Shown: piece by piece, positions 1 through 64,000 of the stretch
How the letters are laid out: every line of letters starts with the position of its first letter
How positions within the stretch are numbered: position 1 is the first letter of the stretch
Program-made: the position numbers and the translations under genes
NCBI GenBank assembly: GCA_013288075.1
Contig: JABDCQ010000002.1
Coordinates: forward strand, 32,447 to 96,446
DNA length: 64,000 nt
Direction: 5' to 3'
DNA from: Chlamydiota bacterium
GTDB lineage: Bacteria > Chlamydiota > Chlamydiia > Chlamydiales > Rhabdochlamydiaceae
The notes under the pieces: model-generated
Database searches by the model: none
What the model saw: only the letters and a program-made list of their open reading frames with translations
Told to the model about the DNA's origin: nothing

Positions 1-981
1 ATTTCTTTAGCAGCGCACAATACATGCGTTCTTCGTGCAGCAATTGATGTAGGGGCCGCTGGTCCCAAGTTGCGCATTGCAGAAGTTGATCGGACCACAA
101 ATAAAATCACCAAAATCTTATATACAAAGCAATGGTCTGTTTTTTTTCAGGACCATCTTTCAAAGAACTCTGATAAAAAACTTAGTCCCGAGATTATGTT
201 TGAGGGACTTAGGGCTATTAAAGAGGCCTTAGCTTTAGCAAAGTCTTTTGAAATACAAGGGGTTGTAATTGTTGGGGCTTCTCCATTCCGCAAGGCTCTT
301 AATGCTGATGAATTTGCTAAAAACATCTATTTAGAAAGTGGTTTGCCCATTCACATTTTAGATCAGGAATTAGAAGCTAAACTCGCTTTTCAGGCTGCTT
401 TAGCTAAGAGCAGCAGTCATTTGGAAAACCTTGTTGCATGGGATATAGGGGGCGGTAGTACGCAGTTTATTACACTTGGCTTAGAAGGGGAGTACCTTTT
501 TGAGGGAAGCTCTGAAGGATCTGGACCATTTAGAGATCTTATTGTGGAATCTATTCAGAAGCGGAGCCTTAAAGAATATAAGAGTCCGAATCCTCTATCC
601 GATGAAGAGGTATGTCTAGCAAAGGTTCATGCAGAGCTTCTTGCATCAAATGTCACCCAAGTTTTTAAAGACAAGTTGTGCCATTCCGAAACGAGAGTTG
701 TGGGTGTGGGCAGTGTCTTTGGCCGAGGCATTGCTTCTTTAGTGAGAGGTAAAAATCCGTTTACCACTGAGGATCTTGAGGGAGTTATTCACGATCTTAT
801 AGGAAAAACAGATTGTGATTTAGGCGGTGGGGATTTTGCCTGTGTTGAGGTTTCTAATGCCATCCTCGTCTATGGATTTATGAAAGAGCTTGGCATTCAA
901 AAGATGCATATCATGGATGTGAACAATGCCGATGGGGCAATAGTCTACAACCCTTTCTGGACAGATAAACAAAGAGAATAA
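1..981 (+). CDS. Ppx/GppA-family phosphatase (ASKHA fold); the 5' end may lie left of the window
   Basis: Frame 1 is open from base 1: ISLAAHNTCVLRAAIDVGAAGPKLRIAEV precedes the TTG at 70. AAIDVG..LRI resembles the phosphate-1 motif and WDIGGGSTQF the phosphate-2 motif of Ppx/GppA proteins. Stop TAA is at 979-981. Confidence 0.6.
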   Translation: MSLAAHNTCVLRAAIDVGAAGPKLRIAEVDRTTNKITKILYTKQWSVFFQDHLSKNSDKKLSPEIMFEGLRAIKEALALAKSFEIQGVVIVGASPFRKALNADEFAKNIYLESGLPIHILDQELEAKLAFQAALAKSSSHLENLVAWDIGGGSTQFITLGLEGEYLFEGSSEGSGPFRDLIVESIQKRSLKEYKSPNPLSDEEVCLAKVHAELLASNVTQVFKDKLCHSETRVVGVGSVFGRGIASLVRGKNPFTTEDLEGVIHDLIGKTDCDLGGGDFACVEVSNAILVYGFMKELGIQKMHIMDVNNADGAIVYNPFWTDKQRE

Positions 982-1125
982 TTTCTCTCCCTCTTCCTCT
1001 GTGGTTTCAAGTCTTCTGTGGTTTATATCTTGGCTAAGCCTGAAGCTTCCAACAGTCTTGCATTTTTTTAAACCACAGAGGGAAGAAACCACAGAGGAAG
1101 AGGGAGCGAGAAGAGAGAGATTATC
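978..1125. repeat. Family-A palindromic intergenic element, copy 1
   Basis: Left arm CTCCCTCTTCCTCTGTGGTTTC..CTGTGGTTTA pairs with right arm TAAACCACAGAGGGAAGAAACCACAGAGGAAGAGGGAG. The loop contains ATCTTGGCTAAG...CTTGCATTTTTTT. It lies between convergent genes and is followed by a T-run. Confidence 0.85.
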
Positions 1126-1167
1126 CTCTTTGTTTTTTTTCTTCTTAGAGTTACGCGTAGGCCTTGG

Positions 1168-2190
1168 CTACAACCTTTGTGGTTTTATTTCGGTGATCTC
1201 ACTTTGGAAAAGTGTTTTTCTTCTTTTTCCTTCAAAGCTCAATGTGTCGCAAATAGCCATAATTTCTTTTTTTGCTTGGGCTTCCTCTTCATCTAATTCT
1301 TTTGCCGGCTGAGCTTTTTCTTTTATATAGAGGTTGGAAAGATTGATCTGGATGGGTGTAAAGGAATTGAAATGAGGAGCGTTATACATAAAATTGTCTC
1401 CGCTCGCTAGTATAGTATAGGTTGTATTGAAAATTTTTGTTATTCTTTCAATACCTTGTTCTTCAAGAAGGCGTTTTTTGAATAAAACGAGTAAATTCTT
1501 GAAGCTAAGGTCAACTTTGTATCCGGAGTTAGATGGACCTGGACTGACTACAAGACATTTTCCAAGTGTTACTTTATCAGAAGAGAGGAGGGGGGCAGAA
1601 GCTGCTTCAGATTTATTTAAAAAATTTGATCTTTTTTCCCATTGATATAGCACGTTAGAGGAGTGCATTTTTTGTTCGTAACCCACTTCTGAAAAATCAA
1701 TAACGAAAGAAGAAGATTCTAAAATTGTATAGATTATTTTGATATTCTCTACATAGCATTTTTCTTCTTTGGGTATTTGTCTGCGGCCATCTTCTATGCA
1801 AGTCAGTTCATGTTTGAGGTTGATTTCTTGAGTCTCGGCACCTTCATTGTGCGGTAGCTTTACTTTGTAAGTTTTGGAGAAAATGGCTCTAAGCTGATCT
1901 GCTACGCGGTTAATGTCTTCACGGGCAATATAATCGGAGGTTTTGCTTGGAGCAGAATGAAAAACTTCGGATGTATCGTTAGATGATGTGCCATTTGGAG
2001 AATTGACATTGCCTGCATCTATTATTGACTTAAATAAAATCCACAGGTTTTTGTAGTTGAATTCAAGGTTAAAATTATCAGTGGAATTATACCATGTTCG
2101 TGTAAGGCGCAAGGTAACAGCTTCTGTCATGGGAATGTTTGCTGCTAAGTGTGTGGGGGTTATTGCGGCTGTTGCTGATGGAACTGACAT
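1168..2190 (-). CDS. Hypothetical protein with an apparent internal duplication
   Basis: 340-aa ORF with no motif I recognise. Two similar segments are present: NFNLEFNYKNLWILFKSIIDAG and GYKVDLSFKNLLVLFKKRLLEEQG. Confidence 0.5.
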   Translation of the reverse strand: MSVPSATAAITPTHLAANIPMTEAVTLRLTRTWYNSTDNFNLEFNYKNLWILFKSIIDAGNVNSPNGTSSNDTSEVFHSAPSKTSDYIAREDINRVADQLRAIFSKTYKVKLPHNEGAETQEINLKHELTCIEDGRRQIPKEEKCYVENIKIIYTILESSSFVIDFSEVGYEQKMHSSNVLYQWEKRSNFLNKSEAASAPLLSSDKVTLGKCLVVSPGPSNSGYKVDLSFKNLLVLFKKRLLEEQGIERITKIFNTTYTILASGDNFMYNAPHFNSFTPIQINLSNLYIKEKAQPAKELDEEEAQAKKEIMAICDTLSFEGKRRKTLFQSEITEIKPQRL

Positions 2191-2360
2191 GAATTACCTC
2201 ATTTACATGATTTAAATGGATGCAGATTGTGTATTTATTATCCGATAAATTTTGTAAAAAAGCATAGGTTCTTTATATATTCTTTGCAAGTAAGGAATAG
2301 AGGGTTAAGAGGATTGCTGTGAACGCTCAGGACAATCTTTTACTTAAGTAGCTTGGCTCT

Positions 2361-3629
2361 TCAGGTTTTTGTACAGCATGCGAGATAGTCTTCTATAGAG
2401 GCTTTGAAGGCTTGCTCCAGTTCTTCGATGCTTTTTCCTTGGAACGTGATAGTGTCATTCAAGCCAATGACTTCTCCATGGAAAATTTTGGCTTCATCGT
2501 CATATGCGATTTGACTAAGGTAGTCCTTGTATTCCATCCGATTGATTTTCTTGCCAAGGATCTTAGTTTTTTCTGCATAAAGAGTTGCCTCTGCCTCAAT
2601 TTCTTCGATGGTTGGTAAAGAGGATTTGAGGTCGGCTGGAAGCGACTCCGCAAGTGCTGTTTCGTAGCTGGCAACTCCAATGGGAGAAAGGATTCCTTCT
2701 AAGGCATATTTCACAGTTACTGCGTTTTTACTTTTACAAAGGATTAATCCTATAGTGGGATTGTCCTCGGGTCTTTTCATTTTATCATCCATTACAGCAA
2801 GATAAAAATTCATCTGCCCGGTGAATTCTGGTTTGAAGGGAACGGCCTTTAACTCAATGACAAAATAGCAGCGAAGCTTAATGTGGTAGAAAAGAAGATC
2901 GAGGTAAAAATCTTGATCCCCGACCCGTAGAGGAACTTGCCTGCCAACAAAAGCAAAGCCATGACCGAGTTCCAAGAGAAATTTTTGGATGTGTATCATA
3001 AGACCATCCTCGATTTCTTTTTCATGAGCTTCTTTAATGATAGTCATGAAGTCAAAATTGTAAGGGTCTCGAAGCGTTTGTTCTGCAAGATCTGATTGGG
3101 GGGAAGGAAGTGTTTTTTGAAAGTTATTGGGAGCTTGTCCTTTTCTTTGATACAGTCCCGATTCAATCCAGAGCTCAAGCATGGATCGGCTCCAACCGCA
3201 TTCAATGGCTTTGTGTGCATACCATTCTCTTTCGGTTAAATTTTTTACTTTTTCAATGAGGATGACGTTATGCCACCAAGGGATGTTAAGGCAGAAGTCC
3301 GGAGGGGTGTCTAATTGTCCAGCAGCTTGCTGGACAATTTTATATGTTTTGTAAAACGTTCTCATATAGAATACGTTAGATCTAGAGAATCCTTTGAGAC
3401 CGGGGAATCCTGATTGGATGTCTTTGCAGAATCTTTCAATGACCTGACTTCCCCACTTTTCAGCTTCTTGACGATTTACAATTTCTTTGCCAAGCCACCA
3501 ATGAAGTTTGATTAGCTCTTGATTCACAGCTATAGCTGCTTTAATTTGTGACTGTTGAATACGCGTTTTGACGTCTTCTAAAAAAGAGGGATAGCTTTTG
3601 GGAAGAGCAGCGATAGCTTTAGGATTCAT
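2361..3629 (-). CDS. DUF1016/YhcG-type PD-(D/E)xK nuclease-like protein fused in frame to a truncated HicB-like antitoxin N-terminal domain
   Basis: The N-terminal ~350 aa have the DUF1016 pattern (LHWWLGKEI, GFSRSNVFYMRTFY, PWWHNVILIEKV, GFAFVGRQ...DLLFYH...VIELK). The last ~60 aa, MEYKDYLSQIAYDDEAKIFHGEVIGLNDTITFQGKSIEELEQAFKASIEDYLACC, match the HicB N-terminal domain pattern. Confidence 0.7.
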   Translation of the reverse strand: MNPKAIAALPKSYPSFLEDVKTRIQQSQIKAAIAVNQELIKLHWWLGKEIVNRQEAEKWGSQVIERFCKDIQSGFPGLKGFSRSNVFYMRTFYKTYKIVQQAAGQLDTPPDFCLNIPWWHNVILIEKVKNLTEREWYAHKAIECGWSRSMLELWIESGLYQRKGQAPNNFQKTLPSPQSDLAEQTLRDPYNFDFMTIIKEAHEKEIEDGLMIHIQKFLLELGHGFAFVGRQVPLRVGDQDFYLDLLFYHIKLRCYFVIELKAVPFKPEFTGQMNFYLAVMDDKMKRPEDNPTIGLILCKSKNAVTVKYALEGILSPIGVASYETALAESLPADLKSSLPTIEEIEAEATLYAEKTKILGKKINRMEYKDYLSQIAYDDEAKIFHGEVIGLNDTITFQGKSIEELEQAFKASIEDYLACCTKT

Positions 3630-3816
3630 AAAGAATCTCCTTACTGGATGATGCGGGCTTTGATTGCTTGTAGGTCGTTTTATAAAAATCTTAGCAAATA
3701 ACTTAAACTTTAACTTGATATTTCATCAAGATTATTATTGAAAAACTTTCAATAAAAACCTTTCTTCTAAAGGTTTTTTCTGTATAATGGTTTCTTTGAT
3801 AACGGGGGGATTTCTT

Positions 3817-5070
3817 ATGCGAAGAGCTTTAAAAAGTCTGGTTGTTTTATTTGTTTTTGTCATTCCAGCTTTTGTTAGCGCGGCTTTGCATGTGGGGGTG
3901 GGCAAAAAAGATCTTACGCCTCTATTAGGCACTCCTTCTGCTTGGTATTCTGAGCGTAAGGGAGAGGGAATGGAAGGCGTGCACGATCCTCTTTTAGCGC
4001 TTACTCTTTTCATTGATAATGAAGAGAAGAAACTCGCTTTATGCAGCGTTGATCACTTGGGCTTCACCTATGAAATGGTCCAAGAAATTATTGAAAGAGT
4101 GCATAAAGAACCGGGGCTAGAAGAATGCGAGGTTTATATTGCTTCTTCTCATACACATTCGGGTGGAGGCGCTTACTTAAATATTCCTGTTCTAGGACCT
4201 ATTCTTGCAGGTCCATATAATGCGGAAACTACGCAATTTTATGTAAAGCAGACAGCTGATGCAATTATTGAGGCAAGTAGGCATGTAGTTCCTGGAAAAA
4301 TAGGCATTGGTTATGGAAAGGCAGAGGATTTAAGCAAATATCGAGGGCTTTGGCCAAGAGATGTTTTGCCTCTTTCCGATGTTGCCGTGATTAAAGTCAT
4401 AACGCTTGATGATGCTCCTTTAGCAGCTCTTTTTAATTATGCTGTTCATCCTACAGTGTTAAATGCTCAAAACAGGGAATTTTCTGCAGACTTCGTAGGG
4501 TATGCAAGAGATCATTTGCAAACGCTTCTAGGCTCTTCTATGCAGCCCATCTATTTTAATGGCGCGCAAGGAGATATTATCCCGAAGATCTTTAATGAAG
4601 AAGACCGTTTTGAGTCGTGTGAACATTTAGGACAATCTTTAGCGGAAACAGTTGAGCAGATTTGGAATGAAATAGAAGTGAATGATTGCTTAACGATTAG
4701 CACGCAAAAAGAATCCTATGCCTTTAAACCAGAGGCAACGCCTTTTGGACTTACTTTTCCCATAGAGAGTTATAAAACAGAAATGAATATCATCGTTCTT
4801 AATGGGGTACATGCCTTTATTACGGTGCCAGGAGAGCTCAGCACTCTTTATGATAAGCATTTAAAAGAAACAGGAAGGGAGATGGGCTACAAAGCTGTCT
4901 CTATCTTTGGTCTCACAAATGATGCCCATGGGTATATTATTTTACCTGAATCTTGGAAACATAAGACCTTTGAATCAGGCCTTTCTTTTGGCGGAGAAAA
5001 TTACGGAGACGTAACTAAAAACCGTGCAGAAGCCCTTCTAAAAAACCAAAGGAAAAACAAAGAGGGATAA
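3817..5070 (+). CDS. Neutral/alkaline ceramidase-like secreted hydrolase
   Basis: A GGGGGA Shine-Dalgarno precedes the ATG at 3817. Signal peptide MRRALKSLVVLFVFVIPAFVSA. VGVGKKDLTP...GVHDPLLALTL...SSHTHSGGG matches the N-terminal ceramidase domain pattern. Confidence 0.6.
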   Translation: MRRALKSLVVLFVFVIPAFVSAALHVGVGKKDLTPLLGTPSAWYSERKGEGMEGVHDPLLALTLFIDNEEKKLALCSVDHLGFTYEMVQEIIERVHKEPGLEECEVYIASSHTHSGGGAYLNIPVLGPILAGPYNAETTQFYVKQTADAIIEASRHVVPGKIGIGYGKAEDLSKYRGLWPRDVLPLSDVAVIKVITLDDAPLAALFNYAVHPTVLNAQNREFSADFVGYARDHLQTLLGSSMQPIYFNGAQGDIIPKIFNEEDRFESCEHLGQSLAETVEQIWNEIEVNDCLTISTQKESYAFKPEATPFGLTFPIESYKTEMNIIVLNGVHAFITVPGELSTLYDKHLKETGREMGYKAVSIFGLTNDAHGYIILPESWKHKTFESGLSFGGENYGDVTKNRAEALLKNQRKNKEG

Positions 5071-5233
5071 TTTCTCTCTCTTTCTCTCTTTCTCTTTCTT
5101 CCTCTGTGGTTTCTTCCCTCTGTGGTTAAAAAAAATGCAAGCCCTTGGAATCTCTCGTCTTAGCCAAGATATAAACCACAGAGACAAGAAACCACAGAGG
5201 AAGAAAAGAGAGAGAGAGAGAGAAATTATTCCT
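5065..5233. repeat. Family-A palindromic intergenic element, copy 2 (loop inverted relative to copies 1 and 3)
   Basis: Arms CTTCCTCTGTGGTTTCTTCCCTCTGTGGTT and AACCACAGAGACAAGAAACCACAGAGGAAG. The loop is the reverse complement of the copy 1 loop. The element terminus contains the TAA stop (5068-5070) of the ceramidase-like gene. Confidence 0.85.
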
Positions 5234-5400
5234 CTTTGTTTCCAGGCTTGTCTCCAATGCACTGGTGCTCAATGATTTACATGCCACTTCATGCTTAACT
5301 TGTAAGTAAATTATTTAAAAATGATATAATATTATTCTTTATTATGTATTAATATATTTGTTTTATAATAGTTAAAAATTAAAACAAAAAGGAGGTAATT

Positions 5401-6033
5401 ATGTCGTCAATGAATGGTGTTGATTATGGAAGTCTTGGGTATGCAAGAAATGGTTGGCAAGATGTAGCGGTTGAAGGGAAAAATGGGGAAATGAAGACGC
5501 TTGGTTATCAGACCTTCCTTGATAAGCATAATAGGGACCAAAAAGTGCGTATGCTTCTGATTGTAGGGATCGTTGTACTGATAGGTGGGCTTGTTCTTGC
5601 TGCTGTAATTTGTGGAACAAAAGCGCATAATTTGCAGCCTCAGATTGATTCATTACACAATCAAATCCCATGGGATATGCCTCGTGGTAATTGGTCTAAT
5701 GAGATCTGGAAGATATTTAATGAGCGAGCAGGTTTAAGAAGTGCAGTATTTGGTTACGGCATGGCAATTGTGGGAACAGGTATTGCAACGGGTCTTTTAG
5801 CTATTCCTGTTATTATGCTATCAGTGAAAATATATAAAGCGAAGAAGGGTAACCTTGAGAAAGACACGCGTCAGATTACAGATATTATTAGTACATGGGG
5901 AGCTTCGCGGCTTTCGTTACAAACACTCATTGCTAAAAACACGCGGGATGAATTTTTTGACAAGTGCGAAAATATCTCTACTCTTAGGATTACAGAAGAA
6001 GAGAAAGCCTTTTTAGAAGCAAACAAACCCTAA
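5401..6033 (+). CDS. Hypothetical membrane protein (two hydrophobic segments)
   Basis: Strong RBS AAAGGAGG 5 nt upstream of the ATG. TM-like segments MLLIVGIVVLIGGLVLAAVICG and AVFGYGMAIVGTGIATGLLAIPVIMLSV. Confidence 0.55.
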   Translation: MSSMNGVDYGSLGYARNGWQDVAVEGKNGEMKTLGYQTFLDKHNRDQKVRMLLIVGIVVLIGGLVLAAVICGTKAHNLQPQIDSLHNQIPWDMPRGNWSNEIWKIFNERAGLRSAVFGYGMAIVGTGIATGLLAIPVIMLSVKIYKAKKGNLEKDTRQITDIISTWGASRLSLQTLIAKNTRDEFFDKCENISTLRITEEEKAFLEANKP

Positions 6034-6034
6034 A

Positions 6035-6089
6035 CCGAACAGCTTGCATAAATCCTCTTCAAGAGGATTTATGCAACAAGGCTGTTCGG
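6035..6089 (+). terminator. Strong stem-loop immediately 3' of the 5401-6033 gene (candidate terminator; no clear T-tract)
   Basis: CCGAACAGC-TTGCATAAATCCTCTT-C-AAGAGGATTTATGCAA-(CAAG)-GCTGTTCGG, starting 2 nt after the stop codon. Confidence 0.4.
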
Positions 6090-6103
6090 AGTCGTAGCTA
6101 TAC

Positions 6104-6269
6104 CCAAGATGACTCAAAAATCGGCAAAGTTGCCAAGGCTTTTATCCAGCTTTTTAATCTGCCGAAGTCACCCCTATAAGAATAGGGGCAACTTCAGCAC
6201 CGGCTAAAGCCTGATTAAAATTCTGGATAAAATCCATGCCAACTTTGCCGATTTTTGAATCATCTTCGG
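6104..6269. repeat. ~165-bp long imperfect palindrome (hairpin element)
   Basis: Left arm CCAAGATGACTCAAAAATCGGCAAAGTTGCCAAGGCTTTTATCCAG... matches the reverse complement of right arm ...CTGGATAAAATCCATGCCAACTTTGCCGATTTTTGAATCATCTTCGG. The centre is at CCCCTATAAGAATAGGGG. Confidence 0.7.
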
Positions 6270-6346
6270 TATAATTCGTATATTTGGGCCTGGTTTTTTA
6301 ACAACGAATCTATTATATTGCATCCAGTGTTATTTTGGAATGGTGC

Positions 6347-7744
6347 ATGAATAATAAAATCTCTCTTTTTCCCCTTATTCTCCTTATTGTAGCTGCAATT
6401 GACAGCATTCGCACTCTTCCTGTAACGGCATTTTTCGGTAGCTCTCTTGTATTCCTCTATCTCTTGGCCTCTACCATCTTTCTGATTCCCATTGCATTTG
6501 TTTCTGCAGAATTTTCATCGCGCTACCCTAATGAGGGAGGAGTGTTTCACTGGGTGCGTCACGCTTTTGGTGAACGCGCGGGGGTGCTTTCCGTGTGGCT
6601 TCAATGGATTAATACTATGGTTTGGTACCCAACAATGCTTGTTTTTATTGCAGGCACAGCGACTTATCTCATTCATCCTTCTCTTGCATACAATAAACCT
6701 TTTCTATTGTTAGCGTCTTTAATCACCTTTTGGGGACTTACTTTTTTAAATATGAAGGGAATTAAGGTTTCTATTCGAATGAATTCTATTTGCGGAGCAG
6801 TTGGCACTCTATTGCCTATGTCTTTCTTAATTATATTGGGGATGTGCTGGTTTTTTTCATCTAATTCGCCTGCCATTGCCTTTTCTTGGAGAGATATTCT
6901 CCCTTCCTTTAATCTCATAGATAATAGTAGCGCTTTAGTTACTATTATGGCGTCTTTTTTGGGTATGGAGCTGGCGGGAGTGCATGTAGGTGATATTGAG
7001 AATCCACAGAAAAACTTTCCTAAGGCGATTGGCTATTCTGTATTAATTCTTTTGGGGACCTTGATCTTGGGTGCCCTAGCTGTTGCGGTTGTAATTCCTA
7101 AGCAGGACATTCACTTTGTTGATGGGGTCATGCAAACCTTTACAACATTTTTGACGGCCTTTGATATGCCTTATTTAATTCCTGTGCTTGCTCTATTGAT
7201 TGTTATTGGCGCCACCGGAGGATCAGTAAATTGGCTTGTTTCTCCTGCAAAAGGTCTTTTGCAGCTCGCAGAATTTAAATTTCTTCCTCCTTTCTTTTCT
7301 GTTAAAAATAAGCATGGAGTGCCCTTTAGGATTTTGATTTTACAAGCCTTATTAGTATCAACTTTCTGTTGCTTCTTGCAGCTAATACCAAATGTTAATG
7401 CTTTCTACTGGTTTCTAATGTCTCTTAGTACTGGACTCTATATGCTCATGTACATTTTTCTATTTCTTGCAGCCTTGAAACTAAAGAGACCAGAAAAAAG
7501 CTATCAAATTCCCAAGGGAATACGCACGATTTCCTGCTTTGCTGGTCTTTTTGCATGCGCAATAACGATAATTATTGGGCTCCAACCCCCATCTGATATG
7601 GTTATTGCAAGCAAAATAAATTATGCGCTAATGGTTATTGGAGGCTTTAGTATTTTGCTCTTGCCCGCGATGCTTCTTTGTTTCTACCAAAAAAAGCGCA
7701 AATCTTTAGAAGCAATTACGTCTTTATCTGATCCACAGCCATAA
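6347..7744 (+). CDS. APC-superfamily amino-acid transporter, GadC-like (glutamate:GABA antiporter family pattern)
   Basis: About 12 hydrophobic segments. EGGVFHWVRHAFGERAG, GVMQTFTTF and KNKHGVP resemble my recollection of GadC-type antiporters. Confidence 0.75.
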   Translation: MNNKISLFPLILLIVAAIDSIRTLPVTAFFGSSLVFLYLLASTIFLIPIAFVSAEFSSRYPNEGGVFHWVRHAFGERAGVLSVWLQWINTMVWYPTMLVFIAGTATYLIHPSLAYNKPFLLLASLITFWGLTFLNMKGIKVSIRMNSICGAVGTLLPMSFLIILGMCWFFSSNSPAIAFSWRDILPSFNLIDNSSALVTIMASFLGMELAGVHVGDIENPQKNFPKAIGYSVLILLGTLILGALAVAVVIPKQDIHFVDGVMQTFTTFLTAFDMPYLIPVLALLIVIGATGGSVNWLVSPAKGLLQLAEFKFLPPFFSVKNKHGVPFRILILQALLVSTFCCFLQLIPNVNAFYWFLMSLSTGLYMLMYIFLFLAALKLKRPEKSYQIPKGIRTISCFAGLFACAITIIIGLQPPSDMVIASKINYALMVIGGFSILLLPAMLLCFYQKKRKSLEAITSLSDPQP

Positions 7745-7789
7745 AAGACCTCTTCTAAACCTAAAACAAGAGGTCTTCGTAGTGTGTTT

Positions 7790-7939
7790 TTATCTTTTAC
7801 ATTTACATAACTGTACAGGGTAATTGCAGTTTGGACATGTATTTGGACCTCTTTCAGGTTTATCTGAAGGCAGCGAAGCCTCATAAGCAGAAATAGATAA
7901 AAAACAAAGAGCGCTAATTGTTAAAAATGCTTTTTTCAT
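7790..7939 (-). CDS. Candidate small secreted Cys-rich peptide (49 aa), absent from the ORF track
   Basis: My own translation gives MKKAFLTISALCFLSISAYEASLPSDKPERGPNTCPNCNYPVQLCKCKR. AAGAGGTG lies 6 nt upstream of the ATG. The N-terminus is signal-peptide-like and the mature part carries 4 Cys. Confidence 0.35.
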   Translation of the reverse strand: MKKAFLTISALCFLSISAYEASLPSDKPERGPNTCPNCNYPVQLCKCKR

Positions 7940-8119
7940 AGAATTCACCTCTTGGTAATTAGATGGTTTGACTCAAAAGTAAGCTGAACTTATCAGTCAT
8001 CCCTTTGTTCAAATTGCAGGGCAGCCTATTCCATTTTTAAAATTGATGCAAGCTCATTTTCTTCTAATGGATTTTCAAGATTTTAATTACGCAAGATCTC
8101 TTGTTTCAGGACTTCATTC

Positions 8120-8749
8120 TTAATGAAGGCAAAGAGAAGGTGAGGGTTTAGTTAAAATGATATGAGCCCGTTTAGCTTCATATTCGGAGAGCATGTTATG
8201 GACATGTACAAAATGATGAGGGAATCTTTTTGATATTCCCTCATCTACATCATCTAAAATCACAAAACTCTTAATATTATAATTATGCGCGTTTTCTCTT
8301 AGCCAAAAGTCAATTAGTTGCCCTCTTTGTTCTAGAGGAAATCCGTACTTTTGCAGAGATATGGGGGAAAGTTCAACCTCCTTGTGTCTTCTTCGCCAAA
8401 AATCGTGATCTGGAATTTTGTCAATAATCAATTTACCGAATGAGGTTACAGCAAACATGAGGTTTTTTAACTCTAAGGCTGTTCCATCTAATCTCCATTC
8501 GGATATGATAACAATGACAATACGGTATACCTCATTGGTTTTTTCAATAAGATTTTCTAGATTGCTGACGGCATCTTTTGACAAGAAATAGCTTGCTGCA
8601 ATTCTCCATTCAAGCTCGGTAAACCCTCCATTAAGCCCTTCTTTTTTTTCGAACAGCTCATGTACTTTCTCTATAATTTTTCCAGAAAGATAGGGGGAAG
8701 CGCGATCTCCTATTAAAACCCCATCCATATCTAAAAAAATAACCGCCAC
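8120..8749 (-). CDS. HAD-superfamily-like hydrolase
   Basis: The N-terminal IFLDMDGVL is the HAD motif I (DxDGV). The start is non-ATG (GTG) as given in the track. Confidence 0.5.
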   Translation of the reverse strand: MAVIFLDMDGVLIGDRASPYLSGKIIEKVHELFEKKEGLNGGFTELEWRIAASYFLSKDAVSNLENLIEKTNEVYRIVIVIISEWRLDGTALELKNLMFAVTSFGKLIIDKIPDHDFWRRRHKEVELSPISLQKYGFPLEQRGQLIDFWLRENAHNYNIKSFVILDDVDEGISKRFPHHFVHVHNMLSEYEAKRAHIILTKPSPSLCLH

Positions 8750-8863
8750 GGGTTCTTGCTCTGAATAATAGAAGCTAACGATGTCATGGGGCCTATTTAA
8801 TTTTCTGGAAATTATAGAAAGGTTCCCTCTTTTTTTCTACTGTTAAATATGAATTTGGAGATC

Positions 8864-8900
8864 TTCTTGCTTTTAAAAACAGGTGAGGCTTATTGTATTT
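8864..8900 (+). promoter_or_regulatory. Conserved promoter-like motif, copy 1 (TTGCTT-N18-TATTGT)
   Basis: TTCTTGCTTTTAAAAACAGGTGAGGCTTATTGTATTT lies about 30 nt upstream of the ATG at 8930. A near-identical copy is at 10811-10847. Confidence 0.35.
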
Positions 8901-8929
8901 CTGGTAAATAATATAAGGGGAATTAGATC

Positions 8930-9346
8930 ATGAATGTAAATAAAAATGTGGCTGAATTACTAAAAGCTCTTGAGCGCGCAAAAGGCTTTGTCCCGCAAGA
9001 TTGGGATTATATTGCGAATGATGAAGATGTCATGACCCAAGTGATGGAGCTTGAGTATATGCTAAAGCCTCTTGGTGAGCATCTAGGTGTTAGCAAAGAA
9101 CTATTTCCTTCTTCTACAGAATTAGAAAATGATGAAATCAAAATAATTGTCGAGAAAATTTTAGAGCTATGGGCAGCTTACCATTATTTGGCTGATTTGC
9201 CAGAGGGGCTTCCTGTTCGTATTGCCTATGAAACCTTATTAAGTGTTTGGGATGAAGTTGTTCCTTGCTGCCCTGAAGGAAATTTTCACTTCGATTTTTA
9301 TGAGAGAGACTTGGCCCAATATGTCAACCCCAAACGCGATTATTGA
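8930..9346 (+). CDS. Hypothetical protein
   Basis: 138-aa ORF with no recognisable motif. It is preceded by the promoter-like motif and by GGGGAATTAGATC before the ATG. Confidence 0.5.
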   Translation: MNVNKNVAELLKALERAKGFVPQDWDYIANDEDVMTQVMELEYMLKPLGEHLGVSKELFPSSTELENDEIKIIVEKILELWAAYHYLADLPEGLPVRIAYETLLSVWDEVVPCCPEGNFHFDFYERDLAQYVNPKRDY

Positions 9347-9350
9347 GCCG

Positions 9351-9671
9351 ATGGCAAGAGACTTAACTATAGATTTTAGGGTACCTGGATTTTCAGTCCG
9401 AAATTTAAAATATATACGGAAATTTGCAGAGGTTTACCCTGATCCGCAATTTATGCAGGCACTGCTTGCACAATTGCCTTGGTGGCACAACGTGCTCTTA
9501 TTAGAGAAGTTAAAGGACTTCTCAATGAGAGAAATGGTATGCTCAAGAGGTAATAAGAACATAGGTGCATTACCGAAAGAACTTCGTGGTACCTTGCCTA
9601 CTGCTGCTGAGATTGAAGCAAAATTGACCAAACATAAAACTGAGGATACATTAGACAGAGATGAATTATAA
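9351..9671 (+). pseudogene. DUF1016/YhcG remnant with an internal deletion
   Basis: GFSVRNLKYIRKFAEVYPDPQFMQALLAQLPWWHNVLLLEKLKD matches the central DUF1016 region of the 2361-3629 gene. It then jumps directly to the C-terminal tail LPKELRGTLPTAAEIEAKL. The nuclease core is missing. Confidence 0.6.
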
Positions 9672-9705
9672 CAGAAGATGCAAAAAACAAAAAAATAAGG
9701 ATCTT

Positions 9706-10347
9706 ATGGGTTATAAAATCTTAATCTTTACATTGCTAATGAGCTCTTTTACCCATAGAGGTTTTTCTGAAGATATGAAAATTGTCACAATAGATAGTCC
9801 TCTTCGAGATGTCTTAAAGAAGAAAACAGAAGAGATCAGGGAAAATGAGCTTGGGCTTGCTCGGGAAATTACTGAAAAATTATTCTTGGCATTAAAGCCT
9901 TATTTGCCTGCTGCCGGACTTGCAGCTCCCCAAATCGGAATTAGTAAATCTGTATTTATTTTTAGTTTTGATCGCGATCCCAAAAATCTGGAAGCAGTGA
10001 TTAATCCAAGCTTTATACCAGTAAGAGACACAAAAATAGAAGGATGGGAAGGCTGTTTTTCTGTCATGTTAAGCAATGGTCTTTGGAAACTTGCAAAAAT
10101 TCCCCGTTACGAAGCCATTCAAGTGACATACCTCAATCTAGAAGGAGAGAAAATTGAGAAGATATTAGAAGGATTTGGAGCTAAAGTTTTTCAGCATGAA
10201 TATGATCATTTGGAAGGCATTGAAAACATTGATAGAGAAGATGCCATTATTGAGACTTTCGATACAAAAGAAGCCATGTTCCATTTTATGCAGCAAGTCA
10301 AAAAAGAGGATTCAACGCATTATACAAAACCGAGCGCATCTCTTTGA
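9706..10347 (+). CDS. def: Peptide deformylase family protein with a hydrophobic N-terminal leader
   Basis: All three PDF motifs are present: GLAAPQIG, EGCFS and HEYDHLEG. AAGGA lies 5 nt upstream of the ATG at 9706 (MGYKILIFTLLMSSF...). An alternative start at 9775 (MKIVTIDSP) would give a leaderless 190-aa protein. Confidence 0.75.
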   Translation: MGYKILIFTLLMSSFTHRGFSEDMKIVTIDSPLRDVLKKKTEEIRENELGLAREITEKLFLALKPYLPAAGLAAPQIGISKSVFIFSFDRDPKNLEAVINPSFIPVRDTKIEGWEGCFSVMLSNGLWKLAKIPRYEAIQVTYLNLEGEKIEKILEGFGAKVFQHEYDHLEGIENIDREDAIIETFDTKEAMFHFMQQVKKEDSTHYTKPSASL

Positions 10348-10453
10348 GACTGAGAATCAGTGTCTTAAGATTTCATTATGCTCGAAACTGACAAATGTCG
10401 ATTTTGAGCATAATAGATTGACATAAACATCATGCTCATTTTTAAGTCAGGGC

Positions 10454-10790
10454 ATGAAAGACCGAACTACTCTGCAAAAGACAATGGCTTATTCGCCAAG
10501 CGGCACACTCAGCCATCATCTTAAAGCTCTTGAAATTTGTGGGTTTATCAGTAAACATCCAGACTGGTCTTTAAAAACAGGTAAGCCAGGAAAACTGACC
10601 CTTTATCGGCTTTCCGACAATTATCTTCGCTTCTACATCCATTATATCGAACCCAATCTTACGAAAATTGAACAGGGGCCCTTTAGAAGTCCCTCTTTCT
10701 AGTTTACCTGGATGGGAACCCATGCTCGGCTTCCAACTCGAAAACCTTTTGCTGAAAAATAGATCTCTTCTTTTCTAAGGGATTTTCTCT
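10454..10790 (+). pseudogene. Frameshifted C-terminal remnant of an AAA-ATPase with a winged-helix/DUF234- or DUF4143-like tail
   Basis: SHHLKALEICGFISK...YRLSDNYLRFYIHYIEPN is the typical C-terminal wHTH region. After the stop at 10702 a second frame continues as LPGWEPMLGFQLENLLLKN. No ATPase domain is present upstream. Confidence 0.4.
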
Positions 10791-10810
10791 TAGAGGGAAT
10801 TTCTTGCTTT

Positions 10811-10847
10811 TAAAAATGGATGAGGCTTATTGTGTTTATGTAAAACT
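10811..10847 (+). promoter_or_regulatory. Conserved promoter-like motif, copy 2
   Basis: TTCTTGCTTTTAAAAATGGATGAGGCTTATTGTGTTT lies about 20 nt upstream of the ATG at 10867. Confidence 0.35.
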
Positions 10848-10866
10848 TTTAGCCTAAGGATTATAA

Positions 10867-12207
10867 ATGTTCAAATCTTTATTTCTTATTTTCTTTGCAT
10901 TAAGTGGTCTTCTTGAATCAAAAACAATTATGGTAGTGGGAACTCAATTTGGCGATGAGGGGAAAGGTAAATTTACCGATTTACTCAGTCAAAAAGCTGA
11001 TGCTGTAGTTAGAGGTCAAGGGGGCAGTAATGCCGGGCATACAATCCTTGTCAATGATGTTGAGCTTAAACTTCATCTTATTCCTTCAGGAATTATTCAC
11101 GATGGTGTGAAGTGCTACATTGGAGGAGATTGTGTTATTAATCCTCAAAAGTTTTTCGAAGAACTTGAAGATCTTTCTTCCAAAGGAATTTCGTTTGATA
11201 ATCGCCTCTGGATTTCTCCTTTTGCCCATGTTTTGTTGCCTTATCATGTTCTTTTGGATGAACTTGAAGAAGAGCGAAGAGGGGACGACAAAATTGGAAC
11301 GACGGGCCAAGGCATAGGCCCTTGCTACCAAGATAAAGCTTCTAGAAATGGGATTCGTGTTATTGATCTATTAGATGCGGAAAGGTTTAAAAAATTAGTC
11401 AATAGGCGCCTTAATGATATCAATAATCAGCTTGTTAACTTGTATGGAAGATTGCCTCTTGAAAAAGAGCAAATGATCAGCTTATTTCTTGGCTTTGGAG
11501 AAAGGCTAAGGCCTTTTGTGAATAAGGTTGAAGAAATGGTTGAATTGCATACTCAGAAAGGGGATTTTGTGGTTATTGAGGGGGCTCAGGCAAGCCTTTT
11601 AGACAACACTTATGGATTTTACCCAAAAGTCACCTCTTCTTTTACTTCTGCTTCCGGTATTTTGCATGGAACCGGGCTTAGCCCAAGGTCTGTTGGCCAC
11701 ATCTTGGGTGTTGTCAAAGCCTATATGACGATGTGTGGAAATGGGGTTTTCCCGACTGAAACCAAGTGCGAGGAGCAATTTCTCAACAACCAAATTGGCA
11801 GAGAAGTTGGGGTAACAGATGGTAAAAATAGAAGAATTGGGTGGTTTGATGTTCCTTTAACAAGACTCGGAATCCGTCTTGCTGGAGCAGACTCTTTAGC
11901 TTTAACGAAGCTAGATATTTTTGATAGCTTAGATGAGATTAAAGTTTGTACGCATTACCTTGATAAGAAGGGGAATAGATATAGCGATCTTTCTGAATTA
12001 GATTTTTTGCTTAAAGATATTGAGCCTGTATATGTGACATTTCCTGGCTGGAAGCTCGATATTACAAAAGCAAAAACATTTGATGAGCTCCCAGAAGAAG
12101 CTAGGAACTATGTGCGAAGCTTAGAAGTTTACTTAGGAAAGCCCATTTCTTTTGTTTCGGTTGGCCCTGATAGAAATCAAACCATTACTTTAAAAAATAT
12201 CCTATGA
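10867..12207 (+). CDS. purA: Adenylosuccinate synthetase-like protein with a hydrophobic N-terminal extension
   Basis: GTQFGDEGKGK, GGSNAGHT, TTGQGIGPCY and TKLDIFD are PurA motifs. AAGGA lies 6 nt upstream of the ATG at 10867, which adds the leader MFKSLFLIFFALSGLLES. Several otherwise conserved segments are divergent (see findings). Confidence 0.8.
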   Translation: MFKSLFLIFFALSGLLESKTIMVVGTQFGDEGKGKFTDLLSQKADAVVRGQGGSNAGHTILVNDVELKLHLIPSGIIHDGVKCYIGGDCVINPQKFFEELEDLSSKGISFDNRLWISPFAHVLLPYHVLLDELEEERRGDDKIGTTGQGIGPCYQDKASRNGIRVIDLLDAERFKKLVNRRLNDINNQLVNLYGRLPLEKEQMISLFLGFGERLRPFVNKVEEMVELHTQKGDFVVIEGAQASLLDNTYGFYPKVTSSFTSASGILHGTGLSPRSVGHILGVVKAYMTMCGNGVFPTETKCEEQFLNNQIGREVGVTDGKNRRIGWFDVPLTRLGIRLAGADSLALTKLDIFDSLDEIKVCTHYLDKKGNRYSDLSELDFLLKDIEPVYVTFPGWKLDITKAKTFDELPEEARNYVRSLEVYLGKPISFVSVGPDRNQTITLKNIL

Positions 12208-12896
12208 GAAAGCTGTTTTTAGTGGCGCTTTTTTTTATCGCTCAAGCTTTGAATGCGGCCCAAACGCTTTATCCTGAGATAGGCTTATACGGAGATAACG
12301 TTCTAGAAAAGGAAGATAGCGAGCACCATTACGGACCGGATTTGGCTAAAGCTTATGAACAGTTTCTAAAAGAATATCCGGGAAAAGAGAAAGCAGAATT
12401 CTTTTCTTTTGTCAGCCAAAATATGCAAGGGATGCGAAAGGTTAAATATTTGGAAGCTGCTCACGAAAGAGAAGACCACCTTATAGAGATCAATGCAGAA
12501 GGCGCTTTCTATAAGCCATTGCCCATAGGAACTGCGTTAATGTTTGTCATGGATATTGAGGGCAACTTTTACGCTCATCAAAAAGTGAGAGGTGATGGAA
12601 AAACTCTTGGATTTCACCATACGACTTTTACAGGCGCAAGGGGTGTTGCTTTTGCAGGAACAATCCAAATTGATCAGCAGGGGAGACTTGAGTGGATAAG
12701 CGATGATAGCGGTCATTATAGGCCGCTATCAGGTGCATTAGCTTCTCTTTTAAGTCATTTGGAAAGCAAAGGCATTCCTCTTGAGAAAATCCATTTAGCG
12801 TTAAGAAGAACAACGCAGCTTGTAACTGCCAAGGAATGGCTAATAGCCTATGCCATCAAGAAAGACCCAATTCCCGGGGAAAACCTTTTACATTAG
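12204..12896 (+). CDS. Secreted hypothetical protein (FHHTTF...AG...SGHYRP motif)
   Basis: An ATGA overlap joins it to the purA stop. Signal peptide MRKLFLVALFFIAQALNA. The motif block is GFHHTTFTGARGVAFAGTIQIDQQGRLEWISDDSGHYRP. Confidence 0.55.
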   Translation: MRKLFLVALFFIAQALNAAQTLYPEIGLYGDNVLEKEDSEHHYGPDLAKAYEQFLKEYPGKEKAEFFSFVSQNMQGMRKVKYLEAAHEREDHLIEINAEGAFYKPLPIGTALMFVMDIEGNFYAHQKVRGDGKTLGFHHTTFTGARGVAFAGTIQIDQQGRLEWISDDSGHYRPLSGALASLLSHLESKGIPLEKIHLALRRTTQLVTAKEWLIAYAIKKDPIPGENLLH

Positions 12897-13017
12897 GGGA
12901 ATAGTGGGTATCACGACTTGCATGAAATATTCTCTCCGATCACGTACCCGAACGTCTCGTTCTTTTTTGTGTTGTATTCTGAGCTGAGCTTTCTCGGCCT
13001 CGATTAAGTAATTCATG

Positions 13018-14595
13018 CTAAAAATCAAATAACTGTTTAAATACTTGGCCGAGGGTCCCCTTTGGATTCACGGTTAAAGCTATAGAGCGCCAGGCTATAA
13101 ATCCATCGGGGCGGACAAGAACTGCACCGTTTGGACTGATTTCATATTTTTCAGGCCAATTATTAGGAATCCTAAGGACCTTTAACGGAATGGGGAGCGT
13201 TAAGTCTATGCAAGCTTTCTGCCATGCTGACCCGCTCTCTCCAATCAAGAGAACATATTCTTTTTCAAAAAGATCTGCCTCTTCCATTCCTGGAATATAG
13301 AAAGCTCGAATTCCAGGCAAAGTAGTTGGTACATACGTAGATGCAGATTTGCTTAGAGTTTGGTCATTTTCGGAAATCACAGCTTTAGAGTGATAAATAT
13401 AACCTAAATCCAACCCTTCAAAATTGAGATTTTTATGTTGTTCTTGAATTTCATTTGTCACTTCCTCTAGATTACCCGATTTTAAAGCAGCGGCAATCTT
13501 GACATATCGCTTTGCATTTTCAATGCTCCATAAGATATTTCGAAGCGCTACTGGTGATCGCTCTTCAAAGTAGGTATCAAGCAATGAATCAGATACTTGA
13601 TAATTAAGGACAAAGGCTAGCTTCCAAGCAAGATTGTGCGCGTCTTGAATGCCTGTATTCATTCCAAGGCCTCCTGTAGGAGGAATTCGATGCGCCGCAT
13701 CACCCACAAGAAAAACCCTATCTTTTCTATACTCTTTTGCTACCTGAGCTCCCATTGTCCAGAAGCTTTTATGCATAATGTGAATGGGAAGATGGTAGGC
13801 ATTTATGACTCGTTTTACCTCACTCATACAATAGTCATCTGTGAAAGTTTCTTGCGATTCTGTGGGCTTAAATTGCATAAATACAATCCACCGATTGGGA
13901 CCATCTCCTGAAAGCAACAAACGCCCTGCTAGATGTGGATCTGTAAAAAAGTAGCCAAAACAAGGTCGATGTTGAGTCCATTTTGAGATATCAAGCTCAC
14001 AATAAACGCTACAATACCGCCCCAGATCACTAGACCCATCCATCTCTATCCCTAATTGTTGCCTGATGCGACTTTGGGCTCCATCTGCAGCAATTAAATA
14101 TTTTGCTTGGATCAACTCAGGTTGATTGGTTACCCGATTTACAACAGAAGCCGTGACCCCATTTTCGTCTTGCTTAAAAGAAATCAGCTCTTTTGAAAAT
14201 TCGACACTGTTGTTTGGGCAGTGCATAAGAGTATGATAAAGAGATTCTTCTACTTTATTTTGCGTAACAAAACTGGATTGAGCAGTACAAAATGCTTGAA
14301 GGTGTTCATCCTCAATAAAGGTTCTGGTAACTTCTGGGCCTTGAAGTGATTCTGCCCAAATAAAACGCCTAGCTTCTTTTGGCTGTTCTTCTCTCAGCAA
14401 TTCATCTGCATTTCCCCATTGTCGGAAGAGTTCCATTGTCCTCATGCTTACGCCCCGAGTACGAGGGTACAAAACAGTCCCTGAATTGCGCTCAATAAGT
14501 AATGAAGAAATGTTTTGTCGAGCCAATGCTAATGCCATGCTCAATCCAACAGGCCCGCCTCCGACTATGAGGACTGGTATAGTTCTAGTTTCCAA
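13018..14595 (-). CDS. FAD-dependent aromatic-ring monooxygenase (PheA/TfdB-like)
   Basis: VLIVGGGPVGLSMALALA (dinucleotide-binding motif), DGAQSRIR and FLVGDAAHRIPPTGGLGMNTGIQDAHNLAWKL. Confidence 0.8.
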   Translation of the reverse strand: METRTIPVLIVGGGPVGLSMALALARQNISSLLIERNSGTVLYPRTRGVSMRTMELFRQWGNADELLREEQPKEARRFIWAESLQGPEVTRTFIEDEHLQAFCTAQSSFVTQNKVEESLYHTLMHCPNNSVEFSKELISFKQDENGVTASVVNRVTNQPELIQAKYLIAADGAQSRIRQQLGIEMDGSSDLGRYCSVYCELDISKWTQHRPCFGYFFTDPHLAGRLLLSGDGPNRWIVFMQFKPTESQETFTDDYCMSEVKRVINAYHLPIHIMHKSFWTMGAQVAKEYRKDRVFLVGDAAHRIPPTGGLGMNTGIQDAHNLAWKLAFVLNYQVSDSLLDTYFEERSPVALRNILWSIENAKRYVKIAAALKSGNLEEVTNEIQEQHKNLNFEGLDLGYIYHSKAVISENDQTLSKSASTYVPTTLPGIRAFYIPGMEEADLFEKEYVLLIGESGSAWQKACIDLTLPIPLKVLRIPNNWPEKYEISPNGAVLVRPDGFIAWRSIALTVNPKGTLGQVFKQLFDF

Positions 14596-14669
14596 TTAAT
14601 CCCTCACGTAATTTGGACAACAGCATATCATTTTGATGCAATCTTGGTCATCGATTTTCTTTCAAGAAG

Positions 14670-15551
14670 ATGCGGGCATTGCATGAGAAAGGGATTGTTG
14701 GTGTTCGAGGAGTACCTGGTTATAAAGTAAAATACGAACAATTCATCAATGCAGCTAGAAGATTTAGTGCTCTTCCTGAAGCGGTAAAAGAGAGCTATAA
14801 GCCAAACAGAGCCCTTGGAGAGACTTTTCTCGGATATGAAATGGGGAAAGAAAAATTTAAGAGACCAGATGGCACTTGGGTGGTTGACGACCTAAAGACT
14901 TCCTACTATGCATATATTCCTGATAGCACTAAAAACAAATGGCCTTTGGAAGTTAATTTGAAAGAGCCATTTGAAGCTTTAGGGCAATTAATGGCAGATA
15001 CTGGCGAGCTAGTTATGCACAAAATTGGACTTTTGGGAAGTGCTACAGGTTTTGAACTAGAAGAAGAATCTCGATTAGGCCGTATGCTCTATTATCGTAA
15101 GAGTGACAATAATGAAAATCCTTATTGGTGTGGAGCTCATTTTGATCATGGCTTATTTACAGTCATTCTTCCTGCAGTTTATTTTGTACAAGGAGAACAA
15201 ACCCCTGAGCCCTCGGAAGCAGGCCTTTTTGTACGAACATCAGAAGAAGCTTCCTTTAAAAAGGTGCCAGCCGAAGATTTTGATGTGATGATGTTTCAAG
15301 TAGGTGAATTTGGACAGTTGGCAACTAATGACGGTGTTCGGGCTACAGAGCATCGTGTGCACAAAGCGATCGGTGCTATCGAACGATATACGCTTGCTGT
15401 ATTTTATAATGCGCCGATGGATATCTCAATTCGCTCGGAATCTGTATTAACAAATGACGCTAGATATGGAGCCAAGATAGGAGAGTCATGCACGTATCGT
15501 CATTGGCATGAGGCTAGTTTTCAACGTTATGTGGTGAAAGAAAATAAATAA
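14670..15551 (+). CDS. 2-oxoglutarate/Fe(II)-dependent oxygenase (isopenicillin-N-synthase-like); N-terminus possibly truncated
   Basis: AHFDHGLFTVIL (HxD) and ATEHRV (distal His) are present. It diverges from the monooxygenase gene across a 74-bp spacer. Confidence 0.65.
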   Translation: MRALHEKGIVGVRGVPGYKVKYEQFINAARRFSALPEAVKESYKPNRALGETFLGYEMGKEKFKRPDGTWVVDDLKTSYYAYIPDSTKNKWPLEVNLKEPFEALGQLMADTGELVMHKIGLLGSATGFELEEESRLGRMLYYRKSDNNENPYWCGAHFDHGLFTVILPAVYFVQGEQTPEPSEAGLFVRTSEEASFKKVPAEDFDVMMFQVGEFGQLATNDGVRATEHRVHKAIGAIERYTLAVFYNAPMDISIRSESVLTNDARYGAKIGESCTYRHWHEASFQRYVVKENK

Positions 15552-15750
15552 CATCAGTTCAGCTGAAATAGTCTATAGCTCCTGAATCCTTCATTGTATG
15601 TCGCTAAAAACAAAAGCTTTAATTTCATCAAAAAAGCGATTTGGCAGATGAGCATGAATTAATTCTTCAAAGTCTCGAAAAGCAAGGAATAGTGTCCCTT
15701 CTCCAGCCAGAGAAATCTTTGAATATTTATCGGCTTCTTTATTCTCATGT

Positions 15751-16605
15751 TTACATAGGTTTAGGAGGGGAAACAAAGGCGTGAAAACGCCATCTAGTCT
15801 TGTAACCAAGCTTAGAGCAAATGCCAAAGGCTAATCCTTCTGACATAAGATAGGAGCTGCCTAAGCGGGCACCATTTGCCGTAGCATGTTGCAGAGAAAA
15901 ACGGCAAAGAGCTGTGCTTAATCCCTGCTTGCGCAGCTCAGGTTTTGAAGCTAAATTCCAAAGGCTAACAACACCATCCTGGATCATTGTCGAGGCCGCA
16001 GAAACAACTTTACCTTGTTTGCGAGCTACCCAGTGGTACCACTGGCAGCTTTTTTCCTGTGCTAAATCCCACATGATCTCTTTGTAGGCTTCTTTTGTAG
16101 GGCTCTCTATGCCGAACACTTGACATATAAGGTCATTAAACTCTTCCATGGCCTTCTCGTCCTGGACCATCTCTAGAACACAGTCCTCAGGAATTGGCGT
16201 AGAGACAACAGGTATATCGAGGAGTCCTATCACACCGCGGAAGATCCCTGCATCGACGAAGTCATGTTTTTTTAGTGCTTCTTTAAACTCGGAGCTGGAG
16301 TCTTCTTCGACATACCAGAAAAATGGGGTGTTGCCAAAGAATTTGAGTTCTTCTTCAATACGCGCGTCATATTCTTTAGGATCTTTTAGCCAGCCCATAA
16401 CGGCATTAAAGTTAATTGTGGGAAGACCTGAGAAATATCTTTCGAGCGTGCCAATTTTTTGATAGTTTGCATTCGGGACGTACTGATAGTCGATGACTAA
16501 ATGATACATCTCATTGAAGTGTTTCTTAATCAGTTGTAGTTGCTGCTCATCAGAAATTTGATAAACATGCTCAGTGTGTGGAGTTGAATCAGCCATTTTG
16601 ATCAT
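15751..16605 (-). CDS. GNAT-family N-acetyltransferase-like protein
   Basis: The C-terminal half has the GNAT pattern: VARKQGKVVSAAS...LASKPELRKQGLSTALCRFSLQHA...LGY. Confidence 0.6.
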   Translation of the reverse strand: MIKMADSTPHTEHVYQISDEQQLQLIKKHFNEMYHLVIDYQYVPNANYQKIGTLERYFSGLPTINFNAVMGWLKDPKEYDARIEEELKFFGNTPFFWYVEEDSSSEFKEALKKHDFVDAGIFRGVIGLLDIPVVSTPIPEDCVLEMVQDEKAMEEFNDLICQVFGIESPTKEAYKEIMWDLAQEKSCQWYHWVARKQGKVVSAASTMIQDGVVSLWNLASKPELRKQGLSTALCRFSLQHATANGARLGSSYLMSEGLAFGICSKLGYKTRWRFHAFVSPPKPM

Positions 16606-16889
16606 CCTATCATTGATGTGATACCTAATTACGGTATCTCATTTTCAAAATTCGGTAAATTAAAAAAAGTGGTAAATTCTTAATATTAGTTATTTTTTAT
16701 TTTCTTATTCATCATTCATATCATTTATATCGTGTTTTTTTTCGCTTGGCTTCCAACGCTTTGACCTGTAGGCCTTTGGTTTAAGTTAACATGGGAATTT
16801 AGTCGAAGGCCCATTTTCTTTTAGCTTGCATGCAAAGCGCCCCTGAATGCAAAATCGAAAAAATTATCATCTTGTTAAAGGGGTCTATT

Positions 16890-17459
16890 ATGTTACAAAA
16901 GCCTCACGTAAGGCAGCTCCAAAGTTATATGAGATTGTTTTTATTGCTATGTGCTCTTTTTATTTCTCCTTGCCACCTTGAAGCATCAAAAAATAAAGAA
17001 GTTACCTTAGCGCAGCTTAATAGACAGCCAGTAGTGTATTATCTGTATGTTGCAGATTTTATAGATAGTTTTATTCAAATAACAACAACTCCTTTAGGTG
17101 GATCCACAACAAGTTCAACATACCTTGCAGGAAGAGCTCCAATTTATAATTTCAATAATGAGAAGGTCGGGACATGTTCTGCCTCTTTTTTATGCATGCA
17201 AAATGCGGATGGAATTTATACAGATATAGCCAACTTTTTATCTGTTGATAATGGATTAATCGTATCGTGGTTTACTCCCACAAAATTAAGGGGTTTAGAA
17301 TTAGATACTATCGTTAATTCCATGGTTACTGAGTGCATGGTGGTGGCCTCGACCAAGATTGTTGTTAATCCTTTTTATGGACAGAGTTTTAACTTAATTG
17401 TTTCATCGAGTGGCGGAAAAATCTATTTTCAATTTACAAGAACAGGGACGATTTTCTGA
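16890..17459 (+). CDS. Secreted hypothetical protein
   Basis: AAGGGG precedes the ATG at 16890. The leader is hydrophobic (MRLFLLLCALFISPCHLEA). No enzyme motif recognised. Confidence 0.5.
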   Translation: MLQKPHVRQLQSYMRLFLLLCALFISPCHLEASKNKEVTLAQLNRQPVVYYLYVADFIDSFIQITTTPLGGSTTSSTYLAGRAPIYNFNNEKVGTCSASFLCMQNADGIYTDIANFLSVDNGLIVSWFTPTKLRGLELDTIVNSMVTECMVVASTKIVVNPFYGQSFNLIVSSSGGKIYFQFTRTGTIF

Positions 17460-17488
17460 TCTGAGGTCTAATTAACTAAAGGAACTTT

Positions 17489-18271
17489 ATGAAACGCATC
17501 TTTACTTCACTTTCTTTGCTAGCAAGCACGATTTCAGGTGCTGTTAATGCTGAATGCTGCTCTGAACCTCTGGATTATTCTTTCTATATTAAGGTGGGCT
17601 CAGGGATCTCGTTTTCAGAGTCTGCTCATGTTGTTGCGCCTCCTCCAACATGGAATGAAGCCGTTCAAGGGTATAATGCAACACTTGGAAGCCCGGCAAT
17701 TGGGGCTTTTAGCATTGGCTGTGAGCTCATGCATTTAATGGATTTGGAAGTGAGTATTTCCAATCGCTCGACGTTTAAATATAGAAAATTTCAAACTCCT
17801 ACTGATGGGGGAGACTCTTACACAAGACAATTTGATCTTGATGTTACACCTATTCTCTTTTCGCTAAATCTTCTTGGAGCAGATATTCCTTATTTACATT
17901 GGGATATCGGCTGCAGCAAGATCTATCCGATGATAGGAGCCGGTGTTGGTGTTAGCCGTCTTTTAATCACAAATTTCAGAACAACGGGGCTGCCCCCTTC
18001 TGGGGATTCCTCTCCATTTGCAAGTTTTTCTGCCGAAAATGAGTACACACTGCGCAAAAATTTTACTTATACACTTCTTGCCGGCCTTGAGTACAATTAC
18101 AGTGATTATTGGGCCCTTGGAACAGGTTACCGCTTTTTTGATGCCGGTAATTTTAAGGGACCTCGATTTCAAAGAGTTGCTACAGGAGCTGCCGTTGATG
18201 TAGAGGGACAGGAATGGAGAATGCGTTTTAGAGCAAACGAATGGTTTATTGAATTTAAAATTTTCCTATAG
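17489..18271 (+). CDS. Outer-membrane beta-barrel protein (porin/OmpA-like)
   Basis: Signal peptide MKRIFTSLSLLASTISGAVNA. The sequence shows an alternating amphipathic pattern, is Gly/aromatic-rich, and has an aromatic-rich C-terminus EFKIFL. Confidence 0.55.
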   Translation: MKRIFTSLSLLASTISGAVNAECCSEPLDYSFYIKVGSGISFSESAHVVAPPPTWNEAVQGYNATLGSPAIGAFSIGCELMHLMDLEVSISNRSTFKYRKFQTPTDGGDSYTRQFDLDVTPILFSLNLLGADIPYLHWDIGCSKIYPMIGAGVGVSRLLITNFRTTGLPPSGDSSPFASFSAENEYTLRKNFTYTLLAGLEYNYSDYWALGTGYRFFDAGNFKGPRFQRVATGAAVDVEGQEWRMRFRANEWFIEFKIFL

Positions 18272-18332
18272 GATATTGAATGACGGAGGAATCAATGGCA
18301 TTATTGCATAATCTTAGCACAAGAATACATAG

Positions 18333-18496
18333 AGAGATAAAATTTTCCTCTCCTCTCTTTTTCTTCTCTGTGGTTTCTTTCCTCTGTGGTTTTATCTTTG
18401 GCTAACACTTGAGCTCACAAGAACTTGCATTTTTTTAAACCACAGAGGAAAGAAACCACAGAGAAGAAAAAGAGAGGAGAGATTTTATTCTCTCTG
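18333..18496. repeat. Family-A palindromic intergenic element, copy 3
   Basis: Arms CTTCTCTGTGGTTTCTTTCCTCTGTGGTTT and AAACCACAGAGGAAAGAAACCACAGAGAAG, with the loop ATCTTTGGCTAAC...CTTGCATTTTTTT. Confidence 0.85.
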
Positions 18497-18533
18497 TTAT
18501 TTTTCTTATTACGCAACAACACCGGAATCATCT

Positions 18534-20264
18534 ATGAAAATTAAATTTATTAGTCTTTTTTTGGTAACTTCTATAGTCAACCTTTTTGGCGATTCATCTC
18601 CTTATCGCTGCAAAATGTCTGGAAACGAGTTAGAGGCAGACATCATAGTAATAGGTGCTGGGGCGGCAGGCGGCATATTGATGAGCGAGCTCTCGGAAAA
18701 TGGTCTCTTTTCCGTATTAGGAATAGAGGGAGGCCTAAATCTAACAAGTGATCCAGCAATAGAGGCAGTGGGGCTTCCAGCGTTTTTGCTAGCAGGAACA
18801 GGAAAGGCCAAGTATTTTTGGCCAGGGTGGAACCAAACCCTACCGATGGCAGGGCTTAATGGACGAACAAGTGACTGGACAACAGGAATGATTCTTGGTG
18901 GTGGTTCATCAATTAACGGATTATATTATGGTCGTGGCTCGAACGCTGTGTACTCGCGTTGGGAACAAGTTTCAGGCAGCAGCAATTGGAGTTTGGATAA
19001 TATTCTGGAAACCTTCGAGGCTCTTGAGAGCTACCAAGGATTGACAATTACACCAGGAGCAAGGGGAGATAGCGGTGCTGTTAACGTGCTACAGACACCC
19101 ACGATATCGGAGGTAACAGCGGCAGTACTATTGCCCGCAACGCAGGCAGCGTTTCCTGGAATTCCAATAGTGACGGACTATAATGACCCGAGTGTGGAGA
19201 ATTGCATAGACCCTCGCTCTCAGTGGTTTATTGACCCTACGGGCACTAAACGGGTGAGCAGTGCAACAGCCTATTTAAATAGTTCGGTTATGACACCGGA
19301 GGGGCAAGGAGTTAACGGACACAAACTGTTTATGCTTTTTGATTCGGTAGCTGTAAAAATAATATTTGATAAGCACGGGTGCGCCAAAAAAGTAAGATAT
19401 ATGAAAGATGGCCAGCTTTTCGAAGCGAAAGCTCGGAAAGCCGTTGTTTTGGCAAGCGGCATCAATAGCAGTAAGTTGTTACAGCTTTCGGGTATAGGAC
19501 CGTCAGAAGCGCTAAAGAAGGCCGGGATCAAGCCTGTTTTTATTAATGAGAATGTAGGAAAACATCTCCAAAACCATCCGCTCATTTTTATTACAATGCT
19601 AGCAGATCCCGCACTTAGTGGTATCCCACCTGGAGCTCCGTATGCATTTACTATCCATAATGCCTACTTACCAGTACCGGGTGGTAGTGCTAGCGATCCA
19701 CGCATGCTACAGATTTTATTCGAATACATACCGACTAACCCTCCGTTAGTAACGATGGGATTTGATCTTTTGAATCCGGTTAGTGAGGGTAGTGTCACAA
19801 TCCAAAGCGATAATTCCTTTCAGATAGCCGCAGCGGACGACGGCTTTTACCAAAATCCTGTAGATCTCGCGAATATGAAAAGTGCCGTCTCGGTCTATAT
19901 CCGTGCTCTTTTAGATCAACTATTCATGATGTATCCATCCTTTCCGTTTTATTTTAGTCCTGTTTTAACTGATCCGATCAACTTAGTCAGGGCTGCTGGT
20001 TGGAGCGATGGAGCGGTTGAGCAGTACGTGAAAAATAATAGTAATCTTTCACTTGATATACACCACTTTGTATCGCACTGTAAAATGGCTCCTCTAAGCG
20101 CTGGAGGTGTGGTAGATGGCGACACACGTGTTTATGGCACAAAGAACGTCTTTGTAGCGGATAACTCAATCTGTCCGGTGATTCCTGATATTAATACTAC
20201 AGCACCGGCTATGATGATTGGATTGCGAACTAGCGAAATTCTAAAACGTATTTTGCGTAAATGA
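18534..20264 (+). CDS. GMC-family FAD oxidoreductase with an N-terminal signal-like leader
   Basis: DIIVIGAGAAGG (FAD-binding motif), GGGSSINGLYYGRG (GMC signature) and a C-terminal active-site region with HH...H. The leader is MKIKFISLFLVTSIVNLFG. Confidence 0.8.
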   Translation: MKIKFISLFLVTSIVNLFGDSSPYRCKMSGNELEADIIVIGAGAAGGILMSELSENGLFSVLGIEGGLNLTSDPAIEAVGLPAFLLAGTGKAKYFWPGWNQTLPMAGLNGRTSDWTTGMILGGGSSINGLYYGRGSNAVYSRWEQVSGSSNWSLDNILETFEALESYQGLTITPGARGDSGAVNVLQTPTISEVTAAVLLPATQAAFPGIPIVTDYNDPSVENCIDPRSQWFIDPTGTKRVSSATAYLNSSVMTPEGQGVNGHKLFMLFDSVAVKIIFDKHGCAKKVRYMKDGQLFEAKARKAVVLASGINSSKLLQLSGIGPSEALKKAGIKPVFINENVGKHLQNHPLIFITMLADPALSGIPPGAPYAFTIHNAYLPVPGGSASDPRMLQILFEYIPTNPPLVTMGFDLLNPVSEGSVTIQSDNSFQIAAADDGFYQNPVDLANMKSAVSVYIRALLDQLFMMYPSFPFYFSPVLTDPINLVRAAGWSDGAVEQYVKNNSNLSLDIHHFVSHCKMAPLSAGGVVDGDTRVYGTKNVFVADNSICPVIPDINTTAPAMMIGLRTSEILKRILRK

Positions 20265-20286
20265 AAAATAACAATGAGGTCATCAA

Positions 20287-20910
20287 ATGAAAAAAAATAT
20301 TCTGCTACTTTTAATGTCGCTCTTATTTTTCAAGGTCGCTGATGCAGAGGCTCAAGAATGCTATGCTGAAGAGGTCTGCTGTGATAACGAGACCAATATT
20401 TACGCTAAGGTTTTTAGCGGTGCAAATTTTTTGGAAAGTACTAAAATTAATGGAAATAAGGCCTCATATCAAACAGGGTATATTATTTCAGGCGCGATTG
20501 GTGTTGGCTCGTGTTATGGCCTTTCTTTAGAAGCTGAATATGCTTTTAGAAGAAATGGGATAAAAAACATCGATTTCTTTGGAGAAGGATCTTCTAATCA
20601 TGGACACTTCCAAAGTTCCTCGTATATGGCGAGCTTATTATGGGATTTATCTTCGTGGGGACGTTTATTTTGGAATATCGAGCCTTTTATTGGATGGGGG
20701 ATAGGCTATGATTTTGAGCAAATGCATTCCTCAAATTCCCGTGTTATTTTTAGCCAAAAGTGGCACCATTTTTCTTGGCAGGCGATGGCTGGGTTAGCCT
20801 ATCCGATCTTTTGCAATACAGAGATTACTTTGGAGTACAAATTCCATCAGGGAGGCCATTTCTATAGTAACTCCGTTGGAGCAGGTCTCGTATATAAAAT
20901 TGCCTTCTGA
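20287..20910 (+). CDS. Outer-membrane beta-barrel protein (small, OmpW/opacity-like size)
   Basis: Signal peptide MKKNILLLLMSLLFFKVADA. Beta-strand periodicity and a terminal YKIAF. Confidence 0.55.
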   Translation: MKKNILLLLMSLLFFKVADAEAQECYAEEVCCDNETNIYAKVFSGANFLESTKINGNKASYQTGYIISGAIGVGSCYGLSLEAEYAFRRNGIKNIDFFGEGSSNHGHFQSSSYMASLLWDLSSWGRLFWNIEPFIGWGIGYDFEQMHSSNSRVIFSQKWHHFSWQAMAGLAYPIFCNTEITLEYKFHQGGHFYSNSVGAGLVYKIAF

Positions 20911-21083
20911 AAGTACATGGCCGGACGTGGAAATTAGGGAGTATCTCCTCATTATTTAAGCCAGAGTCAACTTCTTAAGGCTCAAAGAGCCGTAATATTA
21001 CAGCTAGAGGTCGCAGCGTTAGCGGAGGCCTGGGTAGAAGACAAAATCAAAATTGAGCCCTGCAAGGGCATACGCGTAAACCT

Positions 21084-21300
21084 AAAAAGAAAAATAACAG
21101 GAGGACAGATGAAAAAGAATTTTTTTTCTTTCTTCTCTCTGTGTGCTCTGTGATCTCTGTGGTAAAAAATTATCGAGAGAACCTTGCATCTAACGTGTTA
21201 GCATATTTTTTTACCACAGAGATCACAGAGCACACAGAGAGAAGAAAGAACCCTTCTTTTCTTTTATCCTGTCCATCTTAATCCTGTTATTTTTCTTTTC
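21084..21300. repeat. Family-B palindromic intergenic element, copy 1 (core 21128-21250, with extended flanking arms)
   Basis: Core arms CTCTGTGTGCTCTGTGATCTCTGTGGTAAAAAA and TTTTTTTACCACAGAGATCACAGAGCACACAGAG. The outer flanks GAAAAATAACAGGA and TCCTGTTATTTTTC are also complementary. Confidence 0.85.
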
Positions 21301-21327
21301 TTGATCCGGATCGAGGAAGGAGTTGCA

Positions 21328-22332
21328 TTGAAAATAGTATTTTTATTTATTCATTTAATCATTACATGCGCCTGCTGCGCAGAAGAAATTACTCCGTATA
21401 AGTTTACAGATAGCTTGCCATATTACGAGGTACCGGCATCGGCGCGATTTACTGTCAATCGCTCCCTTATGCTCGCGCCCGATGTGATCAGCTATTTTAG
21501 TGCATCTAAATCAGATAACTATCCTATTGCCATTCTATGCGGTGGGTCATCTTCAGTAGAAGATGTTCAAAGCATCATTCATTTTCACCGCTATCTCTTG
21601 GAGGAATTTTTAGATTTGAATGTGGGTGTCATCACAATTGAGCAGCGCGGTATTGATGGCAATGAGGTGGATGTTAAGGAATTTATGGAGCACTACACAA
21701 GATCAAATCGATTAAGGGACCATCAAGTTGTTATCAAATACTTGCAAGACAATCCGCCTACGGGATGGAATGGGAAATTTCTATTTTTAGGCGTGTCTGA
21801 AGGAGGTCCTCTTGTAACATCACTGACTACAGAGTATGCTGATAGTACAATAGCTACCATAAATTGGTCAGGAGCAGCAGGCTTTTCATGGCGCGAAGAG
21901 CTTTGGCTTTTCCTGCAAAAATTACTTATCGACAATCCGGAGTGTCCGCATCAAGTTAAACTTGGAGACTGCTGTGTTTGTTTAGGGCATATTCGCTCGC
22001 AAGATCGATATGATGCATTTATGGATTCCCTTATTCTTGACCCCACTCCGATTCGTAACTTTTTAGGCATGACCTACAAATATCACGCGGATGCGATGCT
22101 CTATCCAAAGATAGATTATAAAAAAATACGAACACCATTTTTAGTAGTTAATGGAACTGAAGACCCCATCATTCAATCTAGCGATGCCTTTGTTGAAAAA
22201 GCGACACATTCAGGAGCAAACATCACATACTTGCGTATTGAAGGCATGGATCACTATGTGCGTAAAAGGCCTGATATTGTTCATCAATCCTTTGAATGGC
22301 TTAGGAGTCTTCTTACGGAAAATGTTCTATAG
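21328..22332 (+). CDS. Alpha/beta-hydrolase-fold protein (secreted?)
   Basis: Nucleophile elbow GVSEGG. A likely TTG start at 21328 follows GGAAGGA. The leader is hydrophobic (KIVFLFIHLIITCACCA). The track start at 21301 lies inside the repeat. Confidence 0.6.
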   Translation: MKIVFLFIHLIITCACCAEEITPYKFTDSLPYYEVPASARFTVNRSLMLAPDVISYFSASKSDNYPIAILCGGSSSVEDVQSIIHFHRYLLEEFLDLNVGVITIEQRGIDGNEVDVKEFMEHYTRSNRLRDHQVVIKYLQDNPPTGWNGKFLFLGVSEGGPLVTSLTTEYADSTIATINWSGAAGFSWREELWLFLQKLLIDNPECPHQVKLGDCCVCLGHIRSQDRYDAFMDSLILDPTPIRNFLGMTYKYHADAMLYPKIDYKKIRTPFLVVNGTEDPIIQSSDAFVEKATHSGANITYLRIEGMDHYVRKRPDIVHQSFEWLRSLLTENVL

Positions 22333-22334
22333 TC

Positions 22335-23405
22335 TTATGCTAGCTTAAGGGCGTCTTTTATAAAATCTAGATGGTTTTCAAAAGCATCTTTTGATTCGCT
22401 TAATGGGGTCGAATGATCCATATAAATTTCCATTGAGTTAAATACAGTGTTTTTATTTTTTAATGCCTTATAAAGGCTTGCCTGAAAGGGAATGATTTCA
22501 TCAATTTCGCTGTAAATGACCATTTTTTTGCCTTCAATTTTTTGGAAGTTTTTTACACTATTAAATTTCCATCCTGCAAGCCAAGCTATTATGCCTAAAA
22601 CAGTACCGATTACAGGCACATACGCATTTACGAGATCTATTAGGGTTCCAAACGAGCGCTCATTACAATGATGAACTTTCGGGTAGTTGGAAGCTACTTC
22701 TGTAGCTACGCCGCCACCGATTGAGTTTCCATAAATTAAGATATTCTCTTCCGGAACACCTTCTGATAGCAGTTTTTCAACCATCGCTTTCCCATCATAA
22801 ACCATGTCTTGAGTAGATTGGATTTTCTCCTTACTGCGCATTACACCCCGATAGTTGCCTGTATATATGTTTGCTCCTGTTTTTAGAGAGATTGTTTTTA
22901 AATCCTCAAGATGATACTCATAACAATCTGAATTCCCCCAGAAGTAAATAATCCATTTATCCGATTTGTCATTTTTAATTTTGACTGTATCAATCTCAAC
23001 GTTATCAATTGTTTTTATAGTAATCTGTTCTGTGGTATTATTGTTTATTAGAAATTCATTTCTGCCATCATGGATTCTATTAATTTCAGAAATTTGTCGA
23101 TTTAATTCATCTTTTTTGTCTTTTTGATCTTCTGATAATTTCTCTAATTTACGCTTTCTCCATTCAATGTCAAACATTGTAGTAGCTGGAAGCACAAACA
23201 TGGGAGCAATGGTTCGAACAGCTAATCGAATAAGCCCAATAGGAAAAATAATAATAGAGAGGATATTCCATGCTATTTGGCAAACTTTCTTGATCAGATC
23301 AGAGCAGCCCTCAGTCAAATGGATGATAAAAGTTTTTTCATCAATATAATTTTTTGCAACGCAAAATGTCGCTGGGGGTAAAGCATTTAAGGTTATCGTT
23401 GCCAT
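22335..23405 (-). CDS. Alpha/beta-hydrolase-fold protein with an N-terminal hydrophobic hairpin
   Basis: GNSIGGG nucleophile elbow. N-terminal hydrophobic stretch IAWNILSIIIFPIGLIRLAVRTIAPMFVLPA. Confidence 0.6.
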   Translation of the reverse strand: MATITLNALPPATFCVAKNYIDEKTFIIHLTEGCSDLIKKVCQIAWNILSIIIFPIGLIRLAVRTIAPMFVLPATTMFDIEWRKRKLEKLSEDQKDKKDELNRQISEINRIHDGRNEFLINNNTTEQITIKTIDNVEIDTVKIKNDKSDKWIIYFWGNSDCYEYHLEDLKTISLKTGANIYTGNYRGVMRSKEKIQSTQDMVYDGKAMVEKLLSEGVPEENILIYGNSIGGGVATEVASNYPKVHHCNERSFGTLIDLVNAYVPVIGTVLGIIAWLAGWKFNSVKNFQKIEGKKMVIYSEIDEIIPFQASLYKALKNKNTVFNSMEIYMDHSTPLSESKDAFENHLDFIKDALKLA

Positions 23406-23479
23406 TCTGGCCCTATTTTTTATGTTATCCTGGCATTATAGCATTTTATTGTTAAGATTCAATAAACAGGAGAAGGGGT

Positions 23480-23935
23480 CTAATGTATTGCGATGTAAAT
23501 TTTTACTTCTGGATTTTGCTCTGGATTAAAATCACTGCGATATACTTCAAAATCGCTTGTGTAGGATCGGGGTAAATTCGACTTCCATATGTTTTGCCAT
23601 GCAGCAATTAATCCTTGTGGAAACTCTCCTTGAGTTGTGAAAACAGCGTACCTGGATTCAGGGATTACTTTGCCTACAAGTCCTTCAGGCACCTGCTCCA
23701 AACTAGAAACTTCGCACCCAAGAATCCATGAATAGGGCTTTGTATAATCTCCTTCGTAGTCGGTATAAAGTGCGAGAATATCTCCATTGATCTTGTTTGG
23801 AATTTTCGAGAGAATGTTCTCTTTGAAAAATCTATCCTTGTGAGTGGGCATTGCCAAGGAGCATTCTTCATTATTAGTTCGCAATGCGAGTCCAATAAAA
23901 AACTTCTCTTTTTGATGTTCTATGATGTGGTTCAT
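23480..23935 (-). CDS. GyrI-like / AraC-effector-binding-domain small-molecule-binding protein
   Basis: GAGGAG precedes the internal ATG at 23935. MNHIIEHQKEKFFIGLALRT...YAVFTTQGEFPQGLIAAWQNIW...DFEVY matches the GyrI-like pattern. Confidence 0.65.
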   Translation of the reverse strand: MNHIIEHQKEKFFIGLALRTNNEECSLAMPTHKDRFFKENILSKIPNKINGDILALYTDYEGDYTKPYSWILGCEVSSLEQVPEGLVGKVIPESRYAVFTTQGEFPQGLIAAWQNIWKSNLPRSYTSDFEVYRSDFNPEQNPEVKIYIAIH

Positions 23936-24016
23936 GTCTACTCCTCGAATTTGAGTCTTTTGGTTTGCTCCCTCATCGCAATAACCCCATGAAAAAGCAA
24001 GGCCAAGAGCGAGAAG

Positions 24017-24205
24017 AAACAGGTTCTTGATTTTTTTTGCTACTTCGGCTGCTTCATATCCACCGATTTCGGTTTCTAGCTGAAAATGGGCATTTACAGC
24101 TTCAATGACGGGATGAGGAATTAGAGCAGCACCAGCATTGTTGAAATGTAGAACCTTAGTACAACCAGGAGTCTCTTTTCTAGCTCGAATAATATCTAGT
24201 GGCAT
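24017..24205 (-). pseudogene. N-terminal fragment of a class-V aminotransferase/cysteine-desulfurase-like gene, read in frame into the GyrI-like ORF
   Basis: RARKETPGCTKVLHFNNAGAALIPHPVIEAVNAHFQLETEIGGYEAA is a typical class-V N-terminus. The PLP domain is absent. Confidence 0.45.
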
Positions 24206-24231
24206 AGGTCAGCTCCATAGAGAATTGAAAA

Positions 24232-24285
24232 GTGGGGCAAGCTGGACTGGGGAACCCTTAGCGGGGTTATAAGTCCCTTTTCCTT
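24232..24285 (-). repeat. Degenerate copy of the 3' part of tRNA(CAT) (candidate old att remnant)
   Basis: GTGGGGCAAGCTGGACT is identical to the tRNA 3' end at 39463-39479. A decayed AGCGGGGTTATAAGTCC follows, compared with AGCGGGTTATGAGTCC in the tRNA. Confidence 0.6.
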
Positions 24286-24355
24286 CCACAAACCAGTATA
24301 ATTCACTTAGGTATACTTCGACAGGGTTTAAATATGAACCGAAATTTAGACGACA

Positions 24356-25360
24356 TCATATTTCCCTGAGTTTCTTGTATAAATATACCATTTTAAAATC
24401 GGGTCCATAGGTATTTAACTCGAATAAAGGTTCAAACCCATTTCTCTGATAGAAAGCGTAGGTCTTTATGTAATGGGGGTCCTTTTCAGCAGGGCTTAGT
24501 GTCTCAACAGTCATGGATGCACACTGCTTCTTTGAGCAGTAAGCCTCAGCATACTTCAAAAGAGAGCAACCTATTCCTTGACCCTGGTATTCTTTTTTGA
24601 CTGCCATCCAGTAAATATTAGCATTGTTAGGAAAAGGCATTTCTAAGGAGATCAATCCTACGTAAATCCCGTTGAGCTTCGCACCAAAAGTAAGTAGCTC
24701 CCTTACACCTTTTGCATAGCGTTCATTAGCCTGTTGAATGCCAAAATATTCAGGAAGAGAGAGTGTGAGCTCTCGGCATGCTTTTTCAGATTCGCTAGCA
24801 GCTAGCGGGTGAATGGTTAAATCCATTTGTCCGCCTCTATCACACGGACTTCCTTGAGAGGTGAATTTTAAAATAATCATGGGATGCGGTTTGGGTTTTG
24901 GGACCGTCTTAAGCGTTTTCTCAAATTGACCATGTGAATATCGGCTGACAATTCTATCCCAAAATTCTATTGCTGCTGTATTTTCTGGCATTTGAGAAGT
25001 TTCCCATACGCCAGGAAACAGGTTGAAGACTTGCTCTGCCACATAGCGCCCAACGCCTTTTCCTTGAAATTTAGAAACAATGAAAAATTCTCCAATGTTC
25101 CAATCTACATCTGGCGTGCTTCCTACTTTGTTGATTAATACAAAGCCCGCTAATTCGTCGTCCACTTTGATTAAAAATGCATGCCTGTCTGGGTTCTCAC
25201 AATAGGAGCTTAGATCTATACATTCAAATAGGCCATTGGATGGGGTTTCCCAAGTAGGTAAAAAGCCACAATATCTTGACATTTCATAAACGTAAAAGCG
25301 GCCGAGATTTTGGATGGTAGTCTTGTCTTCTTTAGTTGCTTTGGATAAGGTAATCTTCAT
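24356..25360 (-). CDS. Tandem-GNAT (two acetyltransferase domains) protein
   Basis: Two GNAT cores are present: FIVSKFQGKGVGRYVAEQV and MAVKKEYQGQGIGCSLLKYAE. The start at 25360 (MKITLSKAT) is chosen over the longer track ORF and is uncertain. Confidence 0.65.
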   Translation of the reverse strand: MKITLSKATKEDKTTIQNLGRFYVYEMSRYCGFLPTWETPSNGLFECIDLSSYCENPDRHAFLIKVDDELAGFVLINKVGSTPDVDWNIGEFFIVSKFQGKGVGRYVAEQVFNLFPGVWETSQMPENTAAIEFWDRIVSRYSHGQFEKTLKTVPKPKPHPMIILKFTSQGSPCDRGGQMDLTIHPLAASESEKACRELTLSLPEYFGIQQANERYAKGVRELLTFGAKLNGIYVGLISLEMPFPNNANIYWMAVKKEYQGQGIGCSLLKYAEAYCSKKQCASMTVETLSPAEKDPHYIKTYAFYQRNGFEPLFELNTYGPDFKMVYLYKKLREI

Positions 25361-25820
25361 TTTCTTCCTGGAAAGTTCTTTGCAATTAAAGCTATTAGTC
25401 AGCGGTCTGATCTTCTCAAACATAGGCTCCTTTAGTTTCCGATATCGGTCGCCTTCATGATTATACCCAAACAACCTCAAAAGTGATTCTAAACTAACAA
25501 TGAATAAGAACCGATTGCAAAATTTAGCGCATATGAATCCAATTACGTCCGTCTCTTCTTCATGTAGATGTAATAGGTTATCACCAACAATTTGCGATAA
25601 GCAAGGTAGAACTGATATCCAGCTTCGAGCTCAATTGTTAGATTCTTCAAAAATTAATTGGAAACAGCCGAGAAAACTTACGAAGAATACAGGAAAATCG
25701 AAGATAGGCTAGAGAGCTTGGGAGACTGTCCTCGAAAAGCGATCCGTCTTAAATCATTGAGATATGGGATGGCTCAACTTACATTAGAAATCACATGGTT
25801 AAAAGAAGGAATTTTAGAAT

Positions 25821-26240
25821 ATGTTCATTGTTAAACACACTGTAGAGACAAAAGCTACTCCCACACAGATTTGGAGCATTTGGCAAGACGTTGAAAATTG
25901 GAAAACCTGGGATGAGCAAATTGAATTAAGTCAAATTGATGGCCCATTTCAGACAGGCACTCACGGTTCTACCAAATTTATAGGAACCCCTCTTTTCAAG
26001 ACCTTACTAACACAGGTTGAGCCCTTAAAATTGGTGGTTCAAGAAGCCTATCTTTCTTTTGCAAAAGTTGTCAGTTATCAATCTATGAGGCAAGTGGATG
26101 ATAAAACAGAGGTCACTTTTCAAGTGGAGATTCGGGGGCCTTTATCATTTTTCTATGCCTGTATGCTTCGCCGATTTATCAAAAAGAAAATTCCTCCCGA
26201 GATGAAATTGATGCTTAAAAGAGTACATGCACTTGGATGA
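25821..26240 (+). CDS. SRPBCC (START/polyketide-cyclase-like) family protein
   Basis: 139 aa. The TPTQIWSIWQDVENWKTWDE N-terminal pattern is typical of SRPBCC proteins. Confidence 0.6.
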   Translation: MFIVKHTVETKATPTQIWSIWQDVENWKTWDEQIELSQIDGPFQTGTHGSTKFIGTPLFKTLLTQVEPLKLVVQEAYLSFAKVVSYQSMRQVDDKTEVTFQVEIRGPLSFFYACMLRRFIKKKIPPEMKLMLKRVHALG

Positions 26241-26349
26241 AAAAAGCGCGGATTTCTCCGAGCCTTTTGTTGAAATTAAGGAGGGATATTCAGAATTTAT
26301 CGAGAAGAAACTTCCTGTTTTTTCTCTATGAAACATCGAGTGTCGTAAA

Positions 26350-27720
26350 TCAGATCGATCTATAGGCGTGAAGGGCTTCTTTTGCAGCCTTTTCGTGATT
26401 GGTCATCGGAGCGGGATATTTTTTGCATCCAGCACGGTATTTTTCCTCATACCACGCATGAATGGCTTTAGGCGGGAAGTCCCGAAGTTCAGGAATCCAC
26501 TTCTTAATATAAGTACATTCAGGATCGAATTTTTTCTGCTGGTTCCAAGGATTGAAAATGCGAAAATAAGGTTGGGCATCGCATCCTGTACTGGTTACCC
26601 ATTGCCAATTTCCATTATTCACAGCAGGGTCGTAATCGATCAAGACTCTAGCAAAGTATTTTTCACCCCATCTCCAATCGATGTGCAGGTCTTTTATGAG
26701 AAATGAGGCTGCAATCATTCGAACGCGATTATGCATAAAACCTGTTTCGTTCATCTCTCTCATTCCTGCATCGATAATCGGAAAACCGGTAGAGCCTTCG
26801 CACCATCGTTGATAAGCTTTTTTGTTATAGGACCATTTGAGCTTGTCAAATTTGGGATGGAAAGCGCCTTGAAAGACGTGAGGAAAGAAAAATGCAACCG
26901 ATGTAAAAAAGTCTCTCCAGTAGAGAGCTCGGATTAGCTCGTGGTGCGGACTTAAATTACGGCAGATTGCCGCATAAACTTCGCGAGGGGAGCAGACGGT
27001 GAATTTCAGATAAGGGGAGAGATGTGTAGAGTATTCTTCTGCAGGAAAATCTCTCAGGCTTCCATATTTACCAAAAGAACCTAACTTTTTGAGAATTTTG
27101 AGAGCCTCCGCCCTTCCTCCGATCAACTCATTCTCTATAGTTGGCTTGGGAAAGGACGACTTATCTTCTGCAAAGGGGATTGATCCACGGAAGTAATTGG
27201 TCCCTTTGGTTTGCACGGGGGGTAATACTGTCTGTTTTGAAGCATTGCGAAAATAGGGCGTGAAAATTGAGTAAGGCTTCCCATCTTTTTTCAGAGTCTC
27301 TTCAGGGGGATGAAGGAGAGCATCATCGAAAGAATAAAATGGAATCTGGCCTCTTTTGCAGACTTTTTCGAGCTTTTTGTCTCTTTGTAGGCTATAGGGA
27401 GTATAGTCCCGATTTACGATCAAAGCCTCGATGTTGAGTTCGCGGATACATTTGCTCACAACTTCTTCGGGTTTTCCCTTAAAAAAGAAGAGCTTACCCC
27501 CTTTTTTCTTCAGCTGGTTTTCGAGATCTTTGAGAGATTCAATCATAAATTTCAGGCAATGATCGCTTCTAAAAGGATTTCTCTCGATTTGTTCTGGCGT
27601 AAAAATGAAGGCAGGAATGACAACTTCCGAAGACTTCAACGCAAAAATGAGCCCTGTATTATCTTCAAGTCGCAAATCGCGCCTGAATAAAAAGAGGGAT
27701 CTTCGAAACTTCTTTTCCAT
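26350..27720 (-). CDS. phr: Deoxyribodipyrimidine photolyase (cryptochrome/photolyase family)
   Basis: FRRDLRLEDNTGL at the N-terminus. TGFPIIDAGMREMNETGFMHNRVRMIAASFLIKDLHIDWRWGEKYF is the FAD-binding signature. Confidence 0.85.
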   Translation of the reverse strand: MEKKFRRSLFLFRRDLRLEDNTGLIFALKSSEVVIPAFIFTPEQIERNPFRSDHCLKFMIESLKDLENQLKKKGGKLFFFKGKPEEVVSKCIRELNIEALIVNRDYTPYSLQRDKKLEKVCKRGQIPFYSFDDALLHPPEETLKKDGKPYSIFTPYFRNASKQTVLPPVQTKGTNYFRGSIPFAEDKSSFPKPTIENELIGGRAEALKILKKLGSFGKYGSLRDFPAEEYSTHLSPYLKFTVCSPREVYAAICRNLSPHHELIRALYWRDFFTSVAFFFPHVFQGAFHPKFDKLKWSYNKKAYQRWCEGSTGFPIIDAGMREMNETGFMHNRVRMIAASFLIKDLHIDWRWGEKYFARVLIDYDPAVNNGNWQWVTSTGCDAQPYFRIFNPWNQQKKFDPECTYIKKWIPELRDFPPKAIHAWYEEKYRAGCKKYPAPMTNHEKAAKEALHAYRSI

Positions 27721-27722
27721 TT

Positions 27723-29156
27723 TTATCCCTTTGCGATGTGCTTTGCCAATTGACTAAAAATAAGAGTATGAAACGGGTAAAGACTATACCAATAAAATCT
27801 ACCCCAGACTCCACTCGGACGAAACGATGCTGTTTGTTTCAGAGTTCCTCCTATTTCATGAGGGATGATCTCAAATTCAAGCCACGCTTCACCGGGCAGT
27901 TTCATTTCAGCATAGAGAAGCAGGCGTCGATTTTTTTCATCCGCTAACAAAACGCGCCAGAAATCAAGAACATCTCCTGCTTTAAGCCGCGTCGGATGAG
28001 TTCTGCCTCGGCGCAACCCAATTCCTCCCACCAATTTATCCAGAAAACCCCTGAGTTTCCAAGCCCAATTCATTGCAAGCCAACCTTTTCTTCCGCCTAG
28101 AGACCAAACCCGTTTTTGCACTTGTTCTATAGGACAAGAAAAAGGAATGGTGCGTCTATCGCTCAAGATGCCAAATTTAGGAACGTTGATGTAAATGGAG
28201 AGATCTGGATTTAAAGTGGAACCGCTTAAGGTATCTTTCCAGCTTGAAGGTGCCCAATCTTCTTCGGTACGGGTAAAGGCGCGTTGCAGAGCCTTTTCAT
28301 AGGAGAGTAACTTTCTGGGAAAAAGCTTTTGAATTCGATTTTCTTTACAAACCGCATTATTAATCAGGCTTTCGACAAGGAAACGCGCAAGTGAAAAGCT
28401 TGTGCTAGTCACAAAAAATAGCCAATAGGAAGAAAGGCGTGGTGTAAGAACGGGAACCGTGAGGATTTTTCGTTTTAACCCCCGCATTTTTGCAAAATTT
28501 AATAGAAGCTCCTTGTAGCTCATAACATCTGGGCCTCCAATTTCAAAAGATTGACCAAAGCAGGCGGGATTGCCCAAAACGAGTGTCAGATAAGCTAGAA
28601 CATCGCTTATGGCGATCGGTTGGGTTAGCTGCTTAAGCCATTTTGGGGCAACCATAATGGGCAATTTTTCAACTAGATCTCGGATAATCTCAAATGAAGC
28701 GCTTCCTGAACCGATGATGATCCCAGCCATTAAAATCGTCACAGGAACTTTTCCTTCTCGGAGGATTTCTCCCACCCTTTTCCTTGAGGTTAGATGACGG
28801 GAGAGATGGGCTTCGTTTGAGAGACCACTCAAGTAGATGATTTGTTTCGCTTGTGTGTTGTCTAATCGACTTACAAAATTTTTTGCTGAAGCAGCTTCCA
28901 ATTCGGAAAATTTTTGCGAATAACTCATTGAATGGACTAGATAGTAAGCTACATCGATATCATCCGGAATCTTTAGCAAAGAGGAAGGATCAAGGAGATC
29001 AGCTTCAATGACATGAAGTTGAGATTGGAATTTCTCGGGAATTTCAATTCTAGAGCGGCTTCTTACCAGGGCATAGATCTCATGCCCCTCCTCTACCAAA
29101 CGAGGAAGAAGGCGAGTTCCAATATAGCCATTAGCTCCAGTAAGTAAGATTTTCAT
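27723..29156 (-). CDS. NAD(P)-binding SDR-like protein with a C-terminal DUF2867-like domain
   Basis: MKILLTGANGYIGTRLL Rossmann motif. The C-terminal WRVLLADEKNRRLLLYAEMKLPGEAWLEF matches the DUF2867 pattern. Its stop lies 2 nt from the photolyase start. Confidence 0.7.
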   Translation of the reverse strand: MKILLTGANGYIGTRLLPRLVEEGHEIYALVRSRSRIEIPEKFQSQLHVIEADLLDPSSLLKIPDDIDVAYYLVHSMSYSQKFSELEAASAKNFVSRLDNTQAKQIIYLSGLSNEAHLSRHLTSRKRVGEILREGKVPVTILMAGIIIGSGSASFEIIRDLVEKLPIMVAPKWLKQLTQPIAISDVLAYLTLVLGNPACFGQSFEIGGPDVMSYKELLLNFAKMRGLKRKILTVPVLTPRLSSYWLFFVTSTSFSLARFLVESLINNAVCKENRIQKLFPRKLLSYEKALQRAFTRTEEDWAPSSWKDTLSGSTLNPDLSIYINVPKFGILSDRRTIPFSCPIEQVQKRVWSLGGRKGWLAMNWAWKLRGFLDKLVGGIGLRRGRTHPTRLKAGDVLDFWRVLLADEKNRRLLLYAEMKLPGEAWLEFEIIPHEIGGTLKQTASFRPSGVWGRFYWYSLYPFHTLIFSQLAKHIAKG

Positions 29157-29480
29157 AATCCTCTCTTTAAAATATCTATAAGCTAATAGTCTACAAGTAA
29201 TCTAGGAAAAATTGTCGGAGTATCTCTCCAAATCGCAACTATCCGGAAGTTTTGGATAGGGTCTCGATATTCCACCTTTTGCGACTCTCTCTCTGTAAAC
29301 GACCAAGAAAGAACTCAACTCAATATCAACACTCAGAGAAAAACTCTTTCAAAAAAAAACAAGCTAGTATCTAATACCATAGTCAAAGCATTGAAACCCG
29401 AGCGACAAAAAGAATGATAAATGATATAATGATATAAATGATGAAGAAAAGGATCTCTAGCCAACCTAAAAAATATCCTT

Positions 29481-29524
29481 CTTATCATTGTATCATTCTT
29501 ATCATTGTATCATTCTTATCATTT
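29481..29524. repeat. 17-bp tandem repeat (2.6 units of CTTATCATTGTATCATT)
   Basis: Direct reading of 29481-29497, 29498-29514 and 29515-29524. An inverted array of ATGATA hexamers lies at 29411-29446. Confidence 0.7.
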
Positions 29525-29610
29525 CCTTGCCGCCAATTCCTTAAAACCTTAGTGGGAAAAAATGAAAACGATTGATAGATTGATTTCTTTATTGAAAACC
29601 AAAGGACCTG

Positions 29611-30027
29611 ATGAAATACTATATTGCGACATCACTTTCAAGAATAACGGCCCATCATATGGTAAGAGATGCTCTAAAAATAAGGGGTCATGAAATTTCA
29701 TATGATTGGACTTTGCATGGTAGTGTGAAATCGGTTAGCAAAGAGCGTCTACGAGAAGTAGCTGCTCTTGAGCTAGATGCCGTTTCGGAAGCTGATTTTG
29801 TTGTTGTTCTACTTCCGGGAGGGAATGGGACTCATCTAGAACTTGGATTTGCAATTGCAAGAGGAAAGAGAGTCTTTCTTCATAGCGAAGACTCTTTAGT
29901 TTTTGAGCTTGGACCTCAGACAAATGCGTTCTATCATCATTCTAATATCACCCGTCTTATTTGTCCTTTGGCTGATATTGGTACGACAGTGAATTCCTTA
30001 CTTCAGCAACCAGCAATGCTTTTATAA
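29611..30027 (+). CDS. Nucleoside 2-deoxyribosyltransferase-like superfamily protein
   Basis: 138 aa. The pattern ADFVVVLLPGGNGTHLELGFAIARGKRVFL (G-T-x-x-E-x-G-x-A-x-x-x-GK) is typical of this fold. Confidence 0.5.
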   Translation: MKYYIATSLSRITAHHMVRDALKIRGHEISYDWTLHGSVKSVSKERLREVAALELDAVSEADFVVVLLPGGNGTHLELGFAIARGKRVFLHSEDSLVFELGPQTNAFYHHSNITRLICPLADIGTTVNSLLQQPAMLL

Positions 30028-30121
30028 TAATTTGTTTTAAGGAAAATTTTATGCGCTGCTTTGAATGTGAATGGGCCATTAATAACTGCGTTCCCGTTCA
30101 TTTTACAGTTGAAAATGAAAA

Positions 30122-30625
30122 ATGGAGTGCCCGAAGGCTCATATGAATAATAAATGTCACACAGAGGAATTTGTCGATACACTTCCTGAAGAAGTGGAAG
30201 AAAAAATGCGCAAAGATCTTGTAGAATATGAAAGTAGTTATGGCATTGATGTAAATTACAAAAGATTTGCGGTTATTCTTAGGGATGAAAAAAGAGAGGT
30301 GCTTGGTGTTCTCAATGCCTTCACTGCATTTTCAGAAGTGTATATTGATGATATGTGGGTCTATAAGCCTTTTCGTGGGAAAGGCTATGGGAAAAAATTA
30401 TTGCAGGCGCTCGAAAATCATTTCAAGGGCAAAGGATTCAATAACATCAATCTCGTTACAAGTGCATTTTCGGCACCAGGATTTTACAAGAAATGTGGTT
30501 TTACCGTTGAGTTCGTAAGGGAAAATAAAAAAAATCCACAACTCACTAAAACTTTTTTTATAAAATATTTTGATGAGGAAATACAGGCGCAGGGCATTTT
30601 AAAAAAAGAAAATGGATGTTCATAA
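30122..30625 (+). CDS. GNAT-family N-acetyltransferase
   Basis: MWVYKPFRGKGYGKKLLQALENHF...FYKKCGF is the acetyl-CoA-binding motif. Confidence 0.7.
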   Translation: MECPKAHMNNKCHTEEFVDTLPEEVEEKMRKDLVEYESSYGIDVNYKRFAVILRDEKREVLGVLNAFTAFSEVYIDDMWVYKPFRGKGYGKKLLQALENHFKGKGFNNINLVTSAFSAPGFYKKCGFTVEFVRENKKNPQLTKTFFIKYFDEEIQAQGILKKENGCS

Positions 30626-30652
30626 ATATGATATTCGCGAGTTCGTCTGCGA

Positions 30653-31387
30653 TTGTTCAAGAAACTAACATTAAATCAAAACCAATACATGTTTGAGACA
30701 GAATACCTTATATCTCTACCCGAACTCATAAAGGCGTATGATATTCCTGGTTTATCATTGGCATTGATCTCTGAAAAAAAGATCGTGACTTTTGAATGTG
30801 GGGTTAAGAATAGCATTTCTCAGGATCCTGTAACCTCCTCCACTGTTTTTGAGGCAGCCTCTTTAAGCAAACCGCTGATTGCCTATGCAGCCCTAGAATT
30901 ATGTGAAAACGGTCTACTGGAAATGGACCAACCCCTGAGCATCTATTTACCAAGCCCAGAATCCGAAGACCCGTTTTTATCTGCTGTTACTTTGAGGCAT
31001 GTTCTCTCGCATACTGGAGGATTTCCTACTGCTAATCTAAAACCCGGGGATCCCTTGAAATTAGAGTTTTATCCTGGAATCCAGGTTCAAATTAACAAAG
31101 AAATTGGCTGGGGTTTAGGATGGGGGATTGAAATAACTCCTAAAGGGAGCTCTTCTTGGCATTCAGGAGATAATGGAACATTTCAATGCTTGGCCTTTCA
31201 AAACGAGCAAACAGGTTTCATCATCATGACAAATAGTGCCAACGGGATGAAAATATATAGGCACATTTTCGATCTTTTGATCGGCGGTGAGCATCCTTTG
31301 TTCGATTGGGAGCAATTTGATTCTCGCGCAGAAGAAAAGTTAGATGAAGAGTTCCTTGCAAATTGGTGGAAAATCTACGAGCTGTAG
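30653..31387 (+). CDS. Beta-lactamase-related serine hydrolase, abnormally short (possible internal deletion)
   Basis: SxxK motif in FEAASLSKPLIAYAAL and LRHVLSHTGG. The region that normally carries the Y-x-N motif appears to be missing between LKLEFYPG and GWGLGW. The C-terminal HSGDNGTF is present. Confidence 0.5.
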   Translation: MFKKLTLNQNQYMFETEYLISLPELIKAYDIPGLSLALISEKKIVTFECGVKNSISQDPVTSSTVFEAASLSKPLIAYAALELCENGLLEMDQPLSIYLPSPESEDPFLSAVTLRHVLSHTGGFPTANLKPGDPLKLEFYPGIQVQINKEIGWGLGWGIEITPKGSSSWHSGDNGTFQCLAFQNEQTGFIIMTNSANGMKIYRHIFDLLIGGEHPLFDWEQFDSRAEEKLDEEFLANWWKIYEL

Positions 31388-31397
31388 GCAAAATCAA

Positions 31398-32180
31398 ATG
31401 AAATCTTCTTATTTAAATTTGTGCACTGAATTTTATGATCTAACTAAACCAGAAGCTGGTCCTAAGGAAGTTGCATTTTATGAAAAGCTTCTTGGAACGG
31501 CAAAAGGCCCTATTCTTGAAGCGATGTGCGGATCGGGCAGGCTTCTCATTCCTCTGCTTAAAGAAGGATTAGTTGTAGAAGGTGTCGACAATTCAAGCCA
31601 CATGCTGCAAAGTTGCCAGAAACGTTGCTTTGACCAAGGTCTTGCGGTGCAACTTTACCATCAATCCCTCCAAAAACTTGATCTGCCTCGAAAATATGAT
31701 CTTATTTTCATCGCTATAGGATCGTTTCAGCTCATTCAAGATCGAAAAGAAGCGCTTAACATCTTAAAAAACCTCCATACGGTGCTGTTACCTGAAGGAA
31801 GGGTTGTGCTTGAAACTTTTATCCCATGGGATGCGATCAAAGACAACATTAATGGCTCAGTTTTGATGGACGAATCCAAAGAAAGGCTTTTTGAAAGAAC
31901 AGCCCACTCCGCAGATGGTTCTCAGATCGTTCACAAATCAACTGTTACCGTCAATTTCAAAGAGCAAATAGAAAAGACCCAAAGTCTCTATGAAAAATGG
32001 GTCCACGAGCTATTCAGCCAAGCCGAAGAAGAGGAATATGTGGTTCGATGGTATCACCGTTTTGAAATGGAACTTTTATTAGAAAAGGCTGGTTTTTCAG
32101 CCGTGAGTATCATAGATGAATCTTTTGAGCAAAATGAGCAAGCAGTTATCTATGTAGCATCTAAACCGGTGGAAATATGA
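31398..32180 (+). CDS. Class I SAM-dependent methyltransferase
   Basis: ILEAMCGSGRLLIPLLKEGLVVEGVDNSSHML is SAM-binding motif I. The start at 31398 avoids overlap with the preceding gene. Confidence 0.7.
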   Translation: MKSSYLNLCTEFYDLTKPEAGPKEVAFYEKLLGTAKGPILEAMCGSGRLLIPLLKEGLVVEGVDNSSHMLQSCQKRCFDQGLAVQLYHQSLQKLDLPRKYDLIFIAIGSFQLIQDRKEALNILKNLHTVLLPEGRVVLETFIPWDAIKDNINGSVLMDESKERLFERTAHSADGSQIVHKSTVTVNFKEQIEKTQSLYEKWVHELFSQAEEEEYVVRWYHRFEMELLLEKAGFSAVSIIDESFEQNEQAVIYVASKPVEI

Positions 32181-32320
32181 TCATTGATCACATAATCCCT
32201 ATTCTTGCAAAAGACTTAGGGGGTCTTTTTGAGCGTTTTCGGCAAGTAATTTAAACTTGAACTTGATATTTGTTCAAGCATGTTATTGCTTATCTTAAGT
32301 GGAATGAGGTGGTTGTGAAA

Positions 32321-32363
32321 GTGGGGCAAGCTGGACTTGAACCAGAGACCAGCGAGTTATGAG
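32321..32363 (-). repeat. 43-nt copy of the 3' half of tRNA(CAT), from the anticodon to the 3' end (candidate att repeat)
   Basis: GTGGGGCAAGCTGGACTTGAACCAGAGACCAGCGAGTTATGAG differs at only 2 positions from 39463-39505. Confidence 0.8.
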
Positions 32364-32552
32364 GGAGGGGGAACGCCAATTCACCCGATACCAACCAATC
32401 TAAATCAACACAAGTATAACGACTTAGGTAAGGAATGTCTATTGGTTTCTAATGGTTAATATCGGTTGAATTGGCAAGGCACTGGGCCCGTTTTTGCATC
32501 TTTACTGTTAAAAAACACCCAATAACGTCAACTGGGTTTTACAGAATGCATT

Positions 32553-33449
32553 TTAGATCTTATTCTTGTGATTTGCAAGCAATTCATCAATAATACGCCA
32601 ACATAGTGAAGATTCGGTGTTGTTTGGATTGGTAAAGCCAGCTGCCACCACCAAAGCCTTCCATAAAGTCCAGCCACGCGCACGAGCCCATGTGTCTTTA
32701 TCTAGACCAAGCATCTTTTGAAAAGTTTCTCTGCTTTTGCCGTGAAATAACGTCCAGCTGATTGCGAGGTCACATGCAGGATCACCAATAGCCAATTGTC
32801 CAAAATCGATCACAGCGCATAGCTTGCCTGTTTTTACTAGAAGATTGCCAGCACTGATATCACCATGCACCCATACTGGGGGATTTTTCCAAGAGGTGGA
32901 AAGAGCTGCTTCCCAAACAGCAGTAGCAGAAGATACGTCAATTTTATCTTTCAAAGAAGCGATTGCTTGACGTGTGTCAGCATCATAAATCGATAGTGAT
33001 CCACCTCTTTGGAAGCTATGTAATCCAGGTGCGGGTCCTCCGGTCGTATCGATTTTATGCAAAGCGACCAGAAAGTGAGCAAGACCGGCCGCAAATCCAT
33101 CCAGATCGCTTATGGGTGCTAAATTAGCGCTTTCTCCTTCAAGCCATCGGTAAATCGACCATTTCCAAGGATAACAATGCTCAGGCTTGCCCATTGCTAA
33201 GGGAATAGGAATAGAAAGGGGAAGATTTGGAGCTAATTTTGGCAACCACTTATGCTCCTTTTCTATCTGTAACTCATAATCAGCGGCACTTGGTAAACGG
33301 ACTGACATGTCTTTACCCAAATGAAAGGTTCGATTATCCCAGCCACTCATTGCTACAGACTGAATAGGTAGAGCTTTCCATTGGGGAAATTGAGAGTCAA
33401 TCAGACGACGTACAAGGGAAGCATCTATACTTGGGAGTTCTTTTTTCAT
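32553..33449 (-). CDS. Aminoglycoside/antibiotic phosphotransferase (APH) family kinase
   Basis: VHGDISAGNLLV...VIDFGQLAIGDPACDLA carries the Brenner and DFG-like motifs. An ATGA overlap joins it to the MarR gene stop. Confidence 0.75.
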   Translation of the reverse strand: MKKELPSIDASLVRRLIDSQFPQWKALPIQSVAMSGWDNRTFHLGKDMSVRLPSAADYELQIEKEHKWLPKLAPNLPLSIPIPLAMGKPEHCYPWKWSIYRWLEGESANLAPISDLDGFAAGLAHFLVALHKIDTTGGPAPGLHSFQRGGSLSIYDADTRQAIASLKDKIDVSSATAVWEAALSTSWKNPPVWVHGDISAGNLLVKTGKLCAVIDFGQLAIGDPACDLAISWTLFHGKSRETFQKMLGLDKDTWARARGWTLWKALVVAAGFTNPNNTESSLCWRIIDELLANHKNKI

Positions 33450-33925
33450 TGTTCTATCTCTGCTTGATCTTCCATGATTAGTTTCTGGAAGATACCAATC
33501 ATACACTCCATTTCTTCTGCTGTAAGCTTTTGAAAAAACTCTGCATCTTTTTTTTCGACAGCAGGCATTGTTCTTTTAAGGATAGCAGAGCCTTTTATAG
33601 TCAAAATAGGATTCTTAGCTCTTCCATCAAAAGATTTTTCTCGGGTGATCAGTTCTTTTTGTTCAAGTCCTCTTATGATTTGAGAAACAGTATTGGGATC
33701 AAGTCCGGCCATTTTACCAATAGCAGCTTGAGAAACTCGTTCTCCCTTTCGGGTTAGCCAGCCCAAAGTAGCAAGAATAACGAATTGGGGATGCGTGAGA
33801 CCCATTGATTTAAGCATCCATTCGATTGATCCACGCCATGCTGTGCTAACATGCCACAAAAGAAATCCTGGGCTGCGATCTGGCTTATCCTGAAGACTGA
33901 TCTCTTTAAAATTTACATTTTTCAT
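33446..33925 (-). CDS. MarR-family transcriptional regulator
   Basis: LTHPQFVILATLGWL...VSQAAIGKMAGLDPNTVSQIIRGLEQKELITR is a winged HTH. Confidence 0.8.
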   Translation of the reverse strand: MKNVNFKEISLQDKPDRSPGFLLWHVSTAWRGSIEWMLKSMGLTHPQFVILATLGWLTRKGERVSQAAIGKMAGLDPNTVSQIIRGLEQKELITREKSFDGRAKNPILTIKGSAILKRTMPAVEKKDAEFFQKLTAEEMECMIGIFQKLIMEDQAEIEQ

Positions 33926-34342
33926 CTAAATCTCCATTGCCTTGGCAATGATTTGGAAATCCTTTTGTGAAATTTCAAAACATCCTCGTCTGAAAGGGAA
34001 CCCCCATTTTTTCTTATCCTTTATAAAGGATAACTCCTCTAGAAGTTGTTGAATAGGAACATCATTTGATTGAATAAAAGAGACATCGCGACGCCAAGGA
34101 ACAAAGTTTTCACTCATAGCAAAAGGATAAGGGTTACTACCTTTGATTTTTCCTGTTGCTGTAAAGGATTGGCAGGGCTCTTTCTGCCCAAATTTGATAG
34201 TTGGGGAATAATAGACAATCCAATCACCTTCCTTCATTTGATTTAATGGACCGACCTTCCCATGGCAAACCTGAGCAAATCCACCTAATACTCCTCTTTG
34301 CACATGCTCTTTGGATGCGACTCCTATCCAGTACCGTGTCAT
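33926..34342 (-). CDS. EVE (PUA-like) domain protein
   Basis: MTRYWIGVASKEHVQRGVLGGFAQVCHGKVGPLNQMKEGDWIVYYSP matches the bacterial EVE-domain protein pattern as I recall it. Confidence 0.65.
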   Translation of the reverse strand: MTRYWIGVASKEHVQRGVLGGFAQVCHGKVGPLNQMKEGDWIVYYSPTIKFGQKEPCQSFTATGKIKGSNPYPFAMSENFVPWRRDVSFIQSNDVPIQQLLEELSFIKDKKKWGFPFRRGCFEISQKDFQIIAKAMEI

Positions 34343-34713
34343 TATTTTTCCTCGTGGAGTTTGTATACCCTAATTCTGTGTCCATCTGGGTCAAGAACAA
34401 CAAAGGTGCGTCCAAAGTCCATGTCTGTTGGTTTCTGAGCGACTGTCACATGCTTTTTGCCCCACTGTTCATACAAAGCATCGACATCTTCAGTCGGAAA
34501 GCATATTTCGAGCGCGCCAGCAGGTACATCTACCCGAGGCTCAGCTGTGTGTTTAGACCAAAGACCGAGCATCACGCCATTTTTGAGGGCGAACATTACA
34601 AATGTAGATGACTCTTCGATCGGTGTCATTCCAAAAATATCTTGATAAAAGAGAGCGCTCTTTTGCGGATTTGAGACAAAAAGAAGAACAAATCCTAAGC
34701 TTGGCGTAAACAT
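34342..34713 (-). CDS. VOC-family (glyoxalase/bleomycin-resistance-like) protein
   Basis: 123 aa with the pattern SALFYQDIFGM...FVVLDPDGHRIRVY. Its stop overlaps the EVE start by 1 nt. Confidence 0.7.
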   Translation of the reverse strand: MFTPSLGFVLLFVSNPQKSALFYQDIFGMTPIEESSTFVMFALKNGVMLGLWSKHTAEPRVDVPAGALEICFPTEDVDALYEQWGKKHVTVAQKPTDMDFGRTFVVLDPDGHRIRVYKLHEEK

Positions 34714-34785
34714 ATAATTTCTCCTAGTTAAAGCTATCAGGTTAGATTATACGTATGCGTATTAAACTCGTCTAGATGTTTTCTT

Positions 34786-35126
34786 TTAGATCAATGGCGA
34801 AGTGATGGCCGATTGTACTGGTAGTTGCCATTCGTTTGACTTAATCCGATAAAGCACATGCCGTTTTAATGGATGACCTTCTTGAAGCTTGGGATGATCA
34901 AAGTCATCAACTTCAGCGTGATGCATACCGATTTTTCCATCACATGTCGAGATCGCATATTTTGCACAGCAGTAAAAGAAACAATCTCTTCAAGGCGGAG
35001 TATATCGAATCCGTATCGCAAAGCTCCTCTTGCCCCTTCTGTAGCATAGCCCTTTCCCCAATGATTGAAAGCAAGCCTCCAACCAATTTCAACAGCAGGA
35101 GTGAATTCATTAAAAGGAGCGGAAAA
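34786..35126 (-). pseudogene. 5'-truncated GNAT (RimJ/RimL-like) acetyltransferase remnant
   Basis: My translation of the minus strand gives EIGWRLAFNHWGKGYATEGARGALRYGFDILRLEEIVSFTAVQNMRSRHVMEKIGMHH. An in-frame TGA lies just upstream, and there is no N-terminal half or start codon. Confidence 0.5.
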
Positions 35127-35140
35127 TCAGTCGTTCTGTC

Positions 35141-35680
35141 TTAACCGTCATGAGCAACCTCATATTTCAATTGCACTAAACCGCTTGGGTAAGATTGGGT
35201 AGAGATTAAGCGGCACTTATGTTCTCGATTCATGGTGCTAAAAAGAGGAATACCAGAGCCTAGGACCATAGCAATTACGGATATGGTGATATCGTCGACC
35301 AATCCAGCCTCCAAGAATTTAGATACAGTAATCCCTCCGTCAACCCATACACGTTTGATACCTTCGGAATGAAGCATAGAGGTAAGGTCAGCCAGTTGCC
35401 CCCGAAATAGCTCTGCTTCTTTCCTGGCATCATTTAATGTATTACTAAGAACGATGACTCTTTTGCCTTTATACGGCCACTCGTCAAAGTCAGAAACTAC
35501 TTCATAAGTATTTCTTCCAAGAATCAAAGCATCGATGCTATTGATGAAATTCTTAAAGCCATAATCTTCATTACCTGTATGGCCATACTGTAGCCAATCT
35601 AGATTCCCATCCTTACGAGCGATATAACCATCGATGCTGGTTGCAATATAAATAGAGATTTTTGGGCGCGTTTCATTCAT
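35141..35680 (-). CDS. Dihydrofolate-reductase-family protein (RibD C-terminal-like)
   Basis: ISIYIATSIDGYIARKDGNLDWL...LILGRNTYE pattern. Confidence 0.7.
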   Translation of the reverse strand: MNETRPKISIYIATSIDGYIARKDGNLDWLQYGHTGNEDYGFKNFINSIDALILGRNTYEVVSDFDEWPYKGKRVIVLSNTLNDARKEAELFRGQLADLTSMLHSEGIKRVWVDGGITVSKFLEAGLVDDITISVIAMVLGSGIPLFSTMNREHKCRLISTQSYPSGLVQLKYEVAHDG

Positions 35681-36135
35681 GTTTTAGTTGTTGTTTTGTT
35701 TGTTTTAGCCTTCATAGAGAATTTCCTTTATTTTATCCGTGAGTAATGCTCACTTTGGTTTAACGATTGTAATTATTATAAGGATCTGGAGTTGCGGCTT
35801 GTTCAATTCGCCTAGCAGCTTCGAAAACGTCGGCTATCCAATCGAGTATTTTGGGAATGTTTTTTACAACTTTCTTAATTTTTTTCCACATGGACTTACA
35901 TGGTTCTATTGTATCTTCTTGGAAACATCGAAAATCCAATCGTGTGTACTGAAAGAGACTGGATGCCCAAGCTCAAAAGAGGGAAGCAGTTCGGCAGACA
36001 TTTCATCGACGATAAGTTGTAGGCTATTCCTTATCTTTTCATAGAGTCTCTTTGCAGTTAATTGCTACAAAAAGTATCCATTTATAGGTTTATGCTCAAG
36101 AGATTAATTTTAAAAGAGACTTTGTTGTTAGTCCT

Positions 36136-37003
36136 CTATCTGATTTTCCAATCGTTGACGGGCATGTTTAATGGCTCTATGCAGCTTTTCCTGTAATACT
36201 TCCTTAGGGGCAGAGCGGTAAGATATTCGGCAACATGGATACCTGATTTGCCTAGCTCTAGAAGCTCAATGCGCTCTTGTTTTTTACCTGCACAGAGAAT
36301 TAGTCCCATGGGAGCTTCTTCCCCATGGAGGCGCTCGTATTTGTCAAGCCAGCGCAAGTAGAGCTCCATTTGGCCTTTGTGCTCGGGTTTAAAATCACCG
36401 AGCTTAATTTCAATAACGACAAGTCTTTTAAGGTCTCTATAAAAAAAGAGCAAATCAATGCGGAAATCTTCATCGTCAACCGTGATGCGTTTTTGGCGAG
36501 CAAGAAAACTAAAACCGGTACCAAACTCCAATAAAAACTGTTCGAGATCTCTCATAATAGCATCTTCAAGATCTTTTTCTATATATCGATCGTTGAGATT
36601 TAGAAATTCAAGTATATAAGGGTCGCGGAAGACAAGCTCTGGTGTTAAACGATCTTCATTGCGTAAAAGATCCACTTCAGCTCGAACCACTTCTTCTGGC
36701 TGTTTTGAAAGGGCTGTACGCTCATAGAGCATTGAATTAATTTTTTTACGCAAATCCCTTTCCATATTCCGCCACTAGTTGTTGCGATACAGTAGCAACG
36801 ATGTGTTGGCCGTATTGGGCTCGCCCTTCCTTAAGAAGTTCCCTGTGAATTCGATAGCCTATCTGCCAATAAAGCAAAGATAAGGTTGCATTTACAGTAG
36901 TAGCTACTGATTGACGAGCATCATTAATCATCTTTTTTAATTCGCTAAGAAACTCTTTAGAAGTTGTTGCTTTTACATTGCTGTCTTGGGTTTGGATGGT
37001 CAT
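36136..37003 (-). pseudogene. DUF1016/YhcG gene disrupted by an internal deletion and frameshift
   Basis: The N-terminal fragment (36746-37003) ends ...VAEYGKGFA-stop. The C-terminal fragment (36136-36765) starts in another frame at RDLRKKINSMLYERTALSK. The two ORFs overlap by 20 nt, and the central ~70 aa seen in the intact copy are missing. Confidence 0.65.
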
Positions 37004-37147
37004 ATAGAATTTCCTTGAAGTATACGTTCTGAAATATGTTTACTGAAGTTTTGGGTGATTTGGACATCGAGATGGGTGTAGCGTTCTAAGAGTTCTGTAA
37101 AGGTGTGCTGTTGCTTGTGCTGATCGAACTTGAATGTGCCAAGCTAT

Positions 37148-37480
37148 TTAAGAACTAAGCTGGTCTAATATCACATGCATTAGCAACACTAAGGCAAAAC
37201 AGAAAATAGGTATTACCCAACATAGGCGAACGACTTTGTAATAAGCCCTTGAATAACTGAAGCACATAAAAAAAAAGCTCAATGGCATTGCAAAAATGGG
37301 CAAGAGAGTAACGAAGCCAATCAATTTTTTCGTAAAAGAGGCATTGATTGAATTGACTCCTACAAATGGAGCAAAGAAGAAAAACAAAAATGGGAAAAGA
37401 AATAAATATGTAAAGCCCCAAACGATCATGCTAGATTTAGCTTTTTTCTGTGCAAGTGATGTTATATCTTCGGCAATCAT
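37148..37480 (-). CDS. Small polytopic membrane protein (paralogue of 37493-37837)
   Basis: 110 aa with 3-4 hydrophobic segments. It shares KAK..I.W...Y..L.P.L...P.S...SY..Y.K...W..P spacing with its neighbour. Confidence 0.5.
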   Translation of the reverse strand: MIAEDITSLAQKKAKSSMIVWGFTYLFLFPFLFFFFAPFVGVNSINASFTKKLIGFVTLLPIFAMPLSFFFMCFSYSRAYYKVVRLCWVIPIFCFALVLLMHVILDQLSS

Positions 37481-37492
37481 AATAAAGTTACG

Positions 37493-37837
37493 TTATAAAA
37501 ATTGAATTATAGGATCTACAGCCAATACAGCAATCAGAGTCAACCAAGGTACTGACCAGAAAAACAATGTTTTACTGTATTCTTTACACACATAGCTTGA
37601 CCACATAAGATCTATGCTTACAGGCAACGAAAGAGGGATTAATGAGATGGTAAAGATAATTGATAATCCCTTTGGGATTGATAAATGAGGATTATCAAAT
37701 ATCATAGCAGAAAGCAATGCAAAATAAGATAGAAGTGGCAAAAGCAGAACATAAATAATCGTCCAAATTACAGCACAAATCTTGGCTTTCCTTTTACGGT
37801 TTTGAATGGGTTCTGCCTTATTTTGACAGCTAGACAT
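37493..37837 (-). CDS. Small polytopic membrane protein (paralogue of 37148-37480)
   Basis: The ATG at 37837 overlaps the stop of the upstream 506-aa gene (ATGTCTAG). 3-4 hydrophobic segments. Confidence 0.5.
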   Translation of the reverse strand: MSSCQNKAEPIQNRKRKAKICAVIWTIIYVLLLPLLSYFALLSAMIFDNPHLSIPKGLSIIFTISLIPLSLPVSIDLMWSSYVCKEYSKTLFFWSVPWLTLIAVLAVDPIIQFL

Positions 37838-39350
37838 ACAGAAGCTCCTCTTCTTTTTCCTCAATCTTAGCTGCAAGTGAAGGGCGTACTGAAGGACTTC
37901 TATATTTTTCTATAAGCCGCTTAACTTCATTTTGATAGCATTCTCTGCAGAATTGATGCTCAACATAACAGTTTGGATCTGGATCTAATATTGTTATATT
38001 GCTAATTCTTTTCATGATGCTTTCATAGTGACTCATGCGTTGACTCATGAAACTCTCAAACACATGAGCGTCTACGGAATCAAGATAGAGTAATGCATCA
38101 TCCAAGGCCCATCTTTTAATGATGGCTCCTTGGCTTAAACCTTCTTTTATTCCAAGATATCTGTGTACGGCTAAAGATTGAAAATAGGGTGATCCCATAG
38201 ATGAAACTAGGTCGTTTTCGCTAGCAAAATTGTGGGAGTCGGGATGACAGCTATCAACCTCAAGAAATGATCCTCCTCCAAAAGTGAAAATGCGAATTTT
38301 TTGCCTTTCATTAATGTTTAATAGTTTTAAAGCATGCTCAGAAATAATTGCTCCTTGACTATGTGCAAATACGATAACTGGAGGTTGGGAATCTTCTTTG
38401 TTTGATAATGCAAGAAGATATCTTAAAAATTTAGCAGCCCAAGAAACAATAGGAGCATCAATTCCAATTTTTAAAGAAATGCATACTCCAACATCTTTTG
38501 CTCCAAGAATTAGAGAGTCATTTGGTAATGATAAAACCTCTTCTTCATTTGCATAGACAGAAATTAACTCTGCAGACTCTAATGCGCCTTCTCTCGAATT
38601 CAAAATGCCATTAATAAATCCCCAAATGCATTGACCTGATTTTTTCTTGCCAACGGTTCTCACTAGCGTTTCAATTTCTCCTTGAATTGGAGAAATTGCT
38701 TCTTCAGGGATTTGCACATTCCAAATACAGTGGCTAGGCCTGGAGCGTAAATGTTCAGAATCATTTTTGTGACGAACAATTACTGCATCTAGTCGATTCG
38801 TTTTCACCCATTCCATAGCCTCTTTCTTTGATAAGACGAGATCTGTTCCTATCAAGTAGGTGTCTTCCAAATCACCATTTTCTATCTTTGCGGTAATCTT
38901 CGGCAGAACGCATGTTTCTTCATTTCCAATCAATTCATATCCGCATGATTTTTCAATGACTTTTAGTAGTTTTTGAAGTTCTATATCCGTAAAGGATTTG
39001 AGTTTTTTTTCTATAGGCACAGGTATGCAACTACTTAACTTTGCAGCAAAAGCGTCGGTATTTTTGGGATGGTAATGTTCTGCTATTGCCTGGACAGTTG
39101 CATTGTAATACTTTTTGGAATGAAGCCAAGCTGAAAGTGCCTTATGACCTTGCTCTGGATAGGAAAAAATTGCAAAACCGTGACAAGAGCCTATTGAACC
39201 ATTGCTTCTTGCAAAATGACTGTGACTTTTTACTAATCCAGGATTATTTATCCGCCACGATAAATTTCCTCCTCTACGAATATGCTTATTGCCACATTTA
39301 TCAAAGTAGAGGATTGTTTTTTCATCTTGTGGGCATGCTATTCGATACAT
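37830..39350 (-). CDS. Multidomain protein with a C-terminal lipase/esterase-like alpha/beta-hydrolase domain
   Basis: VIVFAHSQGAIISEHA (GxSxG-type AHSQG) follows WGFINGILNS. The N-terminus has WRINNPG...GFAIFSYPEQGHKALSAWL. The middle segment VLSKKEAMEWVKTNRLDAVIVRHKNDSEHLRSRP is reminiscent of DUF3892. Confidence 0.6.
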   Translation of the reverse strand: MYRIACPQDEKTILYFDKCGNKHIRRGGNLSWRINNPGLVKSHSHFARSNGSIGSCHGFAIFSYPEQGHKALSAWLHSKKYYNATVQAIAEHYHPKNTDAFAAKLSSCIPVPIEKKLKSFTDIELQKLLKVIEKSCGYELIGNEETCVLPKITAKIENGDLEDTYLIGTDLVLSKKEAMEWVKTNRLDAVIVRHKNDSEHLRSRPSHCIWNVQIPEEAISPIQGEIETLVRTVGKKKSGQCIWGFINGILNSREGALESAELISVYANEEEVLSLPNDSLILGAKDVGVCISLKIGIDAPIVSWAAKFLRYLLALSNKEDSQPPVIVFAHSQGAIISEHALKLLNINERQKIRIFTFGGGSFLEVDSCHPDSHNFASENDLVSSMGSPYFQSLAVHRYLGIKEGLSQGAIIKRWALDDALLYLDSVDAHVFESFMSQRMSHYESIMKRISNITILDPDPNCYVEHQFCRECYQNEVKRLIEKYRSPSVRPSLAAKIEEKEEELLYV

Positions 39351-39462
39351 TTCTATTTCCTTTATTCGACCCGTTTTGGCAGTGTGTTTTTGGGAAGCAG
39401 ATCAAAACAATCAACCAACTTTTTTTATCTAAATACCTCGTATACAAGAACTTGGGAAAAAG

Positions 39463-39536
<74 letters not shown>

Positions 39537-39555
39537 CTAGAAGAGATGGGTTATC

Positions 39556-40551
39556 TTATATATGATTGGGGGTGGAAAAGGCAAGGCCTTTTTTTAGGAG
39601 GGGGAGGGTGAAGGCGAGGAAGGTTGTAGTGTCGGGATGTTGGGAGGTGAGGATCGATTGGCGCAGTTCGAGGAGGGGGGGATTGGCCTTAAAGAGGAAG
39701 CCCATGAGTTGTTTGAGTTTGTTGACTTTGATTCGATCCGCAACTTCGGGGATAAGGCCTGCGGTGTAGGCATCGAGGTAGGTGGCGAGGTTTTCCCAAG
39801 AGGGTGTGTAAGAGGTGCCTGCAAAGTGCGCGCGGATTTCGTGGAAGATAAAGGGGTTGATGACGCTTCCTCTGCCTATCATGAGGGCGTCGCAGCGGGT
39901 GGTTTTTAGCATGTTTAGGGCGTCTTGTACATTGAGGATATCGCCATTGCCAACGACGGGGATGTGAAGGAGGGATTTGGCTTCTGCGATAAGGTCCCAG
40001 CGGGCGGGCGGGCCATAGCCATCGACTTTTGTGCGGGGGTGGAGGATGATGTAGCGAGCGCCGCTTTCCTCTGCTGCCAAAAGGTTTTCTTTAAAAAGAG
40101 AGATATCGTCAAAGCCCGAGCGCATTTTGATGGTTACGGGAACGGAGACGGAGGACACAAGGGCTTTTGCTACTTCGTAAAGGGAAGAGGGTTCCTTAAG
40201 GAGGCTTGAGCCGGCGCCTCTTCCTGTGACTGTATTTGAGGGACAGCCGCAGTTGAGGTTGATGTGGTGGGCTCCTCTTTTTTCAATTTCTTTGCCCATA
40301 GCAGCAATGGTTTCGGGCTCTGATCCCATAAGTTGAGCTGCAAGGGGAATGGGAGAGAGTTCATTGCTTTGGTAGGCAAGAGCAAGGCTTTCGACATGGG
40401 CGTTTTTAGGAACGCGCAGAAAGTCGGCGATGGCTTCATCAAAGCCTCCTACTGTAGCCATAGCTTTACGAAAGCAGCGGTCTCCGACTCCTTCCATAGG
40501 AGCTAGCATAAGGTAGGGGCAACCGTTTGGGTCTTGAGGAAGAATGTTCAT
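39556..40551 (-). CDS. dus: tRNA-dihydrouridine synthase
   Basis: MLAPMEGVGDRCFR, INLNCGCP and the Dus family pattern RSGFDD...HPRT. The gene is conspicuously richer in G+C than its surroundings. Confidence 0.8.
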   Translation of the reverse strand: MNILPQDPNGCPYLMLAPMEGVGDRCFRKAMATVGGFDEAIADFLRVPKNAHVESLALAYQSNELSPIPLAAQLMGSEPETIAAMGKEIEKRGAHHINLNCGCPSNTVTGRGAGSSLLKEPSSLYEVAKALVSSVSVPVTIKMRSGFDDISLFKENLLAAEESGARYIILHPRTKVDGYGPPARWDLIAEAKSLLHIPVVGNGDILNVQDALNMLKTTRCDALMIGRGSVINPFIFHEIRAHFAGTSYTPSWENLATYLDAYTAGLIPEVADRIKVNKLKQLMGFLFKANPPLLELRQSILTSQHPDTTTFLAFTLPLLKKGLAFSTPNHI

Positions 40552-40749
40552 GGCAAAGATTATATCAGAACAAAGAATCAAAAATAATTAAAATAATTTT
40601 TGCACATAATCTTTTCTTTGATTATAGGATGAAGAAAGAAGGTGATAATGCGTAAAAAGTTGGAAATGCTCCGTTTTGTACTTTTGTCTCTACTGAAAAA
40701 TTGTTCTTTTCTATCGACTTTCAAATTTTCTTTTCTTGTGCGCTCTATC

Positions 40750-42039
40750 ATGCGCCTTTTATTCTTAAGAAAGTGTGTGTCTCTAATGCTCATCTCGGGG
40801 TTTATCTTTGGAACTCTTTATGCCGATGAACTTGGAGGGGATTTCGAAGATATCGATAATGCTGATGAACTTCTTACAATTCCCCCTGAATATGATGATG
40901 ATGAAGAGTATGCAGAGTGCGGAAGTGATAATGAAAGAGTGCGCGCAGATAGTTTACCTATCGACAGTTTTGAAGGGTCTTGCGAGCTTTATCTAGAAGG
41001 GTATATTCAGGCGCTTGTCGATGTGCATTATTACGAATTCCAAGTGGTTGTATCGGTAAGAGATAATACGGTGTATTTGGCAAATCTTCCTAACAATGAC
41101 CTCATTGCTAGCAGTATTATTTCGTTTGTTCAGGATTTACCCGATGTTTGCGATGTGGAAGTACGATGTGAAATGACAGAGGAGGAAAAGGCGATTCGTG
41201 AGGAGTATGTTGGAAAGCCTCAAGTGAATGGGATTTGGTTTCCTCAGTCTACAGTGCTTTTCTTGCCTCTTATTGCAGATCCAAGACAACCTATAAACTC
41301 AGCAAATTTAAGATTCGGGGATAAAATTGCGGGATATCAGGCCGTCGCTGTTTCTTTAGGCGATGACTTTCCTATTTTCCGCTGGAGAGATGTGCTTCCT
41401 TGGCATGGTGATATGCAAATAGGAATTGAAGCGGGAATCTGGGCGATTTTTAATTTTAAAGACAAGCCTCATAATGATAATGGAGATGTGTGCAAGCTTG
41501 TTAATACAGATTATTTTGTAGGGATTCCTTTAACATATGCTTTTGATAAGTGGTCGTTTAGATTGCGCGGTTACCATATTTCTTCTCACTTGGGCGATGA
41601 ATTTTTATGTGAAGCTCCTGACTGGGTAAAGAAGCGTACAAATCCAAGCTTTGAAGCCATTGACTTTTTCACCTCTTACCAATTTTCTTCAGGGCTTAGA
41701 GGCTATTTTGGTCCAGGGGTGATTGTGCATAGCGACAAATCGTTTAAGTTAAAACCTCTTTATGTTGAGTATGGAATGGAGCTTCGCATGTTTGGACGAA
41801 AGCTTTATTATCATAAACTCTATGGCACACCTTTTTTTGCGATGAACTTAGAAAACTGGCAGCAGCATGGGTGGTCGCTTGATTCTACATACATGATTGG
41901 CTATGAGTGGAGTAAGCTTCAAGGGATTGGACGCAAAATGCGCCTTTATGGAGAATACCACCAAGGCTTTTCCTATGAAGGTCAATTCTTCAACGAGCGC
42001 GTCAAATACGCCCAGCTCGGCTTCTCCTGGGGCTTCTAA
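40750..42039 (+). CDS. Putative outer-membrane protein (DUF1207-like, chlamydial type)
   Basis: Signal peptide MRLLFLRKCVSLMLISGFIFGTLYA, an acidic linker and a BON-like segment. The C-terminal half is beta-rich and ends QLGFSWGF. The DUF1207 assignment is from memory only. Confidence 0.5.
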   Translation: MRLLFLRKCVSLMLISGFIFGTLYADELGGDFEDIDNADELLTIPPEYDDDEEYAECGSDNERVRADSLPIDSFEGSCELYLEGYIQALVDVHYYEFQVVVSVRDNTVYLANLPNNDLIASSIISFVQDLPDVCDVEVRCEMTEEEKAIREEYVGKPQVNGIWFPQSTVLFLPLIADPRQPINSANLRFGDKIAGYQAVAVSLGDDFPIFRWRDVLPWHGDMQIGIEAGIWAIFNFKDKPHNDNGDVCKLVNTDYFVGIPLTYAFDKWSFRLRGYHISSHLGDEFLCEAPDWVKKRTNPSFEAIDFFTSYQFSSGLRGYFGPGVIVHSDKSFKLKPLYVEYGMELRMFGRKLYYHKLYGTPFFAMNLENWQQHGWSLDSTYMIGYEWSKLQGIGRKMRLYGEYHQGFSYEGQFFNERVKYAQLGFSWGF

Positions 42040-42054
42040 CAGGAGGAAACCAGA

Positions 42055-42213
42055 AAGATAAAATTCTCTCTTTTTCTTCCTCTGTGTGCTCTGTGATCTC
42101 TGTGGTAAAAAAAATGCCAACACGTTAGATGCAATGTTCTGCGATAAATTTTTACCACAGAGATCACAGAGCACACAGAGGAAGAAAAAGAGAGAGGGAG
42201 AGAAACCCTCTCT
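42055..42213. repeat. Family-B palindromic intergenic element, copy 2 (loop inverted relative to copy 1)
   Basis: Arms CTCTGTGTGCTCTGTGATCTCTGTGGTAAAAA and TTTTTACCACAGAGATCACAGAGCACACAGAG. It exactly fills the gap between two convergent genes. Confidence 0.85.
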
Positions 42214-42214
42214 G

Positions 42215-44326
42215 TTAGAGGACAAAGCCTTCGGGGTAGATGGGGCCGTCTTTGCCAATTTTTAGGGTGTTGTTGAAGAACTTGCGGTAGATGTTAAGGG
42301 CTTGCTTAGCATTTTGGACACAGAAAAAGCAATTAGAGACCCACTCTGAGCCTACAATCGTGCCGCTCTCTTGGTTGCACTGGAAAATGGGTGTGATCTT
42401 TTGTTTCCAGTATTCAGGATCGCCAAAGAGAAGGACGGGAGTAGCTGAAACAGAGCCCACTTTCCTTCTGACTTCTTCAAGAGCAAATTCAAAATCGGTT
42501 CCAATGCCTCCTATGAGAAAAATGGGAAAGTCTAGGTTGAATTCAGCTTGTCTTTCGACGAGTCTATCAAGCCGGTAAGTCATTTTGGCATCGATATAGG
42601 GGTTTTGCTTTTGTTCGTTTACAACACTTGTTTTATGTCCTTTAAAGTCGGCGATATTCGCGCAGGAAAGAATATTTAATGAACGCGCTACTTTATTGCC
42701 AAGTTCCATAACGCCTGGGCCGCCGCCTGTTACAAGCGTAATAGGGGTATGTTTATTAAGCAGAAGGTGCGTAACTTCATTTTTGAGCTCTAAGATCCCT
42801 TTCATCAGAGCTAGAAGTTCTTTTTCGAACGTTCCTTCTGTAAGGTTTGAGCCGTAGAGTCCAAAGGTTGTAGCGTTAATAAAGGTTTCTACTTGGGCAA
42901 GAGGCACAAACATGCCGGAATCTTTACCGGGCTTAACAATATATTTCAGAATCTTTTTTGTGGAGGTATCGGCCCAAAAAACAGGGATGCCAAATTTGGA
43001 AAGATCTAGAAGAAAGGATCTGTCTTCATGCGAGAAAAAATCGCCATAAGTATGAGAAGGAAATTGGAAGTAAATCCCTTTAAGGCATTTTTGAACAAGG
43101 GTGCCAAAAAGAATTTTTTTCATAAGAGGTGAAGGGAAGTATCTGCAGAAAAGAACGCCTTGGCTTGTAATAAGGCCCTCTTCCATGCTTTTTAAAAAGG
43201 GATAGGCTGCTTGCTGCTCGATATAGCGCTCTGCAAGAAGGCCTTGGGTTTCTGGGTGGGCAAGACCGGGGAAATCGTAGGGGTGAGGCTCTCTTGTAAT
43301 CCAGTCGCTCGGGGTGAGATTTAGAAACTGCTCTCCTTTAACAATAAAAACAGCGCACGATTTGTGTGAGGGTCCAGGCGCTGTACTAAATGCTTTAAAC
43401 ACATCTTCTGTATTTTCAAGGCAGCTTTGAAGTTGATCTCTATCGGAGAAGTAGATGTACTCTCTATGAGGCTCTAAGGTATAAAATTCTAGGGGAATTC
43501 TTTCGATTTCTTCTCTAGAGGATCCAAAAAATTCGTAAATATTTCCAGATGCTTTTGTTTCAGGGGCCAAAATGGAGGCTGCTGTGTGTTCATAACCTTG
43601 CGGTAGAAGCGAGTGAATGACTTTTCCAAACACTGTACGCACATGTAAAGGCTCTGTACGTACAAGAAGAATCTTTTTTTCCTGAAGTTTTTTTTCTTGG
43701 CCTGGATTCCATTTTTGACTTAGAGGAAGAAGCTCTCTTGTTTTGAATTTTTTATCGTGAAGGGCTTTTTCCAAAATGGGTAAAAATCCAAAAATTTCGT
43801 CCTCATAGGTTACAACGCCTTTTAAAAGAGGCAGAAAAGCTACTACTCTTCCCTCTATCTTTTCTAGGAAAAGTCCTTCTTTTTCAATCATGCCGCCAAA
43901 GGATAATAGAGGAGAGCCTAATCTGTCTGCTCTTCCAAACATACGCAGTAAATAATCCGGGTCTTTGACTTTGCGTCTTGGATCTTGTGCAAAAAGCTTT
44001 CCGATATAGGCGCCTTTTGTTAATAATTCAAGCAGTCTTAGGGCAATGCTTCCATAAGCAATAAGATGAAGTTTTATCTCTGCTGTTTTGTGCACGGGAT
44101 CTAAAAGAGATTCTAGGGAAATAGCATGGAGGCCTATTTGGCCAAGCGTGCTTTTAAGGTCGAAAATCACAAGAGAGGGATCAATCTTAAAGCCGACAAA
44201 TGCGGGAGAAATATTTTCTATAAGAATGCTTATTTCAAGTTTTGCGGGATCGATTTTTTTTATTTGGGTGATTTTCCCATCAGGTGTAACTAAGTCGTAA
44301 TGATCAGAAAAAAGATAGCTTTCCAT
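42215..44326 (-). CDS. Large protein with a C-terminal LOG/TIGR00730-type (PpnN-like) nucleotide-binding domain
   Basis: TGGGPGVMELGNKVA and PIFLIGGIGTDFEFALEE lie in the last ~200 aa. I did not recognise the N-terminal ~480 aa. Confidence 0.6.
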   Translation of the reverse strand: MESYLFSDHYDLVTPDGKITQIKKIDPAKLEISILIENISPAFVGFKIDPSLVIFDLKSTLGQIGLHAISLESLLDPVHKTAEIKLHLIAYGSIALRLLELLTKGAYIGKLFAQDPRRKVKDPDYLLRMFGRADRLGSPLLSFGGMIEKEGLFLEKIEGRVVAFLPLLKGVVTYEDEIFGFLPILEKALHDKKFKTRELLPLSQKWNPGQEKKLQEKKILLVRTEPLHVRTVFGKVIHSLLPQGYEHTAASILAPETKASGNIYEFFGSSREEIERIPLEFYTLEPHREYIYFSDRDQLQSCLENTEDVFKAFSTAPGPSHKSCAVFIVKGEQFLNLTPSDWITREPHPYDFPGLAHPETQGLLAERYIEQQAAYPFLKSMEEGLITSQGVLFCRYFPSPLMKKILFGTLVQKCLKGIYFQFPSHTYGDFFSHEDRSFLLDLSKFGIPVFWADTSTKKILKYIVKPGKDSGMFVPLAQVETFINATTFGLYGSNLTEGTFEKELLALMKGILELKNEVTHLLLNKHTPITLVTGGGPGVMELGNKVARSLNILSCANIADFKGHKTSVVNEQKQNPYIDAKMTYRLDRLVERQAEFNLDFPIFLIGGIGTDFEFALEEVRRKVGSVSATPVLLFGDPEYWKQKITPIFQCNQESGTIVGSEWVSNCFFCVQNAKQALNIYRKFFNNTLKIGKDGPIYPEGFVL

Positions 44327-44398
44327 AGGTACCAGAGTATATCTTGAGTATTTATCAAAGAGTCTTTAAAATGTCATTCTTTTTGGGAGGTCGGTTTT

Positions 44399-45280
44399 AT
44401 GCATACGCACATTATTCCACGTAGTCTAGGTGTTCATGATGGGACTTTCCATGCAGATGAGGTGAGCGCTGCAGCTCTTCTTTTGCTTTTTAATCTTATT
44501 GATAAAGATAAGATTATCCGCACAAGAGACGGGGAAAAACTTAAGAATTGCGAATATGTTTGCGATGTGGGAGGGATTTATGATCCTGCTTTAAAACGCT
44601 TTGACCATCACCAAGCAGAATATACAGGCGATTTTAGCAGCGCCGGAATGATTCTTAAGTATTTAAAAGACCAAAAAATTCTTGATGAGATCACCTATAA
44701 ATTTTTCAATCATTCGCTGATTTTAGGTGTGGATGCTCATGATAACGGGAGGGTGACATATGATTTAGGCTGGTGCAGCTTTTCTCATGTCATTTCAAAT
44801 TTTGTTCCCATAGCCTACGATGCGACATCCGAGGAGCAGACGGCCTCTTTTTTTCAGGCGCTTGATTTTGTCTTTGGGCATTTAACAAGGCTTCTAGAAA
44901 GGTTTCGCTACATTCAAAGCTGTAAAGAGAAAGTAGCCAAAGCTATGCAGGAAAGGAAACAGTATCTAGTCTTTGAAGAGGCTATTCCTTGGTTAGAAAG
45001 CTTTTTTGAGCTTGGTGGAGAAAAACATCCTGCGCTATTTGTGATTATGCCTGCTGGCGAGCATTTTAAATTAAGGGCTATTCCTCCTAATTTAAAACAA
45101 AGAATGCAGGTGAGAAAGCCTCTTCCTGCTGAATGGGCCGGGCTTCTTGATGAAGAATTAAAAAGAGTAAGTGGTATTTCTGGAGCTGTTTTTTGCCATA
45201 AAGGACGTTTTGTCTCTGTTTGGGAAACAAAAGAAGATGTTATGCAAGCGTTAAAATATGTATTGGGTATAAAGGAATGA
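44399..45280 (+). CDS. MYG1/UPF0160-family metal-dependent hydrolase
   Basis: GTFHADEVSAAALL, DVGGIYDP and FDHHQ. Confidence 0.75.
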   Translation: MHTHIIPRSLGVHDGTFHADEVSAAALLLLFNLIDKDKIIRTRDGEKLKNCEYVCDVGGIYDPALKRFDHHQAEYTGDFSSAGMILKYLKDQKILDEITYKFFNHSLILGVDAHDNGRVTYDLGWCSFSHVISNFVPIAYDATSEEQTASFFQALDFVFGHLTRLLERFRYIQSCKEKVAKAMQERKQYLVFEEAIPWLESFFELGGEKHPALFVIMPAGEHFKLRAIPPNLKQRMQVRKPLPAEWAGLLDEELKRVSGISGAVFCHKGRFVSVWETKEDVMQALKYVLGIKE

Positions 45281-45612
45281 CAACGATTTTTGCAAAGATT
45301 ATAGAAGGGAAGCTTCCTTCAAAAAAAGTTTTTGAAAACGAGCGTATTTTGGCGATCGAAGACATAATGCCTGTCGCTCCTGTGCATATTCTTATTATGC
45401 CTAAAAAAGAAATTGCTAACTTGCAAGCTATGACAAAAGAAGATTATTCCTTGGTTGTAGAAATTATCGAGGTAGCGCAAAAATTGGCAGAAGAATTAGA
45501 TATAACAGATGGATATAGGCTTCTAACTAATAGTGGTGCAGAAGCTGGGCAAACGGTGTTCCACCTTCACTTCCATCTCATCGGAGGCAGAAGACTCACC
45601 CATTTAGCTTAA
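45277..45612 (+). CDS. HIT-family (histidine triad) protein
   Basis: The start MTTIFAKIIEGKLPSKKVFENE overlaps the MYG1 stop (ATGA). The histidine triad is HLHFHLIGG. Confidence 0.8.
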   Translation: MTTIFAKIIEGKLPSKKVFENERILAIEDIMPVAPVHILIMPKKEIANLQAMTKEDYSLVVEIIEVAQKLAEELDITDGYRLLTNSGAEAGQTVFHLHFHLIGGRRLTHLA

Positions 45613-45618
45613 GATCCA

Positions 45619-45924
45619 CTAAGTCTATTTAGGCCTTTATTGACGCAAAGACGCAAAGGCGCAAAGGAAGAAGTCGCAAAGATGAATACAAAAAGGTTTT
45701 TAAGAATGCTTTTGCATTCTTAAAAATCTTTTTGTATTCACTGTTATATTTAAAGGGGAATCAGAGAAATTGCTCAAACATGTTACTTCATAAGAGATTG
45801 TTTTTCTCTGAATTTCCTTAAAACAATAGTTAAACATCTAGGGCCAAAGCCCTAGATGTTTGACCTTTGCGCTTTTCTTCGCGCCTTTGCGCCTTTGCGT
45901 CAATAAAAGCCTAAATAGACTTAG
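45619..45924. repeat. ~306-bp MITE-like element with terminal inverted repeats, copy 1
   Basis: Termini CTAAGTCTATTTAGGCCTTTATTGACGCAAAGACGCAAAGGCGCAAAGG and CCTTTGCGCCTTTGCGTCAATAAAAGCCTAAATAGACTTAG. Internal hairpins TTTTTAAGAATGC..GCATTCTTAAAAA and AAACATCTAGGGCC..GGCCCTAGATGTTT. No ORF. Confidence 0.8.
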
Positions 45925-45946
45925 GTTTTGCATTGAGAGTAACAAG

Positions 45947-47683
45947 GTGTATAAAGTGTTTAAGAGATTTATCATTTCCTTGACTGCGTGTTCTTCCTGT
46001 TTGTTTTCTGAAGATCTTACTTCTAAGATTTATACGCATCTTTTTATTCATGATACGCCGTCCGCTATTCTAGAGGCTAAAAACTTACTTAAAATCCACC
46101 CTGATTCTAAAGAGTTGCAATTTGCTCTTATCCGCGCTCTTTCTGAAAGAGGGGAAGATGTAGAGGCTATAAAAGTTTGGAAGAAAGTATCTAATGAAGA
46201 ATTAGATTCTAAACAAAAGCGGAATCTTTTAGAGATTTTGGGATGGGGCGTTCTTAAAAAGAGTGAGGACTCGTCCTTGCAGTTTGTGCGGTTAACCTCT
46301 CTTATAGGAGCGGCTCTTACACGCGATGCTAAGGCTATTCCTGTGCTTTTAAGGCATTTAAGGGGCACAAATGCCCTATTTCGCGCTGTTGCTGTAAATT
46401 TGGCAGCAAACTATGGAGACGCGCCTTTACAAGAAGAGCTTTTACGTTTGCTTAAAGAAGAAAAGGTTTGGTATGTGCGTTTAGAAGTGATTAAGGCTTC
46501 TGGAAGAGCTCCTTCTGTAGCCGTTAGAGCTGTTCTTAAAGAGATAATAGCTAATCCCAAAACTCTTGCAGAAGAAAAAAGCGCTGCTTTAATTGCCTTA
46601 GTAAGTATGTACGATTCTGTGGATGAAGAAGAGCTTAAAACCCTTGTAAAAAGTAACAGAGCGGGTTTAAGACAGCTTGGTTGCGAAGTTGTTTCTGCTT
46701 TAGAGCTTAAAGATAAGGTAGGCTATGTGATTCCCCTGCTTCAGGATGCAAGCCCGGATGTGAGAATTTCTGCGCTCAGTGTGCTGGCTTTAATGCGCCT
46801 TGATTCTTACAAAGGGAAAAAGGTAACAGCTCTTATAGAAAATAATCTCCATGACACAAATCCGGCAGTCGCCCTAACAGCTGCTTACCTATGTCTTATC
46901 CTTAAGGCTGAAAAAGGGGAGCTGGTTTTTAGAAAGTGGATAGAAGATCCTCGCGAAGAAAATAGACGCCTTGCATCAGGCGCTCTTGCAAAAACAGGCG
47001 TATTTGGAGCAAAGCTTGCTAAAGAATTTCTCCTTAAGGGAAAAGATTCTTATGTGCGGGTGAATTTAGCTCTTGGCCTTATTGGAATAAGAGAGAATGT
47101 AAATGAAGCGTGCGGCGTGCTTTATGCCGCTTTAATTAGCGAAAAAGAGACGAAGTGGATGTGGGAGCATGAACACCATTTTCTTTTCCGCTCTCTTGCT
47201 CCGAGTAAAGTGGGTTTTATAGAGCAAGTTCCTAATTATCCAGCTCTTGTCGATCAGCTTACAAGGCTTGAGCTTCTCTCTCTTTTAAGTGTGATGCGCC
47301 ATCCTAAAGCTCTAGATGCTGTCAAAGACTTTTTAAAGCACACCTCATGGGGGGTATCTGGGGCTGCTGCAGTGACCCTTTTACAAGAGGGTGATGAAAA
47401 TGCGTTTCTTGCAGTGCAAGACCTTCTTGATGACCCCGATGAAAAGCTCCGTATTCAGGCGGCTCTTATTTTGGCCATGATTGGAAGCGATCCTCGCGCT
47501 GTGGGCGTTTTACAAGAAGCCTATACCCATGTGGATAGAGACATGAAAATTCATATTTTAGAGGCTATTGCCCGGATTGGCGCTCCTGAGTCTATTCCCT
47601 TTCTTGTAAATATCTTGGAAGAACCATTTCAGGTATTGCGCGTTGTTGCAGCTTCTGCTTTAATCCAGTGCTTATACCATTAG
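45947..47683 (+). CDS. HEAT-repeat protein, probably a lipoprotein
   Basis: There are many helical repeats with VR..A...L periodicity. The N-terminal KRFIISLTAC is a lipobox (L-T-A-C). The track ATG at 45860 lies inside the repeat element. The GTG at 45947 is my guess and the start is uncertain. Confidence 0.6.
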   Translation: MYKVFKRFIISLTACSSCLFSEDLTSKIYTHLFIHDTPSAILEAKNLLKIHPDSKELQFALIRALSERGEDVEAIKVWKKVSNEELDSKQKRNLLEILGWGVLKKSEDSSLQFVRLTSLIGAALTRDAKAIPVLLRHLRGTNALFRAVAVNLAANYGDAPLQEELLRLLKEEKVWYVRLEVIKASGRAPSVAVRAVLKEIIANPKTLAEEKSAALIALVSMYDSVDEEELKTLVKSNRAGLRQLGCEVVSALELKDKVGYVIPLLQDASPDVRISALSVLALMRLDSYKGKKVTALIENNLHDTNPAVALTAAYLCLILKAEKGELVFRKWIEDPREENRRLASGALAKTGVFGAKLAKEFLLKGKDSYVRVNLALGLIGIRENVNEACGVLYAALISEKETKWMWEHEHHFLFRSLAPSKVGFIEQVPNYPALVDQLTRLELLSLLSVMRHPKALDAVKDFLKHTSWGVSGAAAVTLLQEGDENAFLAVQDLLDDPDEKLRIQAALILAMIGSDPRAVGVLQEAYTHVDRDMKIHILEAIARIGAPESIPFLVNILEEPFQVLRVVAASALIQCLYH

Positions 47684-47692
47684 GAAAATAAA

Positions 47693-48883
47693 ATGGACCT
47701 TTTGAAGAAAATAGAGGGTGTTAAAAAGCATTTAGCCGAAGAGAAAATAGATGGCTGGCTCATTTACGATTTTCAGGGAATGAATCCCCTTGCAAGAGAT
47801 TTTCTTGAGATCTCTTCTGATGCGCATATTACACGCAGATACTTCTATTGGATTCCGAAGGAAGGCAGCCCCATAAAAATTGTCCCTTTTATCGAAAGCC
47901 ATATTTTAGATCATTTGCCAGGAGAGAAAAAAGTTTTTCTAGAATGGGAAGTGTTACATGCTGCTTTAAAAGAAGTCCTTCAAGGGAAAAAAGTTGTTGC
48001 GATGGAGTACTCTTCTAAGTGCGCGCTTCCTTATGTTTCTAAGGTAGATGCCGGAACAATTGATCTTGTAAGAGAGTGCGGAGTCGAAGTTGTAAGTTCA
48101 GCCTCCTTTTTGCAGCACTATAGCTGCGTATGGGATGATTTCATGCTTAAAAGCCACGAGCTTGCGGCTAAAGTTTTAGAAGATGCAGTAGATGCCACCT
48201 GGAGCCATATCGCAGCCTGCTTAAAGGAAAACATCTCCATTACGGAATACGAAGTTAGCCAATTTATTCTTGGGCAGATCCATAAAGCCGGTTGCATCAT
48301 GGACGGCGAGCCTATTTGCGCTTTTAATGAAAATAGCGCAAACCCTCACTATGGCCCTTCAAAAGAAGGCTCAAAAGTTCTTCAGAAAGGGGACCTGATC
48401 TTAATTGATCTTTGGTGTAAGAAAAAGGAAGAGAGAAGTGTCTATGCAGATATCACGCGCATAGCAGTAGCTGGTAAAAAACTTCCCGAAGAAATAGCTA
48501 AGGTATTTAAGATTGTTAGACTTGCCCAGAAAACAGCAACCGATTTCATCCAAGAAAAGTTGGATAAAAAACAAATAGTGAAGGGCTTTGAAGCAGATAG
48601 AGCGTGCAGAAAAGTCATAGAAGACGCCGGCTTTGGCAAATACTTTACCCATAGAACAGGGCATAACATCCACATCAATGCGCACGGCCCAGGAGCGCAT
48701 CTAGATAGCCTAGAAACACTCGATGATCGCCCTCTTATTGCCAAGACATGCTTCTCTATAGAGCCAGGCATTTACTTGCCCGGCAAATTTGGCATAAGAC
48801 TTGAGTACGATGTGTATATTAAAGAAGATGGCAAGCTTGTCATTACAGGCGGCATCCAAGAAGAGGCCGCCACCTTGGCTTAG
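47693..48883 (+). CDS. M24-family metallopeptidase (Xaa-Pro aminopeptidase/dipeptidase-like)
   Basis: DLWCKK...YADITR, HRTGHNIH, SIEPGIY and RLEYDV are the pita-bread-fold metal ligands. Confidence 0.8.
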   Translation: MDLLKKIEGVKKHLAEEKIDGWLIYDFQGMNPLARDFLEISSDAHITRRYFYWIPKEGSPIKIVPFIESHILDHLPGEKKVFLEWEVLHAALKEVLQGKKVVAMEYSSKCALPYVSKVDAGTIDLVRECGVEVVSSASFLQHYSCVWDDFMLKSHELAAKVLEDAVDATWSHIAACLKENISITEYEVSQFILGQIHKAGCIMDGEPICAFNENSANPHYGPSKEGSKVLQKGDLILIDLWCKKKEERSVYADITRIAVAGKKLPEEIAKVFKIVRLAQKTATDFIQEKLDKKQIVKGFEADRACRKVIEDAGFGKYFTHRTGHNIHINAHGPGAHLDSLETLDDRPLIAKTCFSIEPGIYLPGKFGIRLEYDVYIKEDGKLVITGGIQEEAATLA

Positions 48884-49795
48884 TTAGCTAGCAGGTGCAA
48901 TGTGTGTATTGGAAACCATGAGCTTTGCTAGGGCATAAACATCAGAACCTATGCCATCCCACGTCAAATGTCTTCCATTCAAAAATACTATTCCTCTATT
49001 GGCTATATCTTTTTCGACCATTTCATCTTGTAGTTCACTCTTAAGTTGAACTAGGCCGCGCATCTCATTTCTTGTTTTTGGGTCATAATCTTTGAAAGAA
49101 CGTTTGCATATTTCTTCAGGTTTTTGGATTATGCCAGAGTTCTGGAGAATAGTCTGAAAATACGCTGCATTAATTATTGCTTCTACACCTTTATCTTTTA
49201 GTTCTAAAGTTTTTGTACGGTTCTCCGAAACGAATTGTTCGACAGTTTTAGGCTCGAGATCTTTCGGTTCTTGTTTATTTATTTCATCGATTTTGTCTTT
49301 ATGCTCAGAATGGCGGTTAATATAAAACGAGCGGTAAGCTAAACAAGCGATTTGGTTTATTTCATCGATTTTTCGCTCTTCATCGGAAAGCTGATTCCAA
49401 TGGGTAATGTTTTTATTCCCTGCAGGAGCAGAAGGAGAGTGGAATGCTATAAAGTTATTGTAGATTTCTAGGGCGCCTTTTTCGACTTCAGCAATCTCTC
49501 GGTATTTGTTGCGCTCGGCTCCAATCTTTTTGACGAGTTTTGAGCCTCCTACCATGCTTGCAATAAGAGTTGTAGGGACAACAAAGATAAGAAGGTGTGT
49601 TTGTCCAAGAAGGCCAAGGGTGACGTTTATTGCAACAGCAACAGCGATAATCCCAATAATTGCTACAGCATAAAGGATTTTATAACGTGTTTCTTTGGTG
49701 CTTGCTACTTTGTAGCGGCTTTCAATAGTTTCAGTATTAGTCGGATCTAAATAAGTATTTATAGGTTGTTGTGATGTAATTGGATTGCTACTCAT
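48884..49795 (-). CDS. Membrane protein with an Inc-like bilobed hydrophobic domain
   Basis: ILYAVAIIGIIAVAVAINVTLGLLGQTHLLIFVVPTTLIASMVGG is a ~45-residue two-lobed hydrophobic block near the N-terminus. The remainder is hydrophilic. Confidence 0.5.
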   Translation of the reverse strand: MSSNPITSQQPINTYLDPTNTETIESRYKVASTKETRYKILYAVAIIGIIAVAVAINVTLGLLGQTHLLIFVVPTTLIASMVGGSKLVKKIGAERNKYREIAEVEKGALEIYNNFIAFHSPSAPAGNKNITHWNQLSDEERKIDEINQIACLAYRSFYINRHSEHKDKIDEINKQEPKDLEPKTVEQFVSENRTKTLELKDKGVEAIINAAYFQTILQNSGIIQKPEEICKRSFKDYDPKTRNEMRGLVQLKSELQDEMVEKDIANRGIVFLNGRHLTWDGIGSDVYALAKLMVSNTHIAPAS

Positions 49796-49951
49796 AAAAG
49801 CCTCCTAGCTTATATTTTGCCCGGCATTATACATGCAATCGATTAAGAATTAATTAATTTTCACATCAAAATAAAGAATGATGCATTTGATGCATATTCT
49901 AATTTTTCCTTTGCGAGTTTTTATCAGCCTCATAGAGGCGTACGCATTAAC

Positions 49952-50266
49952 CTAACTCTATTGTGGCCTTTATTGACGCAAAGGCGCAAAGGCGCGAAGA
50001 AAGCGCAAAGGTAAAACAGCTAGGGCTTTGGCCCTAGCTGTTTTACTATTGTTTTAAGGAAATTCAGAGGGGAGCAATCTCTAGTGAGGTAACATGTGAT
50101 GATAATTTCTTTGATCCCCTTTAAATACAATAGTGAACACAAAGAATGAAGATTTTTAAGAATGTAAAACATTCTTAAAAATCTTCATTCTTTGTGTTCA
50201 CCTTTGCGACTTCTTCCTTTGCTCCTTTGCGTCTTTGCGTCAATAAAAGCTACGATAGATGAAGAA
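49952..50266. repeat. ~306-bp MITE-like TIR element, copy 2 (inverted relative to copy 1)
   Basis: It has the same termini (GGCCTTTATTGACGCAAAGGCGCAAAGG ... CCTTTGCGTCTTTGCGTCAATAAAAGC) and internal hairpins, arranged as the reverse complement of 45619-45924. Confidence 0.8.
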
Positions 50267-50275
50267 AAAGAGGTC

Positions 50276-50734
50276 TTAGGGTGAGGGGTGAGAGGAGGCG
50301 ACGAGGTGTTTAAGGGCTTCTTGCTTCATGCGGAGGTACATGGAGGAGAGGCCGTTGGAGCGGCCGGGGGTGAGAGAGGCATGGATGCCAAGGTCTTGCA
50401 GATAAGTTGCAGGAACCTTCAGGATAGCCTCTGGGGACTCTTCGTTATAGACGTATAGCAAAAGAGCTGCGAGGCCAGCCGAAATAAGGGCCTCAGAGCA
50501 CGCTGTGAACGTGATTTTGCCATTTTCTATAGAGCTATGCAAGTACATGGTGCTTTGGCATCCTTGCACAATATTTCCTTCTACCTTATAGGCAGGATCA
50601 AAAGGGGCTAAAGCTTTGCCAAGCTCGATGATTTTTTGATATCTGGCATCTGGCGAAGTGCAAGCTAAAAAAAGAATTTTTAATTCCTCTTGTTTTTGCA
50701 AGCAGGAGGTAAATAATGTGTCCATAGGCTCCAA
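50276..50734 (-). CDS. sufE: SufE-like sulfur-acceptor protein
   Basis: About 150 aa. RYQKIIELGKALAPF and VQGCQSTMYLH carry the conserved Cys motif of the SufE/CsdE family. Confidence 0.65.
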   Translation of the reverse strand: MEPMDTLFTSCLQKQEELKILFLACTSPDARYQKIIELGKALAPFDPAYKVEGNIVQGCQSTMYLHSSIENGKITFTACSEALISAGLAALLLYVYNEESPEAILKVPATYLQDLGIHASLTPGRSNGLSSMYLRMKQEALKHLVASSHPSP

Positions 50735-50810
50735 TTATAAGGGCTAGCTAAGCGATTCGTCAAGCGTTACCTCTTTTTTACGGGTTTTTTCTGGTTTTAA
50801 TTGACAATAA

Positions 50811-50841
50811 AGCTTGCCGCGTGTTTATATTCTTTATATTT
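50811..50841 (+). promoter_or_regulatory. Candidate sigma-70-type promoter of infA
   Basis: TTGACA at 50811-50816, followed 17-19 nt later by TTTATA/TATATT (50834-50841), about 30 nt upstream of the infA ATG. Confidence 0.3.
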
Positions 50842-50870
50842 TAACTTGATTACCAAAGTAGCACATCCTT

Positions 50871-51089
50871 ATGCCTAAGGAAGATACCATAAAAATTGAT
50901 GGGAAGATTGAAGAACTACTTCCTAACATGCATTTTAGAGTAGTTCTTGAAAATGGGATGCACGTGATTGCGCATCTTTGCGGAAAAATGCGTATGCGAA
51001 ATATACGTGTTCTTGTGGGAGATACTGTGACCGTAGAAATGTCTCCTTACGATCTGACTAAAGCACGAATCATCTACCGTCAGAAATAA
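50871..51089 (+). CDS. infA: Translation initiation factor IF-1
   Basis: 72 aa. [68 protein letters not shown] is a canonical IF-1 S1-like fold sequence. Confidence 0.92.
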
Positions 51090-51174
51090 CTTTTTTCTGA
51101 AGTGAAAGCTTTGGTGTTGATTTTTTTTAGATTACAGAATAAGCTTTAGTGCTTTTGCGGAATATTGTGATTTC

Positions 51175-51246
51175 GCCCAGATAGCTCAGTGGTAGAGCAC
51201 TTGCATGGTAAGCAAGGGGTCGTAGGTTCGATTCCTATTTTGGGCA
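51175..51246 (+). tRNA. tRNA-Thr (anticodon GGT)
   Basis: GCCCAGA-TA-GCTC-AGTGGTA-GAGC-A-CTTGC-ATGGTAA-GCAAG-GGGTC-GTAGG-TTCGATT-CCTAT-TTTGGGC-A. It lies immediately upstream of tuf. Confidence 0.9.
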
Positions 51247-51311
51247 AAAAGATCAAGTTACTAAAATTTTATAGTTCATTTTTAAACATACCGACTTAGC
51301 GGAGGAATATC

Positions 51312-52496
51312 ATGGCAAAAGAAACCTTTCAAAGGAATAAGCCACACGTAAATATTGGAACCATTGGTCACGTTGACCACGGCAAAACATCTTTAACAGC
51401 TGCGATTACAAAAGTTTTGGCAACAAAAGGTGGAGCAAAGTTCCGTGACTATGCATCAATCGACAATACACCAGAAGAAAAAGCTCGTGGTATTACGATT
51501 AACTCAACACACGTAGAATACGAAACAGCTGCACGTCACTATGCGCACGTCGACTGCCCTGGACACGCTGACTACATTAAAAACATGATTACTGGTGCTG
51601 CACAAATGGACGGAGCAATCCTCGTTGTAGCTGCAACAGATGGTGCTATGCCTCAAACAAAAGAACACATCCTCCTAGCGCGCCAAGTGGGTGTTCCAGC
51701 TATTGTTGTGTTCCTAAACAAAATGGACATGATCGGCAAGGGCGACGAAGACCTCGTTGAGCTTGTTGAAGTAGAACTTCAAGAACTTCTAGAAGCTAAA
51801 GGTTACAAAGATGTACCTATTATCCGCGGTTCTGCATTGAAAGCTCTTGAAGGCGATCCAGAGTATACTAAGGCTATTGAAAAACTTATGCAAACAGTGG
51901 ATGAAAAGATCCCTACTCCTGCACGTGAAGTTGACAAGCCTTTCTTAATGCCTATCGAAGACGTATTCTCTATTTCTGGCCGCGGTACTGTATGTACAGG
52001 ACGTGTTGAAAGAGGGATTGTAAAAGTTAACGATAAGCTTCAGCTTATTGGAATTAGAGAAACACGTGAAACTGTTGCTACAGGTCTTGAGATGTTTAAT
52101 AAACTTCTCGACGAAGCAAGAGCTGGTGAGAACGTAGGAATTCTGCTTAGAGGTCTTGAGAAAAAAGATATCGAGCGTGGAATGATCCTATGCGCACCAA
52201 ACACATGTAAACCTCACACAAAGTTCATGGGAACTATTTACGTTCTCAATAAAGAAGAAGGTGGTCGTCATAAGCCATTCTTTAGCGGATACCGTCCTCA
52301 GTTCTATTTCAGAACAACAGACGTAACGGGAACTGTGACTTTACCTGAAGGCGTAGAGATGATTATGCCAGGTGATAACGTTGAGCTTATAGCTGAACTT
52401 ATCCACCCGATTGCTATGGAAGAAGGCATGAGATTTGCTATCCGTGAGGGCGGCAAAACAATTGGTGCTGGAACTGTTTCTAAGATCTTACAATAA
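51312..52496 (+). CDS. tuf: Elongation factor Tu
   Basis: [13 protein letters not shown] and NKMD GTPase motifs. The full-length 394 aa closely resemble chlamydial EF-Tu as I recall it. Confidence 0.97.
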
Positions 52497-52609
52497 GGTC
52501 TACTTTTAAGAATAGCGGTCTCACAAGGGCTGCTATTCTTAAATATACACGGTGAATAGTAAATAGCGAGTAAGTTACTTGCTCATTATTTAGTATTCAT
52601 GGTTCGTGC

Positions 52610-52682
52610 GGGTGAGTAGCTCAGCTGGTAGAGCAGCGATCTCCAAAGTCGCTGGTCGGGGGTTCGAATCCCTCCTCACTCG
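52610..52682 (+). tRNA. tRNA-Trp (anticodon CCA)
   Basis: GGGTGAG-TA-GCTC-AGCTGGTA-GAGC-A-GCGAT-CTCCAAA-GTCGC-TGGTC-GGGGG-TTCGAAT-CCCTC-CTCACTC-G. Confidence 0.9.
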
Positions 52683-52749
52683 TATATGCTTAATTAAAAT
52701 AGTGAAGTTGAAAAGTGAAGTTGAAACAGGGGCGTTAGGCGTGACAATA

Positions 52750-53001
52750 ATGGAATCGAAGGAAAAACCTATTATAAACATTGAAGGTTCCTCGCGTAGA
52801 GAACCTAAAGTGAGCTTTTTTAGCGGAATCAAGGAAGAACTTAAAAAAATTTCTTGGACAACTAAGGCAGAGCTTTTCTTTTTTACTAAGGTTGTTGTGA
52901 TCGCCACTTTCGCTTTTGGAATGGGAATTTACATGATAGACCTTATCGTCAAGGGTGGACTTGAGGCTACAGGTTACATTGTTCATCTGATTTTCGGATA
53001 A
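52750..53001 (+). CDS. secE: Preprotein translocase subunit SecE
   Basis: Position between tRNA-Trp and nusG. FFSGIKEELKKISWTTKAEL is followed by a single TM segment. The upstream part of the track ORF overlaps the tRNA and is discarded. Confidence 0.8.
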   Translation: MESKEKPIINIEGSSRREPKVSFFSGIKEELKKISWTTKAELFFFTKVVVIATFAFGMGIYMIDLIVKGGLEATGYIVHLIFG

Positions 53002-53024
53002 GTTAGTATATATAAGGGTTAAAC

Positions 53025-53573
53025 ATGCAAAAATGGTACGTAGTTCAGGTCATATCTAATCAGGAAAAAAAGGTTAAAAAAGCGCTTGAAGATAATCGCG
53101 AAGCTCAAGGGATGACCGAGCTTGTTGGAGAAGTTTTGGTTCCTACCGAAAATGTTGCCGAAGTAAAAGGCGGACAGCAAAAGGTGAGTGAGAAAAAACT
53201 TTGGCCCGGTTACATCTTAGTTAAACTTAATTTGACTGACGATTCTTGGATGTACATAAAAAATACAAATGGGATTATCGATTTTCTTGGAGGGCCTAAG
53301 CCTGAAGCTCTTTCTCAATCAGAAGTGGATGAAATCCTAAAAGATTTAGAAGAGAAGAAAAAAGGTGTTGTTCAGAAGCATAATATCACTGCCGGCGACA
53401 AAGTTAAAATTGTGGATGGTGTGTTTGTTAACTTTATCGGTACGGTCACAGAAGTATTCCACGATAAAGGGCGCCTTAGCGTTCTTGTATCGATCTTTGG
53501 TCGCGAAACAAGGGTGGATGATTTAGAGTTTTGGCAAGTGGAAGAAGCTCCCTTGGATGCAGACGGCTCTTAA
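53025..53573 (+). CDS. nusG: Transcription termination/antitermination factor NusG
   Basis: The WYVVQVISNQEKKV NGN domain start, and a C-terminal KOW (GDKVKIVDGVFVNFIGTVTEV). Confidence 0.92.
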   Translation: MQKWYVVQVISNQEKKVKKALEDNREAQGMTELVGEVLVPTENVAEVKGGQQKVSEKKLWPGYILVKLNLTDDSWMYIKNTNGIIDFLGGPKPEALSQSEVDEILKDLEEKKKGVVQKHNITAGDKVKIVDGVFVNFIGTVTEVFHDKGRLSVLVSIFGRETRVDDLEFWQVEEAPLDADGS

Positions 53574-53671
53574 AAAATAGCAATAAATGAAAATGATCTA
53601 GAAGAAAATGCCTAAATGTTTAATAATGTCGGCAGTTTTTCTAGACCAGCGTTAAAAAAATTGGATAGCAT

Positions 53672-54097
53672 ATGGCAAAAAAATTAATTAAAAAAATCAA
53701 GTTGCAAATCCCTGCCGGTAAGGCAAATCCAGCACCTCCAATTGGTCCAGCTCTTGGATCTGCAGGTGTGAACATTATGGGATTCTGTAAAGAATTTAAT
53801 GCGAAGACACAAGACAGAATAGGAGATATTCTTCCTGTTGAAATTTCTGTTTTCTCAGATAAAACCTTTACCTTTATTACAAAGCAACCTCCTGTATCTC
53901 GCTTAATTCTTAAGGAATTAGGTCTTGAATCAGGCTCAAAAGTTCCTAACAGAGATAAAGTAGGGAAACTTACTTTGGCTCAAGTGAAGAAAATAGCAAA
54001 ACAAAAAACTCCTGATATGAGAATTACTTCAGAAGAAGCTGGACTGCAGCTTGTTAAGGGTACAGCTCGTTCTATGGGTGTAGATATTGTTGACTAA
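53672..54097 (+). CDS. rplK: 50S ribosomal protein L11
   Basis: [34 protein letters not shown]. Confidence 0.95.
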
Positions 54098-54146
54098 CCC
54101 GCAAGGGGAGGCGAAAATTTTTTCGCCTTAATTATAAATGGAAGAT

Positions 54147-54845
54147 ATGGCGCAAAAAAGTAAGAGATTTCGGGAGATAGATAAAGTAGTGAATAGAGAA
54201 AAACTCTATACACTTCCTGAAGCTATCGAAGTTTTAAAGAAATGTCCGGCTGTTAAATTTGATCAGTCGGTCGATGTATCGCTCGTTACTGGCGTTGATA
54301 TCCGCAAATCAGACCAACAAGTACGTGGAACTGTGTCATTACCGAATGGTACAGGAAAAACTTGCGTAATTGTCGTTTTTGCAAGAGGGGACAAAGTGAA
54401 AGAAGCCCAAGATGCAGGAGCGGATATTGTTGGTAATGATGATTTATTTGAAAGAATAAAGGCGGGTTGGACCGATTTTGATGCGGTCATTTCAACACCG
54501 GATATGATGCGAGAAGTGGGAAAGTTGGGTAAAGTTCTAGGTCCTAGAGGTCTTATGCCAACTCCTAAAGCAGGCACAGTAACAGCAGATGTTGCAAAAG
54601 CAATCACTGAAGTTAGAGCCGGTAAAGTAGAGTTTAAATCAGATAAGAGCGGTGTTGTCAACAATATGGTTGGTAAACTCTCTTTTTCTCCTGAGAAATT
54701 AATGGAGAATATCCATTCGTTTTTAGCAGCTGTTTCCAGGGTTAAACCTGTTTCAGCTAAAGGGGTATATCTGAGGACTCTCGTATTATCCTCGACCATG
54801 GGTCCCGGATTAAAAATTGATCTTCATTCTGTATCTGAAATTTAA
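54147..54845 (+). CDS. rplA: 50S ribosomal protein L1
   Basis: FDQSVDVSL...[13 protein letters not shown]...[15 protein letters not shown]. The start at 54147 (MAQKSKR) is preferred over 54138. Confidence 0.93.
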
Positions 54846-54856
54846 GGAGATTGCTG

Positions 54857-55372
54857 ATGAGACAAGAAAAGCAACTACTTTTGGATGAGATCAAAGACAA
54901 AATTGATCAGTCATCGGCGATGGTGTTAACCTGCTATAGCAACTTAACGCCAAACATGGCAGCTGATTTCAGAATGAAAGTGAGCAGCTCCGGCGGCATT
55001 TTCGAGGTAGTACGTAAGAGAATGCTTATTAAAGCAGCTCAAGCGTCTGGATTTGCTTTAGATCACAAGATGTTAGAAGGTCATATTGGCGTTATTTTTG
55101 CGCTAAGCGATCCTGTATCTGTGACAAAAGCTATTTATGACTACCGCCAAGGAAATCAAGAGGTGCTTAAAGTTTTAGGTGGAAGATTTGAAGGAAAAAT
55201 CTGCACTGCGAACGATATTGAGCAAATCTCTAAATTGCCATCAAAAGACGAAATGCGCGCGCAATTCCTAGGAACGCTCGAAGCACCTCTTTCTCAGACA
55301 CTTGCCGTGATGGAAGCACTGCTAACAAGCGTCATTTATTGCTTAGAAAACAAAGAACAACAAAACTCTTAA
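54857..55372 (+). CDS. rplJ: 50S ribosomal protein L10
   Basis: Position and size fit. LTPNMAADFRMKV...GGIFEVVRKRML pattern. ATG at 54857. Confidence 0.88.
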   Translation: MRQEKQLLLDEIKDKIDQSSAMVLTCYSNLTPNMAADFRMKVSSSGGIFEVVRKRMLIKAAQASGFALDHKMLEGHIGVIFALSDPVSVTKAIYDYRQGNQEVLKVLGGRFEGKICTANDIEQISKLPSKDEMRAQFLGTLEAPLSQTLAVMEALLTSVIYCLENKEQQNS

Positions 55373-55401
55373 CATTATAACATTATCATAGAGGTAATCC
55401 C

Positions 55402-55791
55402 GTGAGCAAACAAACATTAGAACAACTCGTTGAACACTTAAGTGAACTTAGCGTTTTAGACATGTCTAAACTTAAAGCTGCATTAGAAGAAAAGTGGGGC
55501 GTTAAAGCTGCTGCTGCAGCTCCTGTAATGATGGCTGCTGCTGCACCTGCTGCTGCTGCTGCTGCAGAATCTACAGAGTTCAAAGTAACTCTTGAAGACT
55601 CTGCTGCTGATAAGAAAATCGGCGTTATTAAAGTAGTTCGTGAAATTACAGGACTTGGACTTAAAGAAGCGAAAGATCTCGTAGAAGGAGCTCCAAAAGC
55701 TCTAAAAGAATCTACAACTAAAGCTGATGCTGATGATATCGCTAAAAAGATAGAAGCAGCTGGTGGAAAAGTAAGTGTAAAAGGTCTTTAA
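55402..55791 (+). CDS. rplL: 50S ribosomal protein L7/L12
   Basis: GTG start, an Ala-rich hinge, and the C-terminal domain [28 protein letters not shown]. Confidence 0.95.
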
Positions 55792-55809
55792 TAGACGACT
55801 AACTTCCAG

Positions 55810-55850
55810 GAGCAGAGGGGTATGAACTACCCCTCTGCTCTTTGTTGTTT
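55810..55850 (+). terminator. Rho-independent terminator/attenuator between rplL and rpoB
   Basis: 13-bp perfect stem GAGCAGAGGGGTA / TACCCCTCTGCTC with a 5-nt loop, followed by TTTGTTGTTT. Confidence 0.65.
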
Positions 55851-56059
55851 ATAAAAATTTTTATTCCTCACGTTGCATTGGTGATGAGTTTTTGAAAGAA
55901 AAAACTTTTCGTTAATGTGTGGGGTTGTTATTATTTATAAGCTGGTTGCTGCGTAAACATTTTTCTGTACTTTTTTATGAAAGTGCCAACGAACGCGCGC
56001 TCCAGTTATACAGATCCTAAGGTTATCCAAGACAAAGTCATATTTTTAGGAGCCATTCA

Positions 56060-59000
56060 ATGCTTAAAAGGCCACCACAGAGGGTGAGTTTTCGTGAAAA
56101 GGAAGAGATTATCGATCTTCCAAACCTCATTGAAATCCAGATTAAATCCTACAATCAGTTTTTGCAAACTAATAAATTGCCTCATGAAAGAGAAAATGTA
56201 GGGATCCAGGAAGTATTCACTGAGATATTCCCTATAAAATCTTACGATGAAAAAACAATCCTCGAATATCTATCTTACAGTTTAGGTGTACCTAAATACA
56301 CACCTGAGGAATGCATTCGAAGAGGGATTACTTATAACGTTACGCTTAAGATTAAATTCCGCTTAACAGATGAAACCGGGATTAAGGAAGAAGAAGTTTA
56401 CATGGGTACCTTACCTGTCATGACAGAAAAAGGTACATTTATTATTAATGGAGCAGAAAGAGTTATTGTTTCTCAGCTTCACCGCTCTCCAGGTATTTCT
56501 TTTGAGCAAGAAAGACACCCTAAAGGGATGACTATCTATTCTTGCCGCATTATTCCTTATCGTGGAAGCTGGCTTGAAGGCGCCTTTGATACAAACGATC
56601 TTATTTATATTTACGTCGATCGTAAAAAACGTCGTAGAAAAGTTCTTGCTACCTCCTTTATTAGAACCCTTGGGTTTTCCACTGATGCCGATATCATCGA
56701 AGAGTTTTTTAGCACCATTAAAGTAAAAATCCGCTCTGAAAAAGATTTTACTAAGCTTGTTGGAAAAATTCTTGCAGAAGACGTGATTGAAGAAGCTTCT
56801 GGAGTAGTCTTTGGTAAGGCTTCTGAAAAACTTACAACGGCCATGCTTAAGAGAATGCTTGATGCTGAAATCACTTCTGTGCGTATTGCAGAAGATGCAG
56901 ATGAAACAAGCCCTATCATTAAGATGCTCGCAAAAGATCCAACAGATTCTTATGAATCGGCGCTAAAAGATTTTTACCGAAAAATTAGACCAGGTGAACC
57001 TGCGACTCTTTCGAATGCAAGATCTGCTATTATGCGTCTTTTCTTCGATCCGAAGCGTTATAATTTGGGCAAGGTTGGTCGCTACAAACTAAACAGTAAA
57101 CTAGGCATTCCAACAACCGATGAAGAGCTCCTAAATGTCACTCTTCGTAAAGAAGATGTGGTAGGCGCTGTTAAGTATTTAATCCGTTTGAAAAAAGGCG
57201 ATGAAAATGCTGTTGTAGACGATATTGACCACTTAGGCAATAGACGTGTGCGCTCTGTCGGAGAGCTTATCCAGAATCAGTGCCGTGTAGGGCTTGCTCG
57301 TATGGAGAAAATCATTAAAGAAAGAATGAATCTTTTTGATTTCTCTTCCGATACATTGACTCCTGGTAAAGTTGTTTCTGCAAAAGGACTTGCTGGAGTG
57401 CTAAAAGACTTCTTTGGAAGATCTCAGCTTTCTCAGTTCATGGACCAAACAAACCCTGTGGCAGAACTTACGCATAAACGTAGATTGTCTTCTCTTGGGC
57501 CAGGCGGCTTGAATAGAGAACGTGCAGGCTTTGAAGTGCGTGACGTTCATCCTAGCCACTACGGAAGAATTTGCCCGATTGAAACACCTGAAGGTCCAAA
57601 CATTGGACTTATCACATCTCTTTCTTCATTTGCGAAAATCAATGAATTCGGATTTATCGAGACTCCTTATAGAATTGTAAGAAATGGGGTTGTTACAGAT
57701 GAAATTGAATACATGACAGCAGACCAAGAAGAACATTGCGTGATTGCTCAGGCCTCCGCTCCTCTTGATGAACTTCATATGTTCGTAGAGCCTTTATGCT
57801 GGGCTAGATTTCGCGGCGAATCTTTGAAAATTGATACAGCGAAAATCACCCACATGGACGTTTCTTCTAAGCAGCTTGTCTCTATTGTAACAGGACTTAT
57901 CCCGTTCTTAGAGCACGATGATGCTAACCGTGCGCTTATGGGTTCGAACATGCAACGTCAAGGTGTTCCTCTACTTAAAACAGATGCTCCTATTGTAGGA
58001 ACAGGATTAGAAGCGCGAACAGCTCGCGATTCCGGTGCTGTTATTATTGCAGAGGAAGATGGTGTTGTAGAGTTTGCTGATGCATTTAAAATCACAGTTG
58101 CTGCAAAAGCTAATCCATTAAATAAAAAGACGTATGTCCTTAAAAAGTTCCTCCGCTCCAATGCAGGAACCTGTGTTAACCAAACGCCTATCTGTACGGT
58201 AGGGGATGTGGTAAAAGCAGGCGATGTGATTGCAGATGGTCCGGCAACTGATAAAGGAGAGGTCGCTCTAGGTAAAAACGTTCTTGTAGCCTTCATGCCT
58301 TGGTGTGGATATAACTACGAGGATGCGATCATCATCTCTGAAAAACTTTTAAGAGAAGACTATTATACCTCAATTTATCTAGAAGAGTTTGAACTTACAG
58401 CGCGTGATACTAAATTAGGAAAAGAAGAGATCACAAAAGACATACCTAATGTCTCAGAAGAAGCTCTTTCTAATCTTGGTGATGATGGGATTATTCGTGT
58501 AGGTGCCGAAGTAAAACCAGGTGATATCCTTGTTGGAAAAATCACTCCTAAAACAGAAACAGAGCTTGCTCCTGAAGAAAGACTTTTAAGAGCTATTTTT
58601 GGTGAGAAAGCAGCTGATGTTAAAGATGCTTCCTTAACAGCTCCTCCAGGTACTGAAGGGATTGTTATGGATGTTAAAGTCTTTAGCAGACGTGATAGAC
58701 TTTCCAAAACAGATGATGAGCTTGTAGAAGAAACTTCTAGAATCAAGAACATTCACCACGATTATAAAGCGCGTGAAGCGGAAATTCTTATGGAATTCCA
58801 CGAGAAGGTTGGAGCTCTCCTTTTAGGAGAAAATGCGCCAGGCCCTATCATGCACAGAAAAACAGGTGATATCCTTATTAGAGAAGGCGAAGAGATCACT
58901 CAAGAGATGATCGAGACTTTGGAAACAGAAAAAGTGGAAGATCTTATTATCTCTGATCATGAGCTTTATACTGCTTTAAAAGAAATTCTTATTCATTTCG

Positions 59001-59824
59001 ATCATTCGATGCAAGCCCTTGAAATGCAGCATAAAACAGAAATAGAGTTTATGCGCAAAGGAGACACCGAACTAGATCCAGGCGTTATTCGTCAGGTGAA
59101 AGTTTATGTCGCATCAAAGCGTAAGCTTCAAGTGGGCGATAAGATGGCAGGACGCCACGGAAACAAAGGGGTCGTGTCTAAAATTGTTCCAGAAGCCGAT
59201 ATGCCTTACTTAAATGATGGACAATCTGTTGAGATTATTCTAAACCCTCTTGGGGTGCCATCCCGTATGAATATGGGACAGCTTCTTGAGACGCACTTAG
59301 GATTTGCGGCTAGAAAATCGGGAATATATGTAAAGAGCCCTGTATTTGAAGGCTTCCCAGAATCACGTATTTGGGAAATGATGAAAGAGCTAGGTCTTCC
59401 AGAAGATGGTAAAATGCATCTTTATGATGGAAGATCGGGTTCTCGCTTCGATAATCGCGTGGTTGTTGGATATATTTATATCCTGAAACTTAGTCACCTT
59501 GTGGCAGATAAGATTCACGCACGCTCTATTGGCCCTTATTCTCTTGTTACTCAGCAACCTCTTGGCGGTAAAGCCCAGATGGGAGGTCAGAGATTTGGAG
59601 AGATGGAAGTGTGGGCTCTTGAAGCGTATGGTGCAGCAAATCTTCTTCAAGAGATGATGACCGTAAAATCAGATGATGTCGCTGGACGTACCCGTATTTA
59701 TGAGTCGATTGTCAAAGGAGACAATTTACTTGTTGCCGGGATTCCTGAGTCTCGAAACGTCTTATTTAAAGAGATGCAAGGTCTTTGCCTTGATGTACGT
59801 ACAGAAAAAGTTACAGAAATCTAG
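56060..59824 (+). CDS. rpoB: DNA-directed RNA polymerase subunit beta
   Basis: 1254 aa. [42 protein letters not shown] and [12 protein letters not shown]. Confidence 0.97.
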
Positions 59825-59844
59825 TTTAAGTTTAGGGAGACTCC

Positions 59845-62800
59845 ATGTCGTTAGATGAACATAATGATTCCCAGTTTGATAAACTCACCCTCAAGATTGC
59901 ATCCGATGATGTTATCCGCAATGAATGGTCAAGAGGAGAAATCAAAAAGCCGGAAACGATTAACTACAGAACATTCAAACCTGAAAAAGGGGGATTGTTC
60001 TGTGAGAAGATATTTGGACCCACTAAGGATTGGGAATGCGCATGCGGTAAATATAAGAAAATTAAACACAAAGGGATCGTCTGCGACCGTTGCGGCGTTG
60101 AAGTGACCCTTTCTAAGGTCAGACGTGAAAGAATGGCCCACATCGATTTAGCAGTTCCTGTTGTGCATATTTGGTTTTTTAAAACCATGCCAACAAGAAT
60201 TGGTAATATCTTGGGGATGACTTCAGCTGATCTAGAGCGTGTGATTTATTATGAAGAGTATGTCGTTGTCGATCCAGGCCGTACTACATTAGAAAAAAAG
60301 CAGCTTCTTAATGATACCGAACTGAGAGAAGCTCAAGAGAAATGGGGATCTGATTCCTTTGCTGCCAAAATGGGTGGCGATGCGATCCGTGAACTTCTTG
60401 AAAAAGAAGACCTCTCTATTCTTGCAGCTGATCTAAAAGATAAATTGCGTAAGACAAAGTCTATGCAAGCAAGAATGAAGATAGCAAAGCGTCTTAAGAT
60501 TGTAGAAAGCTTTATGTCTTCTCCTAATAGACCTGACTGGATGGTCATGTCAGCTGTTCCTGTTATCCCTCCTGAACTAAGACCTTTAGTTCCTTTAGAT
60601 GGAGGAAGATTTGCAACCTCTGATTTGAACGATCTTTATCGCCGCGTTATTAACCGTAATAACCGTTTGAAGTCGATCCTAAAACTCAAGACTCCTGATG
60701 TGATTGTCCGTAATGAAAAGAGAATGCTACAAGAAGCTGTAGATGCTCTTTTTGATAATGGACGTCATGGACATCCTGTGATGGGAGCTGGTAACCGTCC
60801 TCTGAAATCCCTTTCAGAAATGTTAAAAGGGAAGCAAGGACGTTTCCGTCAAAACCTTCTTGGAAAAAGGGTAGACTATTCAGGTCGTTCCGTTATTATT
60901 GTTGGTCCTGAACTTCGCTTTAACCAATGCGGTCTTCCTAAGCAAATGGCCCTTGAGCTTTTTGAACCGTTTATTGTGAAACGCTTAAAAGATCTAGGCT
61001 ATGTATACACGATCCGTTCGGCGAAAAAAATGATTCAAAAACAAGCTCCTGAAGTATGGGATGTTTTGGAAGAGATCATTAAAGGGCATCCGGTCTTATT
61101 AAACCGTGCTCCTACGCTGCATAGACTTGGTATTCAAGCTTTTGAGCCAGTTCTTATTGAAGGAAAAGCGCTTCGCATTCACCCTCTTGTCTGTACAGCT
61201 TTTAACGCTGACTTTGACGGTGACCAAATGGCGGTGCACGTACCCCTTTCTATTGAAGCGCAGCTCGAAGCAAAGCTCCTTATGATGGCACCAGATAATA
61301 TTTTCTTACCATCATCTGGAAAACCTGTAGCTGTTCCTTCTCAGGATATGATTTTAGGTCTTTATTACCTAATGTACGATCCTTTGTACAACCCTGAAGA
61401 GCATGGCCAAAAGAGCAAGCTTTTTGGAAGTATGAAAGAGGTGCTTTTAGCCCTTAATTCAGGCGGAAGCTATAACTGGTTTGAAGCAGACGGGAAAAAA
61501 GAAGGTAGACGCGATGATCTTGGAAGAGGACTTCGTCTCCATGAGAAAATCAAACTTAAGTTAGATACAGGAATTATTGAAACAACGCCAGGTCGCGTCC
61601 TTTTCAATACGATAGTACCTAAAGAACTTGGATTCCAAAACTACTCTCTTCGCAAGAAGAAGATGAGTGAGCTTGTTCTTGAGACATATAAGAAAGTCGG
61701 CCTTGAAGCCACTGTACGTTTCTTGGATAACCTAAAGAATCTTGGATTTGCTGAAGCTACAAGAGCGGCTCTTTCTATGGGTGTATGCGATGTGCGTGTA
61801 CCTCCAAATAAAACTAAAGTGATTGACGCTGCTTATGAACGTATTAAAATTGTTCTTAAACAGTATGAAGACGGTGTGATCACAGATGGTGAGAGAAAAT
61901 CTAAGATCATTAGTATTTGGACAGAAGTTTCCGATGTGCTTTCTGAAGAACTCTTTAAGCTTATTAGTGAAACCAAAACAGAAGAGCTAAATCCTTTATT
62001 CTTGATGATGGATTCTGGAGCTCGTGGTAACAAATCTCAGGTAAAACAGTTAGGAGCGCTTCGCGGTTTGATGGCGAAACCTTCTGGCGAGATTATTGAG
62101 TTCCCGATTACTGCGAACTTCCGTGAAGGATTGAGCGTTCTTGAGTTCTTTATTTCGTCGCACGGTGCTCGTAAAGGTCTTGCCGATACAGCGCTAAAAA
62201 CGGCCGACTCAGGGTACTTAACAAGACGTCTTGTTGATGTAGCTCAAGATGTACTTGTTACAGAGCTTGATTGCGGTACATTGAATGGCATTGAAGTTGC
62301 GGCAATTAAACAGGGCCAAGAAGAACTTCTTCCTATAAAAGATCGTATCTTTGGACGTACTGTATGCGATGATATTTATCAGCCAGGCGATAGCACAAAA
62401 CTTCTTGCAAAAGCAGGAAATACGTTAACTGTCTTTCAAGCTGAGGCAATTGATGACGCTGGTATTGAATCCATTAAAATGCGCTCTGCAATGACCTGCG
62501 AATCCAAAAGAGGTGTTTGCGCAAAATGTTACGGCTTAAACCTTGCTAACGGAAAAATTGTTGGCTTAGGAGAGGCTGTAGGGATTATTGCTGCGCAATC
62601 GATTGGGGAGCCTGGAACACAGCTTACGATGAGAACGTTCCACTTGGGTGGTATTGCGTCTGCATCGCTTAGCCCAGAGCTTGTTTCGGAACATGAAGGC
62701 GTCTTAATTTATAAAGATTTGCGTACCGTTCAAAATGAAGAAGGCATTTGGCTTGCTTTAAATAAAAACGGAACCTTGCACATTGTGCGTGATGAAGGAA

Positions 62801-64000
62801 GAACAATAGAAGAGTACAAAAAACTTTTAAGTACAAAATCTATTGAGCCTCTTCAAACCTTTAACATTGAGCTTGGAACACGTATTCTTTTAGCTGATGG
62901 CGCAAAGATTAAGAAGAAAACTAAAATTGCCCTTTGGGAACAGCATAATATCCCTATTATTTGCGAGCGCCCAGGGTATGTTAAATATGAAGACCTTGTT
63001 GAAGGGATCTCTACGCAACGTGAAGTCAATAAGCAAACAGGTCAGTCTGAGCTTATTGTGAAGCAACATAGAGGCGAGCTACATCCGCAGATCGTGATTT
63101 ATGCAGATGCTCAACATAAGGAACTTATAGGAACGTATGCGATTCCTTCGGGAGCGTTTATTTCCGTACACGATGGACAAAAAGTAACAGCTGGTATGCT
63201 TCTTGCTAGACTTCCAAGAGGAGCTATTAAGACAAAAGATATTACTGGGGGTCTTCCTCGTGTGGCTGAACTATTTGAAGCCCGTAAACCTAAAGATGCT
63301 GCAGAGATTGCAAAAATCGATGGGGTTGTGGATTTCCGTGGCGTTCAGAAAAATAAGCGGATTGTTGTGGTGCGCGATGAAGAGACAGGAATGGAAGAAG
63401 AACATCTCATTCCTCTAACCAAGCACTTAATTATCCAAAGAGGCGATAATGTAGTTAAAGGACAACAGCTTACAGACGGTCTTGTCATTCCTCATGAGAT
63501 TCTTGAGATTTGCGGAGTGCGCGAACTTCAGAAATATCTTGTGAACCAGGTGCAAGAAGTTTACCGTCTACAAGGTGTGGACATTAACGACAAACACATT
63601 GAAATTATTGTGCGTCAGATGCTTAGAAAAGTGCGTGTTACAGATCCAGGAGACACTGTGTTCTTGTATGGAGAAGATGTGGATAGTAAGAACTTCTTCC
63701 ATCAAAACAGAAAGGTTGTGGAAGCTGGAGAAAGACCTGCCCACGCAGTTCCTGTTCTTCTTGGAATCACCAAAGCTTCACTTGAAACAGACTCTATTAT
63801 TTCAAGAGCGGCTTTCCAAGAAACAACACGTGTTCTTACAGATGCTGCCACCGAAGGGAAAACGGACTATCTTCTCGACTTTAAATCTAACCTCATCATG
63901 GGTCACCAGATCCCAGGGGGAACAGGGTTTAGACAGTTTAGAGACCGCTTGAGCAAATTTATGGATCAAGAAGAAGTCAATGATGATCATATCTTCGACT
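59845..64000 (+). CDS. rpoC: DNA-directed RNA polymerase subunit beta' (3' end beyond the window)
   Basis: My translation from the ATG at 59845 gives [72 protein letters not shown] (zinc-finger region). The frame stays open to the window end. It is absent from the ORF track because no stop is reached. Confidence 0.95.

Follow-up and report, generated by a model that had tools for sequence, protein, structure and literature searches.

The palindromes found at gene ends in the window (the whole 64-kb stretch analysed here, from a novel, uncultured member of the Chlamydiota) belong to an interspersed repeat family, family A, with at least 46 non-redundant copies (≥60 bits) in ~323 kb of sampled sequence. 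On balance, we lean towards reading family A as a lineage-specific foldback repeat of mobile origin, MITE/REPIN-like, serving as a candidate hairpin at gene ends and sometimes as a donor of stop codons. Still, it does not fit neatly into any of the MITE, REPIN or Correia families.

An earlier sequence-only reading had described three copies with a common architecture and proposed an interspersed hairpin repeat occurring in two orientations. All three copies are present, with units and loop boxes as described, and the proposal was borne out by the long stems, by loops facing both ways (15 in + and 17 in − orientation) and by at least 43 further copies outside the window. Forty-five copies come from this genome: three in the window and 42 on other JGI Ga0207127 contigs, which are assigned to it on the 99.985% identity between Ga0207127_10241 and the window. 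The remaining copy is in a sibling sample (Ga0207097, L026). These counts are lower bounds from contig and metagenome scans, the ~323 kb being part of the genome; another copy begins ~75 nt past rpoC. Plasmid and viral collections gave no match. Ends of short-read contigs fall inside family-A elements, and the family breaks up this organism’s short-read assemblies.

Architecture, folding and conservation

Family-A elements are palindromes of 170–190 bp without an ORF of their own. From outside to inside, each arm begins with an A-rich leader and the terminus AACAAAGAG, followed by ATAAAT, by a CT tract that varies in length and by two CTCTGTGGTTT units at a fixed spacing, 16 nt apart. The conserved outer terminus reads AACAAAGAG / CTCTTTGTT with the leader before it, and AACAAAGAG is a degenerate copy of AACCACAGAG. 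The arms enclose a loop of 45–50 nt assembled from two kinds of exchangeable half-loop, alpha (ATCTTTGGCTAA) and beta (CTTGCATTTTTTT), in which neither a promoter nor a credible ORF was seen by eye. The tandem arm units noted earlier were readily recovered: with at most one mismatch, CTCTGTGGTTT occurs 14 times in the window (1.08 expected), 12 of them in the three elements, two per arm. The conserved loop was found as well, its junction with the arm (CTTGCATTTTTTTAAACCACAGAG) occurring three times against an expectation of zero, on the minus strand for copy 2. The boundaries first given had to be moved, each palindrome extending ~10 nt further outward, to AAACAAAGAG / CTCTTTGTTT, and the motif quoted as GATAATTTCTCTC is exact in copy 2 and in neither copy 1 nor copy 3.

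Copy 1 (967–1135, + strand, loop in + orientation) has termini at 967–989 and 1113–1135, units at 997–1007, 1014–1024, 1070–1080 and 1086–1096, and a loop of ~49 nt carrying ATCTTGGCTAAG as alpha box and CTTGCATTTTTTT as beta box; this copy is flanked by the convergent genes ppx (ending at 981) and ORF 1168–2190 (−). Copy 2 (5055–5241, − strand, loop reverse-complemented) has termini at 5055–5091 and 5205–5241 and units at 5102–5112, 5118–5128, 5173–5183 and 5189–5199; as the sequence-only reading had it, this copy is inverted, aligning through the loop to copies 1 and 3 only as its reverse complement. Copy 3 (~18326–18499, + strand, loop in + orientation) sits between the tandem ORFs 17489–18271 and 18534–20264, and its 45-nt arms (18348–18392 and 18437–18481) are 100% complementary. 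On its outside, copy 3 is framed by two inverted occurrences of another repeated motif, GYRTTRTTGCRTAA (18298–18311 on the + strand and 18509–18522 on the − strand, spanning 18298–18522). As a candidate for the true element end it was rejected, being near only 4 of 44 family-A copies, and the pair is not an integral part of family A.

A related palindrome at 21085–21299 (strand not assigned) represents a second family, B, which has the outer leader and terminus (AAAAGAAAAATAACAGGA) in common with family A and differs in its inner arms (CTCTGTGTGCTCTGTGATCTCTGTGGT); the two families are members of the same superfamily. The second family-B copy, at 42037–42217 (strand likewise not assigned), reaches exactly from stop to stop, since the TAAs of its TAAC termini are the stop codons of the convergent genes 40642–42039 (+) and 42215–44326 (−).

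When folded, as the sequence-only reading had suggested, copies 1, 2 and 3 all give very long hairpins (−88.4, −107.6 and −104.9 kcal/mol; z = −9.4, −11.3 and −16.5, respectively), with none of 200 shuffles as good, and the family consensus fold has 41 pairs (RNAalifold). Against Rfam 15, only tRNAs reached the gathering score, the elements giving sub-threshold generic matches to miRNA-precursor hairpins. The perfect palindrome of copy 3 and the differing CT tracts had suggested strong compensatory evolution of the arms. This idea was rejected, given an arm identity of 84.4% within copies versus 81.6% between copies, inter-unit spacer variants that match in 23 of 44 copies versus 17 expected (p = 0.026) and are mismatched in 21, and a covariation term of only −1.44 kcal/mol (RNAalifold), U-G and C-A cells being about equally frequent. 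Covariation in the hairpin is weak, and variants in the two arms are combined nearly independently.

The four CTCTGTGGTTT units hardly vary (~99% conserved per base), and both arms fit a 22-base pattern exactly in 35 of 46 copies, while loop centres are only 30–70% conserved. Apart from the units, copies differ by ~24%. No two of them are above 86% identity, and there is therefore no sign of recent movement. The near-invariance of the units in otherwise diverged copies argues for constraint beyond the neutral decay of dead transposon copies.

Stop codons and gene ends

Family-A termini lie close to the ends of genes: 39 of 88 are found between −23 and +20 nt from the stop codon that closes an open frame with 150 codons or more, compared with 1.7% of random positions. 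Copies are present in 15 of 40 convergent spacers versus 17 of 156 tandem spacers (odds ratio 4.9, p = 1e-4), and 5 of 40 copies lie between divergent genes. At many convergent gene pairs the element is the entire spacer. The bracketed genes are housekeeping ones (GroEL, DapB, NAD synthase, Sua5). We suggest that this distribution arose by the survival of copies nearly exclusively within a few nucleotides downstream of stop codons, above all between convergent genes.

A copy overlapping a gene end contributes the stop codon through its TAA-containing terminus and adds a few residues, so that family A sometimes supplies a host gene’s stop codon. The earlier observation that the stops at 979–981 and 5068–5070 (of ORFs 70–981 and 3787–5070) lie inside the ...GAGrrATAAT terminus was correct: the TAA at 979–981 (+), which ends the Ppx/GppA gene, falls within the left terminus of copy 1, and the TAA at 5068–5070 (+), which ends a ceramidase-like gene (3787–5070), within a terminus of copy 2. 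Whether the element also defines the C-termini, as had been claimed, can be judged better for Ppx, which ends in FWTDKQRE* where ~40 homologues end in FWE* or FWK*; on sequence comparison, the last Ppx codons, (D)KQRE, belong to copy 1. The tail KNKEG of the ceramidase-like protein is likewise encoded by the leader and terminus of copy 2, a weaker case than Ppx, since C-termini vary in that family. Spurious ORFs arising from the element, also predicted at the outset, include 820–1092 (−) and 1001–1312 (+). Because family A gives rise to false ORFs and changes the annotated C-termini of genuine proteins, recognising it improves annotation.

From its sequence, a terminator role is plausible for some copies. 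Intrinsic terminators and SPRITE-like elements have a stable stem running straight into a U-tract behind a gene, and family A has the stem. The T-rich run reported after each copy is present on the + strand for copies 1 and 3; at copy 2, only the − strand shows it clearly. Family-wide, 25 of 60 termini have at least five A/T in the eight outer flanking nucleotides versus a background of 8%, ~60% of ends being without a clear tract, and the base of the stem is AT-rich. A simple terminator scan detects only small terminal sub-hairpins of the elements, and terminator-like sites of the classical kind in the first 20 kb (25 versus 17.7 ± 4.8) show no clear enrichment. One copy comes directly after a canonical intrinsic terminator, and termination at that site would therefore not need the element. 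At the RNA level, transcription from either side would yield a CU-rich and then a GA-rich arm, pairing into a stem of ~60–70 bp with A/U tracts on both sides; being symmetric, the element may act bidirectionally. At genes with no other terminator, such a stem may terminate or insulate convergent transcription and also block 3’ exonucleases.

Origin and maintenance of the family

The MITE or Correia identity put forward earlier was not upheld, target-site duplications being absent. In 22 copies with both termini, the mean best flanking direct repeat is 2.73 nt versus 2.77 nt in mismatched flank pairs. Correia elements (CREE) have a TA target duplication abutting 26-bp inverted repeats; here, AAC is preceded by T at just 14 of 52 ends. 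On these values, a TA or any other target duplication was rejected. The REP identity proposed alongside failed on two counts: when six arms were folded individually, their energies were −3.4 to −6.5 kcal/mol (z = +0.17 to −2.44), ruling out each arm as a REP-like hairpin of its own, and the family consensus contains neither GTAG nor CGTC.

Pfam scans of 40 ORFs (within ~323 kb) detected no transposase in the window or beside copies, and an all-against-all ORF comparison for multi-copy proteins yielded a single family, a U-box/TPR protein, and no transposase. Searches of 323 kb of the genome by tblastn with approximate query sequences for IS200 TnpA and E. coli RayT, a weak test, reached a best E of 0.87. 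Solo arms are rare, and within ~323 kb there is no autonomous element with family-A ends and no arm pair enclosing a long segment. At both loci tested, relatives have 13–25 nt spacers or an overlapping or adjacent gene, and the element is absent, the nearest relatives being 63–76% identical in protein and too distant for a true empty-site comparison. No family-A match was found in ~60 kb of relatives’ DNA; close relatives of the flanking genes have 0–3 CACAGAG heptamers in 13–21 kb, and the motif is absent from them altogether. We propose that family A spread as non-autonomous DNA, probably long ago, by means of a trans-acting protein that would recognise the invariant units and leave no target duplication.

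A less likely explanation, if one with a real chance, is that the element is a gene-end module maintained by the host, primarily a bidirectional terminator or an mRNA 3’-end stabiliser, possibly with a Rho-loading CU-rich arm, in which case selection and not transposition would preserve both element and motifs. The tight abutment to stop codons, the convergent enrichment and the elements that make up whole spacers would be expected of such a module, as would A/T tracts belonging to the element, units conserved while loop centres drift, the lack of near-identical copies and the unclear enrichment of classical terminator-like sites; a post hoc comparison adds that symmetric-loop variants occur in 8 of 16 cases at convergent pairs versus 1 of 19. 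However, a terminator depends on structure and has no need of four invariant 11-mers or of conserved loop boxes, and pairing is not strongly protected, given the 21 of 44 copies with mismatched arm variants and C-A mismatches at a frequency similar to that of U-G. Relative to transcription, loops face either way at random (7 versus 11), which also counts against a strand-specific role of the loop boxes. Moreover, the copy behind a perfect canonical terminator, the copies between divergent genes and the 13–25 nt spacers that suffice for relatives at the same genes all speak against a module of this kind.

Other sequences invite a broader and rather unlikely reading. Exact matches to the two-unit motif are present in other Chlamydiales MAGs (L001, L013, L005), arranged inside-out, and in contigs of 52–64% G+C (L014, L022, L028), and in soil contigs of 52–64% G+C unit palindromes abut a stop codon (L004 with TAA-CCACAGAG; L028, 63% G+C). 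Together with the TAAC ends of family B, these hint that palindromes of AACCACAGAG/CACAGAG units might be duplication-free gene-end cassettes found across phyla, put at or over stop codons by a candidate structure-specific (hairpin or ssDNA) recombinase, bringing a stop codon and a bidirectional terminator and having their units kept by host selection.

We consider it slightly less probable still that copies moved as single-stranded hairpins through a REPIN-like system, with a single-copy HUH/Y1 enzyme (RAYT or IS200-like) encoded elsewhere. The absence of target duplications and the strong conservation of units on both arms agree with it, and an inverted doublet in one hairpin, an extragenic or 3’-end bias and dozens of copies are all REPIN features (PMC3116915); but the arms have no REP-type local palindrome, the consensus has no GTAG or CGTC tag, the tblastn search with approximate queries in part of the genome, itself a weak test, gave no better hit than the E of 0.87 above, and 170–190 bp exceeds described REPINs.

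Improbable, too, is that the elements are arrays of sites for a host DNA-binding protein (a nucleoid, replication or recombination factor), where the AACCACAGAG units would be functional and the palindrome a by-product of paired sites. Invariant units at 16-nt spacing, a loop length fixed at 45–50 nt and the two-unit motif in other Chlamydiales MAGs (inside-out) and in contigs of 52–64% G+C would suit such arrays, yet we know of no candidate protein, the elements avoid promoters and follow stop codons, and the motif is missing from close relatives of the flanking genes.

Integron attC sites have R’’/R’ core sites (RYYYAAC ... GTTRRRY), a one-orientation cassette array and a nearby integrase. 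Imperfect palindromes at ORF 3’ ends, often over the stop, with AAC...GTT as outermost conserved triplets and no target duplication recall such sites of a tyrosine-recombinase-driven cassette system, but we regard this as very improbable, the bases outward of GTT being A/T-rich (T-rich outside GTT) and not RRRY, the flanked genes being housekeeping genes in both orientations and not promoterless one-way cassettes, and no integrase having been seen in the sampled sequence.

Family A among known repeat systems

On our preferred reading, a foldback repeat of mobile origin, family A is close to the bacterial MITEs, in which terminal inverted repeats frame a short core lacking a transposase gene and which are smaller than ~400 bp (PMC3184786). 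A 170–190 bp palindrome without an ORF, dispersed in at least 46 copies and both orientations, agrees with this description, and the family resembles Correia/CREE of Neisseria, ERIC, RUP and Nezha in its terminal inverted repeats, in a size close to their 100–200 bp, in the long stem-loop of the RNA and in its intergenic, interspersed distribution (PMC3184786). Unlike them, it has no target duplication, notably no TA, has no known cognate IS and is conserved most strongly subterminally and beside the loop, not at the tips. It also lies at 3’ ends, unlike Correia elements, which are typically promoter-proximal.

With REPINs, family A shares two inverted conserved blocks and a spacer in one hairpin, an extragenic location, tens to hundreds of copies, the lack of a target duplication and blocks far better preserved than the spacer (Bertels & Rainey 2011, PMC3116915). 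A GTAG or CGTC tetranucleotide tags the REP end (PMC3733652). Family A differs in having neither this tag nor the arm-internal imperfect palindrome of 20–40 nt, in arms that are not short palindromes and carry tandem sub-repeats and a CT/GA microsatellite-like tract, in being about twice as long, and in that no RAYT was found with approximate queries in 323 kb. As with BIMEs, it is a mosaic, modular and terminator-looking repeat family located after genes, although its stem is much longer (60–70 bp) than in known repeats of that kind and AT-rich at the base. Ribosomes can stall at E. coli REPs located no more than ~15 nt from a stop codon, a geometry shared by many family-A copies.

Family A resembles the Rickettsia palindromic elements (RPEs) in being a palindromic repeat that adds coding sequence to host proteins in an obligate intracellular bacterium. 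RPEs insert in frame within genes, whereas family A gives only the last 1–6 codons and the stop, its bulk being non-coding. Eukaryotic foldback (FB) transposons also have long inverted arms of short tandem sub-repeats with a variable centre and arm length; they are kilobase-scale and make target duplications, and the resemblance may be taken as an analogy only.

To our knowledge, pathogenic Chlamydia are nearly free of repeat elements and repeats of environmental chlamydiae have only been counted in bulk, and our literature search found no prior account of a MITE- or REP-like family in Chlamydiae. We regard family A as a new family within a well-known class of bacterial repeats, some of its features being atypical. 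It offers a tractable case for asking how duplication-free palindromic families move and whether palindromic repeats are retained as gene-end signals, and its near-invariant 11-mers in diverged copies provide a handle for finding a partner protein.

Three palindromes, their anatomy and their neighbours

All three family-A palindromes described in the sequence-only reading are present in the window, at the locations it gave but with a slightly wider extent, the palindromes running out to 967-1135 for copy 1, 5055-5241 for copy 2 and ~18326-18499 for copy 3. Chance would give the window 1.08 matches to the conserved 11-mer unit CTCTGTGGTTT at up to one mismatch; there are 14, and 12 of them are the two-per-arm units of these copies. 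The loop/arm junction CTTGCATTTTTTTAAACCACAGAG, for which no match is expected, is found three times. Copy 2 has it on the minus strand and aligns through the loop only when reverse-complemented, in agreement with its proposed inversion. Folding gave -88.4 kcal/mol (z = -9.4) for copy 1, -107.6 kcal/mol (z = -11.3) for copy 2 and -104.9 kcal/mol (z = -16.5) for copy 3. Single arms folded alone did no better than shuffled sequences; the element is thus one long hairpin rather than a pair of small ones.

From the outside inward, an arm consists of an A-rich leader, a conserved terminus (AACAAAGAG / CTCTTTGTT), RRATAAAT, a CT tract whose length varies, TTTCTTC, and then CTCTGTGGTTT and TCTGTGGTT separated by 5 nt; in some copies the terminus is AACCACAGAG/A, a word identical to the inner units. 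The loop measures 45-50 nt in every copy and combines half-loops of two types, of which ATCTTTGGCTAA is termed alpha and CTTGCATTTTTTT or CTTGCATTTAAGAT beta. Alpha-beta loops were seen in 32 copies, in both orientations (15 vs 17), and alpha-alpha loops, which make the element an almost perfect palindrome, in ~12. Two other palindromes in the window, at 21085-21299 and 42037-42217 (family B), share the leader and terminus of family A and so belong to one superfamily with it, but their inner arms differ (CTCTGTGTGCTCTGTGATCTCTGTGGT, with three CTCTGTG units spaced at 9 nt).

The window also has other repeats. GYRTTRTTGCRTAA forms an inverted pair around copy 3 (18298-18311 on the plus strand, 18509-18522 on the minus), recurs at 6069-6082, occurs 31 times in 295 kb of the organism's genome and adjoins a palindrome in another MAG (L013); we rejected it as part of family A and treat it as a separate module. 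A 36-codon ORF with a GGAGG Shine-Dalgarno sequence (18296-18406) crosses the left, CT-rich arm of copy 3 (MALLHNLSTRIHREIKFSSPLFFFSVVSFLCGFIFG, then stop), its stop codon being the TAA in the alpha box of the loop; it may encode a genuine small hydrophobic peptide, or the repeat may have produced it by accident. The hairpin TTGCATAAATCCTCTTCAAGAGGATTTATGCAA (6046-6082) directly follows gene 5401-6033 and is itself followed by an unrelated palindrome (6099-6273; 61-nt arms, 89% complementary). A third palindromic family, with arms of tandem GACGCAAAG/GCGCAAAGG units, has two mutually inverted copies (45619-45927 and 49949-50259) enclosing ~4 kb (genes 45860-49795), and a Logan contig begins inside the second.

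Host, copy number and wider distribution

The window organism is a novel member of the Chlamydiota: the window encodes a DUF818 'Chlamydia CHLPS' protein, and named homologues of Ppx (encoded upstream of copy 1) and of the ceramidase-like protein (encoded upstream of copy 2), which are only 63-76% identical, belong to MAGs of Chlamydiales, Parachlamydia and Rhabdochlamydiaceae. Scanning metagenomes for the two-unit arm pattern gave at least 35 loci, at least 25 of them from the JGI assembly Ga0207127, and since the window and contig Ga0207127_10241 share 99.985% identity across 6.7 kb, this assembly represents the window organism. A profile built from copies 1-3 (at least 60 bits) found 46 non-redundant copies in ~323 kb, namely the 3 in the window and 43 outside it (42 on other Ga0207127 contigs, 1 in a sibling sample, L026). 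Another copy begins ~75 nt downstream of rpoC, immediately beyond the end of the window. Because the sampled loci were chosen for carrying a copy, we took 4 per ~64 kb as the unbiased density, from which we infer roughly a hundred or more copies per genome. Logan short-read contigs from two runs break off inside family-A elements, as expected of a dispersed repeat.

Further Chlamydiales MAGs (L001, L013, L005) have the exact two-unit motif too, there as the outer stem of a hairpin that is shorter and 'inside-out'. Contigs of 52-64% G+C (L014, L022/24/33, L028) likewise have it, with a CACAGAG-repeat palindrome a few nt from a stop codon in L028. On a 51% G+C soil contig carrying it (L004), the terminus (TAACCACAGAG) of a nested ~380-bp palindrome is fused to the TAA of a gene. 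Nested mosaics in these other organisms (44-63% G+C; L004 990-1370, L013 90-290, L005 1530-1720, L028 11340-11460) mix ACCACAGAG units with other tandem 7-9-mers (CACCGAG, GATCCTGCC and others) and adjoin a stop codon in L004 and L028. Such sequences offer hints of a larger class, too few to define one. Rfam held nothing similar, only sub-threshold matches to miRNA hairpins, and plasmid and viral collections gave no match. In the literature searched, repeats of environmental chlamydiae appear only as bulk counts, as for Waddlia (PMC2878342), and no MITE or REP family is described from chlamydiae. Family A is a real, well-supported and new repeat family.

Placement at gene ends

In 39 of 88 cases an element terminus falls between -23 and +20 nt from a stop codon that closes an open frame of 150 codons or more, against 1.7% for random positions. 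The neighbours, ordinary housekeeping genes, are convergent at 16, tandem at 19 and divergent at 5 of the 40 copies where they could be called, and convergent spacers carry a copy more often than tandem ones (15/40 vs 17/156; odds ratio 4.9, p = 1e-4). Symmetric loops among 44 copies (window and L003-L037) likewise favour convergent (8/16) over tandem (1/19) contexts (Fisher p = 0.005, post hoc).

About a dozen stop codons fall within the conserved terminus. Of the two first noted, the TAA at 979-981 terminates ORF 70-981 and that at 5068-5070 terminates ORF 3787-5070. The further claim that the element defines these C-termini holds cleanly for Ppx, where the C-terminus is FWE or FWK in ~40 homologues but FWTDKQRE in the window protein, the tail DKQRE-stop being encoded by ATAAACAAAGAGAATAA. 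The last five ceramidase codons (KNKEG) are likewise leader plus terminus, but C-termini vary across that protein family. In relatives, 13-25 nt lie downstream of ppx and an overlapping or adjacent gene follows the ceramidase gene, and no family-A match was found in ~60 kb of their DNA. The element is absent from both loci in these relatives, and as they are distant, the comparison argues for ancestrally empty sites rather than for empty-site polymorphism. The family-B palindrome at 42037-42217 exactly spans the interval from the TAA of gene 40642-42039 to that of gene 42215-44326, both convergent genes stopping in its TAAC ends.

U-box/TPR proteins are eukaryote-like effectors typical of environmental chlamydiae; one multi-copy family (85-88% identical; L030 7380-8996, L030 9832-11424, L010 12606-13478) includes a tandem pair on L030 with a family-A copy or remnant upstream of each gene, so that element and gene were duplicated together. 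The window has two YhcG/DUF1016 PDDEXK-nuclease genes on the minus strand, one full-length between copies 1 and 2 (2361-3629) and one truncated (36136-36765). Two partial 3' copies (24228-24248 and 32317-32363) upstream of a tRNA-Met gene (39462-39536, minus) bound two island-like segments rich in accessory genes (GNATs, photolyase, APH, MarR, glyoxalase, EVE, a YhcG fragment), a layout characteristic of elements integrating in tandem at a tRNA; Pfam recognised no integrase there.

Conservation, origin and possible function

The 22-base arm pattern is exact on both arms in 35 of 46 copies, implying ~99% conservation per base in the units after correction for ascertainment through one arm, while loop centres are only 30-70% conserved. 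Protection of pairing as such is weak: arms are 84.4% identical within copies and 81.6% between them (p = 6e-4), 23 of 44 copies have matching spacer variants (17 expected), and covariation contributes a term of -1.44 kcal/mol. U-G cells are nearly as frequent as C-A cells, so that neither transcript strand is favoured, and loop orientation is random with respect to transcription (7 vs 11). At least five A in the outer 8 nt were found at 25 of 60 termini (background 8%), so that ~40% of ends resemble an A-tract/stem/U-tract module. At gene pairs with nothing else between them the element is the only candidate terminator, and it may act in termination or stabilisation. Immediately past window position 64000, on L043 (13865-13996), the rpoBC genes have a canonical intrinsic terminator (CCCCTATCTAGCAATAGATAGGGG and seven Ts) after rpoC, with a family-A copy ~35 nt past it in which the contig ends.

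A mobile origin is most likely. Flanks show no target-site duplication (2.73 vs 2.77 nt in controls) and ends no TA preference, and movement was probably by a mechanism that leaves no duplication. The invariant units may be recognition sites for a trans-acting protein; survival is almost wholly limited to the space just after stop codons, where the element sometimes turns into the gene's own stop. A multi-copy ORF check, Pfam on 40 ORFs and a weak tblastn screen with Y1 transposases found no transposase. Solo arms are rare, and pairwise identity (mean 76%, maximum 86%) suggests old or fast-diverging copies. Use of the units by the host, or by a host protein, is a less likely alternative, kept alive by unit conservation unusual for copies otherwise so diverged.

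Family A agrees with the first proposal of a MITE, REP or Correia-type hairpin in being broadly of the MITE/REP kind, a non-coding repeat that is dispersed and forms hairpins, and departs from it in the particulars: the lack of duplication sets it apart from MITE and Correia elements, and no REP sub-palindromes, tag or RAYT of a REP/REPIN were seen. Its arms of sub-repeats, its CT tract of varying length and its exchangeable half-loops recall a miniature foldback element or a BIME-like mosaic.

Follow-up and report, generated by a model that had tools for sequence, protein, structure and literature searches.

A putative lipase toxin and its small membrane partner proteins on a tRNA-Met-associated island of environmental Chlamydiota

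RESULTS

A three-gene operon beside a tRNA-Met gene

The window (the whole stretch of 64,000 nucleotides analyzed here) contains a gene for a 506-aa protein and, downstream of it on the minus strand, genes for two small membrane proteins, which we call A and B (Table 1). This arrangement had been proposed in a first-pass annotation of the sequence, as had an overlap between the end of the first gene and the start of the second. The overlap is present: the ATG of gene A (37837-37835) precedes the TAG stop of the enzyme gene (37832-37830), giving 8 shared nucleotides (ATGTCTAG), and a Shine-Dalgarno-like GAGGAG sequence lies ahead of gene A within the final codons of the enzyme gene. Gene B begins 12 nt past the stop of gene A. 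A scan around the enzyme-A-B operon revealed neither a sigma-70-like promoter nor a terminator. All three genes are real and under purifying selection, with dN/dS values from pairwise comparisons against five orthologous loci of 0.11-0.28 for the enzyme, 0.11-0.32 for protein A, and 0.14-0.28 for protein B.

Table 1. Features of the locus, by position in the window
Feature	Position	Strand	Basis
Putative toxin, 506-aa three-domain enzyme	37830..39350	-	ORF
N-terminal WRxNNPG domain, aa 1-140	38931..39350	-	profile search
DUF3892-like domain, about aa 145-205, with invariant RSRP at aa 202-205	38736..38918	-	Pfam PF13031
C-terminal alpha/beta-hydrolase (lipase or esterase type), aa 236-487	37890..38645	-	Foldseek, BFVD, Pfam
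Codon of predicted nucleophile Ser331, AGT in GCA CAT AGT CAA GGA (A-H-S-Q-G)	38358..38360	-	sequence
Small membrane protein A, 114 aa, 3 TM, N-in/C-out, putative cognate immunity protein	37493..37837	-	ORF, topology prediction
Small membrane protein B, 110 aa, 3 TM, divergent paralogue of A	37148..37480	-	ORF
tRNA-Met(CAT)	39462..39536	-	ARAGORN; Rfam 71.7 bits
Second copy of tRNA-Met 3' half, att-like, 46 nt, 96% identical	32318..32363	-	repeat comparison

The tRNA-Met(CAT) gene lies 111 nt upstream of the enzyme gene and had been flagged as an integration site. In agreement with this, its 3' half (39459-39504) belongs to a pair of 46-nt direct repeats whose second copy lies 7141 nt away, the two bounding a 7.1-kb island. 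The module has comparable tRNA-Met 3' halves at its flanks in many other loci, and at one of them (L032) the two-gene module stands alone between identical 45-nt repeats. The module occurs near integrases, IS elements, HicAB, AbiE, and RHS genes, and close orthologues share no common flanking synteny. We found no vgrG, hcp, PAAR, or T6SS-cluster Pfam families in five annotated neighborhoods (L083-L087) or around the window gene, no T6SS, eCIS, or PAAR secretion-system genes near the enzyme in the window or the annotated loci, and no phage structural or lysis genes in the annotated neighborhoods.

The enzyme combines three domains, one of them an alpha/beta-hydrolase

Profile matches and Foldseek agree on the three-part composition that the first-pass annotation had read from the enzyme, namely a WRINNPG module, a DUF3892-like segment, and an AHSQG serine hydrolase. 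Every one of the 296 homologues that we collected comes from Chlamydiota metagenomes or MAGs. The family is restricted to environmental Chlamydiota MAGs, many genomes carry two to five or more copies, and no cultured host-associated species was among the loci returned. The enzyme has neither a signal peptide nor a hydrophobic N-terminus.

The AF2 model of the enzyme (pLDDT 78.9) allowed the structural comparison that had been suggested alongside the original annotation. The top 50 Foldseek matches of the C-terminal domain in the PDB are all alpha/beta-hydrolases (lipases, esterases, and thioesterases), the best with a modest E value of 2.7e-4 at probability 1.0, and a DUF676 protein is matched in BFVD (4.9e-6). 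In the model, the nucleophile elbow A-H-S331-Q-G-A follows strand 325-330 (beta5), Asp380 follows strand 373-377 (beta7), and His465 follows strand 452-455 (beta8); these modeled positions, in the order Ser-Asp-His, are canonical for an alpha/beta-hydrolase triad. Ser331, Asp380, and His465 are conserved in 78/78, 74/76, and 73/77 homologous sequences, respectively. Pfam lipase families match the enzyme family below their gathering thresholds throughout. DUF900 (PF05990) is the hydrolase family matched most often, always weakly (14 of 25 members, best E value 8.8e-4), and it does not match the window enzyme at E<=1. The Tle families DUF2235, DUF3274/Tle3, and Lipase_3 gave no significant match among the 25 members, the nearest being Tle3 at 0.064 and Lipase_3 at 0.094, in one member each.

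The DUF3892-like middle segment is likewise supported across the family, with PF13031 matching 20 of the 25 members at E<=1 (best E value 2.7e-5), although the window enzyme itself reaches only 14.5 bits (E value 0.052) against a gathering threshold of 22.3 bits. Stand-alone proteins of about 220 aa that consist of the N-terminal domain and DUF3892 also exist, two of which score above that threshold (P0253, 31.8 bits; P0258, 25.7 bits), and NCBI names some members of the enzyme family "DUF3892 domain-containing protein."

The N-terminal domain belongs to a family found in phages and effectors

The WRxNNPG domain is previously undescribed and has no model in Pfam or NCBIfam. The first-pass annotation had associated its motif with phage or effector proteins, and profile searches and gene contexts show the domain to be genuinely phage- and effector-associated. 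A profile of the chlamydial N-terminal half (A3, covering WRxNNPG and DUF3892) matches 2094 proteins, counted as representatives after 50% clustering, and the WRxNNPG domain occurs in 694 phage records. Its relatives include the N-terminus of Kayfunavirus gp16, a myophage tail-module protein, a LysM protein of a Salmonella T6SS locus, and PAAR-like and other fusions, among them a Tox-PAAR-like fusion (5e-28). A second profile, A3N, confined to the N-domain and built from chlamydial sequences only, scores 84-104 bits against bridging proteins, 56.8 bits against an Acinetobacter phage tail protein, 48.7 bits against the Salmonella T6SS-locus protein, and 27.5 bits against the Kayfunavirus gp16 N-domain, which is itself 37-42% identical to the bridging proteins (E values 1e-10 to 1e-13). 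Salmonella houtenae has these genes in the order Hcp, VgrG, DUF4431, an effector-like protein consisting of N-domain, LysM, and TIGR02594, a signal-peptide protein, PAAR, and VgrG. Some of the phage proteins with the N-domain are annotated as endolysin or as internal virion protein with endolysin domain.

Foldseek against the PDB returned no significant fold match for the domain, which has neither an SLT nor a lysozyme fold; structural matches in BFVD superimpose at 2.2-3.7 Å rmsd. The N-terminus of the enzyme is a conserved, confidently modeled beta-hairpin common to the non-chlamydial homologues. Chlamydial N-domains retain W-R-x-N-N-P-G, I-G, A-x-F, G-x-x-A, and Y-x-P. All non-chlamydial relatives keep the glutamate of an "xEG" motif, but 67 of 80 chlamydial sequences have a cysteine (Cys136) at this position, and PxENNT, a motif of the relatives, does not occur in the chlamydial domain. 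Because of these two changes, the chlamydial N-domain may be non-catalytic.

Proteins A and B are paralogues with three predicted membrane segments

As had been proposed, the two small proteins are paralogues of the same topology: A and B are 27% identical (pairwise E value 0.004), a phmmer search with either retrieves relatives of the other, and each is predicted to have three hydrophobic segments joined by very short loops. In both, the C-terminus comes directly after TM3 and the charge lies at the N-terminus and between TM2 and TM3; with a loop of about 10 residues between them, TM1 and TM2 resemble the bilobed hydrophobic domain typical of chlamydial Inc proteins. The earlier statement that they could not be assigned to a known immunity family also stands, for they matched no defense or immunity family, no consistent Pfam, NCBIfam, PHROG, or PADLOC family, and showed no similarity to DUF687 by hmmscan at E<=1. 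As candidate immunity proteins, small and polytopic, A and B represent a new family. Protein B is present only in the window's clade.

Enzyme and membrane partner are linked asymmetrically

The neighborhoods of homologues had been named as a place to look for a consistent order of lipase and membrane protein. Among the 74 loci with enough sequence downstream of the enzyme, a small 3-TM gene follows directly in 62, spanning Parachlamydiaceae, Waddliaceae, Simkaniaceae, and Rhabdochlamydiaceae MAGs. Its start lies between -51 and +91 nt from the enzyme stop in 60 of the 74; two more coupled loci, L040 and L071, were confirmed by hand, and in one of these an inserted ORF separates the genes. At 8 further loci the partner position is held by another membrane or periplasmic protein, whose gene starts -37 to +11 nt from the enzyme stop. 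These are a CPBP/Rce1-like membrane protein (L066, 4e-8; L073, 5e-3; L072, for which the assignment uses only length and TM count), a 178-aa N-anchored protein (L078 and L079), and a 444-aa signal-anchored protein (L013, L014, and L068), and each type follows its own enzyme clade. In only three of the 74 loci (L021, L054, and L055) does the enzyme have no candidate partner; the catalytic triad is intact in all three.

The reverse situation is common. The enzyme has been lost in 5 of 11 loci with A-type small-TM genes, and three of these five orphans adjoin enzyme remnants: about the last 25 nt of the gene in L095, a 3' remnant of about 100 nt in L097, and an internal remnant covering aa 306-353 in L098. 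Nothing of the enzyme is left in L099 and L106. In one further locus, L096, the enzyme gene is frameshifted. B is retained together with A in L095, L097, and L098, and the orphan A and B genes are intact and constrained (dN/dS 0.16-0.57). The relation is therefore asymmetric, in that orphan membrane genes are kept, whereas the enzyme is almost never found without a membrane partner. Downstream co-directional linkage and orphan immunity genes, the marks of a generic toxin-immunity pair in the polymorphic-toxin sense (PMC3482391), both have their counterparts here.

An RHS protein ends in a related hydrolase domain

At one chlamydial locus (L060), a related hydrolase domain (iE 4e-13) forms the C-terminal tip of an RHS-repeat polymorphic toxin, after a DPxG motif. 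The gene of a lipobox protein overlaps the stop of the RHS gene, and an orphan toxin-plus-lipoprotein cassette then follows. The tip also matches Pfam DUF687 above threshold (4e-7, 29.4 bits), and one enzyme homologue matches it weakly (0.11). DUF687 proteins (CT326, CPn0066, and others) have been predicted to be Inc proteins (PMC3048545), and they combine a hydrolase-like fold, lacking catalytic residues, with a six-helix TM bundle (PMC11878206).

DISCUSSION

A candidate toxin-immunity module

The comparative evidence favors an enzyme-plus-immunity cassette over the alternatives considered below. The first-pass annotation had suggested an effector-immunity cassette from the enzyme and its duplicated membrane proteins alone; coupling, partner replacement, orphans, and the RHS-tip relative now lend that suggestion support, as do the conserved triad, the delivery contexts of N-domain relatives, and the mobile setting. 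We propose that a lipase toxin and membrane immunity proteins make up a toxin-immunity module on a tRNA-Met-associated island, and we put the probability of this reading at roughly 0.6. The gene pair is previously undescribed. The 506-aa protein would be a cell-envelope-directed toxin, presumably aimed at other bacteria, whose hydrolase domain would most likely cleave membrane lipids as a phospholipase or esterase. Its N-terminal half, WRxNNPG plus DUF3892, comes from a domain family of envelope-breaching machines (phage ejection, tail-module, and T6SS-, PAAR-, or eCIS-linked proteins) and would probably target or bind the cell wall or periplasmic compartment. Protein A, the translationally coupled 3-TM inner-membrane protein, would be the cognate immunity protein that neutralizes the lipase domain at the membrane, and B may be a second, diverged immunity paralogue. 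Polymorphic toxins and immunity genes are already known from chlamydiae, and alpha/beta-hydrolase domains are established as toxins (PMC3482391). A recent report describes a DUF900-type hydrolase as a phospholipase that kills bacteria (bioRxiv 10.64898/2026.06.10.730825).

Several observations count against a toxin-immunity reading. The enzyme has no signal peptide and no secretion genes nearby, its Pfam lipase matches are weak and its Foldseek E values modest, and three partnerless loci retain an intact triad. The Tli proteins known to confer immunity to lipase effectors are periplasmic and not polytopic, whereas A and B are polytopic and match no immunity family. The possibly non-catalytic state of the chlamydial N-domain and the lack of a detected promoter or terminator around the operon weigh in the same direction.

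Alternative readings

The missing signal peptide and secretion genes also speak for an unlikely alternative, an intracellular addiction or abortive-infection module. Here the lipase would never leave the producer and, on loss of the island or on a trigger such as phage or stress perceived via DUF3892, would attack the cytoplasmic face of the inner membrane; the antitoxins would be the small TM proteins, and the orphans would serve as anti-addiction genes. Tight coupling and orphan antidotes also fit this, HicAB and AbiE systems adjoin the module on mobile islands, and in antiviral conflict systems DUF3892 is proposed to act as a sensor joined to effectors "deployed from within the cell" (bioRxiv 10.1101/2025.01.14.632903; 10.1101/2022.04.27.489752). 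However, no PADLOC defense family was matched, and the signal-peptide periplasmic partners (DUF4431) and injection machines associated with N-domain relatives point to action outside the cytoplasm. The lipoprotein partner of the RHS-tip hydrolase likewise implies a periplasm-side target, and the 178- and 444-aa partners, with their periplasmic bulk, better suit a periplasm-facing toxin.

The link to DUF687 raises the improbable prospect of a host-directed effector, secreted for instance by the chlamydial T3SS onto host or inclusion-membrane lipids, with the small TM proteins as Inc-like anchors or restrainers and the whole as an unfused counterpart of DUF687. The three plus three TM segments of A and B would then parallel the six-helix bundle of those predicted Inc proteins, to which the RHS tip and one enzyme homologue are matched, and the family is Chlamydiota-specific and multi-copy, like many chlamydial effector families. 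Yet the small TM proteins themselves gave no match to DUF687 in hmmscan at E<=1, the conserved N-terminal beta-hairpin is not of the disordered T3S-signal type, orphan small-TM pairs persist after enzyme deletion, some partners are CPBP-like or large periplasmic proteins, and the loci returned come only from MAGs, with no cultured host-associated species among them.

That N-domains occur in phage proteins annotated as endolysins, and that two small TM proteins, similar in size to holins, are encoded after an enzyme lacking a signal peptide, might suggest a phage lysis cassette in which an endolysin/LysB-like enzyme is served by a 3-TM holin and antiholin. We consider this very improbable, because no annotated locus has other phage genes, copy number reaches two to five or more per genome, the charged C-terminal tail that typifies holins is missing from the small proteins, whose topology is N-in/C-out, some clades have a CPBP-like, 178-aa, or 444-aa partner instead, and orphan small-TM pairs are constrained without the enzyme. 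Least credible of all is an ordinary housekeeping envelope enzyme for lipid or peptidoglycan remodeling with a membrane subunit, which would agree with the strong purifying selection on all three genes and the conserved triad but not with the att-like repeats, integrases, and IS elements around a module without conserved flanking synteny, its variable copy number, or the several independent enzyme deletions.

Comparison with known systems

Russell et al. reportedly described T6SS lipase effectors, Tle1-Tle4, together with Tli immunity proteins in 2013. Polymorphic toxins also include Tox-ABhydrolase-1/2/3 domains (PMC3482391). The module that we propose would share with both an alpha/beta-hydrolase with a GxSxG-type nucleophile acting as a membrane-directed toxin (a prediction in our case), an immunity gene that lies immediately downstream and is translationally coupled, and a location in variable mobile regions. 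Unlike Tle/Tli pairs, it has no vgrG, hcp, or PAAR nearby and no significant Tle Pfam family; its partner is a polytopic 3-TM protein and not a periplasmic lipoprotein, which is found only with the RHS-tip hydrolase of L060; and the WRxNNPG-DUF3892 half of the enzyme is not a known trafficking domain.

Producers of pore-forming colicins (E1/Ia type) have immunity proteins of about 110 aa that span the inner membrane with three TM helices. These immunity proteins resemble A and B in size and predicted topology, and they protect against a membrane-acting toxin encoded next door. However, we detected no sequence similarity between them and A or B, the toxin here would be an enzyme and not a pore-former, and the small genes here are co-directional and translationally coupled with the putative toxin gene.

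The N-domain (RNNNPGNIR...GAFVIF...RWAPP) of gp16, the "internal virion protein D" of Kayfunavirus and related T7-like phages, belongs to the same family as that of the enzyme and occupies the position at which T7 gp16 carries a periplasm-acting lytic transglycosylase (PMC8954989). In these phages it forms the start of a roughly 1300-aa ejection protein, and unlike the phage domain the chlamydial version lacks PxENNT and has Cys in place of the conserved Glu. Cinquedea, a secreted bactericidal DUF900-type phospholipase of Haloferax (bioRxiv 10.64898/2026.06.10.730825), offers a parallel for a DUF900-like alpha/beta-hydrolase as an antibacterial membrane toxin, a role that remains putative for our enzyme. 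In contrast to the chlamydial module, it is archaeal, secreted, and a single-gene unit with no adjacent immunity gene and no WRxNNPG/DUF3892 half. The DUF687 proteins of Chlamydiaceae are similar in being Chlamydia-specific and in combining an alpha/beta-hydrolase-like domain with membrane helices; they differ in that their TM bundle is part of the same polypeptide and their catalytic residues are missing, whereas here the triad is intact and the TM genes are separate.

These comparisons lead us to a broader proposal, which we offer tentatively and with the odds against it. WRxNNPG may be an unrecognized envelope-breaching domain, probably peptidoglycan-cleaving or -binding though of neither SLT nor lysozyme fold, that is common to Kayfunavirus gp16, myophage tail modules, T6SS/PAAR/DUF4157-linked effectors, and chlamydial toxins. 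Dedicated immunity to it would come from the signal-peptide family DUF4431. In Chlamydiota, fusion would have joined the domain to a lipase toxin whose 3-TM immunity family is new, and the module may be a free-standing ancestor of DUF687 (CT326-type) proteins.

Implications

Toxin-immunity pairs are well known; what sets this one apart is the previously undescribed WRxNNPG-DUF3892-lipase architecture, the new family of small membrane partners, and the host phylum, as members of the Chlamydiota are obligate intracellular and are rarely regarded as fighters of other bacteria. The WRxNNPG domain is widespread yet without a solved structure, and its characterization would matter for phage genome ejection and T6SS effector biology. 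If the broader proposal above is correct, obligate intracellular bacteria would gain a weapon against co-resident bacteria. Confirmation of the toxin-immunity module would mean that environmental chlamydiae exchange lipase toxins on tRNA-Met islands, and it would offer an explanation, open to testing, of where the enigmatic DUF687 proteins of pathogenic Chlamydia came from.

Organization of the three-gene module

The first-pass annotation had placed three genes at 37148-39350 of the window, and the ORFs read from the sequence, co-directional on the minus strand, lie exactly there (see table). They encode a 506-aa enzyme followed by two small membrane proteins, A and B. The start of the second gene does overlap the stop of the first (ATGTCTAG), with a GAGGAG sequence 8 nt upstream of the ATG of A, within the final codons of the enzyme gene; 12 nt separate the stop of A from the start of B. 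A scan around the operon turned up neither a sigma-70-like promoter nor a terminator. The small proteins had been called paralogues, and we agree: A and B are 27% identical (pairwise E 0.004), and each recovers relatives of the other in searches. Hydropathy and charge, profiled across the family, reveal three TM segments; the N-terminus is basic, the TM1-TM2 loop (FDNP) acidic, and the TM2-TM3 loop (SRYxxxYKK) basic, a pattern that points to an N-in/C-out topology. The sequencing runs SRR8433449 and SRR8434705 also contain the locus. All three genes are under purifying selection, with dN/dS values against five orthologous loci (75-85% protein identity) of 0.11-0.28 for the enzyme, 0.11-0.32 for A, and 0.14-0.28 for B.

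Positions of features in the window and in fetched loci
Feature	Sequence	Position	Strand	Remark
46-nt direct repeat of tRNA-Met 3' half	Window	32318-32363		96% identical; 7141 nt from tRNA
7.1-kb island between tRNA-Met and repeat	Window	32318-39504
Split YhcG/DUF1016 gene	Window	36136-37003	minus
B, 110-aa ORF	Window	37148-37480	minus	ORF read from sequence
A, 114-aa ORF	Window	37493-37837	minus	ORF read from sequence
506-aa enzyme ORF	Window	37830-39350	minus	ORF read from sequence
tRNA-Met(CAT)	Window	39462-39536		111 nt upstream of enzyme gene
Dus gene	Window	39556-40581	minus	Beyond the tRNA
Stand-alone N+DUF3892 gene	L002 (chlamydial)	494-1174	minus	226 aa
RHS toxin/lipoprotein array	L060 (chlamydial)	384-3847
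WRxNNPG/DUF4431 pair	L081 (Salmonella, AGRM01000002.1)	5540-8258
WRxNNPG-type start of gp16	L082 (Klebsiella phage SEA1f)	4576-5100
WRxNNPG/DUF4431 pair	L088	6001-7078
WRxNNPG/DUF4431 pair	L091	2462-5016

The enzyme has 296 database homologues, all from environmental Chlamydiota metagenomes or MAGs and named "hypothetical" or "DUF3892 domain-containing." We fetched 79 genomic loci with homologues (handles L001 onward) from Parachlamydiaceae, Waddliaceae, Simkaniaceae, and Rhabdochlamydiaceae MAGs, plus some evidently mis-binned MAGs; in many of the genomes the enzyme gene is present in two to five or more copies. Members of this Chlamydiota-specific family also occur on contigs whose record titles read Verrucomicrobiae/Verrucomicrobiota, Gammaproteobacteria, Proteobacteria, Acidobacteria, or "Chlamydia trachomatis" MAG (L009, L018, L019, L028, L035-L038, L047, L050, L052, and L076), labels that probably reflect mis-binning or mislabelling.

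The AlphaFold model of the enzyme (pLDDT 78.9) has three regions, and the architecture first read from sequence alone, a WRINNPG N-terminal domain, a DUF3892-like middle segment, and an AHSQG hydrolase, is upheld. Residues 236-487 form an alpha/beta-hydrolase whose Foldseek matches in the PDB are lipases, esterases, and thioesterases and whose best BFVD match is a phage DUF676 protein. The catalytic triad comprises Ser331 (AHSQG) after beta5, Asp380 after beta7, and His465 after beta8, kept in 78 of 78, 74 of 76, and 73 of 77 homologues, respectively. Visible only in per-member scans of the enzyme alignment, DUF3892 matches the middle domain of 20/25 members (the window protein falls below threshold), and Pfam DUF900 gives weak matches in 14/25. 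None of the three window proteins has a match above threshold in Pfam, NCBIfam, PHROGs, or PADLOC. PDB sequence searches with the single protein and the profile yielded only a marginal lipase-elbow match (7x2p, E 0.09); a literature search found no mention of 7X2P.

Membrane-protein partners across Chlamydiota

The first-pass annotation asked whether the lipase is always followed by such a small membrane-protein gene; in most loci it is. Among the 74 loci with enough sequence downstream of the enzyme, the small-TM family profile found a gene starting -51 to +91 nt from the enzyme stop in 60, and L040 and L071 also have one downstream (62/74 in total). A fusion of hydrolase and small-TM protein in L071 (and L040) was ruled out, since a stop codon separates the genes; in L016 an inserted ORF lies between them. 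The remaining loci mostly have other membrane or periplasmic partners, and just 3/74 have no candidate partner. The exceptions comprise a CPBP/Rce1-like membrane protein (L066, 4e-8; L073, 5e-3; L072 has a protein alike in length and TM count), a 178-aa N-anchored protein (L078, L079), and a 444-aa signal-anchored protein (L013, L014, L068). An ABC transporter gene 52 nt downstream in L054 and L055 is probably unrelated, and L021 has no partner gene downstream. Each partner type tracks its own enzyme clade. Duplication of the small proteins, also proposed at first, holds for the A/B pair of the window, but B-type paralogues are limited to its clade (L001-L005); tandem small-TM genes occur also in L069 and L075.

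Two further ideas were discarded. Domain shuffling between enzyme clades with different partners finds no support, as all three domains have the same nearest neighbours, and enzymes without a small-TM partner have not lost the triad, which is intact in all of them. The small-TM family has no consistent match to any Pfam family, and a wider database search with its profile gave 90 matches, mostly close relatives.

Small-TM genes persist after loss of the enzyme

Searching from the small-TM side, by context look-ups and a metagenome scan, turned up eleven different loci of the A type. The enzyme gene upstream is intact in five (the contig end cuts two of these), split by a frameshift in one (L096), and absent from the other five. 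Three of these orphans retain remnants of a deleted enzyme gene, with breakpoints that all differ: the final ~25 nt, with the Shine-Dalgarno-like sequence and ...EEELLYV*, in L095; ~100 nt of the 3' end in L097; and, in L098, a fragment for aa 306-353 that includes the AHSQG motif and abuts A. Both small genes, A and B, are intact at these three loci and give dN/dS values of 0.16-0.57 in comparisons with other loci. Small-TM genes have thus been kept repeatedly after enzyme loss. Together with the rarity of partnerless enzymes, this is the pattern expected of toxin and immunity genes, and it argues against enzyme-dependent roles for the small proteins, such as holin, anchor, or chaperone.

The module lies in mobile, conflict-rich genome regions

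The enzyme gene adjoins a tRNA gene, as first noted; this is tRNA-Met(CAT), and together with a direct repeat of its 3' half it brackets a 7.1-kb island. Besides the module, the island carries a split YhcG/DUF1016 nuclease gene and RibD_C, glyoxalase, EVE, MarR, and APH-phosphotransferase genes, with no integrase within it. Some of this cargo (glyoxalase, EVE, and MarR) again lies beside the module in L019, L023, and L040. The YhcG/DUF1016 PDDEXK nuclease gene is divided into overlapping DUF1016_N (85 aa) and YhcG_C (209 aa) ORFs and is probably a pseudogene created by a frameshift. Two independent Logan assemblies (L083, L084) have the gene divided in the same way, so this is no sequencing error of the window. 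The tRNA-dihydrouridine synthase (Dus) gene beyond the tRNA has ~53% G+C, compared with ~40% in the surroundings and ~36% in the module.

The genes that flank close orthologues of the module are not syntenic with the window, and the closest orthologues have no tRNA within 5 kb, so tRNA adjacency is not conserved there. tRNA-Met 3'-half sequences adjoin the module in many loci; in L032 a two-gene module stands alone between identical 45-nt copies, and in L001, L012, L015, and L063 an integrase-like ORF (only a fragment in L063) follows the repeat. Other neighbourhoods contain integrases, IS elements, and HicAB, AbiE, and RHS genes. These repeats and neighbours place the module in a mobile, conflict-rich part of the genome.

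The WRxNNPG domain occurs in phage proteins and at a T6SS-type locus

The N-terminal domain (aa 1-140) has no Pfam, NCBIfam, or PHROG model. The N-terminal half matched no PDB fold significantly (best E 0.089, ribosomal protein chains), and the idea of a divergent SLT or lysozyme fold was dropped. Searching with a profile of the chlamydial N-terminal half retrieved 2094 representative proteins, among them stand-alone N+DUF3892 proteins (~220 aa), membrane-anchored forms, and fusions to Tox-PAAR-like (5e-28), LysM, and DUF4157-like leader sequences, the last judged by eye. A bridging member matched 694 phage records (tblastn). The ejection protein gp16 of Kayfunavirus and related T7-like phages has the domain at its extreme N-terminus (MATRGIRNNNPGNIR...), and an SLT domain is absent from gp16 of this type; T7 gp16 has a periplasm-acting lytic transglycosylase at the corresponding position (PMC8954989). 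For example, gp16 of Klebsiella phage SEA1f begins with a WRxNNPG-type domain in place of the SLT transglycosylase of T7 gp16. Many Kayfunavirus-type gp16 records annotate this N-terminus "peptidoglycan transglycosylase" or "endolysin domain." An Acinetobacter myophage has the domain within a tail-module protein of 697 aa whose annotation reads endolysin.

Salmonella enterica subsp. houtenae has the domain at the front of a 533-aa LysM + TIGR02594 protein, which is encoded beside tRNA-Phe in a T6SS-type locus with the gene order Hcp, VgrG, DUF4431 (signal peptide), N-domain/LysM protein, another signal-peptide protein, PAAR, and VgrG. A chlamydial-only profile scores 56.8 bits with the myophage protein, 48.7 bits with the Salmonella protein, and 27.5 bits with gp16, which indicates direct and not merely transitive homology. 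We infer that the WRxNNPG domain is envelope- or peptidoglycan-directed. The chlamydial domain has Cys in place of the Glu of an "xEG" motif present in all others, and the PxENNT motif is absent; judging by these differences, it may bind rather than cleave. The stand-alone N+DUF3892 protein of L002, whose gene precedes the module by 4 kb in the same MAG, keeps the "EG" Glu; neighbouring ORFs look AbiEi- and DinD-like by eye.

Outside Chlamydiota, WRxNNPG proteins are paired with signal-peptide DUF4431 proteins in three loci (see table); SEHO0A_03176/SEHO0A_03177 is an example of such a pair. The DUF4431 gene lies upstream of the LysM protein gene in the Salmonella T6SS locus and downstream of stand-alone N+DUF3892 genes. 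This recurrent pairing makes DUF4431 a candidate immunity family for the domain, presumably acting in the periplasm. Literature searches on the NNPGN motif or WRxNNPG domain and on DUF4431 found nothing relevant.

A related hydrolase tips an RHS toxin

In chlamydial locus L060, an RHS-repeat protein encoded 3-4.6 kb upstream of a module copy has the canonical ...DPVNYFDPDGRF motif followed by a C-terminal hydrolase domain related to that of the enzyme (hmmsearch iE 4e-13), with FINGI-N, HSGG, Asp, and H-x-F motifs kept. The gene for a 173-aa lipobox (LFGC) protein overlaps its stop, and after it come a truncated, orphan toxin-tip copy and the lipoprotein gene once more. By its gene order, the array corresponds to the classical polymorphic-toxin layout (PMC3482391). 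Array and module are separated by an integrase fragment and a tRNA-Met-like sequence. The orphan tip copy scores above threshold against Pfam DUF687, a family specific to Chlamydiaceae (CT326, CPn0066, and others) with members predicted to be Inc proteins (PMC3048545); DUF687 proteins have been described as joining a catalytically dead hydrolase fold to a bundle of six TM helices at the C-terminus (PMC11878206).

Interpretation

The best-supported explanation, to which we assign a probability of about 0.6, is that the module encodes a lipase-type toxin and, as its cognate immunity proteins, small polytopic proteins. The 506-aa enzyme would be the toxin, A and B would protect against it, and the module would be carried between genomes on islands that target tRNA-Met. 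Delivery is the weakest point of this reading: the enzyme lacks a signal peptide, its N-terminus folds as a beta-hairpin, unlike a disordered secretion signal, and the neighbourhood contains no secretion-system genes. The chief rival, in which the same kind of module works inside the cell for addiction or abortive infection, draws on a proposed sensor role of DUF3892 (bioRxiv 10.1101/2025.01.14.632903; 10.1101/2022.04.27.489752); we consider it unlikely. Less likely still, if possible, is a host-directed effector with Inc-like partners. A lysis cassette fits poorly, as retention of small-TM genes after enzyme loss speaks against a holin, and a housekeeping enzyme is at least as improbable.

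Toxin-immunity pairs are a known kind of system, and polymorphic toxins, immunity genes, and alpha/beta-hydrolase toxin domains have been documented in Chlamydiae (PMC3482391). The suspicion that this module was undescribed is borne out in the libraries and literature searched for its domain architecture and the small-TM family, and likewise for the WRxNNPG domain with its likely partner DUF4431. For the toxin-immunity reading, the RHS tip of L060 provides independent support for the hydrolase as a toxin domain.

Follow-up and report, generated by a model that had tools for sequence, protein, structure and literature searches.

Inverted copies of a probable IS231-type MITE around three genes of a chlamydial genome

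Two repeats lie in opposite orientation around a 4-kb segment of a chlamydial genome that encodes a HEAT-repeat lipoprotein, an M24 peptidase and an Inc-like membrane protein. Do the repeats delimit a block of genes that can be inverted or mobilised, or did each of them enter the locus separately? Sequence comparison favours the second answer, with a probability of roughly 0.7: the repeats would be old, independently inserted copies of a non-autonomous MITE with termini of the IS231 subgroup of the IS4 family.

Two copies of one element

The window, i.e. the whole stretch of 64,000 nucleotides that was analysed, contains two elements of about 320 bp, of which copy 2 is the reverse complement of copy 1. 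The elements, their arms and the neighbouring genes are as follows.

45611–45930, + strand: copy 1, ~320 bp, filling nearly all of the HIT-HEAT intergenic space
45619–45669, + strand: left inverted-repeat arm of copy 1, TTGAC plus three GCAAAGRC octamers at 45640–45667
45874–45924, + strand: right inverted-repeat arm of copy 1, octamer arm at 45884–45903
49939–50263, − strand: copy 2, ~325 bp, bounded by the stop codon of sufE and the region upstream of the Inc-like gene
49957–50003, + strand: inverted-repeat arm of copy 2, octamer arm at 49973–49992
50213–50259, + strand: inverted-repeat arm of copy 2, octamer arm at 50224–50243
45277–45612, + strand: HIT-family gene, upstream of copy 1
45956–47683, + strand: HEAT-repeat lipoprotein gene, start GTG 45956, lipobox LTAC
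47693–48883, + strand: M24 peptidase gene
48884–49795, − strand: Inc-like gene, 303 aa, bilobed hydrophobic domain at residues ~38–86
50276–50734, − strand: sufE, transcriptionally upstream of copy 2

The two inverted copies had been noticed in a sequence-only reading of this DNA, and arm search, alignment and shuffles confirmed them at those positions. The motif TTATTGACGCAAAGRCGCAAAGG occurs four times in the window, solely at the four arms (0 expected from shuffles). The terminal inverted repeats described earlier were recovered as arms of 51 nt in copy 1 (92% complementary) and 47 nt in copy 2 (85% complementary). Over 319 core columns the copies are 84% identical (88% without gaps), and their longest identical tracts measure 34, 25 and 24 bp. 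Both elements are longer than the ~306 bp first given, reaching to about 45611–45930 and 49939–50263; these limits are set by homology with a third copy on contig L043. The copies do follow stop codons closely, but at 6 nt after HIT and 9–16 nt after sufE rather than at 7–10 nt as first reported. Neither window copy holds an open reading frame longer than 50 aa (at most 59 aa across the three copies), in keeping with the earlier statement that the element is non-coding. The frames are left uncalled by gene callers, since the concatenated six-frame peptides of the three copies matched no called protein of the protein collection at E ≤ 0.01. In their terminal inverted repeats, their size of 320–335 bp (under ~600 bp) and their lack of coding capacity, the elements match MITEs.

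Third copy, target sites and termini

The third copy and the sites that bear on the mode of insertion are listed below.

L043 7698–8032: third copy, on an 11-kb contig from the same sample (SRR8433449), between unrelated genes
45601–45610, + strand: tentative left target-site duplication of copy 1, CATTTAGCTT, spanning the final codons of HIT with the T of its stop
45931–45940, + strand: tentative right target-site duplication of copy 1, CATTGAGAGT
49939–49959, + strand: outer terminus of copy 2, CGTACGCATTAACCTAACTCT, 13/21 to the IS231F repeat, AA at 11–12 and TAA at 15–17

Three copies are thereby counted in ~75 kb from one sample. The L043 copy is better preserved, with arms of 76 nt and 83–85% identity to the window copies. 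On either side of it stands a perfect 10-bp direct repeat, CATCTAGAGG, which is nearly palindromic (TCTAGA core; the same bases match as an inverted repeat at 8 of 10) and part of which may belong to the inverted repeat. The candidate target-site duplication is perfect at L043 only, with that qualification, and weak in the window, where the flanks of copy 1 (45601–45610 and 45931–45940) agree at 7 of 10 positions and those of copy 2 at 6 of 10. When 45611–45940 is removed in silico, the HIT stop codon TAA, a 13-nt spacer with AAGGTG and the GTG start remain.

IS231 elements end in 'CAT-------AA--TAA---' and produce direct repeats of 10–12 bp (PMC2266710 Table 1), and IS231F of pBtoxis has the repeats CATGCCCATCAACTTAAGGAT/…AAT and an 11-bp duplication. 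The left end of the L043 copy matches the IS231F repeat at 16 of 21 positions, with the end signature exact, and its right end matches at 14 of 21. As background, none of the ~128,000 21-mers of the window reaches 16/21 and only 16 reach 14/21. In copy 2 the terminal CAT of the outer terminus is mutated to CGT, and 13–15 outer nucleotides are missing beyond the arm at 50213–50259. Both outer ends of copy 1 are decayed (6–8/21 to the IS231F repeat), the right terminus by a 7-nt deletion and the left by being ~5 nt short. The assignment to IS231 is drawn mainly from the L043 copy, because the window copies have weak direct repeats and decayed outer ends; and since at least one terminus is lost or mutated in each, the window copies are probably immobile.

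A MITE of this type would depend on a DDE transposase whose gene lies elsewhere. The enzyme would recognise the ~20-bp terminal repeats (CAT…AA..TAA), excise the element and insert it at a new site with duplication of ~10 bp of target, so that mobilisation would occur in trans by an IS231-like transposase. Copy 1 would have entered the tight HIT-HEAT junction of a MYG1-HIT-HEAT-M24 operon and copy 2 the site just 3′ of sufE, and each would have lost or mutated at least one terminus afterwards. No transposase was found in the window or in any fetched locus, with ~75 kb of this genome covered (Pfam, and tblastn with the IS231F transposase). At least two MITE-like families appear to be present in the genome, and at high density; in the second family 2 of 18 ends are clearly IS231-like, the shared ends being a lead only.

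Folded interior and octamer arms

Each copy folds as a long stem bearing three hairpins, a four-way junction of palindromes, with energies of −167 kcal/mol for copy 1 and −159 kcal/mol for copy 2 (z-scores −18 and −22). The count of two internal hairpins made earlier has to be raised to three: an AT-rich hairpin of 27–38 bp, a GC-rich one of 14–17 bp and, between the two, an imperfect one.

45683–45740, + strand: copy 1 hairpin 1, AT-rich, 27-bp stem
45749–45823, + strand: copy 1 hairpin 2, imperfect middle stem-loop
45824–45869, − strand: copy 1 hairpin 3, GC-rich stem
50128–50206, − strand: copy 2 hairpin 1, 38-bp stem
50006–50051, + strand: copy 2 hairpin 3, resembling a terminator on the + strand (antisense for sufE and the Inc-like gene)

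Such a structure might mean that the copies, whatever their origin, are now retained because they do something as folded RNA or DNA. They could act as an RNase III site that uncouples upstream from downstream messages, as a barrier to antisense transcription or as a palindrome to which a protein binds. The pairing argues for this: 96% of cells are paired, and 10 pairs are changed on both sides, as against 4.0 ± 1.6 in shuffles and 0–1 in slid controls. Four pairs of hairpin 3 covary among the three copies, and hairpin 1 has matching insertions in both arms in copies 2 and 3 relative to copy 1. The folding z-scores point the same way, as does placement, all three copies (n = 3) lying directly 3′ of the stop codon of a same-strand gene and sharing one orientation with respect to transcription. 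Against it stand the lack of strand bias in folding energy and mismatch type, a sample of only three copies and the fact that the relatives thrive with both sites empty. No Rfam family matches either: only tRNAs reach the gathering threshold, and the sub-threshold matches are generic long hairpins. On balance, retention for function is judged unlikely.

A strand-specific RNA was considered and dropped, because the sense and antisense folds are about equally stable and G-U-type mismatches (20) balance A-C-type mismatches (23); this symmetry points to the DNA level rather than to one functional RNA strand. The internal hairpins keep their pairing through the 10 compensatory changes in three copies, which a passive MITE would not obviously need. 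In 3 of 3 copies the hairpin is terminator-like in the direction opposite to the flanking genes, and hairpin 3 of copy 1 resembles an intrinsic terminator solely on the strand antisense to HIT and HEAT. This orientation would allow read-through of the operon, and the read-through transcript would contain a ~60-bp duplex plus hairpins, possibly cleaved by RNase III.

The arms occur well beyond this genome. The motif TTGAC(GCAAAGRC)2–4 was found in more than 118 metagenome contigs of 39–69% G+C, compared with ~4 expected by chance for the 20-mer by our estimate; these matches were gathered by exact match, so the apparent conservation of the arms is inflated. In the genome collection a 23-mer matched only Nostoc and two Chloroflexota, and with 32 nt of the arm as query the only matches were incomplete single arms on cyanobacterial plasmids and weak coding-region matches in Vibrio and Photobacterium. 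The element itself had no blastn match among plasmids and phages, and neither its core nor the arm motif was found in viral contigs. The carriers of the motif are small palindromic elements with unrelated interiors and differing end types. Among the matches listed, an inverted partner stands no more than 620 nt away in 65 of 118 contigs, giving lengths of 53–578 nt, and clustering of 55 interiors gave 46 groups. At the short extreme are bare hairpins without outer repeats or duplication, and at some sites the arms stand in reverse, tail-to-tail order. A subfamily with CAGT ends (130–133 bp, on contigs of ~50% G+C) shows 5-bp duplications in 6 of its 8 complete copies; other subfamilies have TA at both ends, as read by eye from few copies.

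Tentatively, the arm may be a conserved palindromic module across Chlamydiota, Cyanobacteriota, Chloroflexota and unidentified soil bacteria (39–69% G+C), in which the module and not the transposon end is conserved. It may also sit in MITEs with at least three kinds of terminus (IS231-like with 10 bp, CAGT with 5 bp, and TA-flanked), and it could be a binding site or structure for a widespread host or mobile-element factor, or else a REP-like hitch-hiker on unrelated MITEs. Carried further, the palindrome TTGAC(GCAAAGRC)n…(GYCTTTGC)nGTCAA would be a REP-like module that spreads or is selected alone, the IS231-type ends being a mere carrier here. The excess over chance and the Nostoc and Chloroflexota matches agree with this, as do the frequent inverted partners across a wide range of length and G+C, the diverse interiors, the bare hairpins, the several end types and the tail-to-tail arms. 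It is nevertheless doubtful, as no protein recurs beside the motif (118 contigs among the matches listed), autonomous movement of the module is a supposition, and the exact-match collection and the few end types read by eye count against it. An autonomous partner was sought in the sole arm pair of >2 kb (L062) and in a 0.9-kb pair (L125), neither of which contains a transposase. No paper or Rfam family describing elements with this motif was found, literature matches to the motif strings being unrelated primers. The octamer arms are common to elements with other end types, which IS231-type transposition leaves unexplained.

The enclosed genes and related systems

Two related chlamydial contigs, L005 and L007, keep the order and orientation MYG1-HIT-HEAT-M24-(Inc-like)-sufE-infA-tuf without the element, and a third, L009, also keeps HIT-HEAT-M24. 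The gap between HIT and HEAT is 9 nt in L005 and −4 nt in L007, that between the Inc-like gene and sufE is 63 nt and 26 nt, respectively, and the arm motif is absent from both loci. The check for absence of the element in related genomes, proposed with the first reading, thus found both sites free of it. Because these relatives are distant (M24 protein ~61% identity), the exact breakpoints are not alignable. Judged by this comparison, both window copies are insertions at sites that are empty in the relatives. Because L005 and L007 keep gene order and orientation without the element, the enclosed 4-kb segment is ancestral, neither inverted nor transposon cargo. Its G+C is that of the surroundings, and HEAT, M24 and the Inc-like gene are vertically inherited core genes. 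Together with the inverted repeats, the lack of coding capacity, the copy elsewhere and the absence of a transposase from the window, the empty sites bear out the original description of the element as MITE-like.

Both explanations first offered for the arrangement depend on the enclosed block. That the copies are recombination sites flipping it, as a switch or a recurrent rearrangement, is very improbable: ~320-bp inverted repeats with identical tracts of 34, 25 and 24 bp could in principle support RecA-dependent exchange, but the block has the ancestral orientation, the copies are just ~88% identical, the neighbouring genes encode no recombinase domain, and a flip would separate HEAT and M24 from the HIT operon and set them head-on with sufE. 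Only the ancestral orientation was seen; another assembly of this organism, from short reads, breaks inside the repeats and says nothing on orientation, and a minority of inverted genomes may exist in the population. A composite transposon, in which the two copies mobilise HEAT, M24 and the Inc-like gene as one unit, would account for inverted copies of one element around three genes but is hardly credible, being contradicted by the synteny in L005, L007 and L009, with the matching G+C, outer flanks (CATTTAGCTT and GAAAAAGAGG) that are not a duplication, and damaged termini in both copies also against it.

The longest HEAT frame does begin inside copy 1, at TTG 45860, as had been noted, but this extension is mechanical. 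The true start, GTG 45956, lies outside the core repeat; an AAGGTG ribosome-binding site stands before it, a lipoprotein signal, MFKRFIISLTAC, comes after it, and it matches the N-termini of orthologues. The suggestion that the element supplies the 5′ end of HEAT is therefore not supported. The same applies to its promoter, no sigma-70-like promoter being predicted in the element on the HEAT strand. The C-terminus of HIT (…GGRRLTHLA) is kept in relatives, and the HIT protein is therefore unchanged by the insertion. The tail of SufE varies in every relative and is uninformative in this respect. The 303-aa Inc-like protein has no Pfam match.

With independent insertion of MITE copies as the preferred reading, the bracketed genes are ordinary vertical genes and the repeats would be fossil insertions into an operon junction and a 3′ region. 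Insertion-sequence expansions have been described in chlamydiae, and one paper on them (PMC9723776) does not mention MITEs. Chlamydial MITEs would be at least a little-documented case, and IS231-type ends far from the Bacillus group would suggest that this lineage of transposases extends more widely. A very stable palindrome of 330 nt in the middle of an operon also offers a test case for how intracellular bacteria tolerate such structures or exploit them, be it by RNase III processing or by antisense termination. Should the octamer-arm class prove sound, it would add a family of bacterial palindromic repeats that is new and simple to search for, with a conserved part that no single transposase explains.

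Several known systems share features with these elements. Correia elements (CREE) of Neisseria are small intergenic MITEs of 100–155 bp with inverted ends, a TA duplication, promoter elements and an IHF site; they are co-transcribed with their neighbours, and their long hairpins are RNase III substrates that can alter downstream gene expression. The chlamydial element resembles them in its inverted ends, small size and intergenic position, but differs in its length (~320–335 bp), its apparent ~10-bp duplication and its lack of a predicted promoter. Like REP/BIME and the GTAG- and CGTC-tagged repeats, the octamer-arm class is short, extragenic, often placed just 3′ of genes and present in several phyla; unlike REP systems, it has no associated RAYT-like gene. 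The octamer arm ends in GACG/CGTC, as in the CGTC-tagged repeats, which have 8–9-bp stems, 4–5-nt loops and an unpaired tag (Di Nocera et al. 2013, PMC3733652); membership in that family was rejected on architecture, the arms here being 20–50 nt of tandem octamers. ISH3 elements end in CRGT and make 4–5-bp duplications (PMC2266710 Table 1), as does the metagenome subfamily with CAGT termini and 5-bp duplications; beyond the arms, that subfamily has no relation to the chlamydial element. IS231F is without the octamer-repeat arms and the four-way palindromic interior of the chlamydial element. The MIC231 and other IS231-derived MITEs of the Bacillus cereus group differ in host, which here is Chlamydiota and not Bacillota, and the chlamydial element has no passenger gene. 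It resembles them in being without a transposase gene, so that mobilisation would be in trans, and in termini close to the IS231 repeat CATGCCCATCAACTTAAG (16/21 and 14/21 in the L043 copy), and the L043 copy fits the published end signature and has a 10-bp, nearly palindromic direct repeat.

Two inverted repeats in a conserved gene block

The sequence-only reading had flagged two inverted MITE-like repeats bracketing a 4-kb segment of three genes. Both repeats were confirmed at their positions, one at the junction of the HIT and HEAT genes (copy 1, 45611-45930) and the other, in opposite orientation, between sufE and the gene for an Inc-like protein (copy 2, 49939-50263).

Genes and repeat arms around the two copies (window coordinates, strand, feature)
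44399-45280, plus, MYG1
45277-45612, plus, HIT
45619-45669 and 45874-45924, inverted arms of copy 1 (51 nt, 92% complementary)
45956-47683, plus, HEAT-repeat protein
47693-48883, plus, M24 peptidase
48884-49795, minus, 303-aa protein with a bilobed hydrophobic domain (Inc-like)
49957-50003 and 50213-50259, inverted arms of copy 2 (47 nt, 85% complementary)
50276-50734, minus, sufE
from 51175, plus, tRNA-Thr, then tuf

Copy 2 is the reverse complement of copy 1, with an identity of 84% over 319 core columns (88% with gaps excluded). Within the 64 kb of the window, TTATTGACGCAAAGRCGCAAAGG is found at the four arms and nowhere else (four occurrences), with none expected from shuffled sequences. 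Each copy folds into a long arm-arm stem and three hairpins, rather than the two internal hairpins counted earlier, with energies of -167 (copy 1) and -159 kcal/mol (copy 2) and z-scores of -18 and -22, respectively. The element contains no ORF, as had been claimed (longest open frames ≤50 aa), and a search of Rfam returned no family matching it.

The longest ORF of the HEAT gene does begin inside copy 1 (TTG 45860), but this is a mechanical extension only, and the proposal that the element supplies the 5' end of the gene is not supported. GTG 45956 has AAGGTG upstream and encodes MFKRFIISLTAC…, a lipoprotein signal, and HEAT orthologues likewise begin with signal peptides directly after HIT, the C-terminus of which is the same as in orthologues. 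Nor did a promoter scan support the element as HEAT promoter: no sigma-70-like site was found on the plus strand within copy 1.

The locus was compared with a JGI metagenome contig (L005), a Logan assembly contig (L007) and a Rhabdochlamydiaceae genome (L009). Both L005 and L007 carry MYG1-HIT-HEAT-M24-(unnamed gene, minus strand)-sufE (minus)-infA-tuf-secE-nusG in the order and orientation of the window, with 9 and -4 nt separating HIT from HEAT and 63 and 26 nt separating the unnamed gene from sufE, respectively; the arm motif is absent from both loci. HIT-HEAT-M24 is also kept in L009. Because the relatives keep gene order and orientation, with short gaps and no arm motif, both element sites are empty in them, and the 4-kb block is vertically inherited, with the window orientation ancestral. 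The repeats are best read as MITE insertions into this ancestral block (probability about 0.9).

Two alternatives had been proposed. Inversion of the segment by recombination is unsupported, since the segment stands in the ancestral orientation; occasional homologous exchange between the copies is possible, but would be inefficient given that their longest perfectly identical tracts are 34, 25 and 24 bp. The sole other assembly of the organism (Logan SRR8433449) is broken inside the arms and therefore silent on orientation. A composite transposon is excluded by the empty sites and the vertically inherited block, the enclosed genes having the same order and orientation in relatives without the element.

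Other features of these loci were recorded. With copy 2 removed, sufE and the Inc-like gene are still ~155 nt apart, versus 26-63 nt in relatives; the intervening region (49796-49938), part of which is AT-rich and contains short repeats (TGCATTTGATGCAT), may represent either a remnant of the element or the promoter region for the Inc-like gene. In L009, gene calling splits MYG1 into two pieces, of 123 and 110 aa (7048-7908), and the C-terminus of HIT is divergent from residue ~92 onwards, which suggests that frameshifts or gene decay have affected that locus. The window encodes a YhcG/DUF1016 PD-(D/E)XK nuclease (2361-3629, minus); a gene of homologous domain architecture in L005 (3298-4380, minus) adjoins a phage-type integrase directly upstream of the conserved DUF1207-MYG1-HIT block. 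Pfam gave no match for three large window ORFs, at 42215-44326, 37830-39350 and 1168-2190 (all minus; 703, 506 and 340 aa), or for a 715-aa ORF of L007 that lies between DUF1207 and MYG1, in the same place as the 703-aa ORF. The best homologues of the M24 peptidase are only ~61% identical, those with names belonging to Rhabdochlamydiaceae and Chlamydiota assemblies, and the window further includes a gene for a DUF818 'Chlamydia CHLPS' protein; on these grounds the host is an uncultured chlamydia of which no close relative has been sequenced.

A third copy and the termini of the element

A metagenome scan yielded a third copy, with 83-85% identity to the two in the window, on Ga0207127_10283 (L043; 11 kb, 39% G+C). 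Because the adjoining protein is identically encoded in SRR8433449, the run that also holds the window's genes, L043 very probably comes from the same genome as the window. Its copy is the best preserved of the three, with arms paired over 76 nt. The direct repeat CATCTAGAGG (10 bp, perfect) lies on both flanks (7688-7697 and 8033-8042), enclosing a 335-bp element (7698-8032) that starts with CATGGGCATAAACCTAAGGCT and has the complement of CATTCGCGTAACCTTAAGTCT at its other end. Scored as an inverted repeat, CATCTAGAGG reaches only 8/10; a direct repeat is the better reading, though less than certain owing to the TCTAGA core.

For the IS231 subgroup of the IS4 family, De Palmenaer et al. 2008 (Table 1; PMC2266710) list 'CAT-------AA--TAA---' ends together with 10-12-bp direct repeats, and at its left end the L043 copy shows an exact fit to this end signature. 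The two IS231F copies on plasmid pBtoxis, the sequence of which was checked, have the repeats CATGCCCATCAACTTAAGGAT/…AAT and an 11-bp duplication. The IS231F 21-mer is matched at 16/21 positions by the left end of the L043 copy, at 14/21 by its right end and at 13/21 by the copy 2 end at 49939 (CGTACGCATTAACCTAACTCT); among ~128,000 window 21-mers, none reached a score of 16 and only 16 reached 14. The ends of the window copies are damaged: (i) the right terminus of copy 1 has lost 7 nt (CA·······AAACCTAAG), and its left terminus is shortened; (ii) copy 2 has CAT changed to CGT at one end and has lost the outer 13-15 nt at the other. Their candidate duplications are weak (CATTTAGCTT versus CATTGAGAGT, 7/10, for copy 1; CTCATAGAGG versus GAAAAAGAGG, 6/10, for copy 2). 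Deleting 45611-45940 leaves …ACC CAT TTA GCT TAA CAAGGTGTATAAA GTG, which would correspond to HIT as far as its stop codon, 13 nt of spacer that include a ribosome-binding site, and then the start of HEAT, a compact junction similar to those of relatives. No IS231-like transposase was found in the window or any fetched locus, a search that took in ~75 kb of this genome. The element ends are probably of IS231 type, and the pair represents fossil MITE insertions with such probable IS4/IS231-type ends, not a cassette and very probably not a switch.

A second, unrelated palindromic family of ~150-220 bp, the arms of which are tandem CCTCTGTGGTT(T)CTT motifs, is present on both contigs.

Copies of the second palindromic family
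window, five copies: ~954-1143, 5042-5241, 18304-18508, 21069-21290, 42058-42204
L043, four copies: 243-414, 2446-2639, 3698-3894, 5336-5517

Two of these share a near-identical terminus with the GCAAAGG element (21069, CATACGCGTAAACCTAA; ~1140, other strand, CTACGCGTAACTCTAAG), and the copy at 18304-18508 has GGAATCA on both flanks. A single transposase may move both this second family and the GCAAAGG element.

Internal hairpins and orientation

What remains of interest is the compensatory upkeep of the internal hairpins, together with the cross-phylum octamer arm. In the consensus structure of the three copies, 96% of cells are paired, and 10 pairs are changed on both sides, versus 4.0 ± 1.6 in shuffles (0/500 reach 10) and 0-1 in a slid-partner control. 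Hairpin 3 alone has four double-changed pairs, and hairpin 1 shows matching insertions in both arms. Sense and antisense folding energies are similar, and mismatches of G-U type (20) and A-C type (23) likewise show no strand asymmetry; the symmetry therefore looks like a property of the DNA or double strand, not of a single functional RNA strand. Each of the three copies immediately follows the stop codon of one gene and precedes a second gene, both on the same strand, and all three share one orientation relative to these flanking genes, an arrangement that places the GC-rich hairpin and T-run antisense to them. Insertions in the opposite orientation would terminate operon transcription and hence be lost, a mechanism that three copies can only suggest.

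Octamer arms in other genomes

The arms contain TTGAC followed by tandem octamers such as CGCAAAGG. The 20-mer TTGACGCAAAGRCGCAAAGG was found in at least 118 metagenome contigs among the matches listed, with ~4 estimated by chance, and a longer 23-mer in one Nostoc and two Chloroflexota genomes of a scanned genome collection. Among the matches listed, which were gathered by exact match so that the conservation of the arms is in part a product of the selection, contig G+C runs from 39 to 69%, 65 of 118 contigs have an inverted partner arm ≤620 nt away, and elements measure 53-578 nt (median 132) with 2-4 octamers per arm; the 55 interiors long enough for comparison fall into 46 clusters, and no protein recurs beside the motif. 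The shortest members are plain hairpins without outer repeats. Because the partner arms were unselected and the contexts are wide-ranging, the class appears to be real. Rfam returned no matching family for 20 octamer-arm loci, and a literature search for the motif strings returned no relevant paper.

At a few loci the arms stand in reverse, tail-to-tail order (…CCTTTGCGTCTTTGCGTCAA, ~13 nt, TTGACGCAAAGACGCAAAGG…), with the TTGAC end facing the loop.

Tail-to-tail arm sites in fetched contigs
L040, ~5862-5914
L075, ~8185-8237
L125, ~10834-10887
L062, 60-111, 554-596 and 2786-2837

One L062 site has a gap of only 3 nt between arms, and in L125 two tail-to-tail sites bracket a glycosyltransferase gene.

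Two subfamilies, read by eye, have TA at both ends. Another, of 130-133 bp, starts with CAGTAG… and has 5-bp duplications (AGATT, AGTCT, AATCT, AGACT) in 6 of 8 complete copies. Some CAGTAG members (L105, ~451-684; L107, ~9065-9249; L120, ~2038 region) have a second palindrome (GGTAACTACTMAG…CTKAGTAGTTAC) in the middle and represent nested MITE insertions, on contigs of ~50% G+C that look cyanobacterial. The ends and 5-bp duplications of this subfamily fit the signature of ISH3, namely CRGT ends and direct repeats of 4-5 bp (De Palmenaer et al. 2008, Table 1; PMC2266710). The chlamydial element looks like an octamer-arm member whose arms sit within IS231-type termini.
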